NCBI GenBank assembly: GCA_041946855.1
Contig: JBHGBE010000003.1
Location: forward strand, 47,662-111,661
Source: Phycisphaerae bacterium
GTDB lineage: Bacteria; Planctomycetota; Phycisphaerae; SM23-33
Reading direction: 5' to 3'
Length of the DNA: 64,000 nt
The stretch's first letter is position 1. Each line of letters begins with the position of its first letter. The notes beneath the pieces were generated by a model. That model worked only from the letters and a program-made list of their open reading frames with translations. It did not search any database and was not told the DNA's origin. The position numbers and the translations under genes were made by a program. This document shows, piece after piece, positions 1 through 64,000 of this stretch.

Positions 1-1
1 C

Positions 2-607
2 GTTGCGATGCCGGGCGCCGTGAACTTCTTTCCGTCCTGGCGCGCCAACCTCCTGAAATACACGGGCGGCTACAGTGCGTTCAACTGCCCGGCCGGCAAG
101 GACCCCACCGAGATGCTCCGCTCCAACGATGACATCAACGACGCCACCGGAAAGTGTACCGACAAGGTGGGCGGCGGAAACAGCGGAGGCGTCGGCATAG
201 TGGTCCAATACTCGCTGCCGGCGTTCCAGACCCTCTGGTACACCGGCGACACATACTCCGGCACTCCCGAGGCGTGCGACGCCTTCCCGACCGCGCCGCA
301 TCTGGCCTGGGACGACTGGGTCAACAGCGTCTACGTGGCCGACTGCCGGCGCGCGGCCTCCAATTCGTGCCTGGCCTATCCGACCCAGGCGCCGTACAAG
401 TCCGGCTCGGCCTACCTCTATGCGCCCAACGACTCTCGCTATGCCATAAGCGCCCGGCGGTTCGCGGACAGGCACCTTGGCGTCAACTGCCTTTTCGGCG
501 GCGGATACGTCCTGAGCTACCGCGCGCAGGACCTCGACGCGATGGAACCAGCCAGGCCCGACTGCGTCTGGAGCACCTTCCGCACCACCGAGTGGGTCGA
601 TCAGTGA
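2..607 (+). CDS. C-terminal fragment (5'-partial) of a DUF1559 / H-X9-DG-like protein of the planctomycete prepilin-type family
   Basis: The reading frame is open from the window edge. The C-terminal motif HLGVNCLFGGGYV resembles the H-X9-DG signature of DUF1559 proteins. Confidence 0.4.
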   Translation, partial: VAMPGAVNFFPSWRANLLKYTGGYSAFNCPAGKDPTEMLRSNDDINDATGKCTDKVGGGNSGGVGIVVQYSLPAFQTLWYTGDTYSGTPEACDAFPTAPHLAWDDWVNSVYVADCRRAASNSCLAYPTQAPYKSGSAYLYAPNDSRYAISARRFADRHLGVNCLFGGGYVLSYRAQDLDAMEPARPDCVWSTFRTTEWVDQ

Positions 608-821
608 CTTGCGCCCGCCGCCTGGCGCAAGGCGTTCCCCCGCCGGCCGATTCCTCCGCGTTATTCCTTGCCCTTGGCCCCGGCGCGCCCTATGATATTC
701 CTGCCGTGCTAGGCGGGGCGCTAGCGGTGCCCTGAGTCCCGAAAGGGATGACCCGCAATCCGCTTCAGCGGGGCCGATATCCGCCGCGGGTTGCTGTCCG
801 CGGGATCATCCGTCTTGCCGG

Positions 822-956
822 CGGCGATGAAGGTTGGGTCCTCTGCAACGTCGTGCCGTGAACCTGGTCAGGTCCGGAAGGAAGCAGCCATAAGCGTGCC
901 AGCGACGTGTGCCGGAGGGTCGCCTGACTGGAGCCGTTCGACCTGGCGGACCCCGT
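822..956 (+). ncRNA. ffs: Signal recognition particle RNA (4.5S/ffs-type)
   Basis: The conserved domain IV motif GGUCAGGUCCGGAAGGAAGCAGCC lies at about 869-892. GCAACG and GUGUGCCGG blocks and the terminal pairing GGGUCC...GGACCC match E. coli 4.5S RNA. The RNA sits immediately upstream of dnaX, as in the conserved ffs-dnaX-ybaB-recR arrangement. The ends are approximate. Confidence 0.75.
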
Positions 957-990
957 GGAAAGCAATTCCAAGCGGAGTGCACGGCATTTT

Positions 991-1117
991 TTGTTGTCGA
1001 TTGACGATTTTCGATTGGCGATTGAACCGCGCGGCCGGCCTCTGGATAATCATCTCCGCGCCGGTTCAAGCGGCGGCATAGGTCAATCGAAAATCGACAA
1101 TCGTAAATCGGCAATCG
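991..1117. repeat. Inverted pair of 7-nt-periodic tandem arrays (GATTGNN units at 991-1027, CAATCNN units at 1079-1117) flanking a roughly 50 bp spacer
   Basis: Direct reading gives tcgattgacgattttcgattggcgattg and, downstream, caatcgaaaatcgacaatcgtaaatcggcaatcg, which is its reverse complement. The element lies between ffs and the dnaX start codon. Confidence 0.8.
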
Positions 1118-1119
1118 CT

Positions 1120-3036
1120 ATGGCCGGATATCTCGTCCTCGCCCGCAAGTACCGCAGCACCACCTTCGACGAAGTCGTGGGCCAGGAGCCCATCGCGCGG
1201 ACGCTGACCAACGCGATCAAGACCGGCCGGGTCGCCCACGCGTACCTTTTCACCGGGACGCGCGGCGTCGGCAAGACGACGATGGCCCGCATCCTGGCCA
1301 AGGCCCTCAACTGTCTGAACTCCGACGGGCCGACCGTCAAGCCCTGCAACAAGTGCGAGTCCTGCCAAGCGATCATGCGCGGGGATGACATCGACGTCAT
1401 CGAGATGGACGGCGCATCGAACCGCGGCATCGACGAGATTCGCGACCTTCGCGCGAACTCCATATTCCGACCGGCGCGCAGCCGCTTCAAGATCTACTAC
1501 ATTGACGAGGTCCACCAGGTCACCAGGGATGCCTTCAACGCACTCTTGAAGACGCTGGAGGAGCCGCCGGAGCACGTGAAGTTCATCTTCGCCACCACAG
1601 AGGCGGAGAAGGTCCCCGCGACGATCCTCTCGCGGTGCCAACGGTACGACTTCCGCAACATCCCGTCGCGCAAGATCGCCGCGCACCTGAAGGAGCTGTG
1701 CAAGGCCGAGAACGTCGAGGTGGACGATGACGCCCTCTTTCGCGTGGCGCGAGCGGGGGCCGGGTCGATGCGGGATGCCCTGAGCCTGCTGGACCAGCTC
1801 ATCGCGGCCGGCGCTGGAAAGGTGGCCGACGCCGACGTGGTGCGACTCCTGGGCACGCCGGCGGAGGAAAAGACGCTGGCCATCGTGACGGCCATCGCCG
1901 CTAGCGACGCGGCCGCGGCGCTTAAGGGACTCAACGAGGTGATCGAAAGCGGCATTTCGCTGGCCAGCGCGGCTGCCGCAATTGGCGACATCTTCCGCAA
2001 CATGATGCTGGCCTCCACGTGCGGCGCGGACAGTGATCTGATCGAGCTGCCGGACACGCAGCGTGCGGCCGTCGGAGAGCTGGCGAAGAAGTTCACCACG
2101 CCGGCCATCGTGCAGATGGTCGGCCTGTGGCAGTCGCTACAGTACAAGTTGCGCGGCACGAGCGTCGCGCGGGCGCTGATGGAGGCGGCGCTTGTGCGGC
2201 TGGCGATGGCGGACAAGTTCGTGGACCCCGCGAGCCTGCTCGAGCGCCTGGAGGCGATCGGCGGTGGCGTGGGCGTGCCGCCCGCGAGTCGAGCCGGCGT
2301 CTCGCCGGCTTCCGGGCCGGCCGCGGCGCCGACACGATACGGCCTGTCGCCCTCCTCGGCGGCGAACTTAAAAAGAAACTTCGCGGTGAGCCTGGCCGCG
2401 GGACTTAGCGCGCCCCCGGTCGGCGCAGGCCCCAGCGTCTCCACGCCGGCCCCGTCCGCCGGCCCGCTCCCGTCGACGACAACTCCTCCCCTGCCTTCAA
2501 GCGCGCCGGCGACGCCGATCCAGTGGAACCTGGCCTGGCTGGCCGCCAACTGGCCGCGGGTGATCGAAGGTCTGACCGCCGCTCGTCAAATGCAGGTGGC
2601 GGGCCTCTTGCGCGTGGCGACGGTGAAGTCGTTCGATGGCGCGGCGCTGGCGCTAGGCTTCGACGTGGCCAACGAGACGCTCCGCCAGCGCGCCGCCGCG
2701 ATGGCCACAACCGTCAACGCTGCGCTGTCCGCAATGGCGGGCCGAGACATCCGCTGCGATTTTCTAAGCACGGTCAACGGGACCGCGCCGGGCGCCGCGC
2801 GTCCCGCCATGGCCGGCGCATCGCCTGCCGGAGGCACCGGCTTCTCTACCGGCGCAGCGGGCAATGGGGCGGGCTTCGCCAACGGCCGGCCCGCCCGCGC
2901 CATGCCCGTCCTAAGCACGGCCGAGAAGGCCGAGATCATGAAGGACCCCGCAGTCCAGGCTGTACTATCCGCCTTTGGCGGGGAGGTGGTTGACATCCGC
3001 AAGGACGCGGCAGTCGCCGACGCTCCGGAAGAGTGA
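1120..3036 (+). CDS. dnaX: DNA polymerase III subunit gamma/tau
   Basis: The N-terminus MAGYLVLARKYRSTTFDEVVGQE, the Walker A motif GTRGVGKTT, the Zn-finger cysteines CNKCESC and the full AAA+ clamp-loader domains are present. The 955 start in the ORF track is an upstream artefact that reads through the repeat and the 3' end of ffs. Confidence 0.95.
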   Translation: MAGYLVLARKYRSTTFDEVVGQEPIARTLTNAIKTGRVAHAYLFTGTRGVGKTTMARILAKALNCLNSDGPTVKPCNKCESCQAIMRGDDIDVIEMDGASNRGIDEIRDLRANSIFRPARSRFKIYYIDEVHQVTRDAFNALLKTLEEPPEHVKFIFATTEAEKVPATILSRCQRYDFRNIPSRKIAAHLKELCKAENVEVDDDALFRVARAGAGSMRDALSLLDQLIAAGAGKVADADVVRLLGTPAEEKTLAIVTAIAASDAAAALKGLNEVIESGISLASAAAAIGDIFRNMMLASTCGADSDLIELPDTQRAAVGELAKKFTTPAIVQMVGLWQSLQYKLRGTSVARALMEAALVRLAMADKFVDPASLLERLEAIGGGVGVPPASRAGVSPASGPAAAPTRYGLSPSSAANLKRNFAVSLAAGLSAPPVGAGPSVSTPAPSAGPLPSTTTPPLPSSAPATPIQWNLAWLAANWPRVIEGLTAARQMQVAGLLRVATVKSFDGAALALGFDVANETLRQRAAAMATTVNAALSAMAGRDIRCDFLSTVNGTAPGAARPAMAGASPAGGTGFSTGAAGNGAGFANGRPARAMPVLSTAEKAEIMKDPAVQAVLSAFGGEVVDIRKDAAVADAPEE

Positions 3037-3087
3037 CATTGTTTGGGGTCCGGTGGCTATAATCCAACCGAACCTGTGAGGTAACCT

Positions 3088-3411
3088 ATGTTCGGCGACA
3101 TTGGAAAGATGTTCAAGCTGGCCGGCGAGATGAAGCGGAAGATGCCCGAAGTGCAGGCGAGGCTGGCCTCCAGCACTTACACGGCCGACGCCGGCGGCGG
3201 GGCGGTGTCGGCCACAGTCAACGGCAGGCTGGCCCTGGTGGATGTGAAAATCGCCCCGGCCGTCCTGGCCGACTGCGACGCCGCCATGCTCGAGGACCTG
3301 GTCAAGGCCGCCGTGGCGGCCGCTCAGGACAAGGCCGCTCGCGCCGCCGCGGAGGCCATGAAGGAACTGACCGGCGGTATGCCTCTGCCTGGGCTGGAGG
3401 GGATGTTCTGA
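3088..3411 (+). CDS. ybaB: Nucleoid-associated protein YbaB/EbfC
   Basis: The protein is 107 aa with the typical YbaB sequence and lies between dnaX and recR. Confidence 0.85.
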   Translation: MFGDIGKMFKLAGEMKRKMPEVQARLASSTYTADAGGGAVSATVNGRLALVDVKIAPAVLADCDAAMLEDLVKAAVAAAQDKAARAAAEAMKELTGGMPLPGLEGMF

Positions 3412-4011
3412 TTGGCCGGATATCCGCACATAATAGAACGTCTCATAGCGGAACTCGGCCGCCTGCCCGGCATAGGGGCGCGGTCCGCCGAGCGGCTGGC
3501 GTTCCACATCCTCAAGACGACGGATGTCGAGGCGCTGGGCCTGGCCGACGCCATCCGCGACGTGAAGACCAAGGTTCGCCCATGCACGCGGTGCTTCAAC
3601 ATCGCCGAGGGCGAGCTTTGCGACATCTGCGCCGACCCGCGGCGCGACACGAGCGTCTTGGCGGTGGTCGAGCAGCCCAAGGACCTGCTTGCGCTGGAAT
3701 CGACCGGGGCGTACCGCGGCCTCTACCACGTGCTGATGGGCCACATCGCACCGCTTGAGGGCGTGGACGCCGAGCACCTGACCATCGACGCGCTGGTGGC
3801 CCGCGTCAAGGCCGGCGGCGTCAGCGAGATCATCCTCGCCACCAACCCCAACGTCTCCGGCGACGGCACGTCGCTGCACATCGCCTCCCTGCTGGAGCCG
3901 CTGGGCGTGAAGATCACGCGCTTGGCCCGCGGCCTGCCCGCCGGCGGACAGATCGAGTACGCCAGCAAGTCGATACTCACAGACGCGATCACGGAGAGGA
4001 AGAAGCTGTGA
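3412..4011 (+). CDS. recR: Recombination protein RecR
   Basis: The HhH motif, the C4 zinc finger CTRCFNIAEGELCDIC and a Toprim domain are present. The start is TTG, overlapping the ybaB stop. Confidence 0.95.
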   Translation: MAGYPHIIERLIAELGRLPGIGARSAERLAFHILKTTDVEALGLADAIRDVKTKVRPCTRCFNIAEGELCDICADPRRDTSVLAVVEQPKDLLALESTGAYRGLYHVLMGHIAPLEGVDAEHLTIDALVARVKAGGVSEIILATNPNVSGDGTSLHIASLLEPLGVKITRLARGLPAGGQIEYASKSILTDAITERKKL

Positions 4012-4016
4012 ACTGC

Positions 4017-4048
4017 CGATTGTAGATTGCAGATTGCAGATTGAACTG
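4017..4048. repeat. 7-nt tandem array (gattgta gattgca gattgca gattgaa)
   Basis: Direct reading shows the array between the convergent recR and XRE genes. Confidence 0.8.
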
Positions 4049-4052
4049 CGGG

Positions 4053-4325
4053 TCACTTCCCCGCCAACGCCCGCTCAATCTTCAGCAAGGTTTCCTGCCG
4101 AGGAACATGCTTTCCCGACTCGATGCGGCTGATCGTCTCCAGGCGGACGCCGGCGCGGCGGGCCAGTTCGGTCTGCGTCCAGCCGCGACGGATGCGGGCC
4201 TCGGCCAAGTCGCGTGCGATTGAGACATTTATGGCCTCGCGCGCTGGAAAGTTGCCGTTCGCGTCGGCGCGCGGATATTGGGGCAACGCCTTGGCCATTG
4301 GCACAATGATAGCAATAGCATCCAA
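4053..4325 (-). CDS. XRE-family helix-turn-helix transcriptional regulator
   Basis: The HTH_XRE core WTQTELARRAGVRLETISRIESGKHVP is present. The gene diverges from the methyltransferase-UbiA gene. Confidence 0.7.
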   Translation of the reverse strand: MDAIAIIVPMAKALPQYPRADANGNFPAREAINVSIARDLAEARIRRGWTQTELARRAGVRLETISRIESGKHVPRQETLLKIERALAGK

Positions 4326-4441
4326 AGCTATAACACACGCAGATTATAATCCCCCGCGTGGAATCTGCGGAGAGACCTTGTGAGCATTCTGGCAACAACA
4401 AAAGGCACTGGCCCGCCCTCGCGTTCCGCATCGTCTCGATC

Positions 4442-6205
4442 ATGTTCCGCCATCCGCAGCGGACGGACGAACTGGTCAGCCGCAGCTATGATCGCATCGC
4501 GAGCGGGTATGAACGCGCGTGGACGGACCACAACCGCGGCCTGTCAGTCGAGATGCTGGACCAGCTCGGAGTCCAGCAGGGCGCGGAATGCATCGACCTG
4601 ACGTGCGGGACGGGGTCTGTGGCCGGCGAGCTCAAGCGGCGCGGTGCCGGCCGTGTCGTCGGCGTGGATGCCTCCGAGGGGATGCTCGCCGAGGCAAGGA
4701 AGAACCACCACGACTGCACGTTCATCCAGAGCGACGCGGTTGACTACCTGCGGTCCTGTCCGGCGCAGAGCGCCGACGTCGTGACGTGCGCATGGGGCCT
4801 GGGCTACACACGGCCGTGGGCGGTCATCAGGCAAATCGCCCGCGTCCTCCGACCCGGCGGCCGGGTGGGCATTATCGACAACGGCCTGTTCTCGCTTGCC
4901 GAGGTGCTTTGGTCGGCGATGCTCGCCTTCGCCGAGCGCCCATCCTCCCTGGCTCACGTGATGAACTTCCGCTTTTTGCCGACCTCCGGCGCGATGGCGA
5001 CACTGATGCGCCTCGCCGGCTTTTCGGTGCGGAGGCAATGGAGCGGCAAGTGGACCTACTTCGTTCGCGACGGCCGGGCGGCCATCGAGCGCCTCACCGC
5101 GACCGGCGCGGCCGCCGGCTTCGAGTTCGCCGCGACGGACAGCGAGCGCGACGCAGTCTTCGACCGCTTCGCCCAGATCCTCGAGGCACGGTTCGCAACG
5201 TCGCACGGAGTGCCGATTACGCATCGGTACATTGCGGCAATCGGGCAGAAGCCGATTTCGGATTTCGGAATTCGGATTTCGGATTCCTGCGGTTGGCGGA
5301 CAAGGCGCCGTGCATGGCAATCCGAAATCCGAAATGGTGGTCGGAGGAATCTCTCGATGAAGGCAGGGCCGCTCTTCAATCTGGCGCGCCTCTGCCGCCT
5401 GTACTACGCAGCGCCCATGTCATTGGCATACCTGCTGACCGTCTACTACGCCCGCGGAGGGGACATGGCCGGCCAGTGGCCCGCCGCGGCCCTTTCGACG
5501 GCCTTGCTGGCGATGGTCATAGCGGGCGGCTACGCGCTCAACGACTACTACGACCGCCGGGTGGACCTCGCCAACGCCCCCGCACGGCCGATACCTGCCG
5601 GGCGGGTCAGCCCGCGCGCCGCGATGCTGACGGGCGTGCTGCTGATAGTGGCCGGCGCAGGCCTGGCGCGGCTGTGCAGCCTGTGGTTCTTTGTCGGCTT
5701 GACGTGGCTTGCCGTGGCGCTGACCGTGTACGACATCCTCTCGAAGCGCCTGGGCCCGGCCAAGCAGGTCGCCGTCGCGGCGCTGATGACGAGCATCTAC
5801 CCGTTGGCGATCGCGCAGGCAGGCACGGCCGCCGGGCCGCGTGCGGCGACGCTGGCGGTCTTCCCCGCGTGGCTGTTCCTGACGAGCCTGGGCTACGAGA
5901 CGCTCAAGGACATCCGCGACGTCTCCGGCGATCCGCTCATCGCCGGCCGGCCCTCGCCCATCCGCCGCAGGCCGGGCATGTGGCGGGCAATCTCCCGCAT
6001 CGCCGTCCTCTGCGGCGCGGCGCTCCTCGTCGGGCCGTTCATACTCGGCTGCAAGTGGGTCTACATGGCCGGCGCGGGCGTCGCGATGGCGCTGGCCGTC
6101 GCTGCCGCCTTCGTCCCCGTGCGGACCGCGATTCGCCTGGTCTACGCGGAGTGCTTCATCGTCGGCCTCGCCGCCGCCTTGGACGTGCTTGTTTTTGGGG
6201 TCTGA
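4442..6205 (+). CDS. Class I SAM-dependent methyltransferase fused in frame to a UbiA-family prenyltransferase
   Basis: The N-terminal part carries a Rossmann methyltransferase motif (IDLTCGTGSVAGEL...VLRPGG). The C-terminal part carries the UbiA motifs NDYYDRRVD and YETLKDIRDVSGD plus several TM helices. The two halves are joined by the 7-mer repeat at 5254-5337. There is no in-frame stop, but an internal ATG at 5357 is preceded by GGAGGA, so separate expression of the UbiA half is possible. The upstream start is uncertain (4358 or 4442). Confidence 0.55.
   Translation: MFRHPQRTDELVSRSYDRIASGYERAWTDHNRGLSVEMLDQLGVQQGAECIDLTCGTGSVAGELKRRGAGRVVGVDASEGMLAEARKNHHDCTFIQSDAVDYLRSCPAQSADVVTCAWGLGYTRPWAVIRQIARVLRPGGRVGIIDNGLFSLAEVLWSAMLAFAERPSSLAHVMNFRFLPTSGAMATLMRLAGFSVRRQWSGKWTYFVRDGRAAIERLTATGAAAGFEFAATDSERDAVFDRFAQILEARFATSHGVPITHRYIAAIGQKPISDFGIRISDSCGWRTRRRAWQSEIRNGGRRNLSMKAGPLFNLARLCRLYYAAPMSLAYLLTVYYARGGDMAGQWPAAALSTALLAMVIAGGYALNDYYDRRVDLANAPARPIPAGRVSPRAAMLTGVLLIVAGAGLARLCSLWFFVGLTWLAVALTVYDILSKRLGPAKQVAVAALMTSIYPLAIAQAGTAAGPRAATLAVFPAWLFLTSLGYETLKDIRDVSGDPLIAGRPSPIRRRPGMWRAISRIAVLCGAALLVGPFILGCKWVYMAGAGVAMALAVAAAFVPVRTAIRLVYAECFIVGLAAALDVLVFGV
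5254..5337. repeat. Inverted pair of 7-nt arrays (cgatttcggatttcggaattcggatttcggattc ... caatccgaaatccgaaatgg), located intragenically in frame
   Basis: Direct reading shows the element at the methyltransferase/UbiA domain junction. Confidence 0.8.
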
Positions 6206-6231
6206 AGACTCACCACAAAGGGCACGAAGTC

Positions 6232-7472
6232 TCAAAGGAGCTGCTTACTACTTTGGTGTTCTTCGTACCCTTTGTGGTGAATCCTTTTCTTATCCTTCAG
6301 CAGTCTCCGGTACACCTCCGGCATTGGCTCGCCAGGCCCGCGCGCCGGGCACATGACCTCGCTCCGCTCGCGAGGCAGAGGAAGCCCGCACGCCCCGTCG
6401 AACTTGCCCGCGATGCGGCCCATGAGGCACCCGCAGCGCGGGCGCGAGAACCACTGGCCCATCCGCCGCCAGATTTCGGCCAGCGGCTCGGCCGTCGCGT
6501 TCCCGAATGAAAGCGGCGTCAGGTCGCAAGGGCAGACCTCGCCGCCAGAGTCGATGAACAGGTGGTGGTAGCCCGCCCCGCAGCCGAACATCGCGTCCGA
6601 CTCCAGGTACGCGAAGCTCGCGACGGCCGGCCGCCCGCGCCCGCAGTTGTGCCGCACGTGAAAGTCGTACAGCGCCTGCCGCTCGTCGCCCGTGAGCATA
6701 AGCGCCGCGCACCCGGCCGCCTGCCCTGTCGCCACAGGCGCTAGCAGCCGGAACTCGACAGCGCCCCAGCCATCGGCCAGCTTGTACATCGTGTCCAGTT
6801 CGCCCGAGGCGATCTTCTCGCGCGTGCCGATAGTCGATATCGCGGCATACAGGCCCGCGTCGCGGCAGGCACGCACCGCGTCCATCGCTTCCGTGAACGA
6901 TCCGCGCGCGCCGCGGACCTCGTCGTGCCGCAAGGGGTCGGCCGACTCTATGCCCACGGTCACGCACGCCACGCCCGCCTCGGCCAGCCGGCGGGCACGG
7001 GCCGCATCCAGGCGATGGCCGGTGGTGAAGACAATCGTCGCCATCTCCGGCCGGCACGCGGAGGCGAGTTCCTCCAGGTCATCGCGCAGGAGCGGCTCGC
7101 CGCCCGTGAATCCAAGCGTGCAGGTCCCAAGGGCCTTGATCTGCGATATCAGGTCGAGCATTTGGCCGCGCGTAAGCTGGCCGCCGCGCCGCCGGCCGTA
7201 GGAGCAGTGGGGGCAGCGGAACGGGCAGCCCGATGTCGCCGCCAGGTACGTCGAGAACGGCACGCGCCTCCGCCCGATGACCGCGCGGAGGAACCGCCCG
7301 AACGCCTCCGACGGGTGCGGCGGGAAAAACGTGTTGATCCGCATCTGCCCGCCGAAGTGGTGCGGCTTCTCGTTCCGCATCCGCCGCAGAAGATACCACA
7401 GGTGCCTCGCCGGCAGCCTCCCGACGGCCGGGAGGAACATCCGGGCGATGTGGAAATAGTCACGGAGCTTCA
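6232..7472 (-). CDS. Radical SAM protein with a C-terminal SPASM/twitch-like Cys-rich domain
   Basis: The CxxxCxxC motif appears as CPFRCPHCSY. The C-terminal Cys cluster is CGAGYHHLFIDSGGEVCPCD...PRCGC. The ATG start at 7472 overlaps the stop of the upstream membrane-protein gene (ATGA). Confidence 0.8.
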
Positions 7473-8015
7473 TGTGGGCCCTTCGGGCATCGCGCTCGTC
7501 TTGAACGCGACCTTTACAGCCAGTTGCAGTGCGATGCCGAACAACGTGCCGACGATCGCGCCTGCGGGCAGACCTAGGACTATCGCGAACATCGCCAAGC
7601 ACCAGACCTCGACATCCTGGCCGATAACTGATTGCAGGACCCAGTGAAGGATGATAGTAGCGGCCACCCCGACCGAGGCGCCGGCGGCCGCGCCGGCCCA
7701 CGTGAGCTTACCTTCGGTGCTTCTTGCCTTCCTCTCGCGCCTGACCGCGAAGGGGACCATGATGATGCACCAGAGCGAACTCGCAAGGAGGCCCAGGCAA
7801 AGCCCAGCCCTGACCCCTGTGTCATCGAGTGCCTGCTCAAATGATACCGGATCGTCGAAAGTCGCCGTGTGTGATGCGTAGGGAATGTAGAGGGTGATCC
7901 TGTAGTAGGCGGATGCGAAGGATCCGATCAGCCCGGTTATCGGCGTAACGACGACAACCACCGCCGCAACAAGGAACGCCAGCGGCCAGCGGCGGAATGC
8001 CTGTTGCTGATCCAC
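7470..8015 (-). CDS. Small polytopic membrane protein (paralog of the upstream gene)
   Basis: The protein has about 4 TM helices. A GTG start at 8015 overlaps the stop of the upstream paralog, and the stop overlaps the radical SAM start. The start codon is uncertain. Confidence 0.4.
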   Translation of the reverse strand: MDQQQAFRRWPLAFLVAAVVVVVTPITGLIGSFASAYYRITLYIPYASHTATFDDPVSFEQALDDTGVRAGLCLGLLASSLWCIIMVPFAVRRERKARSTEGKLTWAGAAAGASVGVAATIILHWVLQSVIGQDVEVWCLAMFAIVLGLPAGAIVGTLFGIALQLAVKVAFKTSAMPEGPT

Positions 8016-8497
8016 TATCCCCTTCTCCGCACCGCCAGCCACGCCGCCAATGCACAGAGCCCGCCGCACACCAATCCCACGACCACGCCCGCCGGCGCGC
8101 CGAAGACCAGCGCGGCAAGCAGGCCATTGGCCCTGACTTGCCCCAGGAATGCCCACAGCCCCACATGGACGCACAGTGCGCTTGCGCTGCCGACGGCCGT
8201 GCCCCAGCCAAGGCCAAGGACCATGACGACGCCCGCCCTTCCTTGGCTCACCAGGCGCAGCGAGGCGCGGAACATCAGCCGGCACCAGACAAGGCCCGCT
8301 GCCAGGCCAAGCAGGCCGCCGATCAAGCCCCCGAAGTGGGCCAGGCCAAGGGCACGGCCATCCGGCGCATCGTATATGGCTGTTGCCAGCATGCCGAAGA
8401 ACGCGCCGGTGAGCGTTCCTGCGAAGCAAACGAAGACGCCCAGTATTGTCAACGGCCACATGCTGTGCCTGGACGTGATATCAGCCGATGGTTCCAT
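8015..8497 (-). CDS. Small polytopic membrane protein (paralog)
   Basis: The protein has about 4 TM helices and is Gly/Ala/Leu-rich. Its WPL...GxxxG pattern is shared with the 7470-8015 product. It is the first gene of an apparent three-gene operon. Confidence 0.4.
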   Translation of the reverse strand: MEPSADITSRHSMWPLTILGVFVCFAGTLTGAFFGMLATAIYDAPDGRALGLAHFGGLIGGLLGLAAGLVWCRLMFRASLRLVSQGRAGVVMVLGLGWGTAVGSASALCVHVGLWAFLGQVRANGLLAALVFGAPAGVVVGLVCGGLCALAAWLAVRRRG

Positions 8498-8558
8498 GGA
8501 TCACCTCTGGCCGCGCTAGGCGCGCGACGGTACTCTACCGCGCCAAGGGCGCTACTTC

Positions 8559-8677
8559 TATGGAGTGCGGCGGCACAGTCCCGGAGGGACTCGACGCCGC
8601 TTTCGTATTCTCCGTCGTTCAGGAGGCGAGTCATAGCGGCGTCGCGTCGCTTCGCGTCTTTGCCGCCGCACTCCATA
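8559..8677. repeat. GC-rich palindromic element, copy 1 (intergenic)
   Basis: The terminal inverted repeats are ATGGAGTGCGGCGGCACAGTC ... TTTGCCGCCGCACTCCATAG, with an internal imperfect palindrome CGACGCCGCTTTCG/CGAAGCGACGCGACGCCGC. The copy lies in the divergent promoter region between the membrane/radical SAM operon and rpoN. Confidence 0.8.
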
Positions 8678-8766
8678 GGAATGCCCCTTGTGATCTTCGT
8701 GCCCTTTGTGGTGAAGCATCCCCGGCCGTTGTCCGATTCTGATTCAAGGCGTAGAATGGAATCGTC

Positions 8767-10260
8767 ATGAGGCTCGATACGTCGCAACAACTTCGCCTTG
8801 AGCAGTCGATGAGGCTCTCGCCGCGGATCATCCAGGCGATGGAGATACTCCAGCTTCCGACGATGGCTCTGCTGGAGCGGATCGAGGCGGAGATGCAGGC
8901 CAACCCCGTCTTGGAGCTTCGCGAGGGCGGCGACGAGGAGCCTTCCACCACGCCGGCCGAGACGGGCGGTGCGGCGGAGCAGGACGCCACCGACGGCGAG
9001 CGGCCGCTGGTGGTCAAGGAGGGCGACGGCCACACGGAGGACTTCCAGCGCCTGGCCGACTACGAGGAGGAGTTCGACCCGTGGGCCGGTCCCGGCGGCG
9101 GTCAGCCACGCGCGTCCGCGGCTCCCGGCGAGCGCGACAGGAAGATGGACGCGATGGCCAACACGCCCGCGCCAGAGCAGCCGCTCGACGAGTACTTGAT
9201 GGGCCAGTGGGCGTTCGTCGAGGTCCCGCCGGCCGTAAAGGAGGCGGGCAGGCTCATCATCAACCGCATCGAGGATGATGGTTACCTCAAGACGCCGCTG
9301 GAAGACATCGCCAAGGAGACCACCCCGCCGACGGACCTTGCGGTGCTCGGCGAGGCCCTGCGGCTGATTCAGACGCTGGACCCTATCGGCGTGGGCGCTC
9401 GCGATCTGAAGGAGTGCCTCCTTATCCAGCTTGCGGCCGAGGAGACGGCCGGGCGCAACGTGGAGCTTGAGCGGCTGATCGTGGAGCGGTACCTCCGCGA
9501 CATCGAGATGAACCGCCTGCCTGCCATCGCCGCGCGGACGGGCAAGACCATCGAGCAGGTCAAGGCGGCGCTGGAGACGATCTCGCACCTGAACCCGCGG
9601 CCGGGCACGCTGGTCGGCCAGCGGGCGGCGCCGGTGATCGCCCCGGACATCACAGTGCGGCTGGGCGACGACGGCGAGCCGGTCATCACGATGGACGACG
9701 GCGCCGCGCCTGCCATGCACATCTCGCGGATGTACCGCAAGCTGGCCAAGGACCGCCGCACCGCCCGCGAGGCCCGCGCGTTCCTCCAGCGCAACATCCG
9801 CTCGGCCCAGTGGCTCATCTCGGCCATCCAGCTCCGGCGGCAGACCGTCCGCCGCGTGGCCGAGGAGGTGTTCAAGGCCCAGCGCGACTTCCTGGCCGAA
9901 GGCCCGCAGGCCCTGCGGCCGCTGCCGATGATGGATGTGGCCAACAAGGTAGGCGTACACATCGCGACCGTCTCGCGCGCGGTGGCGGGCAAGTACGTCC
10001 AGACTCCCTGGGGCATCTTCCCGCTGCGGATGTTCTTCGCCGGCGGCACTACCACCGCGGGCGGCGAGGACATCGCCTACGAGGCCGTCCGCGTCCGGCT
10101 CAAGGAGCTGGTCGACGCCGAGGACAAGTCCGCGCCGCTTGATGATGACAAGCTCGCCAAGGAGCTCGAGAAGCACGGCATCAAGATCGCCCGGAGGACG
10201 GTGGCGAAGTATCGCGACCTGATGGATATCCCGCCGGCGAGGAAGCGAAGGCAGTTCTGA
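8767..10260 (+). CDS. rpoN: RNA polymerase sigma-54 factor
   Basis: The N-terminal Gln/Leu-rich activator-interacting region, a core binding domain, the HTH and the RpoN box ARRTVAKYR are present. Confidence 0.95.
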   Translation: MRLDTSQQLRLEQSMRLSPRIIQAMEILQLPTMALLERIEAEMQANPVLELREGGDEEPSTTPAETGGAAEQDATDGERPLVVKEGDGHTEDFQRLADYEEEFDPWAGPGGGQPRASAAPGERDRKMDAMANTPAPEQPLDEYLMGQWAFVEVPPAVKEAGRLIINRIEDDGYLKTPLEDIAKETTPPTDLAVLGEALRLIQTLDPIGVGARDLKECLLIQLAAEETAGRNVELERLIVERYLRDIEMNRLPAIAARTGKTIEQVKAALETISHLNPRPGTLVGQRAAPVIAPDITVRLGDDGEPVITMDDGAAPAMHISRMYRKLAKDRRTAREARAFLQRNIRSAQWLISAIQLRRQTVRRVAEEVFKAQRDFLAEGPQALRPLPMMDVANKVGVHIATVSRAVAGKYVQTPWGIFPLRMFFAGGTTTAGGEDIAYEAVRVRLKELVDAEDKSAPLDDDKLAKELEKHGIKIARRTVAKYRDLMDIPPARKRRQF

Positions 10261-10331
10261 AGTCCGTGATGTGATTTCCAGCCAGAGCCGGTACAATCAT
10301 TTCCCTTGCGGATTACCTTCAAGGAGGTCCC

Positions 10332-12653
10332 GTGTTTGGGTTATGCCATGAGCTCGGACGGATTGCTTCCAAGGCAGCAATCCTCGGCATAGCGGGCCTG
10401 CCGGCGCTGCCGGCCATTGCCGCGCTGTCGCTTGCCATTCACGTCGCACTCGCGCAGGACGCCGCCGCACCCGATGCTCCTGCCGCTCCGGCCGCCGCGC
10501 CGGCACCCGCCATGGGCCGGCCGGCGACAGCGCCTGAGGGCGGAGCGAAGGCAAAGGGGGGCAACGGCGATGCGCTGCTCGGCTCCGCGGACTTCCAGCC
10601 GTCGCCCGAGCATCCATTTGGTTGGCGCGGGGACGGAAACGGCCGGTTTCCGGCCGCCAAGCCGCCACTGACCTGGGGCCGCGAATCCGCAGTCGTGAAA
10701 GGCCTATCCGCGCAGGCGAAAAAGCCCAAGCCGTCGGACAAGGGCCAGCCGGTTCAGGAGGGGGTGATCCGGGGGTGGCTGACGCTCGGCCCTGTTCCCA
10801 TCCCTGCCGGAAAGACGGCAAAGGACGATTTCGAGACGGGGGAAGACAAGTGGGAGCCGGATGAAGGCACGGAGGCCGGCGACCTGAAATGGAGCCCCGT
10901 CGCCCCGGACGGAAGCTGGCTCCACTTCTGGCCCATGTACAACAAGGCCGCTCCGGACGCCAAGGGCGTCGTCGCTTACGCTCACGCCTGGATCCATTCC
11001 GCCCAGGCCAAGCCGGTCTTCATCGATGTCATGGCCTCCGACACGACGCGCATCTGGCTCAACGGCAAGCCAGCCGGCAGCATCAACTCAAACGGACTGG
11101 ACGCGGCCGGCCACTTCAAACTGGACCTCCCCCAGGGATGGAACCGGCTGTTGCTGCGCGTCGCGCCTCATCTGGACACGGGGTGGGCCAAGGGCGTGAT
11201 CCAGTGGCATTTCACCGCCGCGCTCTACGGAGCCGATCCGAACGAATACGAGAGCAAGAACATCCTCTGGTCACTTCGGATGCCGGACAACGGCCCGGGC
11301 GTCGGTTCGCCGGTCCTGGCCGGGGATAAGCTTTTCCTCGAGGCGGATGCCGGCGTCTTGTTGTGCGTCAGCGCCAGCGACGGCAAGCCCCTCTGGGCGC
11401 GATCCAGCACCTATGCCGACGCCGCCAGCGCCCAGGAGCGAAAGCAGAATGCGGCGGTCTTCACCCAGATTGAGCCAATGGCGGCCAAGATCAAGGCCGC
11501 CTTGGACGCCTACTGCGCCGATCCGGGGAAGTACCCGGACGACGTCAAGGCGAAAAACGAGCGAGTCCAACTGGAGAAGAAGATCAATGCTTTCATGAGG
11601 ACGATGGACAGCGAGAAGTATTGCGGCCAGAGCGACAGCGAGGCGGGTGAGTCGGCGCCGACGCCGGTGACCGATGGCCAGAACGTCTATGCCGTGTTCG
11701 GGTCGGGCGTGGTCGCCTGTTTCGACCTGAACGGCAACCGGAAATGGACCACGGCGCTGGACCTGAAATACAAAGAGCACGGGTATTGTGCCTCCCCCTG
11801 CCTGATCGACGGATATCTCGTCCTGGTCGCGAAGAAATATGCTGGCGCCGTCGCGCTGGATGCCAGGACGGGCGAAGTCGCAACGCCGATAGCGTTGTGG
11901 AAGAGCACGCCAAAGGATGAAGCAGATCCTTACAGACACGCTATGTATGGTACCGCGTTGGCGGTGACGGTCGGCGGGCAGAAACTAGTGGCTTTCGCCG
12001 GGAGTGTCATGGCGAGACCCAGCGACGGAAAGGTCGTCACGAAAGGTTTCAAGATCCCCGACTACCAGAGCTTTCTCTCCGCGACGGTGGAGGGAAGGGC
12101 GTTATGCAGCAGCGGTGGAGCCCCCTCCGAAGGCGCCATGGACTTCGTGTTTCACACGCTGCCCGAGGCCTTCACTGAGCCCCTGAATATGCAGGAGGCG
12201 AAACAGGCCCAGTACAACGTCAAGGCGTTTCCCACCTGGTTCGCCTACAACCATTGCGCTTCGCCGCTTCTCTACCAGGGGCTGGCGTATGTCGTCAGCG
12301 TCGATGGCGTCCTGACCGTCATCGATGCCGCGAAGGGAGAGGTCGTGTACCAGAAGCTCCTGGACCTGTCGCCGTTCATGAACCACAGCGGAGTGAAACG
12401 GTGCGGGTGCAGTTCCAGCCCGGCCCTCGGCGGCAAGCATATCTACATCTGGGGCGATCAGGGCGCCGCGGTGGTGATCGAACCTGGGCGCGCGTTCAGA
12501 CAGATCGCGAAGAACAGGATTGAGCAGGGCGTCCACTCCGGGGGGGCGTCGGCCCGCAACGAGTGCTCGATCAGTTGCCCCGTTTTCAGCGGAAGCAGGA
12601 TCTATTACCGGGGCGAACTCAACCTGTATTGCATCGGTGAGAAGCCACGATAG
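10332..12653 (+). CDS. Secreted PQQ-like/BamB-like beta-propeller repeat protein
   Basis: A signal peptide is followed by repeated beta-propeller blades (DGKPLWARS, VACFDLNGNRKW, VIDAAKGEVVYQ). The protein is 773 aa. Confidence 0.55.
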   Translation: MFGLCHELGRIASKAAILGIAGLPALPAIAALSLAIHVALAQDAAAPDAPAAPAAAPAPAMGRPATAPEGGAKAKGGNGDALLGSADFQPSPEHPFGWRGDGNGRFPAAKPPLTWGRESAVVKGLSAQAKKPKPSDKGQPVQEGVIRGWLTLGPVPIPAGKTAKDDFETGEDKWEPDEGTEAGDLKWSPVAPDGSWLHFWPMYNKAAPDAKGVVAYAHAWIHSAQAKPVFIDVMASDTTRIWLNGKPAGSINSNGLDAAGHFKLDLPQGWNRLLLRVAPHLDTGWAKGVIQWHFTAALYGADPNEYESKNILWSLRMPDNGPGVGSPVLAGDKLFLEADAGVLLCVSASDGKPLWARSSTYADAASAQERKQNAAVFTQIEPMAAKIKAALDAYCADPGKYPDDVKAKNERVQLEKKINAFMRTMDSEKYCGQSDSEAGESAPTPVTDGQNVYAVFGSGVVACFDLNGNRKWTTALDLKYKEHGYCASPCLIDGYLVLVAKKYAGAVALDARTGEVATPIALWKSTPKDEADPYRHAMYGTALAVTVGGQKLVAFAGSVMARPSDGKVVTKGFKIPDYQSFLSATVEGRALCSSGGAPSEGAMDFVFHTLPEAFTEPLNMQEAKQAQYNVKAFPTWFAYNHCASPLLYQGLAYVVSVDGVLTVIDAAKGEVVYQKLLDLSPFMNHSGVKRCGCSSSPALGGKHIYIWGDQGAAVVIEPGRAFRQIAKNRIEQGVHSGGASARNECSISCPVFSGSRIYYRGELNLYCIGEKPR

Positions 12654-12691
12654 CAGGCCTTGCGAAAGATGATCTCCATTAAGGAGCATGC

Positions 12692-13603
12692 ATGTTCGAG
12701 CCCAGACGCGAACTTGGCAAGACAGGTTTCAAGGCAACGGTCCTCGGCATCGGCGATGTGGCCGACAGGTCGGTGCCCATAGAGCAGTGCGTCGCGACGG
12801 TGCGGCGGGCTATGGACGCCGGGCTGAACCTCATCGACACCGCGCCGGGCTACGAAGATGGGTACAGCGAAGAGATCGTCGGCCGGGCCTTGCGCGAGTC
12901 CGGCCGGCGGGACAGCATGTTCGTCATCGACAAGATCGACCACCTCGACCGCCCGGTCGCCGATCAGGTGGATGGGAGCCTGGCGCGCCTGGGCATCGAG
13001 GCGGCCGATGCGTTCGTCTTCCACGGCCCATCGACGAGCAAGGCCTGGCGGATGATCGAGGGCGGACTAATGGCCCAGCTCGACGCCTGCCGCAAGGCGG
13101 GCAAGTGCCGGTTCGTGGGCATATCCAGCCACCACCCGAAGGTGCTGGACGCCGCGATCAAGTCGGGCCTGTGCGATATAGTGCTCTTTCCCATCGGCCC
13201 CTGGTGCGACAAGCGGTACGCCAGGAAGATACTCCCGCTGGCCCGCTCGCGCGGCGTGGGGACGGTGTGCTTCAAGACATTCGGGGCGGGCAAGCTGCTG
13301 GGCGACACGACCGGCTACGGCCGGCCGCTGGAGGCCCGCCCGCGCGGCAAGTTCTCAAGCGGCGGGCACGAGCCGCCCGCGCCGACGCTGCCGCACCTGA
13401 CGGTCAGCGAGTGCGTCCGCTACACGCTGAGCGTCGATCCCGACGTGGCGCTGCTGGGCATGAGCTTTCCCAACGAGCAGGATGCGGCGTTCGCGGCGGC
13501 CGCCGACTTCAAGCCGCTTACCCCGGCCGAGATGGCCGAGATTGAAGCCCGCGCCGCCAGGGCCATCGAGGGCAAGGGCAACTGCTGGTGGAACCCGGAG
13601 TAG
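12692..13603 (+). CDS. Aldo/keto reductase family oxidoreductase
   Basis: The AKR motifs LIDTAPGYEDGYSEEIVGRAL and a TIM-barrel core are present. Confidence 0.85.
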   Translation: MFEPRRELGKTGFKATVLGIGDVADRSVPIEQCVATVRRAMDAGLNLIDTAPGYEDGYSEEIVGRALRESGRRDSMFVIDKIDHLDRPVADQVDGSLARLGIEAADAFVFHGPSTSKAWRMIEGGLMAQLDACRKAGKCRFVGISSHHPKVLDAAIKSGLCDIVLFPIGPWCDKRYARKILPLARSRGVGTVCFKTFGAGKLLGDTTGYGRPLEARPRGKFSSGGHEPPAPTLPHLTVSECVRYTLSVDPDVALLGMSFPNEQDAAFAAAADFKPLTPAEMAEIEARAARAIEGKGNCWWNPE

Positions 13604-13680
13604 CAGGAAGTGTTGATTTGTTGCCTTGTTACTTCGCAAAGCGCCACAGGCTGCCAGGGACCGTCCATCTCTCTTCGCGC

Positions 13681-13712
13681 CAATCCGAAATCCGATCTCC
13701 ATAATCCGAAAT
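13681..13712. repeat. 7-nt tandem array (aatccga units)
   Basis: Direct reading shows the array in the intergenic region. Confidence 0.7.
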
Positions 13713-13770
13713 GCCCTTCGCCTGCGCATAAGATTTGATGGATGGGAGAAGCGGAAAGAGGAGTGTAGTC

Positions 13771-14145
13771 ATGGACAAGAGCAGCACAGGCACGGCCGTG
13801 AGCGAGCTGGGCCGCAAGCAGTGCCAGCCGTGCGCCGCGGGGACGGCGGCCCTGTCGGGCGAGCGGCTGGATGAGATGCTGGCCCAGGTGCCGCAGTGGC
13901 AGTGCGTCGAGAACTCCACCAAGATCACCCGCACGTACAAGTTCGCCGACTGGGGCGGGGCGGCCGACTTCGCCTGCCGCGTCGCCGACCTGGCCGACCG
14001 CGAAGGCCACCACCCCGACATTCACCTGTCGTGGGGCAAGGTCACCATCGACCTGTCGACCCACAAGATCAAGGGACTCAGCGAGAACGACTTCATTCTG
14101 GCCGTCAAGATCGACCAGATGCTCGAGGGCTCCGACCTGGAGTGA
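13771..14145 (+). CDS. 4a-hydroxytetrahydrobiopterin dehydratase (pterin-4-alpha-carbinolamine dehydratase, PCD/DCoH)
   Basis: The signature EGHHPDIHLSWGKVTIDLSTHKIKGLSENDFILAVKID is present. A GGAG ribosome-binding site lies upstream of the ATG at 13771. Confidence 0.8.
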   Translation: MDKSSTGTAVSELGRKQCQPCAAGTAALSGERLDEMLAQVPQWQCVENSTKITRTYKFADWGGAADFACRVADLADREGHHPDIHLSWGKVTIDLSTHKIKGLSENDFILAVKIDQMLEGSDLE

Positions 14146-14400
14146 AGTGCATCAACGCAGGGGCCGGGATGGACGCAGAGACATCGCTGGCGGACCAGCA
14201 AAGCTCGAAAATTCCTTTGCGCCCTCTGCGATCTCTGCGTTGAGAGCGGCCTCAATAATCGAAAAATCTTGCCATGATCGGGCGTCATGCAGCTCGAGGA
14301 AAGGGCGGCGCTTGACGCCATCGCAGGCGCGCGACACCATTATGCATGTGGCGAGCGCCTGCTTTTTTGCGCATTGGCGGAGATGACGAATGGCTGGACG

Positions 14401-14512
14401 CAGAATGCCCAATGTCTAATGCCAAATGTCTAAGGAAGGCCAAAGGGCAAGCGTCTCAATGCTCGCCATCGGTGATTGGTTAGACATTAGGCATTTGGCA
14501 TTAGACATTGAG
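14401..14512. repeat. Inverted pair of 7-nt arrays (AATGNCN units: cccaatgtctaatgccaaatgtctaa ... ttagacattaggcatttggcattagacattg)
   Basis: Direct reading shows a perfect inverted arrangement flanking a 45 bp spacer. Confidence 0.85.
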
Positions 14513-14564
14513 CAAGGCGCCTGGAATGGGTAGACGGAAGAAATCCGGTTGAAGGGAGATCGAA

Positions 14565-15386
14565 GTGAGCAAACTGACCATCGGCGTGCTGGTGGGCGTG
14601 TCGAAGACTCCCGCGAAGGAACTTGCCAAGGTCACGGGCCTGGGCCTGCATAGCTGCCAGGTCTCGTCGTGGGACCCGGCCGTGTGGACGGATGAAGTCG
14701 GCAAGGCCCTCATCACGGCCGCGCGCGAGATGGGCGTGACCATCACCACGTTCTGGGCGGGCTACACCGGGCCGCGGGTGTGGAACTTCACCGAAGGCCC
14801 GAAGACCATCGGCCTGGTGCCGCCGCAGTTCCGCGCGCAGCGCCTGGCGGAACTGAAGCAGGCGGCGCGCTTCGCGGCCGCGCTGAAGCTGCCTTCGATC
14901 ACCACGCACGTCGGCTTCCTGCCGGAGGATCCCAACGACGCCCAGTACATCGGCACCGTTGATGCCCTGCGCGAATTGGCGACGCTGTGCCGCGAGCTCG
15001 GCATCGAGTTCTGGTTCGAGACCGGCCAGGAGACGCCCGTGAACCTGCTGAGGACCATCGAGCTGATCGGCACTGGCAACGTCGGCATCAACCTCGACCC
15101 GGCCAACCTCATCCTCTACGGCAAGGCCAACCCGATCGATGCGCTGGACGTCTTCGGCCGGTACGTCCGCGGCGTCCACGCCAAGGACGGCCTGTATCCC
15201 ACCGACGGCCGGCACCTGGGCAAGGAAACGCCGCTGGGCCAGGGCAAGGTCAACTTCCCCGCGCTCGTGCCCAAGCTCAAGTCGCTGGGCTTTTCCGGGG
15301 CGCTGACTATCGAGCGCGAGATCGGAGGAGAGCAGCAGATCAGAGACATCAAATCGGCGATAGAGCTTCTTCGACCGCTGTGCTGA
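14565..15386 (+). CDS. Sugar phosphate isomerase/epimerase (xylose isomerase-like TIM barrel)
   Basis: The Xyl-isomerase-like TIM-barrel sequence is present. A GTG start is preceded by GAAGGGAG. Confidence 0.75.
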   Translation: MSKLTIGVLVGVSKTPAKELAKVTGLGLHSCQVSSWDPAVWTDEVGKALITAAREMGVTITTFWAGYTGPRVWNFTEGPKTIGLVPPQFRAQRLAELKQAARFAAALKLPSITTHVGFLPEDPNDAQYIGTVDALRELATLCRELGIEFWFETGQETPVNLLRTIELIGTGNVGINLDPANLILYGKANPIDALDVFGRYVRGVHAKDGLYPTDGRHLGKETPLGQGKVNFPALVPKLKSLGFSGALTIEREIGGEQQIRDIKSAIELLRPLC

Positions 15387-15420
15387 GGGGCTCGGGCGGG
15401 AACCCGCGGATGACCAGAAA

Positions 15421-15549
15421 GAAAATGGCAGAATGCAAAATGCACAATGAATAAGGCGGAAGTCAGATGATCACTGCACGGCGAGTTCCTGCCTTGACCC
15501 TATGATTCCGCCTCTTGCCTTCTGCACTATGCCTCTTGCCTTCATTTCT
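15421..15549. repeat. Degenerate inverted 7-nt arrays (aatgcaa/ttgcctt units)
   Basis: Direct reading shows them between the convergent isomerase and rsgA genes. The right arm is imperfect. Confidence 0.45.
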
Positions 15550-16696
15550 TCCCTTCCAGTGTCTGGGCCATCCGCAGATAGCTTTCGTATCTTGAGGGCT
15601 GGATCTGGCCCGCCTCGACAGCCGCGATTACGGCGCAGTCCGGCTCGTGCGTGTGGGTGCAGTCGTTGAAGCGGCAGGCGGGGGCGAAACGCTCGAACTC
15701 GGAGAAGTACCACGGCAGCTCGGCGATGTCCATCTCGACGGCCAGCTCGCGGACGCCGGGCGTGTCGACCAGGATTCCGCCCGCGCCGCCGGGCTTGCCC
15801 TCTGTTGTGGGCAGGTCATATACGGCCGCAGCGGCCGTGGTGTGCCGGCCGCGCTGGTCCTTCATGCGTATCTCGCGGACGGCCGCTGACGCGCCGGGCA
15901 CCAGCGCGTTGACCAGCGAGCTCTTGCCCGCGCCGGACGGTCCGGCGAGCACGGTCTTCCTGCCAACAAGGTGCGGCAGGAGCACGTCCAGCCCTTCGGG
16001 CGTGACCACCGATGTGAGGATGGGCTTGAGGCCAAGCTCAGCTATCCGCTCAACCTTCTCGGTATCGGGCGGGCCGAGGTCGGTCTTGTTGATAACCAGG
16101 ATCGGCCGCAGGTCGCCGCGCTCGGCCACGATCATGAACCGCTCGACGAGCGCGGGCCTCAGCTCCGGCTGGCGCGTCGAGGCGACAATGAGTAGCTGAT
16201 CCATGTTGGCGGCGATGACCTTGAGGAAGCCCTCGTCGTCGTACCGGCCGTGATGCTTGCCGGAGCGGGGCTGGGGGCGGGCAAGGAGCGTTTTGCGCTT
16301 TGCGCGAGAGACGATCATGCCATCCGCGCGGAGCTTGTCGCCGTCGTGCGGGCCGGCCAGGGCCCCAGTGACGGCCACCGTCACCGTGTCGCCGACCGCA
16401 AGCGCGCTGGAGCCTTCGGGCGGGCGGAAGGTGCCCGAGATGCCGCAGATGAGCTGCCCCGCACGATCCGGCGACCGGACTATCGCTCCGCCGGGGAAAA
16501 GTCCCACGACCATTCCATCCAGACGCGGCAGGCCCTCGACGTTGTCGGGAACCCCCTCCGGCCGCCAGGCGGGGAGCTTGGTGGCCTTGGCGGTGACGCG
16601 CTGGCGGCGCGGGGCGGCCTCGCCCATCTCCTCGCCTTCGCGGTACACCCGCTGCCAGCCGTGCCGCTTAGCCGACTTGCCCTTCCGTTTGAACAT
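15542..16696 (-). CDS. rsgA: Ribosome small-subunit-dependent GTPase A
   Basis: The circularly permuted GTPase motifs (NKTDL, GPSGAGKSSL, DTPG) and the C-terminal zinc-finger cysteines CxxxxCxHxxxxxC are present. Confidence 0.85.
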   Translation of the reverse strand: MFKRKGKSAKRHGWQRVYREGEEMGEAAPRRQRVTAKATKLPAWRPEGVPDNVEGLPRLDGMVVGLFPGGAIVRSPDRAGQLICGISGTFRPPEGSSALAVGDTVTVAVTGALAGPHDGDKLRADGMIVSRAKRKTLLARPQPRSGKHHGRYDDEGFLKVIAANMDQLLIVASTRQPELRPALVERFMIVAERGDLRPILVINKTDLGPPDTEKVERIAELGLKPILTSVVTPEGLDVLLPHLVGRKTVLAGPSGAGKSSLVNALVPGASAAVREIRMKDQRGRHTTAAAAVYDLPTTEGKPGGAGGILVDTPGVRELAVEMDIAELPWYFSEFERFAPACRFNDCTHTHEPDCAVIAAVEAGQIQPSRYESYLRMAQTLEGKK

Positions 16697-16750
16697 CGAG
16701 CGGGATTATAGCCCCGAAGTGGCGCGGGGGGCAGGGAGGACCGGCGCAAT

Positions 16751-16854
16751 GGAAGACTGGAGGACGGGAGGAAGGGAGGACTAAAGGAAGGGCATCGGTC
16801 TCCAGTAGATTCCTCCTCCCCTCTTCCCTTCCTCCCGTCTTCCCCTCCCTCTCT
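16751..16854. repeat. Inverted purine-rich / pyrimidine-rich low-complexity arms (gggaggaagggagga ... tcctcccctcttcccttcctccc)
   Basis: Direct reading shows them in the intergenic region between rsgA and nfo. Confidence 0.7.
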
Positions 16855-16870
16855 AGTATTCAGCATCGAC

Positions 16871-17830
16871 TCAAAGCTGTCGCCGCACAAGCGACCTGAT
16901 CGCCCTTCCGTTGACAGCGTCCCAGTCCCGGCCGTCGGACTTGCGGATGCCCTTGGGTGTCTCCAGGATCATGGGCACTTGCGCCAGGCGCGGGTCGTTG
17001 ACGAAGTTGCGGAAGCCCTCGCGGCCGATGAGGCCCTTGCCGATGTGGGCGTGGCGGTCCACGTGCGAACCCAACTCGCGGACCGAGTCGTTCAGGTGGA
17101 TCGCCATGAGATTCGCCAGGCCGATGATGCGGTCGAACTCGCACATCGTCCGCGCGTAAGCATCCGGCGTGCGGATGTCGTAGCCGGCCGCGAATATGTG
17201 GCAGGTGTCCAGGCAGACGCCGACGCGGGATTTGTCGCTCAACTGCGCGAGGATTTCCGCGATCTGGTCGAACGTGCCGGCGAGGATGCTTCCCGCCCCG
17301 GCCGTCGTCTCGACGAGAATCTTCGGGAAGCCGACCGCGAAACTGGCACGGGCATCCTGCCCGTGAGTAGCAGGGGCATCTTGCCCCTGCACTTCCACGG
17401 GCGGGACGCCCGTGGTACTCATAAGCGAGACGCCCATGCCACGGTTGGACAGAACCTGGTTCAGGGCGTCGGCGATGAGCCGCAGGCCCACGCGGACATC
17501 GCGATTGCCGCCGGGATGTATCACGAGGTATTCGATGCCGAACGCGCGGCATCGCTCCAGGTCGGCCGCGACGGCCGCGATGGACTTGGAGCGCACCGGC
17601 TCCGTCCCGGCCAGGTTCACCAGGTACGAGCCGTGCGCCACCACGGGCGAGATGCCGAGCCGCCGGCGGGTCGCCTTGAACATCTCCACGGCCGTCTCAG
17701 CGAGCGGCGGCACGTGCCACTGCCTCTGGTTGCGGACGAAGACGGCGACCGTGTCGAAGCGGAACCGGCGGGCCTTCTCCAGCGCCGTGTGCATCCCGCC
17801 GGCGATGCTCAGGTGCGAACCGAGAAGCAT
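16871..17830 (-). CDS. nfo: Deoxyribonuclease IV (endonuclease IV)
   Basis: The protein is a TIM-barrel AP endonuclease with the motifs HGSYLVNL, HPGG and CLDTCHIFAAGYD. The 17932 start in the ORF track reads through the 7-mer repeat; the ATG is at 17830. Confidence 0.85.
   Translation of the reverse strand: MLLGSHLSIAGGMHTALEKARRFRFDTVAVFVRNQRQWHVPPLAETAVEMFKATRRRLGISPVVAHGSYLVNLAGTEPVRSKSIAAVAADLERCRAFGIEYLVIHPGGNRDVRVGLRLIADALNQVLSNRGMGVSLMSTTGVPPVEVQGQDAPATHGQDARASFAVGFPKILVETTAGAGSILAGTFDQIAEILAQLSDKSRVGVCLDTCHIFAAGYDIRTPDAYARTMCEFDRIIGLANLMAIHLNDSVRELGSHVDRHAHIGKGLIGREGFRNFVNDPRLAQVPMILETPKGIRKSDGRDWDAVNGRAIRSLVRRQL
17347..17414. repeat. Three tandem GC-rich mini-hairpins inserted in frame in nfo (CACGGGCAtccTGCCCGTG, CAGGGGCAtctTGCCCCTG, CACGGGCGggaCGCCCGTG)
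   Basis: Direct reading shows the hairpins. The encoded segment GMGVSLMSTTGVPPVEVQGQDAPATHGQDARA is absent from E. coli Nfo at this position. Confidence 0.75.
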
Positions 17831-17837
17831 GAAGACA

Positions 17838-17868
17838 TTGTGGATTGCGAATTGCGAATTGTGAATTG
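17838..17868. repeat. 7-nt tandem array (gattgcg aattgcg aattgtg aattg)
   Basis: Direct reading shows the array in the divergent nfo/archease promoter region. Confidence 0.8.
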
Positions 17869-17924
17869 AAAAGGCGATGAGAGAAGAGGGAAGAGCGAAG
17901 AGAGGGTAGAATCGCCGGGCAATC

Positions 17925-18476
17925 ATGGCCAAGTCTTGCGAGACATTCGATCACACGGCCGATGTTGGCCTGGCGGCGCGGGCGGACACGCCGGGGGAGC
18001 TGTTCGAGGCGCTGGGCGAAGGATTGGCCGATTACATCTGCCCGCGCACGACCGTCCGGCCGCGCGAGAAGCGGACACTGACGGTCGAGGCCGAGGACGT
18101 CGAGGCGTTGGCGGTCGATTTCCTGGCGGCACTGCTCAACGTGATTCAGGCGGACAGGTTCATGGTGACGGCCGTGAGCGTCATGGAGTGCGGCGGCACA
18201 GTCGCGCAGCGACACGGCGCCGCTCTGGCTGGCGCCGATGAAGGTGATTCTCCACGCAAGAGAGACTCGGCCGGTGCAGCCAAAGCGGTGTCGCGTCCCT
18301 TCGGGACTTTGCCACCGCACTCCAAAGTCAAAGTGACGGCCGAGTTGACGGGTGAGCCGTTCGATGCGTCCCGCCACGAGATTCACACGGAGGTCAAGGC
18401 CATCACCTACCATTTGCTGAAGGTTTCGCAGGAGCAAGACGGCACTTGGATAGGCCGGGTGATACTGGATCTGTGA
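17925..18476 (+). CDS. Archease (RtcB activator) carrying an in-frame palindromic-element insertion
   Basis: The N-terminal FDHTADVGL, EAEDVEALAVDFLAALL and the C-terminal EVKAITYH are archease hallmarks. The segment MECGGTVAQRHG...PPHSKV is encoded by palindromic element copy 2. Confidence 0.8.
   Translation: MAKSCETFDHTADVGLAARADTPGELFEALGEGLADYICPRTTVRPREKRTLTVEAEDVEALAVDFLAALLNVIQADRFMVTAVSVMECGGTVAQRHGAALAGADEGDSPRKRDSAGAAKAVSRPFGTLPPHSKVKVTAELTGEPFDASRHEIHTEVKAITYHLLKVSQEQDGTWIGRVILDL
18183..18326. repeat. GC-rich palindromic element, copy 2 (inside archease, in frame)
   Basis: The termini ATGGAGTGCGGCGGCACAGTCGCG ... TTTGCCACCGCACTCCAAAG match copies 1 and 3. Confidence 0.8.
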
Positions 18477-18517
18477 ATTCGCTAGCCGCGATTCGCCACT
18501 CGCGATTTGCGGTTCAT
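18475..18517. repeat. 7-nt tandem array (gattcgc units)
   Basis: Direct reading shows the array between archease and rtcB. Confidence 0.6.
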
Positions 18518-18525
18518 CGAGGTGC

Positions 18526-19985
<1,460 letters not shown>

Positions 19986-19989
<4 letters not shown>

Positions 19990-20167
19990 TTGACGATTTA
20001 CGATTGCCGATTCAGAGCCGCAACTCCCCTTCGCCTCGCCCGGCGCAATCATGTTCAATGCCCTTGCAAAAACCGGCCCAGCGGATAATACTGGTTCGAT
20101 TGTGCCTGCGGCGACGGCGCCGGTGGGCCGTGTGAATCGTCAATCGACAATCGTCAATCTGCAATAG
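19986..20167. repeat. Inverted pair of 7-nt arrays (gattgacgatttacgattgccgattc ... gaatcgtcaatcgacaatcgtcaatc) flanking a roughly 115 bp spacer
   Basis: Direct reading shows the pair. Confidence 0.85.
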
Positions 20168-20181
20168 CCTTAGGAGCTTTC

Positions 20182-22671
20182 ATGGCACTGGGATTCTTCC
20201 GCCGCCACCAGAAGGGAGTGATGATCATCATGGTCTTCCTGATGGTCAGCTTCCTGGTCAGCACTCTCGGGTGGGAGTACATAGGCAGGCGCATCGCGGA
20301 CCTGTTTCACCTCAATCCCGAGTTCAGGGAGGTGGGCACATCGGTCTACGGCCCCGTACAGGCCGGGCGCCTTCAGTCCCTGAAGGCCGAGCTGTACATC
20401 CTGAGGCAGACGGCCCTGTCGGAAGGACTTCGGAGGACGAGCAGGTACCGCGTGCCGGGCGCGGACGAATTCGCCCTGCTCGAGCAGAACGGCGACAACG
20501 ACGCCCTGGCCTTCGCGCTGCTGCTACAGGAGGCCGAGCACAACGGCGTCAAGGTCGCCGGCCAGGAAGTCCAGAACGAGATGGAGATGATCGGCCTGAC
20601 GGGGGAGTACTACAAGAACCTGCTGTCCAGGCTCCAGGGCGACCGCGAGGCCGGCCGGGTCACCGACGCCGAAGTCCGCCAGGCCGTCCGCGACTGGCTG
20701 ATGGTCTACAAGTCGGCGCAGGAAAACGCGTACGACGTGCCGCCCTCGGAGACGGAGGTCGCGCACCTCTACCAGGATATCTCCGAGCGGATCAACCTCC
20801 GCGTGGTCAAGGTCTCCGCGGAGGAGCTGGTGGCCAAGGCCCTGGCCACGACCATGCCCACGACCGCGCCCTCGTCGTCGCCGGCGAGCGCCCCGTCCGA
20901 AGCGGCGCTCAAGAGGATAGCGGCCGTCCCCAGCGAGGCGGAGATCAACGCCCAGTTCATGAGCTTCCGCGGCGTCGCGCCGGGCACGCTGCCCGACAAG
21001 AGCGCCTTCGGCTTCGGCTACAAGCTGCCCGACCGGGCGAAGGTGGCGTACCTGTTCATCAGCCAGCGCGTGCTGGACAGGGCGGTCCGCCCCAGCCCCG
21101 ATGAACTGATGCAGTACTACAGGGATCATCGCAAGGACAAGGTTCGGGTGCCCGAGGGGGCCTCCGCCCAGACCAGGCCGGAGTCGGCTCCCTCGACGGC
21201 ATCCGCCCCGGCCAGCCGATCCGCCGAGGAGGCGCCGAAGGAGAAGGAGGTCGTCCTGGGCAGCCTGCCGTTCAGCCAGGCCAAGCCGATCATCGTCAAG
21301 CTCCTTGCGCCCGAGGCCGCCGACAAGAGGAAGAACGACCTTGTCAACCGCGCCGCGGAGATCGAATTGAGACTCGCCGGCCGGCAACTGCCGACAGGCA
21401 TGAACATCTACGAGGCCATTGTGCGCGGGCTGCCGGCGGCCGGGCCGGAGCCCGAAGTGCCGGGCCTGATGCAGACCGGGCCCGCCGAGATGAAGCTCGC
21501 CGCCACCATCAGGTCCCCCATCAGGAACGTGCCGTTGGACCGCGCGATGGACATGCTGGCGGAGGATGTGGGCCTGACCGCCATCTGCTACCCGTGGGGC
21601 AGGCACGGCAGCGAGACCTACAGCCAGTCGCTGCTTGTCTCGGTCAACGTGCCCGAAGGGCAGCAGATCACGCTTGAGGCCGCACTGAAGCAGATAGCGA
21701 TGCAACTCAAGATGACCGCGATGATCGGCGGATGGCGGATGTGCGACCAGGTCGACAACGTACTGTTTCCCATCCCGGCCTCAGACGTGGACGATCTTGA
21801 GATGTTCCCCGTCTCCGCCCGCCAGACGCCGCTGGAGGACCTCGACGCCTTCCGCAAGGATGATGTCCTGGGCAGCAGCTACGTAATTGGCGGGGGCGGG
21901 CGGACGCTGATCCAGGAGGCATTCACCGCCCAGCCGTTCGGCGGCGATCCTCGCATGCCGCACATGAAGGTGGGCGACAAGGGCTCTCAGATGCAGGTCA
22001 TGGGCGCCACGCCCGGCTGGCTGCTGTGGCGGCTGCTGGACGCCGCGCCGGCCGCGGACCCCGAGCCATCCGCCATCAACACCGACGCGGAGCTTCGCAA
22101 GAAGGTCATCCACGACATCAGGATCACCGTCGCGATGGCCGTGGCCCAGCAGGAGGCGCTGGCCATCGAGCGGGCGGCGGTCAAGGACGGGCTTGAGAAG
22201 GCCGCCGCGGCCGCCGGCTTCGAAAGCTACGAAACAGGCATGTTCTCCCGGAAGAACTTCAACCTACAGTGGAACGACGTGCCGAAGCTGGACCTGGACG
22301 CCATCGAGAACGCCAAGATGAGGGAGTCCTTGAAGGAGTCCGTCATCGGCCAGGTCTTCTCGCTGGTCCCCAAGAACGTCGAGCCGACCACGCAAGGTTA
22401 TGGAACCAGCGGCATCCTGTCCCTGCGCCTGCCGCCGAAGCGCGAGGTCGTGCTGGTGCAGCGGATCGGCTACTCGCCATCGGTGAAGAGCGAGTTCGAG
22501 TCGTTCGGCCGGCGGGTGATCGCCGGCTACCTGGCCAACAACCGGCTGGCCAGCGGGCTCCAGCGCTGGTTCTTCCTGGGCATGACCGAGCAGGGAATGT
22601 TTCCGTTCGGCATCGCCAAGCGCGTGGACTACAAGAAGAAGCTGGAAGAGGGCGGCCCGCGAGCGCCTTGA
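20182..22671 (+). CDS. Membrane-anchored periplasmic protein with a SurA-N-like/PpiD-like chaperone domain
   Basis: An N-terminal TM helix is followed by a SurA_N-like region. The protein is 829 aa. The assignment is tentative. Confidence 0.35.
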   Translation: MALGFFRRHQKGVMIIMVFLMVSFLVSTLGWEYIGRRIADLFHLNPEFREVGTSVYGPVQAGRLQSLKAELYILRQTALSEGLRRTSRYRVPGADEFALLEQNGDNDALAFALLLQEAEHNGVKVAGQEVQNEMEMIGLTGEYYKNLLSRLQGDREAGRVTDAEVRQAVRDWLMVYKSAQENAYDVPPSETEVAHLYQDISERINLRVVKVSAEELVAKALATTMPTTAPSSSPASAPSEAALKRIAAVPSEAEINAQFMSFRGVAPGTLPDKSAFGFGYKLPDRAKVAYLFISQRVLDRAVRPSPDELMQYYRDHRKDKVRVPEGASAQTRPESAPSTASAPASRSAEEAPKEKEVVLGSLPFSQAKPIIVKLLAPEAADKRKNDLVNRAAEIELRLAGRQLPTGMNIYEAIVRGLPAAGPEPEVPGLMQTGPAEMKLAATIRSPIRNVPLDRAMDMLAEDVGLTAICYPWGRHGSETYSQSLLVSVNVPEGQQITLEAALKQIAMQLKMTAMIGGWRMCDQVDNVLFPIPASDVDDLEMFPVSARQTPLEDLDAFRKDDVLGSSYVIGGGGRTLIQEAFTAQPFGGDPRMPHMKVGDKGSQMQVMGATPGWLLWRLLDAAPAADPEPSAINTDAELRKKVIHDIRITVAMAVAQQEALAIERAAVKDGLEKAAAAAGFESYETGMFSRKNFNLQWNDVPKLDLDAIENAKMRESLKESVIGQVFSLVPKNVEPTTQGYGTSGILSLRLPPKREVVLVQRIGYSPSVKSEFESFGRRVIAGYLANNRLASGLQRWFFLGMTEQGMFPFGIAKRVDYKKKLEEGGPRAP

Positions 22672-22740
22672 CCTCGCACGCGGCGGGCGATAAAGTATTT
22701 GTTTGCCTCCCGGGCGCGGTGAAGGCCCCGGCCGGCATAC

Positions 22741-22813
22741 GGGTAGGTAGCTCAGCTGGTAGAGCGCGGCACTGAAAATGCCGAGGTCGCCGGTTCAATC
22801 CCGGCCCTACCCA
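22741..22813 (+). tRNA. tRNA-Phe (anticodon GAA)
   Basis: The cloverleaf runs from the acceptor stem GGGTAGG, through the D-arm TAGCTCAGCTGGTAGAGC, the anticodon loop CTGAAAA and the T-arm GGTTCAATCC, to ...CCCTACCCA. Confidence 0.9.
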
Positions 22814-22846
22814 TTTTCCGTTCCTCCGCCAGGCGGTGGTGAGGCC

Positions 22847-24292
22847 ATGCCGAAAAGAAACCTGCTCCTGATCCTGGCCGCCATCGTCGCGGCGACGGCC
22901 GTCGTGATGATGACGCGGACGCCGTCGACAATCTACGTCACGAACGACGAGCTGGCCCGCTACCGCGGCGTCGCCGAGGCCGCCCACAAGATCCGCAGCG
23001 AGTGGTACCCCATCCCGACGCCGGAGGACAAGCGCCGCAACGGCCAGGCCGCGACTGTCCCAAGTGAGGAGGAGCTGCGGCGCGAGATGGTCCGCGGCAT
23101 GATCGAGAGGCTTGACAAGTTCTCCAGCTACATACCGCCATCCAGGTCCGATGACTTCTCGCACCGGGTGATGGGCAAGGCCCGCGGCGTCGGCCTGGAA
23201 GTGGAGTGGGCGGGCGATGAGCTTCGCGTCATAGGCGCGATGGTCAACTCGCCGGCCCAGGCCGCGGGCCTGGTCGCCGGCGACGTGATAGCGTCAATCG
23301 ACGGACTTCCCGTCGCGGGCAAGACGATCCATGAGGTCCGGCGGATGCTCGACGGCAGGCCGGGCACCACGGCCGTGCTCACAATCCTCCGCCAAGGCAA
23401 GCCGGAGGAGAGTGTCCCGGTGACGCGGGCAGAGTTCGCAGTCGAGAGCGTGTACGGCCTGTTCCGCGACGCCGACGGCAGGCCGGCATACCTGATCTCG
23501 CCCCAGGATGGCATCGCGTACCTGCGGATCAAGGAGTTCGTCCCCGACACGCTGGAGAAGGTCCAGGCGGCCCTGCGGTCCGTCGAGCCGCTCAGCGCCC
23601 TGGTGCTCGACCTGCGCGACAACCCCGGCGGCGAGTTCAAGTCGTCGCTGGGCGTATCCGGCCTGTTTCTCCGCGAGGGGACGATCGTCACCGTGTTCAG
23701 CCGCAACGCCCCGCCCCAGAAGTTCGCCGCCGAGAAGAAGGCCGCCTGTCTCGACGTGCCGGTGGTGGTGCTGGTGAACGGCCGCAGCGCGTCGGGCGCG
23801 GAGATCGTCGCCGGCTCGCTGAGCGTCAACGACCGCGCGGTGCTGGTCGGCACGCGGACGCTGGGCAAGGGATGCATGCAGCGGATAATCAAGCTCGACG
23901 ACGACCCCGGCGGCGAGCTGAACCTGACGACCTCGGAGTACTACGTCGGCGACGACACGCCAATCGCCATGCGCGGCATCGAGCCGCACGTGGTCGTGAC
24001 CATCACCGACAGCCTGCACGACGTCCTGTACCGCATGAGGCTGGAGTCGGAGCTTGCCCCTCCGCCGCGTTCTACCACCGCGCCGGCCGCAACCGAGCCG
24101 GCCGCGGCGCGGGCCGAACGCATCCAGATTTTGCTCGACATGGATCCCCAGCTCGCAACGGCCGTCAAGCTGCTCCAGACGCCGCAGGACATGCAGGACA
24201 TCATCAATGGCGCGCGCAAGGCGCGCCTGGCCGCCAAGGCCGCCAAGACACAACCGGCCACCACACGGGCGACGACGGCCGCGCCGCACTAG
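22847..24292 (+). CDS. ctpA: S41-family C-terminal processing peptidase with a PDZ domain
   Basis: The PDZ domain (GLVAGDVIASIDGLPVAG) and the S41 catalytic region (GPGGEF...VLVNGRSASGAEIVAG...GKG) are present. The start is moved to the ATG at 22847, outside the tRNA. Confidence 0.85.
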   Translation: MPKRNLLLILAAIVAATAVVMMTRTPSTIYVTNDELARYRGVAEAAHKIRSEWYPIPTPEDKRRNGQAATVPSEEELRREMVRGMIERLDKFSSYIPPSRSDDFSHRVMGKARGVGLEVEWAGDELRVIGAMVNSPAQAAGLVAGDVIASIDGLPVAGKTIHEVRRMLDGRPGTTAVLTILRQGKPEESVPVTRAEFAVESVYGLFRDADGRPAYLISPQDGIAYLRIKEFVPDTLEKVQAALRSVEPLSALVLDLRDNPGGEFKSSLGVSGLFLREGTIVTVFSRNAPPQKFAAEKKAACLDVPVVVLVNGRSASGAEIVAGSLSVNDRAVLVGTRTLGKGCMQRIIKLDDDPGGELNLTTSEYYVGDDTPIAMRGIEPHVVVTITDSLHDVLYRMRLESELAPPPRSTTAPAATEPAAARAERIQILLDMDPQLATAVKLLQTPQDMQDIINGARKARLAAKAAKTQPATTRATTAAPH

Positions 24293-24294
24293 GC

Positions 24295-25377
24295 ATGCCC
24301 GACCGGACGATCATCCTCGGCATCGAATCGAGCTGCGACGAGACCGCCTGTGCCCTGGTGGCCGGCGGGCGCGCGGTGCTCTCCAGCGTCGTCGCCAGCC
24401 AGATCGACCTGCACGCGCGGTTCGGCGGCGTCGTGCCGGAGATCGCGTCGCGGGCGCACATCGAGGCGATCAACACGGTCATCGAGCAGGCGATAGCGGC
24501 CGCCGGCGTGTCTCCCGGCCACATCGCGGCCGTCGCCGTGACGCACGAGCCGGGGCTGATAGGTTCGTTGCTGGTGGGCCTGATGGCCGCCAAGACGCTG
24601 GCGTGGGCGTGGGACAAGCCGCTTGTCGGCGTGAACCACGTCTACGCCCACGCCTATGCGGCCGCGCTGGAGGCGCCGGCTATTGACTACCCGGCGGCGG
24701 CCCTCATTTGCAGCGGCGGCCACACCGCTCTATACCGGTGCGATTCCCCGACGCGACTGGAGCTGCTTGGCACGACCATCGACGACGCCGCGGGCGAGGC
24801 CTTCGATAAGGTGGCCGCGATACTGAACCTGGGCTATCCCGGCGGGCCTGCCATCGACAGGATTGCCCGAACGGGCAACGCCAAGGCCGTCGATTTCCCT
24901 CGCACGCTCCTGCGGGGACAGTCGCTGGACTTCTCGTTCAGCGGCATCAAGACGGCCGTGCTCTACCACGTCAACGGCGTGCCGGGAGCGGTCCGGCGGC
25001 GCGCGACCGGCAAGGGAAGAACGCCTTCCTCAGGAGGCGCGGGCAAGGGCGCGGGCGGCCTTTCGCCCCAGGAGGTCGCGGACATCGCCGCCAGCTTCCA
25101 GGCGGCCGTCGTCGATGTGCTGCGTATCAAGCTCCGCCGGGCCGCCAGGCTCATCGGCGCAAAGACGCTCATCCTCGGCGGCGGCGTGGCCGCCAACTCC
25201 GCCCTCCGCGCCGCCCTGACCGATCTGGCCGCCAGGCTCCGCATCCCACTCCGCATGCCCGAACTGCGCTTCTGCCTGGACAACGCGGCCATGACCGCCG
25301 GCCTGGCATTCCACTACCTCCGCGAAGGCAAGGTCGACACGCTGGACCTGGAGGCGAATGCGACCGTGCGACGTTGA
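24295..25377 (+). CDS. tsaD: tRNA N6-adenosine threonylcarbamoyltransferase
   Basis: The Kae1/TsaD N-terminus ILGIESSCDETACALV, with His/Asp metal ligands, is present. Confidence 0.9.
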   Translation: MPDRTIILGIESSCDETACALVAGGRAVLSSVVASQIDLHARFGGVVPEIASRAHIEAINTVIEQAIAAAGVSPGHIAAVAVTHEPGLIGSLLVGLMAAKTLAWAWDKPLVGVNHVYAHAYAAALEAPAIDYPAAALICSGGHTALYRCDSPTRLELLGTTIDDAAGEAFDKVAAILNLGYPGGPAIDRIARTGNAKAVDFPRTLLRGQSLDFSFSGIKTAVLYHVNGVPGAVRRRATGKGRTPSSGGAGKGAGGLSPQEVADIAASFQAAVVDVLRIKLRRAARLIGAKTLILGGGVAANSALRAALTDLAARLRIPLRMPELRFCLDNAAMTAGLAFHYLREGKVDTLDLEANATVRR

Positions 25378-25518
25378 CAGAAGGCAAAAGGGGCGAGGGA
25401 CTAGCGACCAGGTGTCGCGGAGAGCGCTCACGTCTCGCATTCCAGCCGAACATCGATACCCCAAGTCGCTAATCGCTAATCCCTAGTCCCTTGCCCTCCA
25501 TGGCCATATAATTCCGGC

Positions 25519-26331
25519 ATGAACGCCAAGCTCCTCCGCGAACTCTTGGTCCAGGTTTCCGCCGGGCGGATGGATGTCGATGCGGCCGTGGCGCGGCTGC
25601 GGCACATGCCGTTCGAGCAGGTGGGCTTCGCCAACATCGACCACCACCGGGCGATCCGCTGCGGCTTCCCGGAGGTGATCTACTGTCCCGGCAAGTCGAT
25701 CGAGCAGATCGTAGGCATCTTCAGTCGCCTCGCGGCCGCCAGCGCCAACGTGCTGGCCACGCGTGCGACGCGCGAGGCGTATCAGGCCATCGCGGCAGAA
25801 CATCCCAAGGCCGAGTTCCACGAGTTGGCGCGTGCGATCACGCTGCGCCAGTGCGACCACAAGCCTGTGGGCCACATCGCGGTGGTGACGGCCGGGACGA
25901 GCGACCTTGCCGTGGCCGAGGAGGCCCGCGTGACGGCCGAGATCATGGACCAGCGCGTGACGACGCACTACGACGTGGGCGTGGCCGGCCTGCACCGGTT
26001 GCTCGCCCGGAGCGAGCAGCTCCAGCAGGCCAACGTCATCGTCGTGGCGGCCGGCATGGAGGGTGCGCTGGCCAGCGTGGTCGGCGGCCTGGTGGCGGTG
26101 CCGGTGATCGCCGTGCCGACCAGCGTGGGCTACGGCGCGAGCTTCGGCGGCCTTGCGGCCCTGCTGACCATGCTCAATAGCTGCGCATCGGGCGTGAGCG
26201 TGGTGAACATCGACAACGGCTTCGCGGCCGGTTACATCGCGGCGATGATAAATCGGCAGACGGCAGGCAACGGGCAACGGGCAACTGGCAACACAAGAAA
26301 GCAACAAGTGCGAAGGGGACGGAACGCATGA
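25519..26331 (+). CDS. larB: Nickel-pincer cofactor biosynthesis protein LarB-like (PurE/AIR carboxylase-related)
   Basis: A PurE-like fold (HIAVVTAGTSDLAVAEEA...VIVVAAGMEGALASVVGG) with an N-terminal extension is typical of LarB. Confidence 0.65.
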   Translation: MNAKLLRELLVQVSAGRMDVDAAVARLRHMPFEQVGFANIDHHRAIRCGFPEVIYCPGKSIEQIVGIFSRLAAASANVLATRATREAYQAIAAEHPKAEFHELARAITLRQCDHKPVGHIAVVTAGTSDLAVAEEARVTAEIMDQRVTTHYDVGVAGLHRLLARSEQLQQANVIVVAAGMEGALASVVGGLVAVPVIAVPTSVGYGASFGGLAALLTMLNSCASGVSVVNIDNGFAAGYIAAMINRQTAGNGQRATGNTRKQQVRRGRNA

Positions 26332-26390
26332 AGACGAAAGATTCTCTTGCTTGTCGCTACGGCTTGACGCCCTTATAATTGAGTGTTGAT

Positions 26391-26582
26391 ATGGGAAACG
26401 CAATCGTAATCAAGGTTCCGAGCCGCAGAAGCCGCATCCTTGCCATGCGCTCGCCGATGGATACGGAGGTCGTCGCCCACGGAAATGATCTGGATAAGGT
26501 TCTTGAGAAAGCCGCGAAGGCCGGGGTAAAGGACCCGATCATCATGTTCGTACCCAGGCCTGGCAGACGGCACACCTACTGA
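26391..26582 (+). CDS. Small DUF5678-like protein
   Basis: The protein is 63 aa with EVVAHGNDLDKVLEKAAKAGVKDPIIMFVP. The likely promoter is TTGTCG-17-TATAAT, 11 nt before the ATG, so the transcript is nearly leaderless. The gene lies in the low-GC islet. Confidence 0.35.
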   Translation: MGNAIVIKVPSRRSRILAMRSPMDTEVVAHGNDLDKVLEKAAKAGVKDPIIMFVPRPGRRHTY

Positions 26583-26587
26583 CAAAC

Positions 26588-27049
26588 ATGCCTAGTTACA
26601 AGTACTCCTTCGTCAAGTGTCGTTACGCCAATGGCATAGTTGACGAGAGAGGCCAGACGTTTGTCCCCGTTCGCATCACGAATCCGTCAACAGGCGTCTG
26701 GCGAATGGCATGGGGATTGATAGACACGGGCGCGGAGTCCTGTCTGTTTCCCGCCAATCTGGCCGCAAAGCTTGGACATGTCCTGAAGGCCAAGGGCGTC
26801 AAGGCAAGCGTAGCCAGCGGGATTGAGGAAAGGCCTGTCACCACGTAAAAGCATACCTTCCGGGTCGAGCTTATGTCGAAGGACCTGCAAAGGGTGGTCT
26901 GGCGGTCCGGCAAAATGGAAGTAGACTGCGCCGAATGCAACTCCCTAGTCATACTTGGCGTGGACAACCTGTTCGCATCGTTCAGGTTAACGATAGACTA
27001 CCCTAAGGAAGTCATGCGTTTCCAGTGGCAGCGGGCGATAGGGAAGTGA
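26588..27049 (+). pseudogene. Retropepsin-like (clan AA) aspartic protease interrupted by an in-frame TAA at 26846-26848
   Basis: The D-T-G active site LIDTGAESCLF is present. A C-terminal motif LVILGVDNLFASFRLTIDYPKEV continues in the same frame after the stop. The region has low GC. Confidence 0.55.
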
Positions 27050-27063
27050 GTCGAGTTCTTCCG

Positions 27064-28020
27064 ATGGGCGTCGAGAGAGTAACCTCTGTTCCCAGACTTC
27101 CAGCGCGTGCCGCCGACGCAAACAAGGGCAGTTTCGGGCGGGTGCTGATCGTCGGCGGGTGCAGGAAGATGTCCGGCGCGGTGGCGCTGGCGTCGAACGC
27201 GGCGCTGCGCGGCGGGGCGGGGCTGGTGGAGTTCGCGGCGCCGGCCGTCGCGCACCCGATCATCGCGGGCCTGTGCCCCTGCGCGGTGTCGCTGCCGCTG
27301 GAGTGCGACGAGCACGGCGAGATTTCTCCGGCCGCTCTGCCGCAGGTCCGCGAGCGTTTCGAGAAGGCCACGGTCCTGGCCGTCGGGCCGGGGTTCGGCG
27401 TGGGAGTTGTCCAGCGGAATATCGTGCAGGCGGCGCTGGAGCAGGAAAAGCCAGCCGTCATCGACGCCGACGGCCTCAATAACCTGGCGAAGATCGAGGA
27501 CTGGCCTTTGCTGCGCAATTGCCCGCTGATCCTGACGCCCCATCCGGGCGAGTTCTCGCGCCTGACGGGCAAGACGATCCGGGAAATCCAGGACGATCGG
27601 GAGAGAATCGCTGTAGAGACCGTCAGGAAATGGACTGCTCGTAGTGTGCCCGTAAGGGCATCCGCTCGCAGCGTGCCCGCAAAGACATCGAAGAACTCCT
27701 TACGGCGTCACTACGAACGCGGATGCGAAGTCGTGCTCGTCCTCAAGGGCGCTGGCACGGTCGTCACCGACGGCCGGCGCGTCTACATCAACAAGACCGG
27801 CAACCCCGGCATGGCCACCGGCGGCACCGGCGACGTGCTGACCGGCCTGACGGCCGCCCTTATCGCCCAGCACCTCGAACCGTTCGACGCCGCGTGCCTG
27901 GCCGTTCATCTCCACGGCCGTGCGGGCGACCTGGCGGCGGAACAGCTCGGCCAGACATCACTCATCGCCTCGGACCTGATAGACTTCCTGCCCGCCGCGA
28001 TCAAAGAAGTTCTGCTATAA
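27064..28020 (+). CDS. nnrD: ADP-dependent NAD(P)H-hydrate dehydratase (YjeF C-terminal family)
   Basis: GSFGRVLIVGG, LKGAGTVV and GMATGGTGDVLTG are present. Confidence 0.8.
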   Translation: MGVERVTSVPRLPARAADANKGSFGRVLIVGGCRKMSGAVALASNAALRGGAGLVEFAAPAVAHPIIAGLCPCAVSLPLECDEHGEISPAALPQVRERFEKATVLAVGPGFGVGVVQRNIVQAALEQEKPAVIDADGLNNLAKIEDWPLLRNCPLILTPHPGEFSRLTGKTIREIQDDRERIAVETVRKWTARSVPVRASARSVPAKTSKNSLRRHYERGCEVVLVLKGAGTVVTDGRRVYINKTGNPGMATGGTGDVLTGLTAALIAQHLEPFDAACLAVHLHGRAGDLAAEQLGQTSLIASDLIDFLPAAIKEVLL

Positions 28021-28042
28021 TCGGCCCAGGAGAAATTCCGTC

Positions 28043-29326
28043 ATGAGTTCCACGAGCGTTATCGGTACGGGCGGCCCGCAGGAGTCACTCTCACAGGCGA
28101 AGGTCCGCGAGATCATCGCCCAGGCCGTGGGCCGTCTTGCCCCGGATGGCAAGAGCATACTGGCGATTATCCCCGACCACACGCGGACCTGCCCCCTGCC
28201 GATGTTCCTCCGCGAGCTTCACTCGGCCGTCGGCAAGAGGGCCAAGCGGCTGGACTTTCTCGTGGCCCTTGGCACGCACCCGCCGATGAGCGACTCGCAA
28301 ATCGACCACCTGCTCGGCGTGCCCGATGGCAAGCGCGGCGAGGTATTCCCCGGCGTCAAGGTCTTCAATCACACGTGGAAGGACCCCAAGTCCCTGGCCC
28401 GCGTTGGCTCGCTCAGCGCCGACAGGATCAACGAGATTTCCGGCGGCCTGTTCTCGATGGATGTCGAGGTCACGGTCAACAAGCTGATCTTCGACTACGA
28501 CATAGTGCTGATCGTCGGGCCAGTCTTCCCGCACGAGGTGGTGGGGTTCTCCGGCGGGTGCAAGTATTTCTTCCCGGGCATTTCGGGGCCGGAGCTGCTG
28601 AACTTCTTCCACTGGCTGGGCGCGGTGATCACCAACCCGCGGATCATCGGCACAAAGCACACACCTGTGCGGGCCGTGGTCGATGCGGCCGGCGACATGC
28701 TCAAGGTCAACAAGTACGCATTCTGCATGGTCGTCCGCGGCGAGGAGCTTGCGGGCCTTTACTTCGACGAGCCAAAGGCGGCGTGGTCGGCCGCCGCGGA
28801 CCTGTCGGACAAGATTCACATCATCTACGTGGAAAAGCCCTTCTCGTCGGTGCTTTCCAAGGCGCCCAAGATGTACGACGACCTGTGGACCGGCGGCAAG
28901 TGCATGTACAAGATGGAGCCGGTCGTGGCCGATGGCGGCGAACTCATCATCTACGCCCCGCACATCACCGAGATTTCCGTCACGCACGGGGCGATCATCG
29001 AGGAGATCGGCTACCACGTCCGCGACTACTTCCGCACGCAGTGGGACAAGTTCAAGCACTACCCCTGGGGCGTGCTGGCGCACTCGACGCACGTCCGCGG
29101 CATCGGCACGATGACGGACGGCGTGGAAAAGCCTCGCATCCGCGTGACGCTGGCCACCGGCATCCCCGAAGCCCTCTGCCGCAAGATCAACCTGGGCTAC
29201 CGCGACGTGGCCTCCATCCGCGTCGAGGACTGGCAGGGCAAGGAATCGCAGGGCAGGCTCTACGTTCCCAAGGCTGGCGAGATGCTCTACAAGCTCCAGG
29301 ACCCGCCGGCGTGGCAGAAGTTCTAG
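28043..29326 (+). CDS. larA: Lactate racemase LarA-family protein (DUF2088)
   Basis: The IIPDHTRTCP motif, LarA-like N- and C-domains and a length of 427 aa support the call. Confidence 0.7.
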   Translation: MSSTSVIGTGGPQESLSQAKVREIIAQAVGRLAPDGKSILAIIPDHTRTCPLPMFLRELHSAVGKRAKRLDFLVALGTHPPMSDSQIDHLLGVPDGKRGEVFPGVKVFNHTWKDPKSLARVGSLSADRINEISGGLFSMDVEVTVNKLIFDYDIVLIVGPVFPHEVVGFSGGCKYFFPGISGPELLNFFHWLGAVITNPRIIGTKHTPVRAVVDAAGDMLKVNKYAFCMVVRGEELAGLYFDEPKAAWSAAADLSDKIHIIYVEKPFSSVLSKAPKMYDDLWTGGKCMYKMEPVVADGGELIIYAPHITEISVTHGAIIEEIGYHVRDYFRTQWDKFKHYPWGVLAHSTHVRGIGTMTDGVEKPRIRVTLATGIPEALCRKINLGYRDVASIRVEDWQGKESQGRLYVPKAGEMLYKLQDPPAWQKF

Positions 29327-29368
29327 ACGCGTATCGCGCCATTGCGCCACGACATCGGACCAGTTCGC

Positions 29369-30169
29369 ATGATCGTTGACCACGACGTCCACGTACACAC
29401 CGTTCTGTCGGCCTGCTGTTCGGATGAGAGGGCGACGCCGGCCAACATCATCGCCCGCGCGGCCGAGGTCGGGCTAAAGACCATCGGCTTCGCCGATCAT
29501 CTGTGGGATTCGGCCGTGCCTGGCGGCAGCAACTGGTACCGGCCCCAGGATGTGGCCCACGTGCTGCGCACGCGGGATGCGCTGGCTAATGACGCGCGCA
29601 GTGTGCGAGTGCTCGTCGGCTGCGAGAGCGATTACTGCGGCGGCGGCAAGGTGGGCATCACGCCGGAATCGGCGCGGCAGTTCGACTTCGTCCTGCTCCC
29701 CATGTCGCACTTCCACATGAGGGGATTTGTCGTGCCGGAGGGGCTCGCCGACCCAGGCCAGATCGCGCACCTCCTCGTCCAGCGTTTCAACGAGGTCGTC
29801 GAGCTTGGCCTTGCCACCGGCATACCCCACCCGTTCCTGCCAGTAGGCGATGCGGAGCGCGTTGACGAGATAACGTCGCACCTGAGCGACGATGACCTGA
29901 AGGCCTGCTTCGGCCGCGCGGCCCAACGGCACGTCAGCGTCGAGGTCAGCACGGCCATGTTCCCATCCTGCGAGCAAGGCGAAGAGGATGGGTTCCACGA
30001 TGAGTCATTCCTCCGCATCCTGCGGATCGCCAAGCGCAGCGGGTGCCTGTTCCACTTCGCCAGCGACTCGCACAGCCTGGCCGGCATCGGCCGGGTGCTG
30101 AAGCTCGCGCCAATCGCGGATGACATCGGCATCACGCCTGATGACATCCACCCTCTCTTCCGAAGCTGA
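29369..30169 (+). CDS. PHP-domain (polymerase/histidinol phosphatase-like) metal-dependent phosphoesterase
   Basis: The His/Asp metal ligands DHDVHVHT...ADH...H are present. Confidence 0.6.
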   Translation: MIVDHDVHVHTVLSACCSDERATPANIIARAAEVGLKTIGFADHLWDSAVPGGSNWYRPQDVAHVLRTRDALANDARSVRVLVGCESDYCGGGKVGITPESARQFDFVLLPMSHFHMRGFVVPEGLADPGQIAHLLVQRFNEVVELGLATGIPHPFLPVGDAERVDEITSHLSDDDLKACFGRAAQRHVSVEVSTAMFPSCEQGEEDGFHDESFLRILRIAKRSGCLFHFASDSHSLAGIGRVLKLAPIADDIGITPDDIHPLFRS

Positions 30170-30217
30170 AGGGCCGTTTGCTGTTGTCCGCCTGAATCCC
30201 GGCTACTATGATTCGCT

Positions 30218-32078
<1,861 letters not shown>

Positions 32079-32080
<2 letters not shown>

Positions 32081-32200
32081 TTGTGGATTGTGAATTGTGG
32101 ATTGTGGATTGTGTATTTCCCCGTGCCAGCATTGACCCGCGGATAGCCGGCCGAGCCCGTCGATGGAAATCCACAATACGCAATTCACAATTCACAATAT
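32079..32200. repeat. Inverted pair of 7-nt arrays (gattgtggattgtgaattgtggattgtggattgtg ... cacaatacgcaattcacaattcacaat)
   Basis: Direct reading shows the pair between hscA and fdx. Confidence 0.85.
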
Positions 32201-32222
32201 CCCGCTGCTAGAATTCAGCGCA

Positions 32223-32573
32223 ATGACCCACAAGCTCACATTCCTCCCCGCCAACGTGACCGTTGAGGTCGATCCGGCCCACCTGCCGCCTAACCATTTC
32301 GGCAAGGAGGGCAGCATCCTCGACATCGCGCTGGCCAATGGCGTCCAACTGGAGCACGCCTGCGGCGGCGCGGGCGTGTGCGGCACGTGCCACGTGATCG
32401 TCAACGCCGGCATGGAGAACCTGTCCGCTCCGGAGGATGACGAGATGGACGTGGTCGACCAGGCCCCCAACGCCACGCTCACCAGCCGCCTGGCCTGCCA
32501 GGCGGTCGTCAAGGGCGACGTGACGGTCACGGTACCGGGCTGGAACCGGAACGCCGTGTCGGAGAAACATTAG
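32223..32573 (+). CDS. fdx: ISC-type [2Fe-2S] ferredoxin
   Basis: The Cys ligands CGGAGVCGTCHV...C are present, with an adrenodoxin-type fold. Confidence 0.8.
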   Translation: MTHKLTFLPANVTVEVDPAHLPPNHFGKEGSILDIALANGVQLEHACGGAGVCGTCHVIVNAGMENLSAPEDDEMDVVDQAPNATLTSRLACQAVVKGDVTVTVPGWNRNAVSEKH

Positions 32574-32578
32574 CAGGG

Positions 32579-32800
32579 ATGACAGGGATGCCGGATCTGA
32601 AGTGGTCAGACGCGGATGAAATTGGCTTCTTGTTGAGCCAGAAGTTCCCCGACACCGACCCCCTGTCAGTTCGATTCACGGACCTGCGCGATTGGGTGAC
32701 GCAGTTGGAGGGTTTCGCCGACAAGCCCGACGGCTCCAGCGAGCAGATTCTCGAGGCGATCCAGATGGCGTGGCTGGGCTACTACAAGGACACGCACTGA
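32579..32800 (+). CDS. iscX: Fe-S assembly protein IscX (YfhJ)
   Basis: The sequence LKWSDADEIGFLL...VRFTDLRDWV...EQILEAIQMAWL matches IscX closely. Confidence 0.8.
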   Translation: MTGMPDLKWSDADEIGFLLSQKFPDTDPLSVRFTDLRDWVTQLEGFADKPDGSSEQILEAIQMAWLGYYKDTH

Positions 32801-33537
32801 CGGTAACGTCCCGTTCTCCAGGCGAATCGGACAACCGAAGCAACGGCCGCGCCTACTGACATCGCCACAGCCGCGACGCCGGCGGCGCCGATCACCGCCC
32901 AGAACCACCAGCCCAGGCCGCCAAGGACGTCGAACGCGGCCGCGATCGCCGCCAACGCAACCGGCGCGGCGATGGCCCGAAGTGCGTTACCCAGTACGCG
33001 AGGAACCCATGTGGAGTGCGGCGGCCGTGACGCCGCTTTGGATGTTCGATGTGTCGCGGCAAGTGAAAGCGGCGTCGTGTCGCTTCGCGACTGTGCCGCC
33101 GCACTCCATAGGCACTCCCGCCACAGATACGCGCTCGCGCCGATAAGCCACAGCACGGCGACGTGGCCGGTCCACAAACCGCAGAGCATCCGCCAGCGCG
33201 GGCCGATGTCGATGATGTGCAGGCCGCCGAGCATCGCTGCCGCCAGGCAAAGGATGTTGACCGCCAGCACACTCGCGCTCAGCGGCCACCGCAGCTCCAG
33301 CCCACGCGGCTCCGCCCCGCTCCGCCGCAGGCCGCTTCGCCAACGGCCGCGCCGCGCCAGGCCCCCTTGCGCCAGGCCGCTCCGCCAGATCCAAGACGCG
33401 ATCAGCCACGCCATCGTCAGCGCCGCGCCGGCGTACAGGCCCAGACACCGCTGGCAGACCGGCAGCGCACGGCCGTCGACGACGAAGCACCGCCCCTGGC
33501 CGCACAGGTGGGAGAAGATGTCCGCAATCAGGTCCAC
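32782..33537 (-). CDS. DUF2085-family membrane protein carrying an in-frame palindromic-element insertion
   Basis: The N-terminal motif CGQGRCFVVDGRALPVCQRCLGLYAG is present. Palindromic element copy 3 lies inside the ORF and is translated as SAAAQSRSDTTPLS.... Confidence 0.5.
   Translation of the reverse strand: MDLIADIFSHLCGQGRCFVVDGRALPVCQRCLGLYAGAALTMAWLIASWIWRSGLAQGGLARRGRWRSGLRRSGAEPRGLELRWPLSASVLAVNILCLAAAMLGGLHIIDIGPRWRMLCGLWTGHVAVLWLIGASAYLWRECLWSAAAQSRSDTTPLSLAATHRTSKAASRPPHSTWVPRVLGNALRAIAAPVALAAIAAAFDVLGGLGWWFWAVIGAAGVAAVAMSVGAAVASVVRFAWRTGRYRQCVSL
33009..33110. repeat. GC-rich palindromic element, copy 3 (inside the DUF2085 gene, in frame)
   Basis: The termini TGGAGTGCGGCGGCCGTGACGCCGCTTT ... 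GCGACTGTGCCGCCGCACTCCATAG match the other copies. Confidence 0.8.
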
Positions 33538-33545
33538 CTCGTCGG

Positions 33546-34913
33546 CTACTCCTTCGTCGCGGGTTCCGACCCAGCCGGCAGCGCGGGCGCCTTTGGGATC
33601 GGCGTGCGCGAGACCTCCTTGCCGGCCGTGTCGAGCGTGACAATGGCAGTGGCGTACGAGTCCTTGTCGCCGCGGTACTTGAAGGCGAAGCCCTTGGAAT
33701 CGGGTGTGGCTGTCGGGCTGTAGTAGTTGTAGTTGGTATCGACCTTGCCGGTCACCTTGCCGGAAGAGTCGAGGATCAGCAGGTTCTTCGGCCCGCAGAT
33801 GACCGTATGCTTGCCATCGGGTGCGAAGGCCATCTCCATGACGTCGGTCTTGTCCTTGTCGAGCGTGATGTCCAGCTTCTGCCGCGTGACCTTGCCGTTG
33901 AGGTCCATCACGGCCAGGACGAACTCAGTCTTGTCCTGGTCCTTTTTGGACTCCGCCGACAGGACGGCAGCCTTCTCGTTGCTGAGCCACCCGACGCCCC
34001 ACGCGTCGGGCTCAGCCACCGGCGCGGACACCATCCGGCCGTCCATCTGCCAGATGGCCAGCCTGTCGTTGTATGCGCCCGCGACGCTCTTGCCATCCGG
34101 CGACCAACGCGCTCCGGCGGCCGGGCCGGCGATGACCTTCACACATGGCTTTTCGGGGTCCACTATCAGTCCCTGGTAAAGGGCAGACACGCACACGCTC
34201 TTGCCGTCGGGGGCGAACTGCGTCCGCATCAGGCTGTACGCCATCACGATGCCGGTGCCCAGCCGCTTGTCGTCATCGCCGTACTGGAACAGCGGCGTCG
34301 CGAAGGGCGTCTCCGACACGACGCGGTCCGCCTTCAAGTCGCGGATCACCAGCGTCATCGGGTAGCCGGGCGTGCTTGTCAGCCCCGCATACTCGCGCCC
34401 GGCCTTTGCGGCATCCGCGGCGAGGTCCTCCGTGACCGGCGCGGGCTTGAGGTTGAGCATAGCCGTAAGGTCCGGCGGCGACTCCTGCGTGGCCGTCTCG
34501 CGCGGCTTGGCCTGATCGATGCGGGCCTTCTGGTAATCGATGAACTTGTCCTCCTGCTCCTGCGTCATCAGCGGCACGCGGAGGTAGGCCAGCAACTGGC
34601 CGTCCTTGCTGAAGGATGGCGCGGCCAGGAGCGCCGTTGTGCTGGCCTCGACGGTCTTGTACTTCTTGAGCCCCTTGTCCTCTTCGAGGATAAGAATTCG
34701 CGAGGTCTGCTTGCCCGAAACCAGCGGCGGCAGGTCCTTCGCCTCCTGGGGCCACGGGTCCACGGCCGCGAAGGCCAACTTCTTGCCGTCGGGGGAGAAC
34801 GCCATCGGGCTTTCCGTGCAGGCCAGGACGTGCCACAGGACGGCCGCCGCCGCGACGGACATCAGCGCGAAGGCCGGCCAGCCGCGCTTCAGCGGACTCA
34901 ATCGTCGTACCAT
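33546..34913 (-). CDS. Secreted WD40-like/TolB-like beta-propeller repeat protein
   Basis: A signal/TM segment is followed by repeated SPDGK motifs (FSPDGKKLAF, WSPDGKSVAG, FAPDGKHTVI). Confidence 0.55.
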   Translation of the reverse strand: MVRRLSPLKRGWPAFALMSVAAAAVLWHVLACTESPMAFSPDGKKLAFAAVDPWPQEAKDLPPLVSGKQTSRILILEEDKGLKKYKTVEASTTALLAAPSFSKDGQLLAYLRVPLMTQEQEDKFIDYQKARIDQAKPRETATQESPPDLTAMLNLKPAPVTEDLAADAAKAGREYAGLTSTPGYPMTLVIRDLKADRVVSETPFATPLFQYGDDDKRLGTGIVMAYSLMRTQFAPDGKSVCVSALYQGLIVDPEKPCVKVIAGPAAGARWSPDGKSVAGAYNDRLAIWQMDGRMVSAPVAEPDAWGVGWLSNEKAAVLSAESKKDQDKTEFVLAVMDLNGKVTRQKLDITLDKDKTDVMEMAFAPDGKHTVICGPKNLLILDSSGKVTGKVDTNYNYYSPTATPDSKGFAFKYRGDKDSYATAIVTLDTAGKEVSRTPIPKAPALPAGSEPATKE

Positions 34914-36517
34914 GATGGTCTCCTTGAGTAGAGTGTCGGTTGTCTGTCGCCGGGGTGGAGAATCGCCCGCAGGAAGCTGCGTGCGGCTATCGCCGTGCCC
35001 CGCCTGAAAAGCGCCATGTTCACCCGCCGCTTGCGCCTGTCGCGCTGGCGGAACATCTGCGCCAGCAGGACCGCCGCCCGCCGCCGGCCGGGCTTAAGAG
35101 ACAGCCGCCAGTAGACGCTCTCAAGTTCGCGCAGGCCCATGGACTCGGTTCGGCAGACGGGCGTATGAAAATTGTAGCTGGCCAGGTCCTCGTTGGCCAC
35201 AAGCCCTTCGCGGAGGGCGTTTTCGGCGACGGCCGTGCCGGGGTTGGGCGTCAGCGGCATGATGAAGCAGTAATCCATCCCCATGCGGTACTGGCAATCG
35301 ACCAGCCGCATGAGGTCCTCGCGCGTGTCGCCGGGAAGGCCGAAGATCATCGTGCCGATGGTGTACACTTTGGGATGCCGCTCGCGGAGGATCGCGAAGG
35401 CCTCGGCCGACACGTCGGCGGAGTTGTTGTGCTTGCCCAGCGCCGCCAGGCCCGCCGCGTCGTCCCGCTCGACGCCGATCATCACCTGCCGCAGCCCGGC
35501 GCGGACGAGCTTGTCGAGCACGCCGAGCTTCTGGTCGCGGATGATGCCATCGGCCCGCACCCAGGCGGTGTGAAGCGTCCGCGGTTGGCCGCGGCCGTCC
35601 ATCATGTCCGAGCAGAGCATCAGCTCTGCCCATCGGTCGGACCAGGCGGGCGAGCCGTTGAACGTCGGGTCAACCCAGCCGAACGTCCGCCGGCCGAAGC
35701 GCCGGTGGAGCCACGCCACCTCCTCGAAGCTGCGCTGGGCGCTCTTTGTGCGGTACACCGGCCGGACCCGCCCGTTGTTGTCGATGCTGCTGCCCATCTG
35801 CTTCCAGAGGATGCAGAAGTTGCAGTTATCGGTGCAGCCGCGGGAGTGCTCGACGCTCACAAGCGCCGGGTGGTTCCGCGAAGAGCGGCCGTAGAGGGAC
35901 ATGTCGAGCAGGACATACGCGGGCATGGGCAAGGCGTCCATGTCCTCGATCAGGGGCCGGGCGGGGGTGATGACAAGCCCGCCCGACGAATCCCTGAATG
36001 CGATGCCTGGGATCGTTGCCCACCTCGCGCGATCGTGCAGGTTGCGGAGCAACTCGACAAACGTCGCCTCCCCCTCGCCGCGGACTATGACATCTACTGA
36101 GCCGGGCTCGCCCGCGGCGCATTTGGAATTTCGGACCGAAGCTCCCTTCGGGATTGCGGATTTCGGACTGGCGCCAAGCGTACCCTCGATTGCATGCGCA
36201 AAGTACACGCCGCCCGCCACTACGACGCAATCCGGCCAGAGCCGCTTGACCAGGGCGGCCGCCCGGATCGCCTCGTGTGCGCTGACCGTCTCCTCGCCGA
36301 CGCCCAGCACGTCGATCCGCTCCGCCGCCAGGCGCTGCTCAAGTGTCCGCCACCCGCACTTCTGGCCTGGGCAGTCCCACACCTCGACCTGGGCTCCCGG
36401 CATGTCCCGCAGCACGGCCGCCGCCAGGCACAGAAGGCCCAGCGGCTGCCAGAATGCGGAGGTCTCGCTGTTGAATGGCCAGACGTATCGCGGCGGCCGA
36501 AGGAGCAGGATCCGCAT
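34898..36517 (-). CDS. B12-binding domain-containing radical SAM protein
   Basis: An N-terminal cobalamin-binding domain is followed by the radical SAM motif CNFCILW. The 7-mer repeat at 36121-36172 is in frame within the B12 domain. Confidence 0.8.
   Translation of the reverse strand: MRILLLRPPRYVWPFNSETSAFWQPLGLLCLAAAVLRDMPGAQVEVWDCPGQKCGWRTLEQRLAAERIDVLGVGEETVSAHEAIRAAALVKRLWPDCVVVAGGVYFAHAIEGTLGASPKSAIPKGASVRNSKCAAGEPGSVDVIVRGEGEATFVELLRNLHDRARWATIPGIAFRDSSGGLVITPARPLIEDMDALPMPAYVLLDMSLYGRSSRNHPALVSVEHSRGCTDNCNFCILWKQMGSSIDNNGRVRPVYRTKSAQRSFEEVAWLHRRFGRRTFGWVDPTFNGSPAWSDRWAELMLCSDMMDGRGQPRTLHTAWVRADGIIRDQKLGVLDKLVRAGLRQVMIGVERDDAAGLAALGKHNNSADVSAEAFAILRERHPKVYTIGTMIFGLPGDTREDLMRLVDCQYRMGMDYCFIMPLTPNPGTAVAENALREGLVANEDLASYNFHTPVCRTESMGLRELESVYWRLSLKPGRRRAAVLLAQMFRQRDRRKRRVNMALFRRGTAIAARSFLRAILHPGDRQPTLYSRRPSWYDD
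36121..36172. repeat. 7-mer/hairpin element (aatttcggaccgaagctcccttcgggattgcggatttcggac), intragenic and in frame
   Basis: Direct reading shows the element. It encodes EGTLGASPKSAIPKGASVRNSKCAAGEPG, inserted in the B12-binding domain. Confidence 0.65.
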
Positions 36518-36547
36518 AGGGCGCCCCAATCCGTTTACGCAATCATA

Positions 36548-37696
36548 CTACGCAAACAGGCCTCCCGCCCGCTCGGGGGGAATGTATCCGCCATCGTGGA
36601 AGAAGCGAACGGCCTCGTCGGCCGTGCGAAATACCCGCGTGGCGGTCTCGGTGACAAACGGCGACGGCGCCGCCGCCGGCCGCCATATCACGAACACGTC
36701 CTTCGCCGCCTCGTGGGCGTGCTGAAGCTCGCGCTCGACCCCGCTTGACAGCGCCGGCCGGCCCTCCGGCATCTGCGGGACAAGCGACACGATCATGTCC
36801 GCCTGGTCGATGAGCTTGAAGTCGCGGGCGTAAATCTGTCCATCGATATCCGCGATGATGTCCAGGAGCTGGCTGGTCTCCATCGAGGCCCTTGCCCCCG
36901 GCGGGCCGACCTCGACCGTCCGCCGGCCCTCCTGCGCGGCCGCCAGCGCCAGGTCGCACAGGTTCTTCTCCTCCAGGTCGCCGGGGTCGAAGCAGACGAA
37001 GTGCCGCTTCATCAGCGCGCGGAAGGCCTCGATCTCCGCGAGAACGCCCGCGGCCGCGCCGCCGTTGACGTGCGTCATGGGGAAGCTCAGGTACGCCTTC
37101 TTGAGCTGCGGGCGGAAGATGAGCCGGCACATGGCCTGCACGGCCGCGTCGCCGGGATCGACCTGCCGGTCATCGGCCATGCCGCGGGCCATGATGTAGA
37201 ACCGGCCGTGCCCGCGGACGATCTGCGCCAGCAGCTCGGTGGCCAGTATCTCCTCCTCGCGCCAGACCATGAGGTCCTTGAGGGTGTGGTCGGCGTGGCC
37301 ATCCCGCGCCAGGCGGTAGTGAACGCGATCCACGCCGTCCACCAGCGCCACGTAGAGGTCCGCGTTGAGGGCCTTCATCTGGTCGTAGTCGAAGGCGTAG
37401 AACAGGCCGTGCCGCCAGCGGAACGTGGCGTGCGTGTTAACCAGCACGTTCGCGTGGGCCTCGCACGCGGCCAGCACGTCCTTGAACACGCTGCGGCGCA
37501 GGCTGTTGAGGCGCGACAGCGGAAGGTCGAGTATTCTGCCGGCCGCCACGTCGGGGGCCTCGGCGTACATCATTCGCCCGACGTTGCACGTGATGATGTC
37601 CAGCCCCTTGCCCAGGAGCGCCACCGCCGCCTGCTCGACCGCGGCCAGAAACGGCTTCTTGTCCAGCCCGACCTGTCCCGTCACGACCACGCGCAT
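36548..37696 (-). CDS. Hypothetical two-domain protein
   Basis: The protein is a 383 aa ORF immediately upstream of, and on the same strand as, the B12-radical SAM gene. It has no confident family match. Confidence 0.4.
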   Translation of the reverse strand: MRVVVTGQVGLDKKPFLAAVEQAAVALLGKGLDIITCNVGRMMYAEAPDVAAGRILDLPLSRLNSLRRSVFKDVLAACEAHANVLVNTHATFRWRHGLFYAFDYDQMKALNADLYVALVDGVDRVHYRLARDGHADHTLKDLMVWREEEILATELLAQIVRGHGRFYIMARGMADDRQVDPGDAAVQAMCRLIFRPQLKKAYLSFPMTHVNGGAAAGVLAEIEAFRALMKRHFVCFDPGDLEEKNLCDLALAAAQEGRRTVEVGPPGARASMETSQLLDIIADIDGQIYARDFKLIDQADMIVSLVPQMPEGRPALSSGVERELQHAHEAAKDVFVIWRPAAAPSPFVTETATRVFRTADEAVRFFHDGGYIPPERAGGLFA

Positions 37697-37882
37697 GGCG
37701 ACAATGTATCTGCGGAAAACCGGACATTCTACTCTTTGCCCCAAGTTCGCGGAAGAACGCACTCGGGCGTCGTGAATCCGCTTGCCGGAGCGCGACGGCG
37801 AGATAGAATCGTCGAAACCGCTGACGGCCGTCGTCAGCGGGAAGTCATGCTGGAAATGTCGGTCCATAGGAGCAAGATCGCG

Positions 37883-38989
37883 ATGCGACGGATTGCCTTA
37901 CGCTACAAGAAGTGCATGGGCGTCCTGTCTATGGCCGTTGCGGCGTTCCTCGCGCCCGGCTGCGCGCCGTCTTCGACTTCCGCGGTAGTGAACCCGGAAG
38001 CGGGACGGGAAGGGCCGCCGTCGATCCACGTGTGGTACGGGGACCAACAGGATTTCGGGCGCCTTGGCGTGCCGCAGAAGTGGGTCAACGTGCTCGGCGG
38101 CGTGACTGGCCAGCGCCCGCTGAAACTCCTGTATTCGCTCAACGGCGCCGCGCCGAGCCCGCTTTCGCTCGGCCCCGACGGCAAACGGCTCGCCCGCGAC
38201 GGCGACTTCAACGTCGAGATCGATCCCGCAGCGCTGCGCGAGGGCGCGAACACTGTGACGCTCGTGGCCACCGATGCCGCCGGCCGTCGCGCCGAACGCA
38301 CGGTCACGGTGAACTACCGAAGCGGCAAAGCCTGGCCGTTGCCCTACACGGTCGACTGGAGCAAGGCGCGGTCGATAGCCGACGCCGTGCAGGTCGTCGA
38401 CGGCCACTGGAGGCTCGAGGCGGATGGCGTGCGAACCGCAAGCCCCTACTACGACCGTGTCCTGGCCTTCGGCGATCGCACATGGAAGGACTACACCGTG
38501 ACCGCGGCGGTCACGATCCACGGTATCCGGCCGACGCACAAGGGACCGCGAGTTCACGGCTCGGCGGTCGCCATCGCCGCACGCTGGCTTGGTCACGCCG
38601 ATGACGGGCTGCAACCGCGGGTGAAGTGGTATCCCCTGGGCGTGGCCGCTATGTTAGACCTCCCGGAGGACCTCGACCGGTGCTCGTGGCACGTGTTGCA
38701 CGGCGGCGACGAGAAGAACATGCCCGCAGGCACCATCGAGAAGGACGCCCGCAAGATCGAGCTCGGCGTCCGCTACATGATGAAGCTGCGCGTCGACAAG
38801 CTTTCGGGCGCCATCGCCCGGTACCGCGCAAAGCTGTGGAAGGACGGCGAGCCGGAGCCTGGCTGGTGGCAAGTGGACGCGGAGGAAGCACATAACAGCA
38901 TTCAGGCTGGCGGCGCTCTGCTCATCGCGCACAATGCGGACGTGACATTCGGCAAGATCACCGCCACGTCCAACGACCCGCGCGAATGA
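37883..38989 (+). CDS. Putative secreted lipoprotein
   Basis: A signal peptide with the lipobox LAPGC is present. There are no recognisable domains. Confidence 0.4.
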   Translation: MRRIALRYKKCMGVLSMAVAAFLAPGCAPSSTSAVVNPEAGREGPPSIHVWYGDQQDFGRLGVPQKWVNVLGGVTGQRPLKLLYSLNGAAPSPLSLGPDGKRLARDGDFNVEIDPAALREGANTVTLVATDAAGRRAERTVTVNYRSGKAWPLPYTVDWSKARSIADAVQVVDGHWRLEADGVRTASPYYDRVLAFGDRTWKDYTVTAAVTIHGIRPTHKGPRVHGSAVAIAARWLGHADDGLQPRVKWYPLGVAAMLDLPEDLDRCSWHVLHGGDEKNMPAGTIEKDARKIELGVRYMMKLRVDKLSGAIARYRAKLWKDGEPEPGWWQVDAEEAHNSIQAGGALLIAHNADVTFGKITATSNDPRE

Positions 38990-39044
38990 CCCTGTCCAAC
39001 CATGGCCGAGGGCGCGCGAATGCGACGGCAAACTGATCGGCGCG

Positions 39045-39560
39045 CTATTGGTCCGCGGGTAGCTCGACTGGGGCATGGCTGGTTGTCGGGGCCGGGTGAG
39101 AGGCGGCCGGCGGGGTGATCCCCGGTGAAGCGCCTTTCCGGAACGCCTCTGTCAGTCTCTTGAGTTCAGCGACCTGCACGGATAGCGCGTCCCTTTCCGT
39201 TGCCAGCCGGTCCGCGCGCGACTTCTGGAAGTCGCGCTCCTTGGCGGCGTCGCCGAGGTCCTTGAGCGCCTTGGCCTGCTGCTCGTTGATGAACTTCTGC
39301 TTGCGGAGCTCGGCGGCCATGGTCTCCTCGCGGCGGCTAAGGTAGACCTTGTCCTCCTGGAGGATCTTGATCTCATCCTTGAGCGTGGCGATATCGGCCT
39401 CGAGGTCCTTGATCTGAGCGGCCATGGGGTCGTTCGCGGCCGGCGGCGGGGCGGGAGGCGGGGTTGGCGGCTGTTGTTGCTGCTGGGGCGGGGGGCCGCA
39501 ACCCGCCGACAGCAGCAGAAGGACCGCTACTGCGAAATTCCTCGCGTGATGCACATTCAT
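39045..39560 (-). CDS. Lipoprotein with a Pro/Gln-rich linker and a coiled-coil segment
   Basis: A signal peptide and lipobox LSAGC are present, followed by a heptad-rich region. Confidence 0.4.
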   Translation of the reverse strand: MNVHHARNFAVAVLLLLSAGCGPPPQQQQQPPTPPPAPPPAANDPMAAQIKDLEADIATLKDEIKILQEDKVYLSRREETMAAELRKQKFINEQQAKALKDLGDAAKERDFQKSRADRLATERDALSVQVAELKRLTEAFRKGASPGITPPAASHPAPTTSHAPVELPADQ

Positions 39561-39645
39561 GACATTGGTGCTGCGATCATTGGTGCTTGTCTAGGATCTC
39601 TTGTTTCGAACTTCGGTTTCGGACGCCGTGGCATTTCACGACGAC

Positions 39646-40770
39646 TCATCTTGCCTCTTTGGTCGTCGGCTCGCCCTTGAGGGCCTTGTCCAGGGCCTCG
39701 GGGAAGCTCTTTTCGAGCTCTTCGAGCGTCTGCATCTCGATGCCATCCACGATTACCTTGCCGTCCTTGCCGATGATCCACAGGCTGGGAATCGCGTCGA
39801 CGCCATAGCGCTTGGCCGTCGGGTCGTCCCAGAACCTGCCGGCGTACGTCTGCGGCCAGTCCATCCCCTGCTCCTTGACGAACCTGGCGACCTGGTCCTT
39901 CTGGCCCTCCTGGTCCAGGCTGACGCCGACGAACTCGACGCCCTTGGCCTTGTACGCGGCGTACATCTTCTTCATAAACGGGACTTCCTCGCGGCACGGC
40001 GGGCACCACGTGGCCCAGAAGTCGATCACCACCACCTTGCCCAGCAGGTCCTTGGGCAAGGAGAGCTTCTTGCCGTCGAGGGTGGTCAGTTCGGCTGCAA
40101 AGGGCTGCCCCTTGTCCGGGTGCAGCACCTGGCGCAACAAACCGCGAGCTCCCTCGACGTCGAGGTACTTGTCCTTGACGATGCTGGCGAACTTCTTCGC
40201 CACGTCGCCTTGGTCCATCTGTAGCCCCAGCACGGCCGCCATCATGGCGCCCTTGGCCGCCGCGTCGGTCTTCTCGTACTTGTCGTAAAGGGCCTGCGCC
40301 TCGGCGGCGACATCATCCTTCTTCGGCTCGCCCTTGGCCTGGAGCCGGTTGAGCGCCAGGCCGAAGTCAACCTGGACCTTCACCGAATCCGGCGCGTTGG
40401 ACGCCAGGACGCGCGCGGAGATGTCAGCCACCTGCTTGCGGCTGGCGGGGTCCTTCTTGACGGAGGCGATGTACCCAGCCGCCTCCAGCATCTGCAACTG
40501 GACCTTGTACAGGTCGCCGGCTCGCTCGTAGCGTTTTTCGGCGTCGGCGCCGAGCTTGAGCACTGTCTCCATCTGCGCGATGGCCGCCTCCTCCGTCGCC
40601 GGCTCAACGGCGAACGGCTGCTCAATCCTCTTCATCACCGAATCGGGGATCATGTAAGGCGCGGTCGTGGTGGTGGGCCTGCTGGCGGGGGACGTGGTTC
40701 CCTGCGCAATGACCACGCCAGCGAATAGGGCAAGGGCCACGGCAAGTGTCAGAACGGATGTCAATCGCAT
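39646..40770 (-). CDS. TlpA-family thiol:disulfide oxidoreductase (thioredoxin fold) with an N-terminal periplasmic domain
   Basis: WATWCPPCREEVPFM is present, with a signal peptide. The ATG at 40770 is preceded by AGGAGAA. Confidence 0.75.
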   Translation of the reverse strand: MRLTSVLTLAVALALFAGVVIAQGTTSPASRPTTTTAPYMIPDSVMKRIEQPFAVEPATEEAAIAQMETVLKLGADAEKRYERAGDLYKVQLQMLEAAGYIASVKKDPASRKQVADISARVLASNAPDSVKVQVDFGLALNRLQAKGEPKKDDVAAEAQALYDKYEKTDAAAKGAMMAAVLGLQMDQGDVAKKFASIVKDKYLDVEGARGLLRQVLHPDKGQPFAAELTTLDGKKLSLPKDLLGKVVVIDFWATWCPPCREEVPFMKKMYAAYKAKGVEFVGVSLDQEGQKDQVARFVKEQGMDWPQTYAGRFWDDPTAKRYGVDAIPSLWIIGKDGKVIVDGIEMQTLEELEKSFPEALDKALKGEPTTKEAR

Positions 40771-40873
40771 CGTGTTCTCCTGGGCGCGGCCAAGCCAATG
40801 CCAGATACGGAGTGTCTGAATAACAAGAGAATTATAAGCCCCCAAAGCAAAAATGTCCCGCGGATGCGGAATT

Positions 40874-41839
40874 CTACTCGCGGTCAGGCCATTGGCCCGA
40901 GAACACCTCGACCGCCGGGCCGGTCATGTACACGCGGTTGTCGGACTGCCGCCATTCCAGTTCCAGTCCGCCGCCGGGCAGGTGGGCGACGATCCGCCGG
41001 CCGGTCCGCCCGGTGAGCACGCCCGCGACGCAGACGGCCGATGCGCCGGTCCCGCAGGCCAGCGTCACGCCGCTGCCGCGCTCCCACGTCCGCATCGTCA
41101 CTTCGCTCGCGGATTGCACCTGGACGAAGTGGACATTGACCCGCTTCGGGAATACCGGGGCGCGCTCGATAACAGGGCCGACCATTTCCAGGGGCACCGC
41201 CGCCACATCCTTGGAGTAGATCACCACGTGCGGATTCCCCATTGAGACGCAGGTCATGCGGGTAATCGGTGAATCGGTCAACTGGTCAATCGGTGAATCG
41301 GTGAATCGCTTGACCGGGGAACCCTCGACCATGGCCCCCCGACTAACCGATTCACCGATCAACCGATCAACCCTGACGTACTTGTCAAGCGGCAGGTCCA
41401 CTATCTTGTCCAAGGACTCAGCGCCCGGCAGCACGACGGGAATGTCGGCCGGCTTGAGCACCGGCTCGCCCATATCAACCGTGGCTGCCGTGACCTTGCC
41501 GTCGGGACCTAGCCTCAGGTCGATGGTCTTGACGCCGCTGGCCGTCTCGACGCGCATCGGGTTGGCCCGCGACAGTCCGTGGTCGTATGCGTACTTGGCC
41601 AAGCACCGGATGCCGTTGCCGCACATGAGGCCCTCGGACCCGTCGGCGTTGAACATCCACATGCGGACGTCGGCGGTGCGGCTTGGCATGATGAGGATCA
41701 GGCCGTCGGACCCGACGCCGAAGTGCCTGTCGCTGACCGCCCTGGCCAGCGCGGAGGCGCCCTTCGGGTCGATCTGCTGGTTGAAGCAGTCGACGTAGAC
41801 ATAATCGTTGCCCGCGCCTTGCATCTTCGTGAAGCGCAT
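40874..41839 (-). CDS. dapF: Diaminopimelate epimerase carrying an in-frame 7-mer repeat insertion
   Basis: GAGNDYVYVD, the catalytic Cys motifs MCGNGIRC and ACGTGASA, and SMGNPHVV are present. A roughly 33 aa insert encoded by 41262-41378 sits where E. coli DapF has about 9 aa. Confidence 0.9.
   Translation of the reverse strand: MRFTKMQGAGNDYVYVDCFNQQIDPKGASALARAVSDRHFGVGSDGLILIMPSRTADVRMWMFNADGSEGLMCGNGIRCLAKYAYDHGLSRANPMRVETASGVKTIDLRLGPDGKVTAATVDMGEPVLKPADIPVVLPGAESLDKIVDLPLDKYVRVDRLIGESVSRGAMVEGSPVKRFTDSPIDQLTDSPITRMTCVSMGNPHVVIYSKDVAAVPLEMVGPVIERAPVFPKRVNVHFVQVQSASEVTMRTWERGSGVTLACGTGASAVCVAGVLTGRTGRRIVAHLPGGGLELEWRQSDNRVYMTGPAVEVFSGQWPDRE
41262..41378. repeat. Inverted pair of 7-nt arrays (aatcggtgaatcggtcaactggtcaatcggtgaatcggtgaatcg ... 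aaccgattcaccgatcaaccgatcaacc) inside dapF, in frame
   Basis: Direct reading shows the pair. Confidence 0.85.
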
Positions 41840-41949
41840 GCGGTCCCTTTCATCCGGGGCAGGCGATTATACCCTCGTCCGCGCCGGCCGAAAATGCCCC
41901 TTGGCCCAAGTAATCCGCCGCTGGCGTCAGGTCGATACAGAAGCAAGAG

Positions 41950-43494
41950 GTGAGCGCGGGCCGCGCGGACATGCAAACCATCACACAGGACAACCTGGCC
42001 ATCCAGTTTTCCCGGGCGCTGCACGGCCTGAACGTGTCATCCCCCGGCCCGACCGAGTTCGACGACCTGCGCCAGCGTATGGCCTCGGTGCTGGAGCTTT
42101 CTACCCGCGAAGTGGCCATCGCCTCCATCGCGGGCGCGCCGGCGGTGACGTCGGTTCTCAGCGACCGCCTGCCGAACGGCAAGTGCAGGCTCCTGCTGGC
42201 GATAGTCCAGCACGGCAGCGAGCTGACCAACTGCGCCAAGGCCATCGCCCAGTTCATCGGCCAGGGCCGCAACCTCGACTGCGCGGCCATGTGTACGCTG
42301 TCCAGCTACAACGACTGGTACATCCCCATCATCATCTGCCGCAGCAGCGACGGCCTGGGGGCCAGGATCAAGGACCTGCTTTCCCCGTCGGCGCAGGTGG
42401 TGCAGCCGGCCACCGCCTCGCCGGGGGCGGCCAGAGGTCCTGGCTCCGCCGCCGCAGGACCGATCGTCATGGATGAGCGAATCATGCGCATGGCCCGCCT
42501 GGCGCTTGCGTCATCCTCGGCCGTCATCCTGGTCGGCCCGCCCGGAACGGGCAAGACCACGATCATCAAGCAGCTCCTCCAGGAGGTCGCCAGGAACCCC
42601 GCGGCGTTCGGCCTGAGGAACATCCCGCGCGAGCCCAAGTGGGTCACGCCGTCGGAGAACTGGACGCTGGCCGACCTGGTTGGCGGGCAGGGGATCGACG
42701 AGAAGGGCCGCCGCCGCTTCCGCATGGGACACGTCCTGGAGGCCATCCACGAGGACCGCTGGCTGGTGCTCGACGAGGCCAACCGCGCCAACATGGACAG
42801 GATCTTCGGGGGCCTGTTGACCTGGCTGTCGGACCAGCGGGTCGAGCTTGGCAAGGCGTGTACCGACATGAACTCGCCGTCGGTGATGCTCGACTGGAAC
42901 GACGCGCCCCCGTGCAAGACCGCTCGCCTTGAGCTGCTGGACGCCGACAAGATCGTCACGTCGGACCCGATCCTGTTCCAGGCGGGCCTGGAGTGGCGGC
43001 TGATGGGCACGTACAACGTCCAGGACTCACACAAGGTGTTCAGCTTCGGCCAGGCGCTGGGGCGGCGGTTCGTCCGCGTGCCCATACCAGTGATCGAGCC
43101 GGAGCAGTTCAGGCACGCGCTGGCGCCGCTGGCCAAGGAACTGCCCGAGGAAGTCCGGAAGGCGGTGCTTTGCCTGTACGCGGCCCACCGCCAGAGCAAA
43201 GGGGCGCAACTGGGGCCGGCGATCTTCCTCAAGATCGCCTCCTATCTGACGGCCGGGCTGAAGCTGCCGCAACTGGCTAACATCTCAGTCGTCCGCAACA
43301 AGGCCCGGCCGGCCGATGCCGGCGACGACTTGCTCATGCAGCTCGTCGCCGAGGCCTACGTCTCATCGGCGGGGATGTACCTGGGCGGGCTGTCGCCGGA
43401 GGACCTGGCCGGCCTTACCAAGGCGGTCCTGGCGGGGGGGTTCCCCGAGGAGCAGTGGCGGTGGGTGCTGGCGCTGGCGCCGTCGCTGGGGTGA
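41950..43494 (+). CDS. McrB-like AAA+ (AAA_5) GTPase with an uncharacterised roughly 180 aa N-terminal domain
   Basis: Walker A appears as VILVGPPGTGKTT, the McrB-type motif as LVLDEANRANMDRIFGGLLTWL, and a downstream RRF motif as YNVQDSHKVFSFGQALGRRFVRVPIP. No McrC-like gene is adjacent. Confidence 0.55.
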   Translation: MSAGRADMQTITQDNLAIQFSRALHGLNVSSPGPTEFDDLRQRMASVLELSTREVAIASIAGAPAVTSVLSDRLPNGKCRLLLAIVQHGSELTNCAKAIAQFIGQGRNLDCAAMCTLSSYNDWYIPIIICRSSDGLGARIKDLLSPSAQVVQPATASPGAARGPGSAAAGPIVMDERIMRMARLALASSSAVILVGPPGTGKTTIIKQLLQEVARNPAAFGLRNIPREPKWVTPSENWTLADLVGGQGIDEKGRRRFRMGHVLEAIHEDRWLVLDEANRANMDRIFGGLLTWLSDQRVELGKACTDMNSPSVMLDWNDAPPCKTARLELLDADKIVTSDPILFQAGLEWRLMGTYNVQDSHKVFSFGQALGRRFVRVPIPVIEPEQFRHALAPLAKELPEEVRKAVLCLYAAHRQSKGAQLGPAIFLKIASYLTAGLKLPQLANISVVRNKARPADAGDDLLMQLVAEAYVSSAGMYLGGLSPEDLAGLTKAVLAGGFPEEQWRWVLALAPSLG

Positions 43495-43499
43495 CGGGG

Positions 43500-44561
43500 T
43501 CAGGTCGGGCCGCCTGACATGTCCGGCCGGTCCGGCTCGATGGTCGCGCGCGGCGTGACACGCGGGGCCCTGGTCGGCGCGGCGGTGGGCGAGGTCCCGC
43601 CGCGTACCGGGCGTGTGGTCGGCGCCCTGGCGCCCTCGATCGCGGGCAGGTGGAGCGTCGTACCGGCCTGGAGCGTATCGCTGGTCAGGCCGTTGGCCGC
43701 CATGATCGTGGTCCAATACTTGTCGTCTCCGTAGTGCTTCCTGGCGATGGAGTGCAGCGTATCGCCTGCCACGACCGTGTAATCGACCGCGGCGATCGGG
43801 CCTGTGCCGCCGGGGCGCGTGGTGGACAGCGGCGTGGGCTTGGGCGGGATGACCAGCTTCATGCCGGGCTTGAGCGAGTCATTGGTGACGCCCGGGTTGG
43901 CCTTGGCGACGGTCGGCCAGAGGCTGCCGTTGCCGTACATGGCCTCGGCTATCCTCCAGAACCCGTCGCCCTCCTTGACCACGTACTCCTTAGCGCCGGC
44001 CGGCAGGGGCGGCGCGCCGCCGGGCGGGGTGGGCGTGGGCGAGACCTTGGGCAGCGGAGGGACGATGAGCGTCTGCCCGACTCTGAGCGCGTTGGCGTTG
44101 GACGCCGGGTTGGCCTTGGCGATCAGGTCCCAGTACTGGCTGCTGCCGTACATCTTCTGGGCGATGGAATGAAAATTGTCGCCCGCGAGCACGACGTACT
44201 TCCGCTCCTCACCGGCGCCGGCCGGAGTGGGCGAAGGCGCGGGCGTAATGGGAATGACGACTATCGTCGGCAGGGGGGACGGCGTGGCAGTAGGCGCGGG
44301 CGTCGATGACACGTCTATGGTCGGCAGCGGCGGCGCAGTCGGCGACGGCGTGGCCAGAGGGGTCGGCGTGGCCGTCGGCGGACGGGTGGGGGTGCGCGTC
44401 GTTCGGGGCGTGGCCGTCGGCGCGACGCTGTTGGTGGGCGTGGGCGTCGTTTGGGCCACCTTGTCGTCGGGCTTTGGGTGCTTGAACACGACGAGGTACA
44501 CCACGACGACCAGGAGGACGAAGACCGAGACCGCGATGCCGATTTTCACGTCCGTGCGCAT
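43500..44561 (-). CDS. LysM-repeat peptidoglycan-binding membrane protein
   Basis: An N-terminal TM helix and a Pro/Thr-rich linker are followed by three LysM domains (YTVVAGDTLHSIA..., YVVKEGDGFWRIA..., YVVLAGDNFHSIA...). Confidence 0.8.
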   Translation of the reverse strand: MRTDVKIGIAVSVFVLLVVVVYLVVFKHPKPDDKVAQTTPTPTNSVAPTATPRTTRTPTRPPTATPTPLATPSPTAPPLPTIDVSSTPAPTATPSPLPTIVVIPITPAPSPTPAGAGEERKYVVLAGDNFHSIAQKMYGSSQYWDLIAKANPASNANALRVGQTLIVPPLPKVSPTPTPPGGAPPLPAGAKEYVVKEGDGFWRIAEAMYGNGSLWPTVAKANPGVTNDSLKPGMKLVIPPKPTPLSTTRPGGTGPIAAVDYTVVAGDTLHSIARKHYGDDKYWTTIMAANGLTSDTLQAGTTLHLPAIEGARAPTTRPVRGGTSPTAAPTRAPRVTPRATIEPDRPDMSGGPT

Positions 44562-44708
44562 GAGCTTGCTCCTTACCGCCTCGGCGCCGTACCCGTTGAC
44601 ACTGACCGGCGGGCATTCTCACGCGCGCCGGGGCAATAGGCAAATAAAAACCGCTAAAGGCGAAGTCTTCCGGAAAGACGAAGTCGTCCGGCGTTAGTGG
44701 GGAGGAGA

Positions 44709-44912
44709 ACACGGATTTCACGGATTCCTGGGATTTCGTGCAGGCGCGTCTGACGGACCAGCGGCTTCGCCGGGGGTCACGCGGAGACAAGAATCAAGCA
44801 TGAAGGGCCGTATCTCTCGGTCTCATGTCTTCCTGCTGGGTCAATCCAGGGGCTCGCACCGGATCGCCAACAACACTCCATGAAATCCCCCCGAATCCGT
44901 GAAATCCGTGTT
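44709..44912. repeat. Inverted pair of 7/8-nt arrays (acacggatttcacggattcctgggatttcgtg ... catgaaatccccccgaatccgtgaaatccgtgtt) flanking a roughly 130 bp spacer
   Basis: Direct reading shows the pair in a divergent promoter region. Confidence 0.85.
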
Positions 44913-45009
44913 CCCTTGTCCGGTGTGCGCCTGGCCGGGCGCCAATATCGAATCATTTGGGAAGGACCACCGGCCGATATTAGAATGAGTTGGTTGTGAA
45001 GGAGCCTGC

Positions 45010-46785
45010 ATGATTGTCGTGCATGTGACGCACGAGGCGGTTGAGAAAGTTGGCGGCATCGGGGCGGTCATAGCGGGGTTGATGACCGCAAAGTCTTACG
45101 AGCAGTCTGTCTCGCGCACGGTCCTTCTGGGACCGCTACTTACCACTGACAAGCCGGTAAACCTGCGGCTGGGCGAGGGCGGCCACGTCATCTACAGCTC
45201 GCTGGACGCAGTCTACACGCCGCCGTGGCGGGAGAAGTTCCTGCCCATCGAACGGACCTACGACGTCGGGATCATCTACGGCACGCGCAAGGTCCACGAC
45301 CCGTGCTGCGGGAAGACCGTGGACGCCGAGGTGCTCCTGATCGACGTCTTCCACGCCAACAAGAACAGGCTCAACCTGTTCAAGGGGGAACTGTACAGGA
45401 AGTTCAACGTTCCCAGCGCCGACTTCGAGAAGATCTGGGAGTACGAGCAGTACGTCCGCCTGGCGGAGCCGGGTTTCGAGGCCCTCAAGGCCATCGGGTG
45501 CAACGGCGGCTCGCAGCAGGTGGTCATACTGGCGCACGAGTACATGGGCATGCCCGTCGCCCTGAAGGTCGTGCTGGCCGGTTCCGCCAACACCCGCACC
45601 GTGTTCTACGCCCACGAGGTGGCGTCGGTCCGCCCGATCGTCGAGAAGACCCCCGGCCACGACACGATGTTCTACAATGTCATGGTTCAGGCGGCCGCGG
45701 AGGACAAGACGATGGAGGAGATATTCCCCAGCGTCTTCAACAACTATAAGCACGCGCTTGTCAAGGCCGCACGGTACTGCGACCACGTGTTTGCCGTGGG
45801 CGACTATATCGAGGAGGAGCTTCGGTTCCTGGACCCGCACTTCCGGACGATGGACATCGACCTGGTGTACAACGGAGTGCCCGCCTTCCCGCTGGCGATG
45901 GCCGACAAGAAGGCCAGCCGGGCGAGGATGCGCGCCTACTCCAGGAACCTGTTCGGGCGCGAGCCGACGTGGATATTCACGCACGTCTGCCGGCCGGTGC
46001 TTTCCAAGGGCCTGTGGCGCGACCTGCGCCTGCTGCACGAGCTTGAGCCGTACCTGGCCCAACGCGGCGAAACGGCCGTCTACTTCCTCCTGGGCACCCT
46101 CGCCGGGCAGCGCCGGCCGCAGGACATCCGCCACATGGAGCGAGTCTACGGCTGGCCGGTCTCCCACGAAAAAGGCTACCCCGATCTATGCGGCGGCGAG
46201 GAGGAGCTCGGCTCGATAATCAACTACTTCAACCGCGACCACCGCTGCACGCGCGGCGTGCTGGTCAACCAGTGGGACTGGAACCAGCGGTTCTGCGGCG
46301 AGCGGATGCCCGCCGACATGACCTTCGCCGACATCCGCTGCGGCACGGACGTCGAGCTGGGCATGAGCATCTACGAGCCGTTCGGGATAAGCCAGTTCGA
46401 GGCGCTGTGCTTCGGGGCGATCTGCGTGGCGTCGAACATCTGCGGGTGCATGGGCTTCGCCCGCAAGGCGGCCGGGCTTGCCCGGTTCGAGCCGCCGGAT
46501 GACCCCGACGCGCCGCTGCCGTGCCCGAACATCATTGAGGCCAACTTCCTCAACGCGGGCAACCTGTCCGTCGAGAAGCTGCTGGCCCTGTCCATCGAGG
46601 ACCGCGACAAGATCGAATCGGCCGAAGGGGCCCGCATGGCCAGGGCGCTGATCCGAGCGCTGCCCCGCAGCGACAAGGAGATGGAGGCGCTCATCGCCTC
46701 CGGCTACGAACTGGCACAGAAGATGAGTTGGGAACATGTCGTCCAGGACTACTTCCTGCCCAGCCTCGGACGCACCGTTCAGTAG
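45010..46785 (+). CDS. Glycogen synthase-like glycosyltransferase (GT3-like)
   Basis: The N-terminal VVHVTHEAVEKVGGIGAVI resembles the GT3 glycogen synthase motif (EVAWEVANKVGGIYTV). The fold is GT-B-like. The call is moderate. Confidence 0.45.
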   Translation: MIVVHVTHEAVEKVGGIGAVIAGLMTAKSYEQSVSRTVLLGPLLTTDKPVNLRLGEGGHVIYSSLDAVYTPPWREKFLPIERTYDVGIIYGTRKVHDPCCGKTVDAEVLLIDVFHANKNRLNLFKGELYRKFNVPSADFEKIWEYEQYVRLAEPGFEALKAIGCNGGSQQVVILAHEYMGMPVALKVVLAGSANTRTVFYAHEVASVRPIVEKTPGHDTMFYNVMVQAAAEDKTMEEIFPSVFNNYKHALVKAARYCDHVFAVGDYIEEELRFLDPHFRTMDIDLVYNGVPAFPLAMADKKASRARMRAYSRNLFGREPTWIFTHVCRPVLSKGLWRDLRLLHELEPYLAQRGETAVYFLLGTLAGQRRPQDIRHMERVYGWPVSHEKGYPDLCGGEEELGSIINYFNRDHRCTRGVLVNQWDWNQRFCGERMPADMTFADIRCGTDVELGMSIYEPFGISQFEALCFGAICVASNICGCMGFARKAAGLARFEPPDDPDAPLPCPNIIEANFLNAGNLSVEKLLALSIEDRDKIESAEGARMARALIRALPRSDKEMEALIASGYELAQKMSWEHVVQDYFLPSLGRTVQ

Positions 46786-46884
46786 GTCCCCGGCCGCCGG
46801 AAGGCGTGTTTCCTCATTCTGGCTTTTGCCTTCCGCACTGTGCGCTCTGCCTTTCTGTTAGAATCCAGGAAGGCAGAGCGCGGA

Positions 46885-49032
46885 ATGCGGAAGGCGAAAG
46901 GAAAATCGAACGGCGGATTGCGGACGGCGGAACGCGGACGCGCGCCTGCATTCCTGGCCGCTGCCGTCGTGACCGTCGCGGTCGTCGCGGCATACTGGAA
47001 CAGCTTCGGCGGCTCGCTGCTCTTCGACGACCGGGCGTTCATCCTGAAGAACCCCAACATCGGCAAGCTCTGGCCGCCGGGCGAGGCATTCGATCACCTC
47101 TGCGCCGCCATGCGGCCGACCGTCGATTTCACATTGACGCTCAACTGCATATTCAGCAAGGCGGTTGACACGGGCCTGGATGTCCACAAGCACCAGCCTG
47201 GCTACCACGAATGGAGCTACCACACCGTCAACCTGGTCATCCATCTGCTGGCGGCGCTGACGCTGATGGGGATCGTGCGGCGGACGCTAATGACGCCGAA
47301 GATGATCGGCCGGTTCGGCCGGGCCGCCTTCTGGCTCGCGCCGGCCGTCGCCGTGCTGTGGGCGGTACACCCGGTCCAGACCGAGTCGGTCACCTACATC
47401 ATCCAGCGGGCCGAGTCGTTGATGGGACTGTTCTACCTGCTGACTCTGTACTGCGTGATACGTGGCGCTGGCGCAACGCGCGAAGACGCGAAAAGGGGAG
47501 GAGGGGAGGAGGGGAGGATTCCGGACACGAGACCGGCCCGTCTTTCCTCCTCTCCTCCCGTCCTCCCGTCCTCCCGTGCTTCGGCCCCCCGGTCCTCCCG
47601 AAGCTCGGCGTGGTACATCCTTGCCATCACCGCGTGCGCGCTGGGAATGGGCAGCAAGCAGGTGATGGTGACCGCGCCTCTTGTGGTGCTGGCCTACGAC
47701 AGGATGTTCCTGGCCGGGTCGTTCGGCGAGGTCTTCCGCCGGCGATGGAGGCTCTATGCCGGCCTGGCGGCCACGTTGGGCATCGTGATTGCGCTGCTGG
47801 CTGTCTACCCCACGGGCGAATCCGTCGGATCGGCGCTGGCGGCGTCGGGCATCACGCCTATCACCTATGCGGCGACGCAGTTCGGCGTCGTCGTCCACTA
47901 CCTGCGCCTGGCGGTCTGGCCCCATCCTCTGTGCCTGGACTACGGCTGGCCCGTGGCGGGCACGCCATGGGCAGTCCTACCGCCGGCATTGCTCATCGTC
48001 GCCCTGCTCGGCCTGACGGCCTGGGCGCTGGCCAAGGGCAGGCCCGCGGGCTTCGCTGGCCTGTGGTTCTTCCTGATCCTCGCCCCTACCTCGACCATCC
48101 TGCCGATCCAGGACCTTATCTTCGAGCACCGCGTGTACCTGTCACTGGCGGGCGTGATCGCGTTTGCGGCCATTGGCGGATACTGGCTGGCGACCTTGCT
48201 GGCAGGCCGAATGAGCCGGCGGAGGGCGGGCCAAGGCAGCCAGTCGTCCGGTCCCGCACAGTCCGAAATCCGAAATCCGAAATCCGAAATCGCCTCCACG
48301 CCCCGCGCCGTTCGCATAGGGTGCATCGCCGTGACCACGGCTCTGGTAATTGTCTTCGTCGTCCTGACCCATCTCCGCAATCGCGCCTACGCCGATGACG
48401 TGGCGATGTGGTCGGATGTGGCCGCCACCCACGGCCATCACGCCCGCGGCCACTACCAGTATGGCAAGGCGCTGTCCAACCTCGCCGACGACCTGGCCGC
48501 CGAGAACAGGGCGGGCGATGCGCAGCGAGTCTATCGCCAGGCCGCCGATGAGTACCGCGCGGCCGTCAGGATCGACCCGAACTACGCTGACGCCCACTAC
48601 AACCTGGCCAACATGCTCCTCCAGCGGCCCCACGAGCGTGACCCGCAGGCGCGGAAGAGGGATCGGGAGGAGGCCAAGGAACACTACCGGCAGGCGTTGC
48701 GAGTGTGGCCCACCCGCGCCGAGGTCTGGGACAACTGCGGCATCGCCTACTACCTGGACGGGCAGTTCGACGAGGCGATCCCGCGCCATCGGAAGGCCAT
48801 TGAGCTTGATCCGCATTTCGCCAACCCGCACAACAACCTGGGCGTCGTGCTGATGGCGAAGGCGCAAGGAACCGCCGACCCGGCCCTGAGGAAGTCACTT
48901 CTGAACGAAGCCCTGAGGAACTTCGAAGGGGCCGCCACATTGCCCAAGGCCAGCGGTGACATCGCCAAGGTTCGCCGCAGCGCGGAGGCCAACGCCCAGG
49001 AGGTCCGCCGCCTTCTTGCCTCCTCACCCTAG
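46885..49032 (+). CDS. TPR-repeat membrane protein (DUF1736/TMTC/PMT-like N-terminal TM domain plus C-terminal TPRs)
   Basis: AYWNSFGGSLLFDD is followed by multiple TM helices and C-terminal TPR repeats (AHYNLANMLL, AEVWDNCGIAYYLDGQFDEA, HNNLGVVL). Two low-complexity repeat elements are in frame. The start is uncertain (46840 or 46885). Confidence 0.6.
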   Translation: MRKAKGKSNGGLRTAERGRAPAFLAAAVVTVAVVAAYWNSFGGSLLFDDRAFILKNPNIGKLWPPGEAFDHLCAAMRPTVDFTLTLNCIFSKAVDTGLDVHKHQPGYHEWSYHTVNLVIHLLAALTLMGIVRRTLMTPKMIGRFGRAAFWLAPAVAVLWAVHPVQTESVTYIIQRAESLMGLFYLLTLYCVIRGAGATREDAKRGGGEEGRIPDTRPARLSSSPPVLPSSRASAPRSSRSSAWYILAITACALGMGSKQVMVTAPLVVLAYDRMFLAGSFGEVFRRRWRLYAGLAATLGIVIALLAVYPTGESVGSALAASGITPITYAATQFGVVVHYLRLAVWPHPLCLDYGWPVAGTPWAVLPPALLIVALLGLTAWALAKGRPAGFAGLWFFLILAPTSTILPIQDLIFEHRVYLSLAGVIAFAAIGGYWLATLLAGRMSRRRAGQGSQSSGPAQSEIRNPKSEIASTPRAVRIGCIAVTTALVIVFVVLTHLRNRAYADDVAMWSDVAATHGHHARGHYQYGKALSNLADDLAAENRAGDAQRVYRQAADEYRAAVRIDPNYADAHYNLANMLLQRPHERDPQARKRDREEAKEHYRQALRVWPTRAEVWDNCGIAYYLDGQFDEAIPRHRKAIELDPHFANPHNNLGVVLMAKAQGTADPALRKSLLNEALRNFEGAATLPKASGDIAKVRRSAEANAQEVRRLLASSP
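47494..47578. repeat. Inverted purine/pyrimidine heptamer arrays (ggggaggaggggaggaggggagga ... tcctcctctcctcccgtcctcccgtcctccc), intragenic and in frame
   Basis: Direct reading shows the arrays. Confidence 0.8.
48262..48292. repeat. 7-nt tandem array (tccgaaa x4), intragenic and in frame
   Basis: Direct reading shows the array. It encodes SEIRNPKSEI. Confidence 0.8.
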
Positions 49033-49085
49033 CGGGCCGGCATGCCCTCCTGTAAGATTGGCCCGACGCATTCAGGAAAATCCCT

Positions 49086-49472
49086 ATGAAGATCGAACAC
49101 GTCGCGCTGAACGTGCCCGATGCGCGGGCGATGGCCGCGTGGTACATCCAGCACCTGGGCCTGGAGGTCGTCCGCCAGGGTGGGCCGCCGGTCTGGGGCC
49201 ACTTCATGGCCGACGCCGGCGGGCAGGCCATCGTGGAGATATACACGAACACGAAGGCCGTCATTCCCGATTACTTCGCTGTCGATTCGCTGAACTTCCA
49301 CCTGGCCTTCGTGTCCGAGGATGTGCCGGCGGACCGCGCCCGCATCATCGCGGCCGGCGCAACGCCCGTCGGCGAGATCGAGCACCTGGCCAGCGGCGAC
49401 GAGGTCGCCACCCTCCGCGACCCCTGGGGCGTCCCCATCCAGTTCGCCAGGCGGAAGACGCCTATGCTGTGA
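49086..49472 (+). CDS. VOC-family (glyoxalase/bleomycin-resistance fold) protein
   Basis: MKIEHVALNVPD... is present, with paired beta-alpha-beta-beta-beta modules. Confidence 0.7.
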   Translation: MKIEHVALNVPDARAMAAWYIQHLGLEVVRQGGPPVWGHFMADAGGQAIVEIYTNTKAVIPDYFAVDSLNFHLAFVSEDVPADRARIIAAGATPVGEIEHLASGDEVATLRDPWGVPIQFARRKTPML

Positions 49473-49687
49473 GGATGGCTGTTCTTCACTCTTGCAGATC
49501 GAGTTCAAGGGATTCCTGACGTAGTTTGAGGAAGAGGTAGTCTGTAGGGCGTGCAACTTGGCCCGACAGGGCGTTGCGCGCGGAACAATGGTGGTGGGAG
49601 ATGAGACATAGCCTTGGTATAGCGGCAAGCCGGTTGCGTAGCGCGGCTCGGAAGCGCCAAAGGTCAGCGGACGCAATCCGCTTCGAC

Positions 49688-49741
49688 CCCAACATCCACC
49701 CCGTATTCCGCGTGCAACCCGCTCCGCCAAGTTGCACGCGC
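49688..49741. promoter_or_regulatory. Palindrome CGCGTGCAAC-N12-GTTGCACGCG about 35 bp upstream of the flavoprotein gene
   Basis: Direct reading shows it. Related half-sites occur at 49541-49556 and 50498-50553. Confidence 0.4.
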
Positions 49742-49775
49742 TACCAACTGAGAGATCATTGACGAAGGAGCCAAA

Positions 49776-50447
49776 ATGAAGATCACCGCCATTCTCGGAA
49801 GTCCGCACGGCATGAAGGGCGCCACGGGCATGCTGCTCAACGAGGTCGTCTCCGCCGCCCGCGCGGCCGGCGCGGAGGTCGGCGTGTTCTCGCTGACCGA
49901 GTACGAGGTCAAGCCCTGCCGCGCGTGCGACGTCTGCCACAAGACGGGCTCGTGCTCGATCAAGGACGACTTCCCCAAGCTCCGCGACGCGATGGCGGCG
50001 GCCGACGGCATCATCCTGGCCAGTCCCAACTACATCTTCAGTGTCTCGGCGCAGCTCAAGGCGGTGCTGGACCGCTGCTGCGGGCCGCTGCACTGCCAGC
50101 TATTCGCCGACAAGTACGCGGCCGCCGTGGTCAGTTCCGGCGGGGCCGGCCACGAGGAGGTGCAGGAGTACATGCTCCGCTTCCTCCAGTCCACCGGATG
50201 CTGGACGGTGGGGAGCGTCGGTGCGGCCGCGTTCGAGTTGCACCAGGACGCCCTCCGCGCGCAGCAGCTCAAGGCGGCCGTCGAGCTGGGGGCGAACCTC
50301 TGCCGGGCCATCGCCGCCAGGGAGTCCTACCCGCAGCAGCAGACCCGCCGCGGCGCGTTCGTCGAGCGGATGAAGCAGCTCATCACCGCACGCAAGGCCG
50401 ACTGGCAATTCGAGTACGAGCACTGGAAGGCGAAGGGGTGGCTGTGA
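49776..50447 (+). CDS. NADPH-dependent FMN reductase / iron-sulfur flavoprotein-like (flavodoxin fold)
   Basis: MKITAILGSPH...GIILASPNYIFSVSAQLK and the Cys cluster CRACDVCHKTGSC are present. Confidence 0.65.
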   Translation: MKITAILGSPHGMKGATGMLLNEVVSAARAAGAEVGVFSLTEYEVKPCRACDVCHKTGSCSIKDDFPKLRDAMAAADGIILASPNYIFSVSAQLKAVLDRCCGPLHCQLFADKYAAAVVSSGGAGHEEVQEYMLRFLQSTGCWTVGSVGAAAFELHQDALRAQQLKAAVELGANLCRAIAARESYPQQQTRRGAFVERMKQLITARKADWQFEYEHWKAKGWL

Positions 50448-50565
50448 AGAAGCGTGGGGAGTAGAGAGTGGGGAGCGGGGTGTGGCCAGCGGTAGCGTTA
50501 GGGCGTGCTACCTAGGTCCGAAGGACCGGGTTGCACGGGGGGAATTTCGCGTGCAGAACCTACAA

Positions 50566-51612
50566 CTACAGGCCGTATCGCTCGGCGAGGTAGGCCAGCC
50601 AATTCCGATCTGCTCGCTGACTCGCCTTGATGCGTTCCATTATCGTCTCAACGTTGATGTGCTTCATGGGCGAAACGCCTCGCAGAGACGCGTTCCAGGC
50701 ATCCTCCACGGTGGGACCAAGGCAGCGATGGGCGGCAGGGAGTTCGTGAAGCGATTCATTCCCCGCAAACCCGACCGAGGCAACATAGACTTCATCCGCG
50801 CCTTCATGTTCTCGGCAGTAAGCAGCCAAGACGTACTGGCGCATCAACTGGTAGAAAGGCCCGATGAACGGGCAGCCCTTCAGGCCCCGGAACGCCGAAA
50901 GGTCTATGTGCGCATCCTTGAGATGCTCCCAATAGCGTCGCGTGTTCCTGCCGTGAACAAGATAGCAGACTGACGCTGGATCACCCGACGCGTCTAGGTT
51001 CTCGCAAAGATGCTTCTCCATGTTGCCGTCGGAGGAATACCCGCCGCACGTGCCGTAATTGCGTTCCGTGTATTTCCATTCGATGAACGTCAGAAGTCGC
51101 TGACTGCCGTTAGTCCACCAGACGGCGGCGTCTATGCTCGTGCGGTTCTGGCCGCGTTGGCCGCCAGTTGGTTCACCAAGCCATTGCGTGGCCCCGTCGC
51201 CGTCAGGCCCGGTGTACTCGAACTCGATCCGGGATACCTCTCTTACCCCTGGAAGTGCTGGCTCCAAGGCGGTTCCGGCAAGCTCCAGGTCCAGGTGGAG
51301 CGGGAACAACACATTGAAGCAACATGCCTGCGAACTTCTGAGGTTGGAGAACTCGGAGTGTACTGCGATATTGCTGGTACGGCAGTACTCCATTGCCTTG
51401 TCGGCTATGCCTGAGTATAGAGCGTTGTCAATATCGGGCAGGATGTGCGGATAAGTGTCGTTCTTCCTCTTGGCCCAAGCGCCATCGGGTAGGTCGGGCC
51501 AGTGTTTGCGCTTGAACCTTATCTGCCTGCGCGTTTCTTGTTGCTCAAAACCGTTCAGTCGCCCAAACCAATCGCTGGGGCCATCTTCGCCCGGCAGAAC
51601 GTGCTTTGTCAT
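50566..51612 (-). CDS. Hypothetical protein with a possible PD-(D/E)xK-like motif
   Basis: The ORF is 348 aa. TSIDAAVWW...TFIEWKYTE resembles D...ExK. GC is lower (about 57%) than the surroundings. There is no confident family match. Confidence 0.3.
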   Translation of the reverse strand: MTKHVLPGEDGPSDWFGRLNGFEQQETRRQIRFKRKHWPDLPDGAWAKRKNDTYPHILPDIDNALYSGIADKAMEYCRTSNIAVHSEFSNLRSSQACCFNVLFPLHLDLELAGTALEPALPGVREVSRIEFEYTGPDGDGATQWLGEPTGGQRGQNRTSIDAAVWWTNGSQRLLTFIEWKYTERNYGTCGGYSSDGNMEKHLCENLDASGDPASVCYLVHGRNTRRYWEHLKDAHIDLSAFRGLKGCPFIGPFYQLMRQYVLAAYCREHEGADEVYVASVGFAGNESLHELPAAHRCLGPTVEDAWNASLRGVSPMKHINVETIMERIKASQRADRNWLAYLAERYGL

Positions 51613-51639
51613 GTATGTGTGCTCCTATCCTGTCCTTAT

Positions 51640-53088
51640 TCATCTGGAAGTCTGCTCTGTTGTCACGATCATCGCAACAGCACACGCCGCGAGGACTATC
51701 AACGGCACTTCCGTCATGGGGAATCGGAATCGCTGGTGGAATACGAACGGCAGCGCGGCCGCCAGGTTGGCCGCTACGCAGAGCAGGACGGGCGCGCCGG
51801 TTGACCACGACACGCCCCGGCGGATGAACCACCACGCCGCCAGCACGAACGTCAGGCCGTTGACGATCCCCAGCACGGCCGCCTGCCAGGCCGGCATGAT
51901 GAACACCGTCGGCCAGGGGCGGACGAAGTGCCACAGCCGGTACGCCCATATCGCGGCCGCGTCGCTCGGATGCTCGCGGAGCCAGTCCATCGCCAGCGCG
52001 GTCCATTCACGGCCGGTCTGCCGGGGATCGAACAGGCCGTCGCGCTGCATCTTGGCGACGTGCTGGGCCGAGTCCTCGTCGTAGAGTGCCTTCTGCTCGC
52101 GGTCGAACGTCGCCTTGTCGGCCGCGCGGTAGGAGGCAAGGATGCGGGCGTTATTGCCCAGCCAGAAGTTGTACGGGCCGAAGGCCGTCGTCGGAGTCCA
52201 GCCCGCGCCGGTGATGCCCTGGCGGATGGTCCATGGCGCAAGCACCACCGCCATCGTCAGCACGGCCGGCAGGATCGCGGCCCGCGCCCAGCGCCTCTTC
52301 CCGACCGCCAGCACGGCCAACGCCGCGACGATCAGCGCGCAGAAGGCCAGGCCGTTGGGCCTTGCCAAGCAGCACAAGGCCATCGCAGCGCCGCAAAGTG
52401 CTCCCATTCGCCCCGGCCGTGCCAGGCCGTGTTCTTGTGGCGTGGGCCTCTGGCCCGCGTGTCTCGCGGCCGTCTCGGCCGCGACCGCAGGCGAGACGCC
52501 TGCGGGACGCACGGGCGGGACGCCCATGCCACGTTCATCCAGCCGGCCCGGCCGTGCGACGGCGGGCAGCCTCACCAGCAGCCACAGGGCCGCAAGGATG
52601 CACAGCGCAAAGAGCGTCTCGCTGCTCCACATCCGGCTGTAGTGGATGACGGCCGGATGGAAGCCAAGCGCCAGCGCCGCCAGCGGCCTGGCCCACCGCA
52701 CTCCGGGCGCGACGGCCCCCGCAAGCCCAATCCCCGCCAGCACCAGGGCCATAGCCATGACCCACGCCGCCACCTTCGCGCAGATCAGCCACGCCCGCGG
52801 CGCGGACTGGCCGCCCACCCACCAGAGCGGCGCGCCGATCAGGGGCAGCAGCGGCGGACGGTACACATCGGCGTGGAAGGCAGGGGGATTCGGCGGCGCC
52901 GGCTCGTACCAGCGGTAGAAGCTCACCGCGAACCCGCGCCCCGCGGCCAGATTGCGGGAGATGTCGCGGTATTCCGTGCCGTCATCGTGCAGGAAGGCAT
53001 CTTCACTTGTCACGGCCAGCGCGGCGACGCGGACCGCGCCGGCCAGCACGATCGCCAGGACCGTGACGATCGCGCGAAGGTCCGCCAT
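51640..53088 (-). CDS. ArnT/PMT-family (GT39/GT83-like) membrane glycosyltransferase
   Basis: N-terminal TM helices with HDDGTEY...RPPLLPL are followed by many TM segments. The triple-hairpin repeat lies in frame at 52490-52533. Confidence 0.6.
   Translation of the reverse strand: MADLRAIVTVLAIVLAGAVRVAALAVTSEDAFLHDDGTEYRDISRNLAAGRGFAVSFYRWYEPAPPNPPAFHADVYRPPLLPLIGAPLWWVGGQSAPRAWLICAKVAAWVMAMALVLAGIGLAGAVAPGVRWARPLAALALGFHPAVIHYSRMWSSETLFALCILAALWLLVRLPAVARPGRLDERGMGVPPVRPAGVSPAVAAETAARHAGQRPTPQEHGLARPGRMGALCGAAMALCCLARPNGLAFCALIVAALAVLAVGKRRWARAAILPAVLTMAVVLAPWTIRQGITGAGWTPTTAFGPYNFWLGNNARILASYRAADKATFDREQKALYDEDSAQHVAKMQRDGLFDPRQTGREWTALAMDWLREHPSDAAAIWAYRLWHFVRPWPTVFIMPAWQAAVLGIVNGLTFVLAAWWFIRRGVSWSTGAPVLLCVAANLAAALPFVFHQRFRFPMTEVPLIVLAACAVAMIVTTEQTSR
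52490..52533. repeat. GC-rich hairpin element (ggcgagacgcctgcgggacgcacgggcgggacgcccatgccacg), intragenic and in frame
   Basis: About 31 nt are nearly identical to the reverse complement of 62193-62240 and related to 17347-17414. Confidence 0.7.
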
Positions 53089-53937
53089 GCCGCGAGATGA
53101 GGGCGAGCGATGCACGAGGCGAGTATATCGCCGCCGCTCGGGCGGCTTCAACTTCCGCGGCGATGAAGCGCAAGTGCTTCGCGCGCATCCGCGTCAAGCC
53201 GAAGCATAAAGCGCCGGCCGGATTTTCCCCGGCGCAACGTTCAGCGCCGCCGTGCGTTGGGCAGGCGCGGGCGCGAAGCCTCAAGTTTTCCCGCCCGCGC
53301 GCCGATAAATGCGGTGGTATAATGGCGGTGGAAAAGTGAATAAGAGTTGATCACACGCCTCTGCCGTGCCCGGCGGGCGCGTCATGTGAAAAGAACCGAT
53401 AAACCCATTAAGGGAAGCCTGGTCCGAATCGCTCCGGCGGTTGGCAGCTACCCACTTGAACTAATGGGTTCTTTCTCCTGACCGCCACCGGCATTCGCGG
53501 AGGCTTCTTTTTGCGCACACGGCTGAAGGGCTTCGACAGCGGAGGTACCTGAGGAACGGAGGGAGACTACCTGCGTGTCGCGGTAGTCCGAGGTCCTGGC
53601 TGCCGAACGAGGCCGCCAAATGCGGCAGGGCCATTATACTTGCCTCAGTTCCTCCGGTTCCTCCGTTGTGAGAAGAAACCGATTACAGTCCCAAAGCCCC
53701 GGCACCTGGGACAGTCCCCGCGCCGGCTTTTCGCTTGAAAAATCCCGCGCCTCGCCGCCATAATGCTTCGTCTGGCTGGGCCTTGACCCGCCTTGGCGGG
53801 TCGTGTTGCGCACAGGCCCCAGACGTGCGAGCTATCATGGAGGATGGATTTCGGCCGGACTGCCCACGGATGGACGGCAGGTGGATGCTTCCTCGCTTCT
53901 GTGCTTTTTGCCTCGGCCGTGATGCGGAGCAACGGAC

Positions 53938-56900
53938 ATGCGTTGTTACGTCGGGATTGACATAGGCGCGGTCAGCGCCACGGCGGCCCTGCTGGTGGAG
54001 GGCGACGGCGAGGGCCTGCTGGCGCGGTTCGGCGGCCAGTTCGCGGAGGCGGATGCGGCCGTGCCGGGTCGCCGCCTGTACCTCAGCCAATATCGCCGCA
54101 CCAAGGGTAAGCCCCTGGCGGCCGCCACGGAACTCCTCGAGCAGATCATCGCCGCGCTGGGCGCTGACGCCGTAGCGGGTATCTGCATGACCGGCAGCGG
54201 CTCGAAGCTGGCGGCCGACAAACTCGGCTCGGCCGTCGTCAACGAATTCAAGGCCATCGCGGCGGGCCTGTCGGCGGTGGGGTGCAATCCACGGACGGTC
54301 TTCCAGATGGGCGGGGAAAGCTCCAAGTACCTGCGCCTCTCGCGCGGCGGACCCGGCTCGCCGGAGGTCGGCATCGTCGATTACTCCACCAACGGGGATT
54401 GCGCCGCCGGGACAGGCTCGTTTCTCGACCAGCAGGCCGGGCGGCTGAAGTTCGCCGTCGAGGACATCGGGCGGATCGTGCTGGCTGCCGACCGTGCGGC
54501 CCAGGTCGCCGGGCGGTGCAGCGTGTTCGCCAAGAGCGACATGATCCACGCCCAGCAGAAGGGCTACACGCCGGCCGAGGTGCTCCGCGGCCTGTGCAAC
54601 GCGGTGGCGCGGAACTTCAAGACCGCCGTCGTGCGTTCGCACCCGGTCGAGGCGCCGGTGGCGTTCATCGGCGGCGTGGCGGCCAACGCCGCGGTCGTCC
54701 GCGCCATGAAGGAGATGTTCGACCTGGGCGATTCCGATTTCATCGTGCCCGCGGCGTTCGCGCACACGGGCGCGATAGGGGCGGCCGTGGCGGCCTCAAA
54801 GGCGCAGGCGCCGGTCGGCCTGTCGCGCATGGGCGAGCTTCGGGCCGCAAGCGACACCGCGCACGGCGCATTCCCCCGCCAGGCGCCGCTGGTGATGGAC
54901 AACGTGCTGCTCCTGCGCGACCGCGTCGACGCCTACGAGGCGCCCTACGGCGACCAGAAGATCGACGCCTGCCTGGGCCTCGATGTCGGCAGCGTCTCAA
55001 CGAACGTCGTGGCCGTCGACGAGGACGGCCGGGTCATCAAAGAGATCTACGTCCGCACGCAGGGCCGGCCCATCGAGGTAGTGGCCGATGCGCTGGAGGA
55101 GGTCCGGCGCGAGTGGGGCGAGCGGCTCAACATCCGCGGCGTGGGCACCACCGGCAGCGGGCGCGAGCTGATCGGCGAGCTCGTCGGCGCGGACACGGTC
55201 AACGACGAGATCACCGCCCACAAGACCGGCGCCATGTCGGTCGGGCAGAAGATGCTCGGCGGCCGCGTGCCCGACACGATCTTCGAGATCGGCGGGCAGG
55301 ACGCGAAGTTCATCTCGCTCCAGGACGGCATCGTCGTGGACTTCACGATGAACGAGGCGTGCGCGGCCGGCACGGGCAGCTTCCTGGAGGAGCGGGCCGA
55401 GGAGCTGGACATCTCCATCATCGGCCAGTTCGCGGAGATGGCGCTTTCCAGCCCCGCGCCCATCCGCCTGGGCGAGCGATGCACCGTGTTCATGGAGCGG
55501 GACGTCAACAGCTACCTCCGGCGCGGCGCGAACAAGGCGGACCTGGTGGCGGGCCTGGCGTACTCGGTGGTCTACAACTACATCAACCGCGTGGTGCGGG
55601 GGCGGAAGATCGGCGACTGCATCTTCTTCCAGGGCGGCACGGCGTACAACGACGCCGTGGCGGCCGCGTTCTCGGCCGTCACGGGCAAGCAGATCATCGT
55701 TCCACCGTACAACGGCGTCATCGGCGCAATCGGCGCGGCGCTCCTGGCGTGGGACAAGATGAACGGCAATTGCCGATTGCCGATTGCCGATTCTCGATTG
55801 GCCGGCGGAGGCAACGGTGACAAGGCCGCCAAGACTTTGAAAGATGTTCCGCCAGACGGTGGCAGGAACCTGGGCGTCTACGTCTCCGAACTGGCGAAGG
55901 CGGCTGGAGCGACGAGCAATCGTCAATCGCCAATCGTCAATCGCCAATCTCGTTTCCGCGGCTACGACATGTCCAAGGTCGATTACAAGCTGCGGGAGTT
56001 CATCTGCAAGGGCTGCTCCAACGCCTGCCAGATACAGGAATTCGACGTCGAGGGCGAGAAGACCTACTGGGGCGACAAGTGCTCCGACCGCTACCGTAAG
56101 CGGGCCAAGGCCGCGACCAAGCCGGTCATCGAGGACCTGCTGGCCCTGCGGATGAAGCTGCTGCTCGATGAGTCGGCCCTGCCGCCCGCGCCAGCGGCCG
56201 CGCCCGCGGTCGGCATCCCCATGACGATGTTCGCGTGGGAGACGCTGCCGTTCTGGCGGACGTTCCTGGCGCACTGCGGCTATCGCACCGTCCTGTCGGA
56301 CCAGACCAACAAGAAGATCACGCAGGCCGGCCTTGAGAGCGTGGTGGCCGAGCCGTGTTTTCCCATCATCGTCGCCCACGGGCATGTCCTGGACCTGGCC
56401 GGCAAGGCCGTGGACTTCATCCTGCTGCCCAACACGCTGTCGATGGAGACACGCTGGCTGTACACCGAGTCGCACCTGTGCCCCTGGCACCAGACGATGC
56501 CCTTTGTCATCCGCCAGGCGCCGGCCATCCAGGGGCACAGCGCGAAGTTCCTCGCGCCCACTGTGCGCTTCCGCGAGGGCCGCGGGAACGTGCTGAAGGA
56601 GCTTGGCGAGTACTTCGCGCCGCGGGGCATCTCCTACGCCGCGCTGGAGCGCGCGGTGACGGCCGGGTTCGAGGCGCAGGACAAGTTCCGCGAGGCGGTG
56701 CTGGCCGCCGGACGGCAGGCACTCGAGGCGCTCGACCGCGCCGGAGCGCCGGGGATCGTCCTTGCGGGCCGGCCGTACAACGTGCATGACGCCGGGGTCA
56801 ACCTCTCGGTGGGGCGCAAGCTGCGGGATACGTACGGCGTCAACTGCGTGCCGATGGACTTCCTCGACACGGCCGGCATCGACGTCCGCGACATCAACGA

Positions 56901-57180
56901 CAGCATGTACTGGGAGCTCGGCCGGCGAATCCTGGCCACGGCCAAGCTCGTCGGGACCAGGCCCAACCTGCACATCATCTACATCACCAACTTCAAGTGC
57001 GGGCCGGACTCGTACATCAAGCACTTCATCCGCCCCGCCAGCGGCAAGCCGTTCCTGAGCCTCCAGTTCGACGGGCACTCGAACGACGCGGGCATGATGA
57101 CCCGCTGCGAGGCATACCTGGACTCCAAGGGCATCCTCCGCCCGTGGCGGCGCGAGCCGATGGCCGCCAGCATGGCGTGA
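53938..57180 (+). CDS. CoA-substrate-specific enzyme activase fusion (two BadF/BadG/BcrA/BcrD-type ATPase domains plus a C-terminal 2-hydroxyacyl-CoA dehydratase D-component-like domain)
   Basis: GIDIGAVSATA and LGLDVGSVSTNVV start two acetate/sugar-kinase-fold ATPase domains. The C-terminal region resembles HgdB/YjiM. An inverted 7-mer repeat at 55766-55952 forms the linker. Confidence 0.75.
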   Translation: MRCYVGIDIGAVSATAALLVEGDGEGLLARFGGQFAEADAAVPGRRLYLSQYRRTKGKPLAAATELLEQIIAALGADAVAGICMTGSGSKLAADKLGSAVVNEFKAIAAGLSAVGCNPRTVFQMGGESSKYLRLSRGGPGSPEVGIVDYSTNGDCAAGTGSFLDQQAGRLKFAVEDIGRIVLAADRAAQVAGRCSVFAKSDMIHAQQKGYTPAEVLRGLCNAVARNFKTAVVRSHPVEAPVAFIGGVAANAAVVRAMKEMFDLGDSDFIVPAAFAHTGAIGAAVAASKAQAPVGLSRMGELRAASDTAHGAFPRQAPLVMDNVLLLRDRVDAYEAPYGDQKIDACLGLDVGSVSTNVVAVDEDGRVIKEIYVRTQGRPIEVVADALEEVRREWGERLNIRGVGTTGSGRELIGELVGADTVNDEITAHKTGAMSVGQKMLGGRVPDTIFEIGGQDAKFISLQDGIVVDFTMNEACAAGTGSFLEERAEELDISIIGQFAEMALSSPAPIRLGERCTVFMERDVNSYLRRGANKADLVAGLAYSVVYNYINRVVRGRKIGDCIFFQGGTAYNDAVAAAFSAVTGKQIIVPPYNGVIGAIGAALLAWDKMNGNCRLPIADSRLAGGGNGDKAAKTLKDVPPDGGRNLGVYVSELAKAAGATSNRQSPIVNRQSRFRGYDMSKVDYKLREFICKGCSNACQIQEFDVEGEKTYWGDKCSDRYRKRAKAATKPVIEDLLALRMKLLLDESALPPAPAAAPAVGIPMTMFAWETLPFWRTFLAHCGYRTVLSDQTNKKITQAGLESVVAEPCFPIIVAHGHVLDLAGKAVDFILLPNTLSMETRWLYTESHLCPWHQTMPFVIRQAPAIQGHSAKFLAPTVRFREGRGNVLKELGEYFAPRGISYAALERAVTAGFEAQDKFREAVLAAGRQALEALDRAGAPGIVLAGRPYNVHDAGVNLSVGRKLRDTYGVNCVPMDFLDTAGIDVRDINDSMYWELGRRILATAKLVGTRPNLHIIYITNFKCGPDSYIKHFIRPASGKPFLSLQFDGHSNDAGMMTRCEAYLDSKGILRPWRREPMAASMA
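55766..55952. repeat. Inverted pair of 7-nt arrays (caattgccgattgccgattgccgattctcgattgg ... gcaatcgtcaatcgccaatcgtcaatcgccaatc) flanking a roughly 115 bp spacer, intragenic and in frame
   Basis: Direct reading shows the pair. Confidence 0.85.
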
Positions 57181-57304
57181 ACGGCAGCGGCTGTAATTCG
57201 TAATTCGTTGACTCGATACTCCGTGGCAAGTCAAGCAACTGTGGCTAGCGAACGGATCAGCGAGGTAACGGGTTTACGCCGTTCGTGATTGAAAGGGCAA
57301 CCAC

Positions 57305-58195
57305 ATGGGTCACTTCAGAACCGCGGCGTTACTGGCAACGGCCTTCTTGGCGACGCTGCCGGCCCTCGGTCAGGCCATCCGCCCCATCAACCCCGACGGC
57401 GTGGACGCACCCGCGCCCACGGCCGCCCCCAAGGCCGACCTGGCCGCCAAGTTCAAGCAGGGCGACATACTGTTCGTCGCCACCGTCGACAAGGCCCGGC
57501 AGGTGGCGATGACATCCAGCATCCCGCCGACCATCCTCATGGAGATCACGTTCAAGGACCTCCAGATGCTCCGCGGCAAGGCGCCGGGGAACCTGTCGCT
57601 CCACTACAGCGCTCGCGGTCGAACCGATCCCGCCCTGGCGGCCGGCAAGAGGGCGATCGTCGCCGCCAACGTCGCGGGCAACAACGGCGTCATCGTGGCC
57701 GTCGCGGAGGCGACGGATGAGAACCTTAAGGCCATCGGCGCCGGCGCTATGAGTCAGCCCACCAGTGGACCGGCAAGCAGACCCGCCAGCGGACCGGCCA
57801 TCGAGCCGGTAGCGGTGGACAATGCCCGCGTCGCGCAGCTCACGGCCGAGCTCAAGAAATCGCCCATCCTGTTCACCGCGAAGATCAAGGCGTCCAGACT
57901 CAGAGGCGCGGCCAAGAGCATGCCGCCGATCTACTTGATGGACGTTGAGCTGGAGGACATCAAGGCCCTCCGCGGGGCGGCGCCCAAGGCCGGCAAGTAC
58001 TTCTACGCCGTCAGGCAGGAGGCGACGCCGCAGTTCCCGGATGGGAGCACCTGGCTGGTCGGCGCGGACAACGCTGAAGGCACGGTCGTCATCAAGGCCA
58101 TGCTTGAGGCCACGGATGGGAACCTACAGAACGTAGGCGCGCCCACCGCGACGTCCAAGCCGGCCGCCACGGGCAAGGTCAACGACGGCGCCTGA
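57305..58195 (+). CDS. Secreted hypothetical protein with an internal tandem duplication
   Basis: A signal peptide is followed by two roughly 120 aa repeats (ILFVATVDKA...LMEITFKDLQMLRGKAPG and ILFTAKIKAS...LMDVELEDIKALRGAAPK). Confidence 0.35.
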   Translation: MGHFRTAALLATAFLATLPALGQAIRPINPDGVDAPAPTAAPKADLAAKFKQGDILFVATVDKARQVAMTSSIPPTILMEITFKDLQMLRGKAPGNLSLHYSARGRTDPALAAGKRAIVAANVAGNNGVIVAVAEATDENLKAIGAGAMSQPTSGPASRPASGPAIEPVAVDNARVAQLTAELKKSPILFTAKIKASRLRGAAKSMPPIYLMDVELEDIKALRGAAPKAGKYFYAVRQEATPQFPDGSTWLVGADNAEGTVVIKAMLEATDGNLQNVGAPTATSKPAATGKVNDGA

Positions 58196-58321
58196 GCCGG
58201 GGCAAGGAAGCATTTGTCATTGAGTCATTTGGAATTCCTTCGTCATTCCTAATTCCGCACTTGTAATTCCGCTAGGCGGGCCTTCTAATCAGCGGGGCAA
58301 AGCGACGCGGGAAACGGAATC

Positions 58322-59719
58322 ATGTCAATGAAGACACGCACGGAAACCGACTCGATGGGCCCAATGGAGGTCCCCGCCGATGCCCTCTACGGGGCCTCTA
58401 CCGCGCGGGCGGTGGAGAACTTCCCCATCTCCGGCTGGACCATGCCGCGCGAGTTCATCGCCGCTCTGGGGGCGATCAAACTCGCCTGCGCGGAGGTGAA
58501 CAAGAAGGCCAAGCGCCTGCCGGCGGATATCGCCGACGCGATCGTCGCCGCCGCGAAGGAAGTGATGGACGGCAAGCTCGACGAGCACTTCCCAGTCGAC
58601 GTCTTTCAGACCGGCAGCGGCACGTCGACCAACACGAACGCCAACGAGGTGATCGCCAACCGGGCGAATCAGCTTCTGGCCGAGCGAGGCAACACTCACA
58701 GGGCCCACCCGAATGATCACGTCAATATGTGCCAGTCCTCAAACGACGTGATCCCCGCGACCATTCACGTTGCGGCGTACATAGCCATTCGCGACTTCCT
58801 GAAGCCGCCGTTTGGGATCCTCGTGCAGGAGCTGGATTCCCACAGTAGGGAGTTTGATGCGGTAGTGAAAATCGGGCGCACCCATCTCATGGACGCTGTC
58901 CCGATTCGGCTTGGACAGGAATTCGCGGGTTACACAGCGCAGGCCAAATGGGTGAGCGACCGGGTGACCGACGCCATCCTGCTGCTTTGGGAACTGCCGA
59001 TCGGCGGCACCGCGGTTGGAACAGGTCTGAACGCGCCGAAGGACTTCGGCCAGGAAGTTTGCCACAGACTGACTGTGCACATCCCAGGACAGTGGCGTGA
59101 AGCGGATAACCACTTCGCGGCCCAAGCCGCAAAGGACGCCGTCGTCTACACTAGCGGCGTCCTCAGGACGGCCGCAATCGCCCTTGGCAAGATCGCCTCC
59201 GACATCCGCCTGATGGGTTCCGGGCCGCGGTGCGGCATCGGCGAGTTGATCCTGCCGGCCACCCAGCCCGGCAGCTCCATGATGCCCGGCAAGGTCAACC
59301 CGGTGATATGCGAGTCGGTCATCCAGGTCGCCTGCCAGGTCGTCGGCTGCGACGCCGCGATCACGGCCGGCGCTACCGGCGGCGTCGGCTCCATACTGGA
59401 ACTCAACGTCGCCATGCCGATGATCGCCTGGAACCTGCTCACGTCCATCCGCCTGCTGGCCAACGCCGCCCGCGTTCTGGAGGAAAAGTGCATCCGCGGC
59501 CTGAAGGCCAACGAGGCACGATGCAAGGAACTTGTAGAGCAGTCGCTTGCGATGATAACGGTGCTAGCCCCGCGGATCGGCTACGACGTGGCCGCCGCAA
59601 TCGCCAAGGAGGCCCACGCCACCGGCAAGACCATCCGCGAAATCTGCCTGGAGAAGAAGCTCCTTCCCGCCAAGGAGCTGGCCTCGCTGCTGGACCCGCG
59701 AAAACAGACCGGCAAGTGA
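58322..59719 (+). CDS. fumC: Class II fumarate hydratase
   Basis: GSSMMPGKVNP and VKIGRTHLMDAVP are present. The protein aligns with FumC over its whole length and is closer to fumarase than to aspartase. Confidence 0.8.
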   Translation: MSMKTRTETDSMGPMEVPADALYGASTARAVENFPISGWTMPREFIAALGAIKLACAEVNKKAKRLPADIADAIVAAAKEVMDGKLDEHFPVDVFQTGSGTSTNTNANEVIANRANQLLAERGNTHRAHPNDHVNMCQSSNDVIPATIHVAAYIAIRDFLKPPFGILVQELDSHSREFDAVVKIGRTHLMDAVPIRLGQEFAGYTAQAKWVSDRVTDAILLLWELPIGGTAVGTGLNAPKDFGQEVCHRLTVHIPGQWREADNHFAAQAAKDAVVYTSGVLRTAAIALGKIASDIRLMGSGPRCGIGELILPATQPGSSMMPGKVNPVICESVIQVACQVVGCDAAITAGATGGVGSILELNVAMPMIAWNLLTSIRLLANAARVLEEKCIRGLKANEARCKELVEQSLAMITVLAPRIGYDVAAAIAKEAHATGKTIREICLEKKLLPAKELASLLDPRKQTGK

Positions 59720-59728
59720 AAGGAAATG

Positions 59729-59831
59729 ACGAATATCGAACAGGGAATATCGAACATCGAACTTGACTCAGACCTGAGAAGGCATCATCACTTCGTTATT
59801 CGAGATTCCCTGTTCGATATTCGATATTTCC
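59729..59831. repeat. Inverted pair of 7-nt arrays (gaatatcgaacagggaatatcgaacatcgaac ... gttattcgagattccctgttcgatattcgatat)
   Basis: Direct reading shows the pair between the convergent fumC and ROK-kinase genes. It could act as a bidirectional terminator. Confidence 0.85.
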
Positions 59832-60758
59832 CTAGGTGCAGCACGGCGCGATGGCCGACAGGTCCTGAAGGTCCTTGCCGAGCGCCGCCGGGACGATCCG
59901 AGCGTGGCGGGCGTTCTCCGGCAGGGCCTCGCGCGCGAACTCCTCGCGGATCGCCTCGATCCACCACTGCTCGAAGTACCTGGCGAGCGAACCCAGCACG
60001 ATGACCTGTGGGGCGAACGTGTCCGCCAGGATCGCGCATAGCTGCCCGGTGCGCCTGGCGGCCTCGGCCAGCACAGCGCGGGCATCCACGTCGCCCTCGC
60101 GCGACAGCTTGTCCAGCACGCGGGCATCGGTCGGCAGCGCGAAGCGACTGGGGAACATCCAGTGCGCCAGTTTGCTCATCCCCTCGCCGCCGCAGAACGA
60201 TTCGACGCAGCCGGGCTTGCCGAACATGTCCGGCCCATCCTCCGCCAGGCGGATGTGCCCGACCTCCGGCGACTGGCCGTCGGGGCCACGGACGATCCGG
60301 CCGTCGATCATCAGGCCCGCCCCGATCCCCGTGCCGCAGGTCAGGTAGGCCGCGTGCGTCATGCCGCGGGCGGCGCCCCAGAGCCACTCGGCCAAGAGGC
60401 ACGCGGCCGCGTCGTGCTCGATCACGACCGCCAGGCCCAGCTCCTCGCGGAGGATGTCCGCCAGGGGGACGTTGTTCCAACCGGGCAGGTGCGGCGGGGC
60501 GATGACCAGGCCCTTGGCCGCGTTGAGCGGGCCCCCTATGCTCACGCCGACGGCCGCGATGCCCTCGTGCCTCTTGAGCATCGCCTTGGCGTGGCCGACA
60601 AACTCGTCGATCATCCCACGAGAGCCCTTGGCCGCCGAGTTCGACGGGTACTCGACTCGGTCAACGATCGCGCCGGCGGATGTGCCGACCACCGCGGCAG
60701 ACTTCGTGCCGCCGACGTCCCAGCCGAGGATGAGCCTGTCCGCCTTCTTCCGGCCCAC
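59832..60758 (-). CDS. ROK-family sugar kinase (glucokinase-like)
   Basis: LGWDVGGTKSA and the ROK Zn motif CGTGIGAG...GHIRL...CVESFCGG are present. Confidence 0.8.
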   Translation of the reverse strand: MGRKKADRLILGWDVGGTKSAAVVGTSAGAIVDRVEYPSNSAAKGSRGMIDEFVGHAKAMLKRHEGIAAVGVSIGGPLNAAKGLVIAPPHLPGWNNVPLADILREELGLAVVIEHDAAACLLAEWLWGAARGMTHAAYLTCGTGIGAGLMIDGRIVRGPDGQSPEVGHIRLAEDGPDMFGKPGCVESFCGGEGMSKLAHWMFPSRFALPTDARVLDKLSREGDVDARAVLAEAARRTGQLCAILADTFAPQVIVLGSLARYFEQWWIEAIREEFAREALPENARHARIVPAALGKDLQDLSAIAPCCT

Positions 60759-61454
60759 TCAGCCACCTCTGTCCTTCAGCCATGCCGTCAGTTCCCGCAG
60801 GTCGTTGCAATAGCGCGTCGCACGCTCGTGCGGGCGGCGGACGAGAATGCCTTCGATACCCGCCCGCCTGGCGCCCTGGAGGTCGGCCTCGAAGCTGTCG
60901 CCGATCATCCAGCGGATGCTCTCCGCGCCGAGGGCGTCGATTGCGATGGCGTATGCCCGCGGGTGCGGCTTCTCGAACCCGGTCTGGGCCGAGTTGAACA
61001 CGCGGGCAAACCAGCCCGCGATATCCAGCCGCTGGAGTATCAAGTCCAGCTCCGGCACGTTGTTCGTCAGTATGGCGTGCGTCCACCCCCGCGAGGTCAG
61101 CGTATCCAGTGCCCAGGCCGTTTCGTCGAACAGCCGGAACGCATCCGGCCGGAGATAGGCCCCGCGCACGAGCCGCGCGGCCTCGGGCGCGCGTGCTGGC
61201 TCGACGCCGACGGCCGTCATCGCGGATGCGAAGACACCTTCCATTGCCGCCCACCACTCGTCGGCCGTGCGTAGGTCCGTGTGCGGGACATCCGGCGTGT
61301 GCCAGGGAAAGCCCGACTGGAGATGCTGGCGGACCTGCTCCCGCGTCACCGCCAGGTGGGGGAACTGGCGGGTGATCACATCGAGCAACGCCCCCGTCCA
61401 GCCGCCGTCGCGCCGGGCGAGCGTTCCGTCGAAGTCCCAGAGCAGATATCGCAT
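60759..61454 (-). CDS. HAD-superfamily hydrolase
   Basis: LWDFDGTL (motif I), ILTNN, and K...GDSFEAD are present. Confidence 0.75.
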   Translation of the reverse strand: MRYLLWDFDGTLARRDGGWTGALLDVITRQFPHLAVTREQVRQHLQSGFPWHTPDVPHTDLRTADEWWAAMEGVFASAMTAVGVEPARAPEAARLVRGAYLRPDAFRLFDETAWALDTLTSRGWTHAILTNNVPELDLILQRLDIAGWFARVFNSAQTGFEKPHPRAYAIAIDALGAESIRWMIGDSFEADLQGARRAGIEGILVRRPHERATRYCNDLRELTAWLKDRGG

Positions 61455-61463
61455 TTGCCGCCT

Positions 61464-63653
61464 CTACCTGTCCATTTCCCCCCGGTATTGGGCGATGTAC
61501 TTCCTGAGCCGGGCGAGATAGTCCTCCAGGCCCAGGAGCTTCTCGTCGAGAATGAGGTAGGTCATATCGGGCGTGCGGTTGGCGAAGTGCCTGGCGCGGT
61601 CGCGGGCGAATACGTAGGGCTTGCCAGGAAGCGACATGCCCTTCGGCAGGCGTGTCCGCTCCCACAGCTTCACCAGTTCGGCGAAGACGCGGCGGCGGTC
61701 GGCCAGATGGTCCTCAATCAGCTTCGCCGCACGCTTGAGGTGGCCCAGGGCCGCGGGGCGGTTGGAGTAGTGCTCGCTCGACGCCAGGCATACGGCGTAC
61801 TCAAGCTCCCCGAGCATCGGAAAAAGCTCCGCGTTGTGGCGCATCAGCTCCACGCAGGACCGCATTATCTCCAGGTCGTAGCTGTTGGCCGCGCCGCGGG
61901 CGAGATTGTCGTCGATGATGGCCGTCGCGCGGGCCAGCTTGATCCTCTGCTCGCCGGCAAGGTTCACAAGCTGCCGGTATCGCCGCCGCCAGTAGTTGCT
62001 GATCTCCAGGTCGCCGCGCGGGAAATCGGGCAGGTGGACCTTGCCCACGTCGCCGCTGTGCCAGACCTTGCGCTGAAGCGTGTCGTAGTAGAACTCGGCC
62101 GTCTCCTGGAGGATGGCGAAGAGCTCGTGCATGTCCCGCGAACGGGGGCCGAAGTAGTTGCGGAAGAACCGGCGCGTCCATGCCTCCACGTCGCGCTCGC
62201 CGCGTGGCATGGGCGTCTCGCCCGTGCGTCCGGCGGGCATCTTGCCCGCCTTCCACGAGAACTCGGCCGCGCATACGAACCGCGGCAGCCACATCTGCGT
62301 GTGCAGGCCCGAGTCGTCCCATGACGTGGTGATGGAGCCTTCGACCAGCTTCTCGGCCGCCGCGGCCGCGATGGTCGGCCCGGTCTGGCCGAACACGCCC
62401 TCGCGCCTGCGGCCCGGCTCTTCCTGCCACATCGACCGCTCGATCCATGGGAAGTGCGGCAGGAACAGCGGCGTGATGCCGGGGTTGGGCCCGTAGACCC
62501 AGTAGATGTGCCCGGCCTTGTTGGCGGCGCGGAGGTAGCTCACGTCGCTGAAGTCAACGCACCGCATCGTCCGCGGCGGCGCGTGCGGCGAAGAGGGCTT
62601 CCACTGGCCGCCCCACGAGATGACCTTACGGCCGCGCTTTTCCAGGCGCTCGACGCAGCGGCGGATGAAGACCTGCATCAGGCCGTCCTTGCCGACGGCC
62701 TCGGCCCGCGCCTTGCACCCGCAGGCCTCGCCAAGGCCAAGCTCGTACGTCTCGTCGCTGCCGATGTGGATTAATTCGCTGCCCGGCGTGGCGTCGATGG
62801 CCTCATCCCACAGGTCAAAGAGCAGCTCGTACGTCCCATCCTTGAGCGGACAGAACTCCCAGTTTGAGTCGGCGATCTCGCGGAGGCGGCGGTGCCTGGG
62901 GTGCTTGAGTATGTACGAGACGTGGCCCAGGCCCTGCACCAGCGGCACGATCTGGACGTGGTGCTGCCGCGCGAAGCGGGCAAAGCCGCGCATTTGCTCA
63001 GGCGCGAACGCGCCGGGGGCGCCGACTTCCGGATGGCTGCGGTATGCGAACTTGTCCTCCCATTCCCAGACCAGCACGTTGACCTTGTACGAGGCAAGCT
63101 GGCGGATGAGCGACTCGACATAGCCGGCCGTCGGCTGGTGGTGCTTGGTATCGTAGTGTATGGCGCGGTACTGGACATCCGGCCAGTCGCGAATATCCAA
63201 ACACGGCGCGACTGCCGTGCCGTCGTCGCCGCGCTGAACGCACTGCCGCAGCGTTTGACAGGCGTAGTAGATGCCGGCCGCATCCGCGCCTTCGATAGTG
63301 ATCCGCCGCGGCGCGATGGTCAGGCGGTATCCGTCCTGCGGCAGTCCGGCCCGCCGCGATATGTCGATTGTCACAGCCCGCCCGCGCGGCCCGGCGCTGG
63401 CGACCTTCGCGTCGACACCCATTTCCGCCTTCAGTGCCTGCGCCAGGCATCTGGCCGCGAACACATCCTCGCGTGGCGCTCCCCTGTGCTGGATGATGGC
63501 CGCGCCATTGGCCAGGTCGCAGACGCCTTTGAGCGGCTTGATGACTTGCGGTTCGGGGATGAGGGAAAGCCCAAGCGATTCCAAGGTGTCTGTTGCCACT
63601 GGTTCTCTCCATGACGGCCGTGACATTACACACGGATGCACGCCGGCTGGCAA
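61464..63653 (-). CDS. Glycoside hydrolase family 20 (beta-N-acetylhexosaminidase-like) protein
   Basis: RDWPDVQYRAIHYDTKHH and HIGSDE (the GH20 catalytic pair) are present. The hairpin repeat lies in frame at 62193-62240. Confidence 0.75.
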   Translation of the reverse strand: MPAGVHPCVMSRPSWREPVATDTLESLGLSLIPEPQVIKPLKGVCDLANGAAIIQHRGAPREDVFAARCLAQALKAEMGVDAKVASAGPRGRAVTIDISRRAGLPQDGYRLTIAPRRITIEGADAAGIYYACQTLRQCVQRGDDGTAVAPCLDIRDWPDVQYRAIHYDTKHHQPTAGYVESLIRQLASYKVNVLVWEWEDKFAYRSHPEVGAPGAFAPEQMRGFARFARQHHVQIVPLVQGLGHVSYILKHPRHRRLREIADSNWEFCPLKDGTYELLFDLWDEAIDATPGSELIHIGSDETYELGLGEACGCKARAEAVGKDGLMQVFIRRCVERLEKRGRKVISWGGQWKPSSPHAPPRTMRCVDFSDVSYLRAANKAGHIYWVYGPNPGITPLFLPHFPWIERSMWQEEPGRRREGVFGQTGPTIAAAAAEKLVEGSITTSWDDSGLHTQMWLPRFVCAAEFSWKAGKMPAGRTGETPMPRGERDVEAWTRRFFRNYFGPRSRDMHELFAILQETAEFYYDTLQRKVWHSGDVGKVHLPDFPRGDLEISNYWRRRYRQLVNLAGEQRIKLARATAIIDDNLARGAANSYDLEIMRSCVELMRHNAELFPMLGELEYAVCLASSEHYSNRPAALGHLKRAAKLIEDHLADRRRVFAELVKLWERTRLPKGMSLPGKPYVFARDRARHFANRTPDMTYLILDEKLLGLEDYLARLRKYIAQYRGEMDR
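62193..62240. repeat. GC-rich hairpin element (cgtggcatgggcgtctcgcccgtgcgtccggcgggcatcttgcccgcc), intragenic and in frame
   Basis: It is the reverse complement of the ArnT copy. Confidence 0.7.
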
Positions 63654-63720
63654 CAGGACGGCCGTTTCCTCCCGGCGGCGATCCTGCTAGACTGTCGCCT
63701 CACTCTGCAAGGAAAACGCG

Positions 63721-64000
63721 ATGAAATGGAAACCCGATTGGGAGCAGACCAAGGAGCATTTCGTCAAGTGGTGGGACCGCAAGGGGCTCTTGGCGCAGGT
63801 TTTCGCGCCGGCCGACAAGCCGGTGGCGGATATTGCCAAGCCCGCTGAGCCGGCCGACATGCTGGTCCGCTGGCTCGACCCCAAGTACCGCCGCGCCAAG
63901 GCCGAGTACGAGATGTCGCGGACGTTCTACGGCGGCGACGCCTTTCCGTACTTCGACACCTACACCGGCCCGGGGGGCCTGGGCACTTTCCTGGGCGCCA
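63721..64000 (+). CDS. Hypothetical protein, 3'-partial
   Basis: An ATG follows AAGGAAAA. The frame is open to the window end. Confidence 0.3.
   Translation, partial: MKWKPDWEQTKEHFVKWWDRKGLLAQVFAPADKPVADIAKPAEPADMLVRWLDPKYRRAKAEYEMSRTFYGGDAFPYFDTYTGPGGLGTFLGA

Follow-up and report, generated by a model that had tools for sequence, protein, structure and literature searches.

The window analyzed here is a 64,000-nt stretch of a Phycisphaerae metagenome-assembled genome (MAG) with a GC content of 65%. Among its genes is dapF, which encodes an essential enzyme, a diaminopimelate epimerase of 321 aa. A phmmer search of the PDB matches DapF at E = 3.8e-73, and the Pfam DAP_epimerase domain matches both halves of the protein. 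The identical protein, P0001, is annotated as intact in NCBI. The gene is host to a 117-nt foldback element, recognized by Tandem Repeats Finder (TRF) and as an inverted repeat, that is read in frame and is composed of a tandem array, a spacer, and an inverted array (Table 1). An earlier note had placed an insert of about 33 aa made of heptamers at this site. The segment is in frame and extra, but it spans 39 codons and its unit is an octamer.

Table 1. Host genes, repeat arrays, and paired elements in the window (x, copies of the unit).
Feature	Position	Strand	Unit or context
Intergenic pair	994..1117	+	10 nt past 3' end of SRP RNA (704-984), upstream of dnaX
Intergenic solo array	4014..4043	+	~3-6 nt past stop of recR-like gene 3412-4011
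Element at methyltransferase/UbiA junction	5254..5337	+	GATTTCG x4.6 ... AATCCGA x2.4; read through in ORF 4358-6205
Probable separate UbiA cistron	5357..6205	+	in-frame ATG, GGAGG 8 nt upstream
Intergenic solo array	13682..13712	+	AATCCGA
Intergenic pair, 14-nt units	14404..14509	+	AATGCCAAATGTCT
Intergenic pair, convergent genes	15422..15540	.	ends 2 nt before stop of 15542-16696(-)
Intergenic octamer pair	16735..16848	-	23 nt past stop of 16871-17932(-)
Two unpaired arrays	17844..17904	.	ATTGCGA, GAGAGAA; divergent 5' region
Intergenic pair	19988..20159	+	first unit overlaps TGA stop of 18526-19989
Intergenic solo array	25466..25491	+	upstream of 25519
Solo array, translated C-terminal tail	26266..26292	+	GGCAACG x3.9; AIRC-domain ORF 25519-26331
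Intergenic pair	32079..32198	+	GATTGTG x5.6 ... AATTCAC x4.4; overlaps TGA stop of 30218-32080
In-frame 23-aa insert, B12-binding domain (Pfam)	36107..36178	-	ASPKSAIPKGASVRNSKCAAGEP; radical SAM gene 34898-36529
dapF, diaminopimelate epimerase, host of main element	40874..41839	-	321 aa
In-frame foldback element in dapF	41262..41378	-	117 nt, 39 codons, aa 154-193
dapF element, arm	41264..41308	+	AATCGGTG x5.6
dapF element, spacer	41309..41344	+	
dapF element, inverted arm	41345..41372	+	AACCGATC x3.5
Intergenic pair, 9-nt units, divergent genes	44707..44913	.	
Intergenic hairpin	46823..46900	+	38 nt past stop of 45010-46785
In-frame purine/pyrimidine octamer pair	47472..47600	+	AGGGGAGG x3.1 ... 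TCCTCCCG x7; loop of PMT-like/TPR gene 46840-49032
In-frame solo array	48262..48291	+	TCCGAAA x4.3; second variable loop, same PMT-like/TPR gene
CoA-activase linker, left arm	55766..55800	+	GATTGCC-type x4.6; CoA-activase gene 53938-57180
CoA-activase linker, right arm	55917..55952	+	CAATCGN x4.7
Short array	57193..57208	+	13 nt past CoA-activase stop
Intergenic pair filling convergent-gene gap	59722..59831	.	3 nt and 1 nt from two stops

The dapF insert is absent from all 117 of the closest homologues, while the conserved halves of the protein stay in frame. It adds 39 aa relative to homologues with a short loop and approximately 21 aa relative to P0002, the closest homologue, whose loop at this site is 18 aa long. 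The GC content at third codon positions (GC3) is 0.65 in the element and 0.89 in the remainder of the gene, and the variants of the unit that contain TGA or TAG all lie out of frame. The sense RNA of the element is predicted to fold at -62.3 kcal/mol (z -5.8), compared with -50.5 kcal/mol for the other strand. Structure modelling had been suggested as a check on whether the insert is a surface loop. In the AlphaFold model the insert is a low-confidence loop (pLDDT <50 at aa 164-189), and the rest of the fold is confident, with a core that matches DapF structures. The DapF of another genome (L065) hosts an unrelated repeat insertion at the same site. No second copy of the dapF unit is present in the window, and inspection revealed no target-site duplication flanking the element. 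The searched collections held no sister strain or empty site; the nearest DapF there is 67% identical, and the best among genomes is 62%. Across 80 dapF loci of other Planctomycetota, the synteny of the neighboring host genes (radical SAM, TPR, CoA-activase) is not conserved. Because all 117 nt, spacer included, are without a counterpart in homologues, the dapF copy looks more like an insertion than like growth in place.

The element belongs to a class that is abundant in this window. TRF found approximately 21 tandem arrays of 7- or 8-nt units, mainly GATTNNN/NNNAATC. An inverted partner array, giving long hairpins, is present for 13 elements, and 8 arrays have no such partner. Relative to local shuffles, there are 12 period-7 arrays where 0.1 are expected and 5 period-8 arrays where 0.17 are expected; the same test found no arrays of periods 4-6 or 10-11 in the window. 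Most arrays contain 3.3-5.6 copies (range 2.3-5.6, with one octamer array of 7.0), and units of 8, 9, and 14 nt occur besides the heptamer. The RNA folding z-scores of the paired elements range from -2.4 to -8.9 and are -3.4 or lower in 9 of 10. Each locus has its own unit, and what is shared is a loose AAT(C/T)NNN core. Units and spacers differ at every locus of the window, so that the copies have no sequence in common, and no conserved palindrome common to them was found. This does not bear out the proposal that the same inverted heptamer element recurs at all loci. Rfam holds no family that matches any of the elements. Similar arrays occur at other Planctomycetota loci, often directly 3' of a stop codon, and no earlier description of such elements in Planctomycetota was found in the open-access literature.

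The arrays are not placed at random with respect to genes. On a gene map drawn from a rough ORF and GC3 call, 14 of the 21 arrays are intergenic, though ~90% of the window is genic and ~10% is non-coding (P ~1e-9). For 10 of these 14, a stop codon or RNA 3' end is no more than 40 nt away; in two cases the array overlaps the TGA itself. Some elements are found between divergent genes (44707-44913 and 17844-17904). The intergenic hairpins do not have a U-tract, and hairpin stability is mixed, with no consistent bias to the transcribed strand. Canonical terminators are not enriched in the window in either of two scans (9 found and 11.9 expected; 12 found and 11.1 expected). The remaining 7 of the 21 arrays lie within genes and are translated. 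On the same rough map, 34 of the 42 reading frames through intragenic copies are open against 18.5 expected, whereas 30 of 84 are open in intergenic copies against 26.6 expected, a stop rate close to chance. All 7 intragenic arrays keep the frame and are free of in-frame stops. These include the five loci for which the earlier note had reported repeats read through in frame, each with a tandem short-unit array at or near the position given there and without stops in the host frame. Also translated, and absent from that note, is the array GGCAACG x3.9 at 26266-26292.

At the junction of a methyltransferase and a UbiA-like protein, one ORF reads through an element. Homologues of the methyltransferase stop exactly at the start of this element, and UbiA homologues begin approximately 40 aa later, at aa ~339-341 of the query. 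In a syntenic relative (L083), the methyltransferase and UbiA are two separate, overlapping genes, and among 1.84 billion representative proteins no other protein spans both halves. From these comparisons, the element appears to fill the former intergenic gap between the two genes, which have apparently merged. Read in the +1 frame, the element runs into a TGA overlapping the UbiA ATG, so that the addition of a single unit would split the ORF into two genes again.

In the B12-radical SAM protein, the insert lies in the B12-binding domain, as had been claimed, but it is wider than the 36121-36172 given for it (~36107-36178, 23 aa) and is not an inverted pair. It is composed of AATCCGN units in the same orientation around the palindrome CCGAAG..CTTCGG. 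The site is outside the PDB alignments, and the comparison was decided by a scan of metagenome homologues, 29 of 30 of which have one residue there. The radical SAM protein of L096 carries its own heptamer-containing insert at the same site. A radical SAM gene that lies beside the CoA-activase gene in L081 was rejected as an orthologue, since the proteins are 25% identical. The two arrays in the PMT-like/TPR protein are both translated, but the first consists of octamers and the second is a solo array without an inverted partner. In the homologue comparison, both fall in loops of variable length. PMT loops also host unrelated repeat insertions in other lineages, and a homologous hairpin is found in the PMT loop of L084, whose protein is 43% identical. 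Alignment thus agrees with the earlier note that dapF, the radical SAM protein, and the PMT/TPR protein each carry extra segments that most homologues lack.

The CoA-activase gene differs from these hosts. Its element, proposed to form the linker before the C-terminal domain, is indeed located exactly between the second BcrAD domain and DUF2229 (Pfam), but the linker itself is native. It measures 87 aa, relative to a median of 60 aa in 119 homologues, and a conserved motif lies between the arms, each of which adds ~12 aa. This motif, LGVYVSEL, is encoded by the 116-nt spacer, and LGxYxSEL is also found in homologues without repeats. The element cannot then be one contiguous insertion, as its arms flank native conserved sequence. 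The domain architecture is identical in 119 of 119 homologues. Judged from this conservation, the fusion is native and the element is not its cause; the idea that elements fuse neighboring genes holds for the methyltransferase and UbiA but not here.

Four other genomes (L081, L082, L085, and L086) carry heptamer pairs of their own at the same CoA-activase site. The units covary between the arms, with GATTGCG in three genomes and GATTGAC in one. Both sides have changed in 9 of 35 pairs, a count reached by 0 of 500 shuffles, with the qualification that repeated units are not independent observations. The linker peptides are entirely different from genome to genome. The arrays are absent in the closest homologues, P0122/L087 (75% identity), P0123, and P0125. 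In the window copy no unit is free of mismatches, and minimum-energy folding does not yield the long-range hairpin. Homologous peptide segments at the same position in orthologues were named in advance as evidence that a segment is not an insertion. This applies in part: at the CoA-activase site, orthologues do have peptides derived from elements, and the DNA of those orthologues also consists of heptamer pairs there. By this sequence comparison, the segment remains an element, though one that is older or recurrent.

Of the known kinds of repeat, the heptameric simple sequence repeats (SSRs) of Xanthomonas (GGGAATC) and Nostoc (GGGGA(T/C)T), which include convergent inverted pairs, come closest (Rehm et al. 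2015, PMC4692102). Among the longer classes of SSR, heptamers alone show over-representation across many bacterial genomes (PMC4060949, PMC4692102). As in Xanthomonas and Nostoc, the arrays described here consist of approximately four tandem heptamers with AATC/GATT as the core. Both sets are strongly biased to non-coding DNA and prefer sites less than 50 bp from, or overlapping, a stop codon (PMC4692102). Neighboring arrays on opposite strands are able to form stem-loops, as for the 13 paired elements of the window. Unlike those repeats, most units here are without the G-tracts of the G-rich, potentially quadruplex-forming GGGNATC type, the unit is specific to the locus rather than a genome-wide consensus, octamer, 9-nt, and 14-nt variants occur, and the host is a planctomycete. 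Coding-region copies are given in PMC4692102 only as under-represented; neither in-frame copies in conserved enzymes nor a gene fusion are reported there. G-rich units are found only at 16735-16848 and 47472-47600; most are GATTNNN units without G3 tracts, so a G-quadruplex cannot explain them and was rejected for most units.

Other repeat families share some of these traits. The csR4 repeat of Nostoc PCC 7120, ATTGCGAATTG, is one of the intergenic tandem heptamers of cyanobacteria (PMC2408588). Its unit, ATTGCGA, is identical to the unit at 17844-17868. Units of such cyanobacterial short tandemly repeated repetitive (STRR) sequences, CCCCAGT, TTGGTCA, and CAACAGT, reportedly represent a genome-wide consensus (Mazel et al. 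1990), and, in contrast to the elements here, neither obligate inverted pairing nor translation as inserts has been described for them. Marine Beggiatoaceae have TAACTGA repeats of 2-6 copies near gene boundaries, a few of which overlap ORF ends (PMC4679880). These too are abundant intergenic heptamer arrays close to gene boundaries, but they consist of one fixed unit, are almost all direct (one is indirect), lie mostly just upstream of starts, and contain stops in all frames. The REP, BIME, and REPIN sequences of proteobacteria are likewise short intergenic hairpins clustered after genes, for which roles in termination or mRNA 3' stabilization have been proposed. REPs, as characterized in the accounts cited, share a conserved palindrome, 20-40 nt in length and with GTAG or CGTC at one end, and are associated with RAYT transposases (PMC3733652, PMC3116915). 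Measured against those accounts, the present elements have no conserved sequence, and their stems are tandem repeats.

Taken together, the dapF segment probably belongs to a lineage-wide class of simple-sequence foldbacks, whose in-gene copies are kept by survivor filtering. In such a foldback, ~4-5 units of 7 or 8 nt in tandem (typically GATTNNN) would be followed by a spacer and then by an inverted array of those units. Its usual site would be the gap directly after a stop codon or RNA gene, where the transcript would form a 25-35 bp hairpin. From this position, the hairpin may mark or protect RNA 3' ends in a genome without enrichment of canonical terminators. We infer that the arrays grow and change in place through replication slippage; complementarity of the arms could be kept during drift of the unit either by selection on the hairpin or by arm-to-arm templated repair. 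Entry into genes may follow two routes. In one, an array would arise in, or be copied into, a surface loop or interdomain linker that tolerates changes in length, as proposed for dapF, the radical SAM protein, the PMT/TPR protein, and the CoA-activase. In the other, a stop codon in the first unit would be lost and the upstream gene would read through, as may have occurred at the methyltransferase-UbiA junction and the AIRC tail. A 7- or 8-nt unit would run through all three frames, and purifying selection would leave only those arrays that keep the frame and have no stop triplets. The contrast in open frames between intragenic and intergenic copies fits purifying selection on rare intragenic events. 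The in-frame, stop-free property can thus be attributed to a survivor filter, and coding adaptation of the element is not needed. Most likely, the peptide encoded by the element forms a disordered loop that the host tolerates and that has no function of its own. Hairpins persist at the CoA-activase site in 5 genomes, and a 43%-identical homologue retains one in its PMT loop, which could be a point against neutrality and for selection on the intragenic hairpin.

A mobile element resembling the Rickettsia palindromic elements (RPEs), a MITE-like palindrome with an open frame evolved for tolerance by the host, is rather improbable as the source. MITEs have terminal inverted repeats and a target-site duplication and occur in multiple alignable copies derived from an insertion sequence. 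Here, no duplication is seen at 41262-41378, no copies can be aligned, and the CoA-activase arms flank native coding sequence. In favor of a mobile element, the elements are palindromes of ~80-190 nt, five genes carry them in frame, most homologues lack them at the dapF, radical SAM, and PMT loci, and the dapF insert is contiguous and differs in composition from its host gene. In-frame palindromic insertions are also established for the RPEs and for Coxiella QMITE1, according to PMC10969869. RPEs, which are considered mobile, group into families whose nucleotide sequence and encoded peptide are conserved (Ogata et al. 2000, summarized in PMC10969869). By that account, both are palindromes of ~100-150 nt in frame within unrelated housekeeping genes; RPE inserts lie at the protein surface and are compatible with the fold, as the dapF insert may be in its AlphaFold model. 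The copies here, however, share no sequence, have arms of locus-specific tandem units, are mainly intergenic, and show, as a family, no coding capacity. Solo arrays also exist. Since intergenic copies are open at about the chance rate and the copies share neither sequence nor peptide, the RPE-like selection for translatability suggested by the earlier note finds no support.

That the intragenic hairpins are themselves functional and selected, by slowing ribosomes between domains, as an RNase III or regulatory site, or through a selected flexible-linker peptide, is unlikely. The CoA-activase hairpin is kept in five genomes with changes on both sides and lies exactly between domains, the PMT loop of a 43%-identical protein has a homologous hairpin, and in dapF the sense strand is the more stable one. 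Set against this are the closest CoA-activase homologues without arrays, the mismatched units and unfavored long-range fold of the window copy, the complete difference of peptides between genomes, and a dapF insert that is unique to this genome and modelled as disordered; the covariation could also be obtained by templated repair or concerted slippage. Sequence-specific protein binding sites were rejected because units differ between loci except for the loose AAT core, and an intein or intron was rejected on size and lack of signature. In programmed bypass, as in T4 gene 60 and the mitochondrial byps, ribosomes skip a hairpin, and no constraint on frame or stops is needed. Such a constraint on the 7 intragenic arrays is expected only if they are translated, and translational bypass was rejected, as every intragenic copy keeps the frame and is stop-free.

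Assemblies from short reads are prone to errors at short tandem repeats. Gain or loss of one heptamer moves the frame by one, and the methyltransferase/UbiA fusion, seen in no other genome, would be separated by one extra unit. Even so, it is very improbable that MAG assembly errors produced the inserts or their copy numbers, or that the hosts are pseudogenes. Random errors would not be expected to leave 7 of 7 intragenic arrays in frame and stop-free, both conserved halves are intact in every host protein, and in-frame arrays recur in independent assemblies (L081, L082, L084, L085, L086, L096, and L120). We also hold as a speculative and rather doubtful idea that the in-ORF hairpin is maintained, by compensatory change across species, as a cis-acting RNA structure, with heptamer slippage as a reversible switch between gene fusion and separation. 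As each heptamer shifts the frame by one, copy-number slippage may switch the fusion. If true, the same slippage could truncate or extend C-termini, which would amount to phase variation of gene architecture in free-living Planctomycetota.

As simple-sequence foldbacks, these arrays have the traits of the Xanthomonas and Nostoc repeats but no G-quadruplex potential, a combination that makes the quadruplex explanation weaker and favors one by hairpins or slippage. The CoA-activase provides a coding linker in which the two arms co-evolve. The arrays give rise to inserts and fusions in MAG annotation that look spurious, and they mark insertion-tolerant sites in DapF, B12-radical SAM enzymes, and CoA-activases. 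They provide a clear natural example of how non-triplet repeats enter conserved enzymes and persist only where they are stop-free, keep the frame, and lie in permissive loops.

The window has a GC content of 65% and carries 21 tandem arrays or array pairs, 13 paired and 8 solo. The recurring layout is approximately 4-5 tandem units, followed after 8 to ~155 nt of spacer by inverted copies of the same units. Measured against local shuffles, there are 12 period-7 arrays (0.1 expected) and 5 period-8 arrays (0.17 expected); the same count found no arrays of periods 4-6 and 10-11 in the window. Unit sequence is locus-specific, with an AT-rich core, AAT(C/T)NNN or its complement NNNRATT, common to nearly all period-7 units. 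RNA folding of 10 paired elements gave hairpins of 25-35 bp with z-scores from -2.4 to -8.9. The repeats reported in an earlier note, made by a model from the sequence alone, are real and far exceed chance. In a related genome, a 23-kb locus has period-7, -8, or -9 arrays, ~20 in all (L081:4210-18754), several of them 3-18 nt past stop codons (4210 and 13318); thus, the feature is lineage-wide and not confined to this metagenome-assembled genome.

ORFs, GC3, and Rfam hits were combined into a rough gene map. By this map, genes occupy ~90% of the window, yet 14 of the 21 elements fall between genes (binomial P ~1e-9). Ten of the intergenic elements have an end no more than 40 nt from a stop codon or RNA 3' end. 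A TGA stop lies inside the first unit of two elements (19988 and 32079), two elements fill convergent-gene gaps almost exactly, and a few are found between divergent genes. The association with gene 3' ends is strong, not absolute. Canonical terminators (hairpin plus T-run) are not enriched over shuffled sequence, and no gene end has one. The foldback at 994-1117 begins 10 nt past the SRP RNA, with dnaX next. Its loop, upstream of dnaX, contains sigma-70-like hexamers (TTGAAC, 17 nt, GATAAT; 1022-1050). A second palindromic family of ~120-140 nt, conserved in sequence, has two copies in the window, 8558-8678 and 18184-18324, with the termini TGGAGTGCGGCGGCACAGTC...GACTTTGCCGCCGCACTCCA and no Rfam match above threshold.

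RNA genes and the dapF element, in window positions
Feature	Position	Strand	Composition
SRP RNA	704-984	+	
tRNA	22741-22813	+	
6S RNA	53355-53507	+	
dapF element	41262-41378	+ (as read)	(AATCGGTG)x5.6, 36-nt spacer, (AACCGATC)x3.5

The dapF gene, ORF 40874-41839 on the minus strand, encodes an intact diaminopimelate epimerase (PDB E=3.8e-73; Pfam matches on both halves), whose sequence is identical to that of an NCBI-annotated protein of a Phycisphaerae (Planctomycetota) metagenome-assembled genome. Its element, codons 154-193, immediately precedes the conserved strand MTCVSMGNPH. The earlier note described an inverted heptamer pair inserted in frame. The pair is inverted, the (AACCGATC) array being the inverted complement of the (AATCGGTG) array, and its units are octamers. 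On the coding strand the host frame alone is open, with all TGA- or TAG-bearing unit variants out of frame, and GC3 is 0.65 in the element compared with 0.89 in the remaining gene. The segment VDRLIGESVSRGAMVEGSPVKRFTDSPIDQLTDSPITR was found in none of the 17, then 117, closest DapF homologues aligned (61-67% identity by BLASTP, mostly 278 aa). The in-frame insert stands to this extent, but it is not a cleanly bounded insertion: P0002, the closest homologue, has 18 aa of loop at the site, leaving the window a net gain of ~21 aa. Loop length varies across Planctomycetota: DMG to SMGNP spans 35-60 residues in 44 genomes, 74 in the window, and 89 in one other genome, where the cause is an unrelated 18-nt tandem repeat, x3.6 (L065:10433-10624). 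An AlphaFold run using a 118-sequence alignment, a check proposed in the earlier note, predicted a confident fold (mean pLDDT 86.6) that agrees with solved DapF structures, except at residues 164-189 (<50). The dapF copy may have arisen by insertion or by local growth. Four DapF homologues in alignment A1 (P0047, P0026, P0010, and P0059) have odd C-terminal tails (DRETGGPGDRGTG, SRRRRGPRSRG) or, in P0059, an internal 15-aa duplication; these may also be repeat-derived, from the gene's 3' end.

In the B12-radical SAM protein, the interval between ...TL(R/A) and G(R/C)VDVIVRGEGE is one residue in 29 of 30 metagenome homologues (56-69% identity) and 23 aa in the window. The insertion placed by the earlier note at 36121-36172 is borne out by this comparison, but it is wider, ~36107-36178, and is composed of same-orientation AATCCGN units flanking a short palindrome rather than an inverted pair. 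A homologous locus, L096 (1834-2031), has its own insert at this turn, (CAGATAC)n nested in 48-nt repeats, and the L120 homologue has a translated heptamer array, ISNLKSP x5, at a different site (after the position of window aa 167). The PMT-like/TPR ORF (46840-49032) is a single gene, since homologues cover 83-98% of it. Its GC3 is high in the ORF frame flanking each of its two elements and falls within them, and many homologues have only short loops where the two elements lie. In the closest one (P0242/L084, 43% identity), the first loop also contains a purine/pyrimidine hairpin resembling that of the window. Other Planctomycetota (P0245, P0249-P0252, P0255, P0258, and P0264) have a different translated palindrome in both loops, with the peptides GTVPFFA...GEKGDCPP and GQSPFS...AKKGTVP. 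These sequences suggest that the loops take up repeat insertions repeatedly. An array absent from the earlier note, (GGCAACG)x3.9 at 26266-26292, directly follows an AIRC domain (end aa 249); its translation makes up the C-terminal tail of ORF 25519-26331.

Whether elements fuse neighboring genes, the alternative offered in the earlier note, has a different answer at each of two loci. All 119 CoA-activase homologues retrieved have two BcrAD domains and DUF2229 (1027-1142 aa), so that fusion was not created by the element. Heptamer elements are present in its linker, which at 87 aa in the window exceeds the homologue median of 60. They are not one contiguous insertion, because the arms flank a native motif, LGxY(I/V)SEL, in every case, and this motif is also found in repeat-free homologues. 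Four homologues (L081, L082, L085, and L086), which come from other samples, have heptamer pairs of their own at this site, and L087 (75% identity), the closest homologue, lacks them. Both arms use the unit GATTGCG in three genomes and GATTGAC in the fourth; in the window the left-arm unit is GATTGCC and the right-arm unit GATTG(G/A)C, one mismatch per unit. In a hand-built arm alignment that kept heptamer phase, limited to five sequences with repeated units that are not independent observations, 84.6% of cells pair and 9 of 35 pairs changed on both sides, a level reached in 0 of 500 shuffles, and slid controls collapse.

The methyltransferase/UbiA ORF does fit element-mediated fusion. Among 1.84 billion representative proteins, none besides the window's own spans both halves. 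Methyltransferase homologues (~297 aa) stop at query residue 299, nt 5254, the element's first base, and UbiA homologues (~277 aa) start near query residue 339-341. In L083, which shares the RecR-methyltransferase-UbiA order, these are two genes with a 13-nt overlap; the methyltransferase ends ...GCKP* there, whereas the window reads ...GQKP and continues into the element. By this comparison, the element fills a former intergenic gap, and the upstream stop was lost. UbiA translation probably still begins at 5357, where an in-frame ATG follows a GGAGG. The +1 frame through the element (5254-5360) reaches a TGA overlapping this ATG (ATGA), so one extra heptamer would re-separate the fusion into two coupled genes; in this one case, the fusion may be an assembly error in copy number.

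Within three copies, a 7- or 8-nt unit cycles through all three frames, so an array is translatable only when its units contain no stop triplet. Of the 42 frames of the seven intragenic elements, 34 are open (18.5 expected from composition), and five of these elements are open in all six. The intergenic set of 14 is near expectation (30 of 84 frames open; 26.6 expected), so the family overall is not coding-adapted and the intragenic copies are a filtered subset. The earlier note was correct that these copies are stop-free in the host frame; the selection for translatability that it drew from this does not hold for the element family.

Its interpretation was partly right. The analogy to Rickettsia palindromic elements holds for the end state, in which a housekeeping enzyme tolerates an in-frame palindrome, but the Rickettsia elements are defined by a conserved family-specific sequence and peptide (PMC10969869), which the window elements lack. 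Of the elements described so far, the heptameric simple-sequence repeats of Xanthomonas and Nostoc come closest: they have ~4 units per array, lie near stop codons, and form 70-75 convergent pairs in each genome (PMC4692102). The unit at 17844-17868, ATTGCGA, is also a Nostoc unit. Unlike those repeats, the window elements mostly lack G-quadruplex potential, have locus-specific units and a planctomycete host, and include documented in-frame copies and a gene fusion. No earlier description of such elements in Planctomycetota was found in the searchable literature.

The best-supported reading is that these are lineage-typical, slippage-driven simple-sequence foldbacks, usually placed at gene 3' ends, where their position suggests a hairpin role. 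Arrays would change through slippage while the two arms remain complementary, maintained by selection or by templated repair. Occasionally, a foldback would be trapped in a length-tolerant loop or linker or, alternatively, read through once a stop is lost. Purifying selection would then leave the trapped copies in frame and stop-free.

What the first reader, a model, noticed from the sequence alone, without database searches (positions are those of the whole stretch)
41950..43494. Orphan McrB-like AAA+ GTPase with a novel N-terminal domain and no McrC partner
Residues from about 190 to 400 carry AAA_5/McrB-type motifs. Walker A appears as VILVGPPGTGKTT. The McrB-type NTPase box is LVLDEANRANMDRIFGGLL. 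The arginine-finger region is GQALGRRFVRVPIP.

In characterised systems McrB works with the nuclease McrC, or with BrxL/GmrS-type partners. Here the gene is isolated on the plus strand between minus-strand dapF and a LysM gene, with no nuclease-like neighbour.

The roughly 180 aa N-terminal region and the roughly 110 aa C-terminal tail have no features I can assign.

It could be a degenerate defence remnant or a repurposed NTPase.
Basis: partly seen in the sequence, partly recalled or inferred. Interest (0 to 1): 0.55.

Follow-up and report, generated by a model that had tools for sequence, protein, structure and literature searches.

The report
Solitary McrB-like motor, restriction-cassette descendant
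This intact gene encodes a McrB-type AAA+ motor whose relatives in other bacteria sit in a methylase–motor–nuclease–Vsr restriction cassette, but a whole lineage including this Phycisphaerae genome keeps only the motor, apparently repurposed for an unknown job.

Summary
An intact ORF lies at 41950-43494 (+), with a likely start at ATG 41971 (507 aa). It has an AAA_5 core carrying every quoted motif, sits between dapF and a LysM gene, and its N- and C-terminal regions match no Pfam family.

The main new result is context. All 6 homologue loci inspected outside the query's clade carry a cassette of C5 methylase, this ATPase and an uncatalogued PD-(D/E)xK protein of about 408 aa; 5 of the 6 also carry Vsr. 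All 6 loci in the query's clade (at least 50% identity, monophyletic 100/100) are solitary, each in a different housekeeping neighbourhood.

In the solitary clade the catalytic residues stay invariant and the AAA core is under purifying selection. Cassette-specific motifs in the N-domain and three conserved arginines are lost.

Best reading: an exapted restriction motor, not a decaying remnant. Its present function is unknown. Interest is moderate.

The parts
41971..43494 (+). Coding sequence of the solitary McrB-like AAA+ NTPase (507 aa plus stop). The longest ORF extends upstream to GTG 41950 (514 aa).
   Evidence: ORF. The 507-aa form equals NCBI MFB3890702.1. GC3 is 0.91. Sequence around the start is shown.
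41840..41970 (.). 131-bp divergent intergenic region between the dapF start (minus strand) and the ATPase start. Presumed promoter region; no sigma-70 consensus was found.
41971..42405 (+). N-terminal alpha/beta domain (residues 1-145 in 507-aa numbering). It is a recurrent accessory module of defence-type ATPases. Here it lacks the SKxGNxxVRxxQ motif of the cassette-linked relatives.
42406..42465 (+). Low-confidence Ala/Gly/Pro-rich linker (residues 146-165). It occupies the position of the McrB 'N-linker'.
   Evidence: pLDDT below 50 for residues 150-161. The role of the linker in canonical McrB is taken from bioRxiv 10.64898/2026.08.31.748284.
42466..43095 (+). AAA+ core of the AAA_5 / McrB clade (residues 166-375), with a helix-2 beta-hairpin insert and a long insert before the sensor-1 strand.
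42535..42558 (+). Walker A motif GPPGTGKT (residues 189-196). It is followed by T-I, not by an aromatic residue.
   Evidence: G189, P191, G192, G194 and K195 are invariant and P190 and T193 nearly invariant in 54 sequences.
42763..42813 (+). Walker B and following box LVLDEANRANMDRIFGG (residues 265-281).
   Evidence: D268, E269, N271, R272, D276, I278 and G280 are invariant.
43015..43026 (+). NxxD signature (N349-V-Q-D352) in the sensor-1 position.
   Evidence: N349 and D352 are invariant. They align to the NTAD of a canonical McrB.
43054..43071 (+). ALGRRF (residues 362-367), the arginine pair equivalent to the McrB RRRF (sensor II / arginine finger region).
   Evidence: A362, L363, R365 and R366 are invariant. 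The register with McrB is shown.
43096..43491 (+). C-terminal all-helical region (residues 376-507), made of the AAA+ lid plus a conserved helical extension. It is shared by both clades. Invariant residues include H406, G415, F419, Y425, E461, Y463 and G468; W496 is nearly invariant.
   Evidence: The hhalign match to McrB extends to about residue 420.

Best explanation
The gene encodes a McrB-clade AAA+ NTPase with three parts: an N-terminal alpha/beta accessory domain, the AAA+ motor, and a helical lid with an extension.

**Origin (inferred from context and phylogeny).** It descends from the motor subunit of a methyltransferase-linked, McrBC-like restriction cassette. That cassette consists of a C5 DNA methylase, the motor, an overlapping PD-(D/E)xK nuclease of about 408 aa, and Vsr. 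In one lineage, whose only named member is this Phycisphaerae MAG, the methylase, nuclease and Vsr were lost. The motor alone was kept and diversified, and it now sits in unrelated housekeeping neighbourhoods.

**What is shown.**
- NTPase residues are intact and invariant.
- The AAA core is under purifying selection.
- The solitary clade is monophyletic.
- No cassette gene lies in the 64-kb window or within 8 kb of the solitary-clade genes checked.
- Cassette-specific residues are lost: the N-domain motif SKxGNxxVRxxQ, plus R234, T241 and R358.
- New clade-specific residues have appeared: P57, L63, A105 and Q351.

**What is inferred.** The protein still assembles into a nucleotide-dependent hexameric ring, as McrB does. 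It now works without a dedicated cleavage subunit, as an exapted NTP-driven sensor or remodeller whose N-domain has changed ligand. It no longer carries out methylation-controlled restriction. Its nucleotide preference (GTP, ATP or both) and its substrate are unknown.
For: **Clade assignment.**
- Pfam AAA_5 at E=2.9e-15.
- hhalign of the family profile against a canonical McrB gives 97.7%, E=1.7e-12, over 192 columns with NxxD and RRF in register. A bona fide MoxR gives 87.7% over 90 columns, Walker A to Walker B only.
- The same N-domain is fused to an McrB-type core that scores E=4.6e-46 against NCBIfam McrB (P0236; that score, 157.5 bits, is below the model's 637-bit cut-off).

**Ancestral cassette.**
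- All 6 inspected loci outside the solitary clade have the methylase, the ATPase and the partner ORF, and 5 of 6 also have Vsr; the sixth contig ends just after the partner.
- The partner family has invariant E289, D320, E334 and K336.
- 26 of 95 non-clade ATPase hits share a contig length with a partner hit, against 0 of 24 clade members, p=0.002.
- The census paper PMC11090510 states that methyltransferase association is likely ancestral in McrB GTPases.

**Solitary state.**
- All 6 clade loci lack the cassette, and every context differs.
- tblastn of partner, methylase and Vsr proteins finds nothing in the window or in three clade loci.
- The five clade loci with DNA share no gene family other than the ATPase.
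- The whole window is core chromosome.

**Function retained.**
- The clade is monophyletic in 100/100 NJ bootstraps.
- 47 invariant columns include Walker A, Walker B, NxxD and RR.
- Five clade genes have no internal stops, and the AAA core has pN 0.18-0.24 against pS 0.44-0.60.
- GC3 of 0.91 matches the host.

**Remodelling.** Clade-specific substitutions are listed.
Against: - **No complete genome was available.** A nuclease, methylase or new partner encoded elsewhere cannot be excluded. D352, which in McrB contacts McrC (PMC11090510), and the C-terminal extension shared with the cassette-linked clade both remain conserved. That would fit a retained partner.
- **The N-domain looks weakly constrained in the solitary clade.** Its pN is 0.38-0.49 against pS 0.49-0.61. 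That could mean decay of that domain rather than a new function.
- **Taxonomy is thin.** Only one clade member is named, so 'vertical inheritance' rests on sequence divergence and varied contexts.
- **The tree is weak on rooting.** It is neighbour-joining and midpoint-rooted.
Confidence: 0.55

Rival explanations
1. Split restriction system. The motor still works with a PD-(D/E)xK nuclease (and a protecting methylase) encoded elsewhere in the genome. On this view the 'orphan' state only reflects weak operon conservation in this lineage.
For: - D352 of NxxD stays invariant; in McrB it contacts McrC (PMC11090510).
- The C-terminal helical extension and the helix-2 hairpin scaffold are conserved in both clades.
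- Only 64 kb of this genome, and about 16 kb around each other clade member, could be inspected.
- BsuMI shows that methylases and restriction subunits can lie in separate operons (bioRxiv 10.64898/2026.08.31.748284).
Against: - All 6 solitary-clade loci lack every cassette gene, whereas all 6 other loci keep the ATPase and partner genes overlapping.
- None of the 141 partner-family clusters lies on a solitary-clade contig or is named as Planctomycetota.
- Residues conserved at 94-97% only in the cassette-linked clade (R62, R234, T241, R358) are lost. That is what one expects if partner or target contacts were released.
Confidence: 0.2
2. MoxR-like chaperone. The protein is functionally an AAA_5 remodeller of a protein substrate, as NorQ, CbbQ and RavA are, and its resemblance to McrB is only superfamily-level.
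For: - Foldseek's top PDB hits are NorQ and CbbQ at E of about 1e-10.
- JGI annotations call several homologues 'MoxR-like ATPase'.
- The genomic context is housekeeping.
Against: - hhalign to a real MoxR covers only Walker A to Walker B. The match to McrB runs through NxxD, RRF and the lid.
- Pfam found no VWA partner gene among the called genes of the window or the solitary-clade loci.
- The nearest relatives are wired to a nuclease and a DNA methylase, not to VWA proteins.
- No MoxR lid (AAA_lid_8) was detected.
Confidence: 0.1
3. Slowly decaying remnant with no present function, left over after the cassette was lost.
For: - The N-domain shows near-equal pN and pS and has lost its family motif.
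- Single-strain McrB genes without McrC are known as remnants, for example in an H. pylori strain mentioned in PMC4722110.
- The scans used found no recognisable promoter or terminator.
Against: - The gene is full length and free of internal stops in every clade member examined.
- 18 aligned members have diverged to about 50% identity yet keep all catalytic residues invariant. AAA-core identity is higher within the clade (72%) than within the cassette-linked clade (62%).
- New residues are 100% conserved within the clade (P57, L63, A105, R319, Q351, A423, Q457, G490).
- Codon usage matches the host.
Confidence: 0.07

Closest known systems
[quoted passage not shown]
   Same: The relatives of this gene have the same logic: a DNA methylase, a McrB-like AAA+ motor with an NxxD loop, and a PD-(D/E)xK cleavage subunit encoded immediately downstream. 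As in canonical McrB, the specificity-type N-domain is fused to the motor.
   Different: - The window gene has no methylase, nuclease or Vsr.
- The cassette's nuclease shows no detectable DUF2357/McrC similarity and matches no Pfam, NCBIfam or PADLOC model.
- LlaI and BsuMI use a separate R1 DNA-binding protein. This family fuses a different alpha/beta domain instead.
- Vsr is a regular component of this cassette (5 of 6 inspected loci).
Canonical McrB (E. coli and T. gammatolerans; PDB 6hz4, 6ut3, 6ut5, 6ut6)
   Different: - No adjacent McrC.
- The loop reads YN[AV][LQ]D rather than MNT[A/S]D[R/K]S.
- There is no aromatic residue after the P-loop.
- About 45 extra residues precede the sensor-1 strand.
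- There is an extra C-terminal helical extension.
- NCBIfam McrB scores only E=0.034.
MoxR-class AAA_5 ATPases (NorQ, CbbQ, RavA)
   Same: Same helix-2-insert AAA+ fold. These are the best Foldseek hits. They also occur as chromosomal, non-defence genes.
   Different: - No VWA partner.
- Profile similarity stops after Walker B.
- The nearest homologues are linked to a nuclease and a methylase, not to metallo-enzyme maturation genes.

Membership tests
McrB-like AAA+ NTPases (McrB GTPase clade of AAA_5) | [quoted passage not shown] | tested here: met
   Pfam AAA_5 at E=2.9e-15. G189, P191, G192, G194, K195 of Walker A and D268/E269 of Walker B are invariant in 54 sequences.
McrB-like AAA+ NTPases (McrB GTPase clade of AAA_5) | Nx(xx)D signature motif in the sensor-1 position (PMC11090510) | tested here: met
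   N349 and D352 are invariant. They align column for column with the NTAD of a canonical McrB whose neighbour is a PF10117 McrC.
McrB-like AAA+ NTPases (McrB GTPase clade of AAA_5) | Full consensus loop MNT[A/S]D[R/K]S, and an aromatic residue immediately after the P-loop that stacks on the base (canonical, GTP-specific McrB; bioRxiv 10.64898/2026.08.31.748284) | tested here: not met
   The loop is GTYNVQDSHK here, and the family consensus is GTYNA[LQ]DA. The P-loop is followed by T-I/L.
McrB-like AAA+ NTPases (McrB GTPase clade of AAA_5) | GTP-specific hydrolysis stimulated by the partner | not testable with these tools
   This needs a biochemical assay. Non-canonical R2 homologues are reported to be nucleotide-promiscuous.
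McrB-like AAA+ NTPases (McrB GTPase clade of AAA_5) | Closer profile and fold similarity to McrB than to other AAA_5 clades | tested here: inconclusive
McrBC restriction system (two-gene unit) | mcrC (DUF2357 finger plus PD-(D/E)xK nuclease) in tandem with mcrB | tested here: not met
   The gene downstream is a convergent LysM gene. There is no McrC, partner-family, methylase or Vsr gene in the 64 kb or in five other clade loci.
Methyltransferase-linked McrBC-like R-M cassette (this family's relatives; LlaJI/LlaI/BsuMI-like) | Adjacent cognate DNA methyltransferase and PD-(D/E)xK cleavage subunit | tested here: not met
   Met in all 6 loci of the sister lineages but in none of the 6 loci of the window's clade. 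So the window gene is a descendant of such a system, not a member of one.
MoxR AAA+ ATPases | Partner VWA-domain protein nearby, and MoxR-type sensor and lid regions (AAA_lid_8) | tested here: not met
   Pfam found no VWA gene among the called genes of the window. The bpMoxR match covers only residues 172-214 and is below its cut-off. hhalign to a MoxR stops after Walker B.
McrC / DUF2357 family (tested for the partner protein of the relatives, not present in the window) | N-terminal DUF2357 finger domain and C-terminal PD-DxK nuclease | tested here: inconclusive
   The nuclease signature is met: E289, D320, E334-x-K336 and Y355 are invariant in 48 sequences. DUF2357 was not detected: no Pfam hit at E<=10. 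hhalign to a canonical McrC gives 5.5%, and the only aligned stretch is the catalytic core.

The most novel reading that the evidence does not exclude
A restriction-enzyme motor has been domesticated. After losing its methylase, nuclease and Vsr, a McrB-like AAA+ ring became a chromosomal gene kept across a Phycisphaerae-related lineage. Its recognition domain has been remodelled, and it carries out a non-defence, NTP-driven task (on DNA or the nucleoid, or on a protein substrate) with no cleavage subunit at all.
Probability: 0.3. Interest if true: 0.65.

Novelty: new variant of a known kind. Interest (0 to 1): 0.42.

Why it matters
McrB-type motors are understood only as the engine of a two-subunit nuclease. 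McrC both stimulates the motor and carries out the cleavage. A clade in which the motor alone persists would be a natural experiment on two questions:
- what a McrB ring can do without McrC;
- how defence genes are exapted into host functions.

In this clade the catalytic residues are intact and the accessory domain is rewired.

The work also exposes the likely ancestral system, a C5-methylase – motor – PD-(D/E)xK – Vsr cassette. Its nuclease (at least 141 clusters) and its N-terminal module (at least 309 representatives, also found on an McrB-type core and on BrxC/D) have no model in Pfam, NCBIfam or PADLOC. Current annotation and defence-finding tools that rely on these libraries will therefore miss both.

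Tried and rejected
- **Genome-contig scans.** The single-sequence scan found nothing. The alignment scan was swamped by the generic Walker A pattern and returned one irrelevant Clostridia AAA protein, so no genome-level survey was possible.
- **tblastn against plasmids and phages.** Only distant hits to the AAA core at 24-32% identity; uninformative.
- **AFDB Foldseek for the N-domain.** The library was unavailable.
- **Partner against canonical McrC by hhalign and against PDB sequences.** No significant similarity, so I do not call the partner a McrC family member.
- **N-domain net charge as a proxy for DNA binding.** It does not discriminate: -2.3 in the solitary clade against -1.0 in the linked clade.
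- **NG86 pN/pS.** GC3 of about 0.9 and saturation depress pS. I use it only qualitatively: the AAA core is constrained and the N-domain weakly so.
- **Promoter and terminator scan.** Nothing found. This is uninformative for this organism.
- **PADLOC and NCBIfam on the query.** Only P-loop-level matches. I rejected MkoA, mad8 and TRIP13 as meaningful.
- **Contig-length match of 8457 between partner hit P0370 and locus L002.** Dismissed as coincidence. L002 has no ~416-aa ORF and comes from a different source.
- **First NJ script.** It timed out and was rerun with a faster distance calculation.
Full report
**Numbering.** Residue numbers refer to the 507-aa form that starts at ATG 41971. Add 7 for the 514-aa ORF.

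**1. Observation.**
- The ORF 41950-43494 (+) exists. The identical protein in NCBI (MFB3890702.1, 'MAG: AAA family ATPase [Phycisphaerae bacterium]', on a 121-kb contig) is 507 aa, and homologues start at the same place. The likely start is therefore ATG 41971.
- Pfam gives AAA_5 over residues 192-374 of the 514-aa form (E=2.9e-15). Nothing in the listed matches covers the N-terminal ~170 aa or the C-terminal ~130 aa.
- The flanking genes are dapF (40874-41839, minus) and a three-LysM protein (43500-44561, minus, convergent, 5 bp away).
- GC3 is 0.91, like the neighbouring genes.

**2. Which AAA+ clade?** The evidence is mixed at the fold level but favours McrB overall.
- *Points against.* Foldseek against PDB ranks the MoxR-class NorQ/CbbQ first (about 1e-10) and McrB second (about 1e-7). 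A family profile against PDB sequences is topped by midasin, but the best-scoring stretch covers only the Walker A to Walker B segment. NCBIfam McrB scores E=0.034.
- *Points for.* Profile comparison with a canonical McrB gives 97.7%, E=1.7e-12, over 192 columns. That McrB is from M. yannicii, carries McrB_lid, and sits next to a PF10117 McrC. In the alignment, GTYNALDA...ALGRRF matches GTMNTADR...AMRRRF in register.
- *Control.* A genuine MoxR (bpMoxR plus AAA_lid_8, next to a VWA gene) gives 87.7% over only 90 columns.
- *Signature motif.* N349 and D352 are invariant in 54 sequences. The Nx(xx)D motif is described as the signature of all McrB-like GTPases (PMC11090510).
- *Features not met.* Two features of GTP-specific canonical McrB are absent: the aromatic residue after the P-loop (here GKT-T-I) and the full MNT[A/S]D[R/K]S loop. 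Non-canonical R2 homologues are reported to be nucleotide-promiscuous (bioRxiv 10.64898/2026.08.31.748284). 'GTPase' is therefore unproven.

**3. Two kinds of genomic context.** A search of 5.8 billion proteins returned 395 relatives of about 500 aa.
- *Outside the query's clade.* I inspected six loci: Microbacterium sp., M. yannicii, Anaeromyxobacter and three metagenomic contigs. All six show a C5 DNA methylase, the ATPase, and a downstream ORF overlapping its end; two partner copies are incomplete (306 aa where the contig ends shortly after, 274 aa called). Five of the six also show Vsr; the sixth contig ends just after the partner. One cassette is flanked by transposases and two lie in integrative-element-like regions.
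- *Inside the query's clade (at least 50% identity).* I inspected six loci, including the window. The gene is solitary in all of them. Every neighbourhood is different and consists of housekeeping genes.
- *Statistics.* The contrast of 0/6 against 6/6 gives Fisher p=0.002.
- *Negative searches.* tblastn with five partners, five methylases and three Vsr proteins finds nothing in the 64-kb window or in three clade loci. An all-against-all comparison of ORFs from five clade loci finds no shared family except the ATPase and its own shadow frames.

**4. The partner.**
- The downstream ORFs form one family. Five copies are 36-76% identical. The word-indexed searches found 108, then 141, clusters of about 408 aa.
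- In a 48-sequence alignment E289, D320, E334, K336 and Y355 are invariant. This is a complete PD-(D/E)xK signature.
- The family has no Pfam, NCBIfam or PADLOC model and no PDB sequence relative.
- hhalign to a canonical McrC is not significant (5.5%). The only aligned segment is the D...ExK/DxK...Q..Y catalytic core, in register.
- The partner thus occupies the McrC position and role, but I cannot file it in the DUF2357/McrC family.
- The methylase is a type II m5C enzyme (PADLOC MTase_II at 3e-132; NCBIfam dcm).
- Methyltransferase-associated McrBC branches are acknowledged in the literature as likely ancestral and awaiting description (PMC11090510). LlaI, BsuMI and LlaJI are the characterised examples.

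**5. The solitary clade.**
- On the AAA plus C-terminal columns, the 18 aligned clade members form a bipartition in 100/100 NJ bootstraps. They are nested among cassette-linked sequences, and their nearest outgroup (P0028) carries the full cassette.
- Mean pairwise identity by region:

| Region | Within solitary clade | Within linked clade | Between clades |
|---|---|---|---|
| N-domain | 0.38 | 0.26 | 0.16 |
| AAA core | 0.72 | 0.62 | 0.56 |
| C-terminal region | 0.50 | 0.40 | 0.36 |

- Catalytic residues remain invariant.
- Five clade genes with DNA available have no internal stops. The AAA core shows pN 0.18-0.24 against pS 0.44-0.60. The N-domain shows pN 0.38-0.49 against pS 0.49-0.61. 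pS is depressed by the GC3 bias, so constraint is underestimated.
- Residues conserved only in the cassette-linked clade are lost: the S54-K-x-G57-N58-x-x-V61-R62-x-x-Q65 motif, R234, T241/V242 in the helix-2 hairpin, D274 (now N), Q354 and R358.
- New residues are conserved only in the solitary clade: P57, L63, A105, R319, an inserted I328, Q351, A423, Q457 and G490, each at 100%, plus a dgl..r..d.l.P motif at the end of the N-domain.
- This pattern fits release from partner or target contacts plus acquisition of new constraints. It does not fit decay.

**6. The N-domain.**
- Modelled alone, it is a confident alpha/beta sandwich (pLDDT 91.4, pTM 0.86).
- An exhaustive HMMER search of 1.84 billion representatives finds 309 proteins (158 at E<=1e-10).
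- Besides roughly 500-aa family members, the domain is fused to DUF2461 plus an AAA_5 core that matches NCBIfam McrB at 4.6e-46 (below that model's equivalog cut-off), to BREX BrxC/D, to DUF6339, to SAP and to sigma-70 region 4. It also occurs in apparently stand-alone proteins of 130-170 aa, some of which may be fragments.
- It is therefore an unnamed but recurrent accessory module of defence-type and DNA-associated proteins. This fits the modular specificity domains typical of McrB homologues (PMC11090510). The ligand is untested.

**7. The C-terminal region.** It is all-helical. The McrB alignment covers it up to about residue 420, which is the lid. The remaining extension is conserved in both clades (E461, Y463 and G468 invariant; W496 nearly invariant). 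Its role is unknown, and its conservation in the solitary clade is one reason a trans partner cannot be excluded.

**8. Window context.** The 64 kb is core chromosome:
- SRP RNA, dnaX, recR, rpoN, rsgA;
- archease with rtcB, and a tRNA;
- a larB/larA-like gene pair, dnaK, dapF;
- 6S RNA and fumarase.

There are no mobile elements, defence genes, DNA methylases or McrC-type nucleases.

**9. Interpretation.**
- *Origin (about 0.8).* The gene is the motor subunit of a methylase-linked McrBC-like restriction cassette that lost its companions in the ancestor of this clade.
- *Present role (much less certain).* I favour an exapted, still active NTP-dependent ring ATPase or GTPase with a re-targeted N-domain and no dedicated nuclease. 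Overall confidence is 0.55.
- *Rivals.* A split system with an unlinked partner (0.2), a MoxR-like chaperone (0.1), and a functionless remnant (0.07).
- A restriction nuclease acting without its cognate methylase would be self-toxic (my own reasoning). That argues against simple retention of the old function.

**10. Novelty and limits.**
- The protein is a new variant of a known kind: a McrB-like motor that is solitary across a whole clade and has been remodelled. I found no paper describing this clade, the cassette's nuclease family or the N-domain.
- Limits: no complete genomes were available, only one clade member has a taxonomic name, the tree is neighbour-joining and midpoint-rooted, there is no biochemistry, and the partner's fold was not modelled.

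Noticed in passing
window 41259-41372 (inside dapF, 40874-41839, minus strand): dapF contains an in-frame palindromic element of about 115 bp built from 8-bp units. AATCGGTG occurs x5.6 at 41264-41308, and the inverse array AACCGATC x3.5 at 41345-41372. The arms are 36 nt, 78% complementary, with a 17-nt loop. It encodes ...RLIGESVSRGAMVEGSPVKRFTDSPIDQLTDSPITR... between the two DAP_epimerase halves. The double-unit pattern occurs only here in the window (4 hits; none of 100 shuffles reached 4). It may be a MITE/REP-like insertion that is tolerated in frame.
   Followed up: partly
L003, L004, L009, L010, L011, L013 (homologue loci), e.g. L011:6952-11948: A conserved, apparently uncatalogued restriction-modification cassette: type II C5 methylase, N-domain-McrB-like ATPase, an overlapping ~408-aa PD-(D/E)xK protein (invariant E289/D320/E334/K336), and Vsr in 5 of the 6 loci (the L009 contig ends just after the partner). 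The nuclease family (at least 141 clusters) has no Pfam, NCBIfam or PADLOC model. Named members come from Microbacterium, Leifsonia, Curtobacterium, Baekduia and Anaeromyxobacter.
   Followed up: partly
L010:346-3743 (M. yannicii): A canonical McrBC pair lies about 4 kb from the methylase-motor-nuclease cassette, next to an integrase. The pair is a 738-aa McrB with DUF8426 and McrB_lid, plus a PF10117 McrC. Two McrB-type systems therefore sit in one island.
   Followed up: no
proteins P0236, P0260, P0288, P0294, P0279 (hits of the N-domain profile): The unnamed N-terminal alpha/beta domain also occurs fused to DUF2461 plus an McrB-type AAA+ core, to BREX BrxC/D, to DUF6339, to SAP and to sigma-70 region 4. 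It also occurs in apparently stand-alone proteins of 130-170 aa (some may be fragments). It looks like a mobile sensor or specificity module that deserves a family definition.
   Followed up: partly
window 704-984 (+), 22741-22813 (+), 53355-53507 (+): Rfam matches at gathering score: large bacterial SRP RNA immediately upstream of (and slightly overlapping) the dnaX ORF as called, a tRNA, and a 6S RNA.
   Followed up: no
window 20182-22671 (+), 51640-53151 (-), 57305-58195 (+): Three sizeable ORFs (829, 503 and 296 aa) with coding-like GC3 and no Pfam match at E<=1e-4.
   Followed up: no
window 17925-19989 (+) and 25519-29326 (+): An archease-RtcB RNA ligase gene pair. Separately, a LarB-like AIR carboxylase and a LarA N-terminal-domain protein flank an NAD(P)HX dehydratase.
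   Followed up: no
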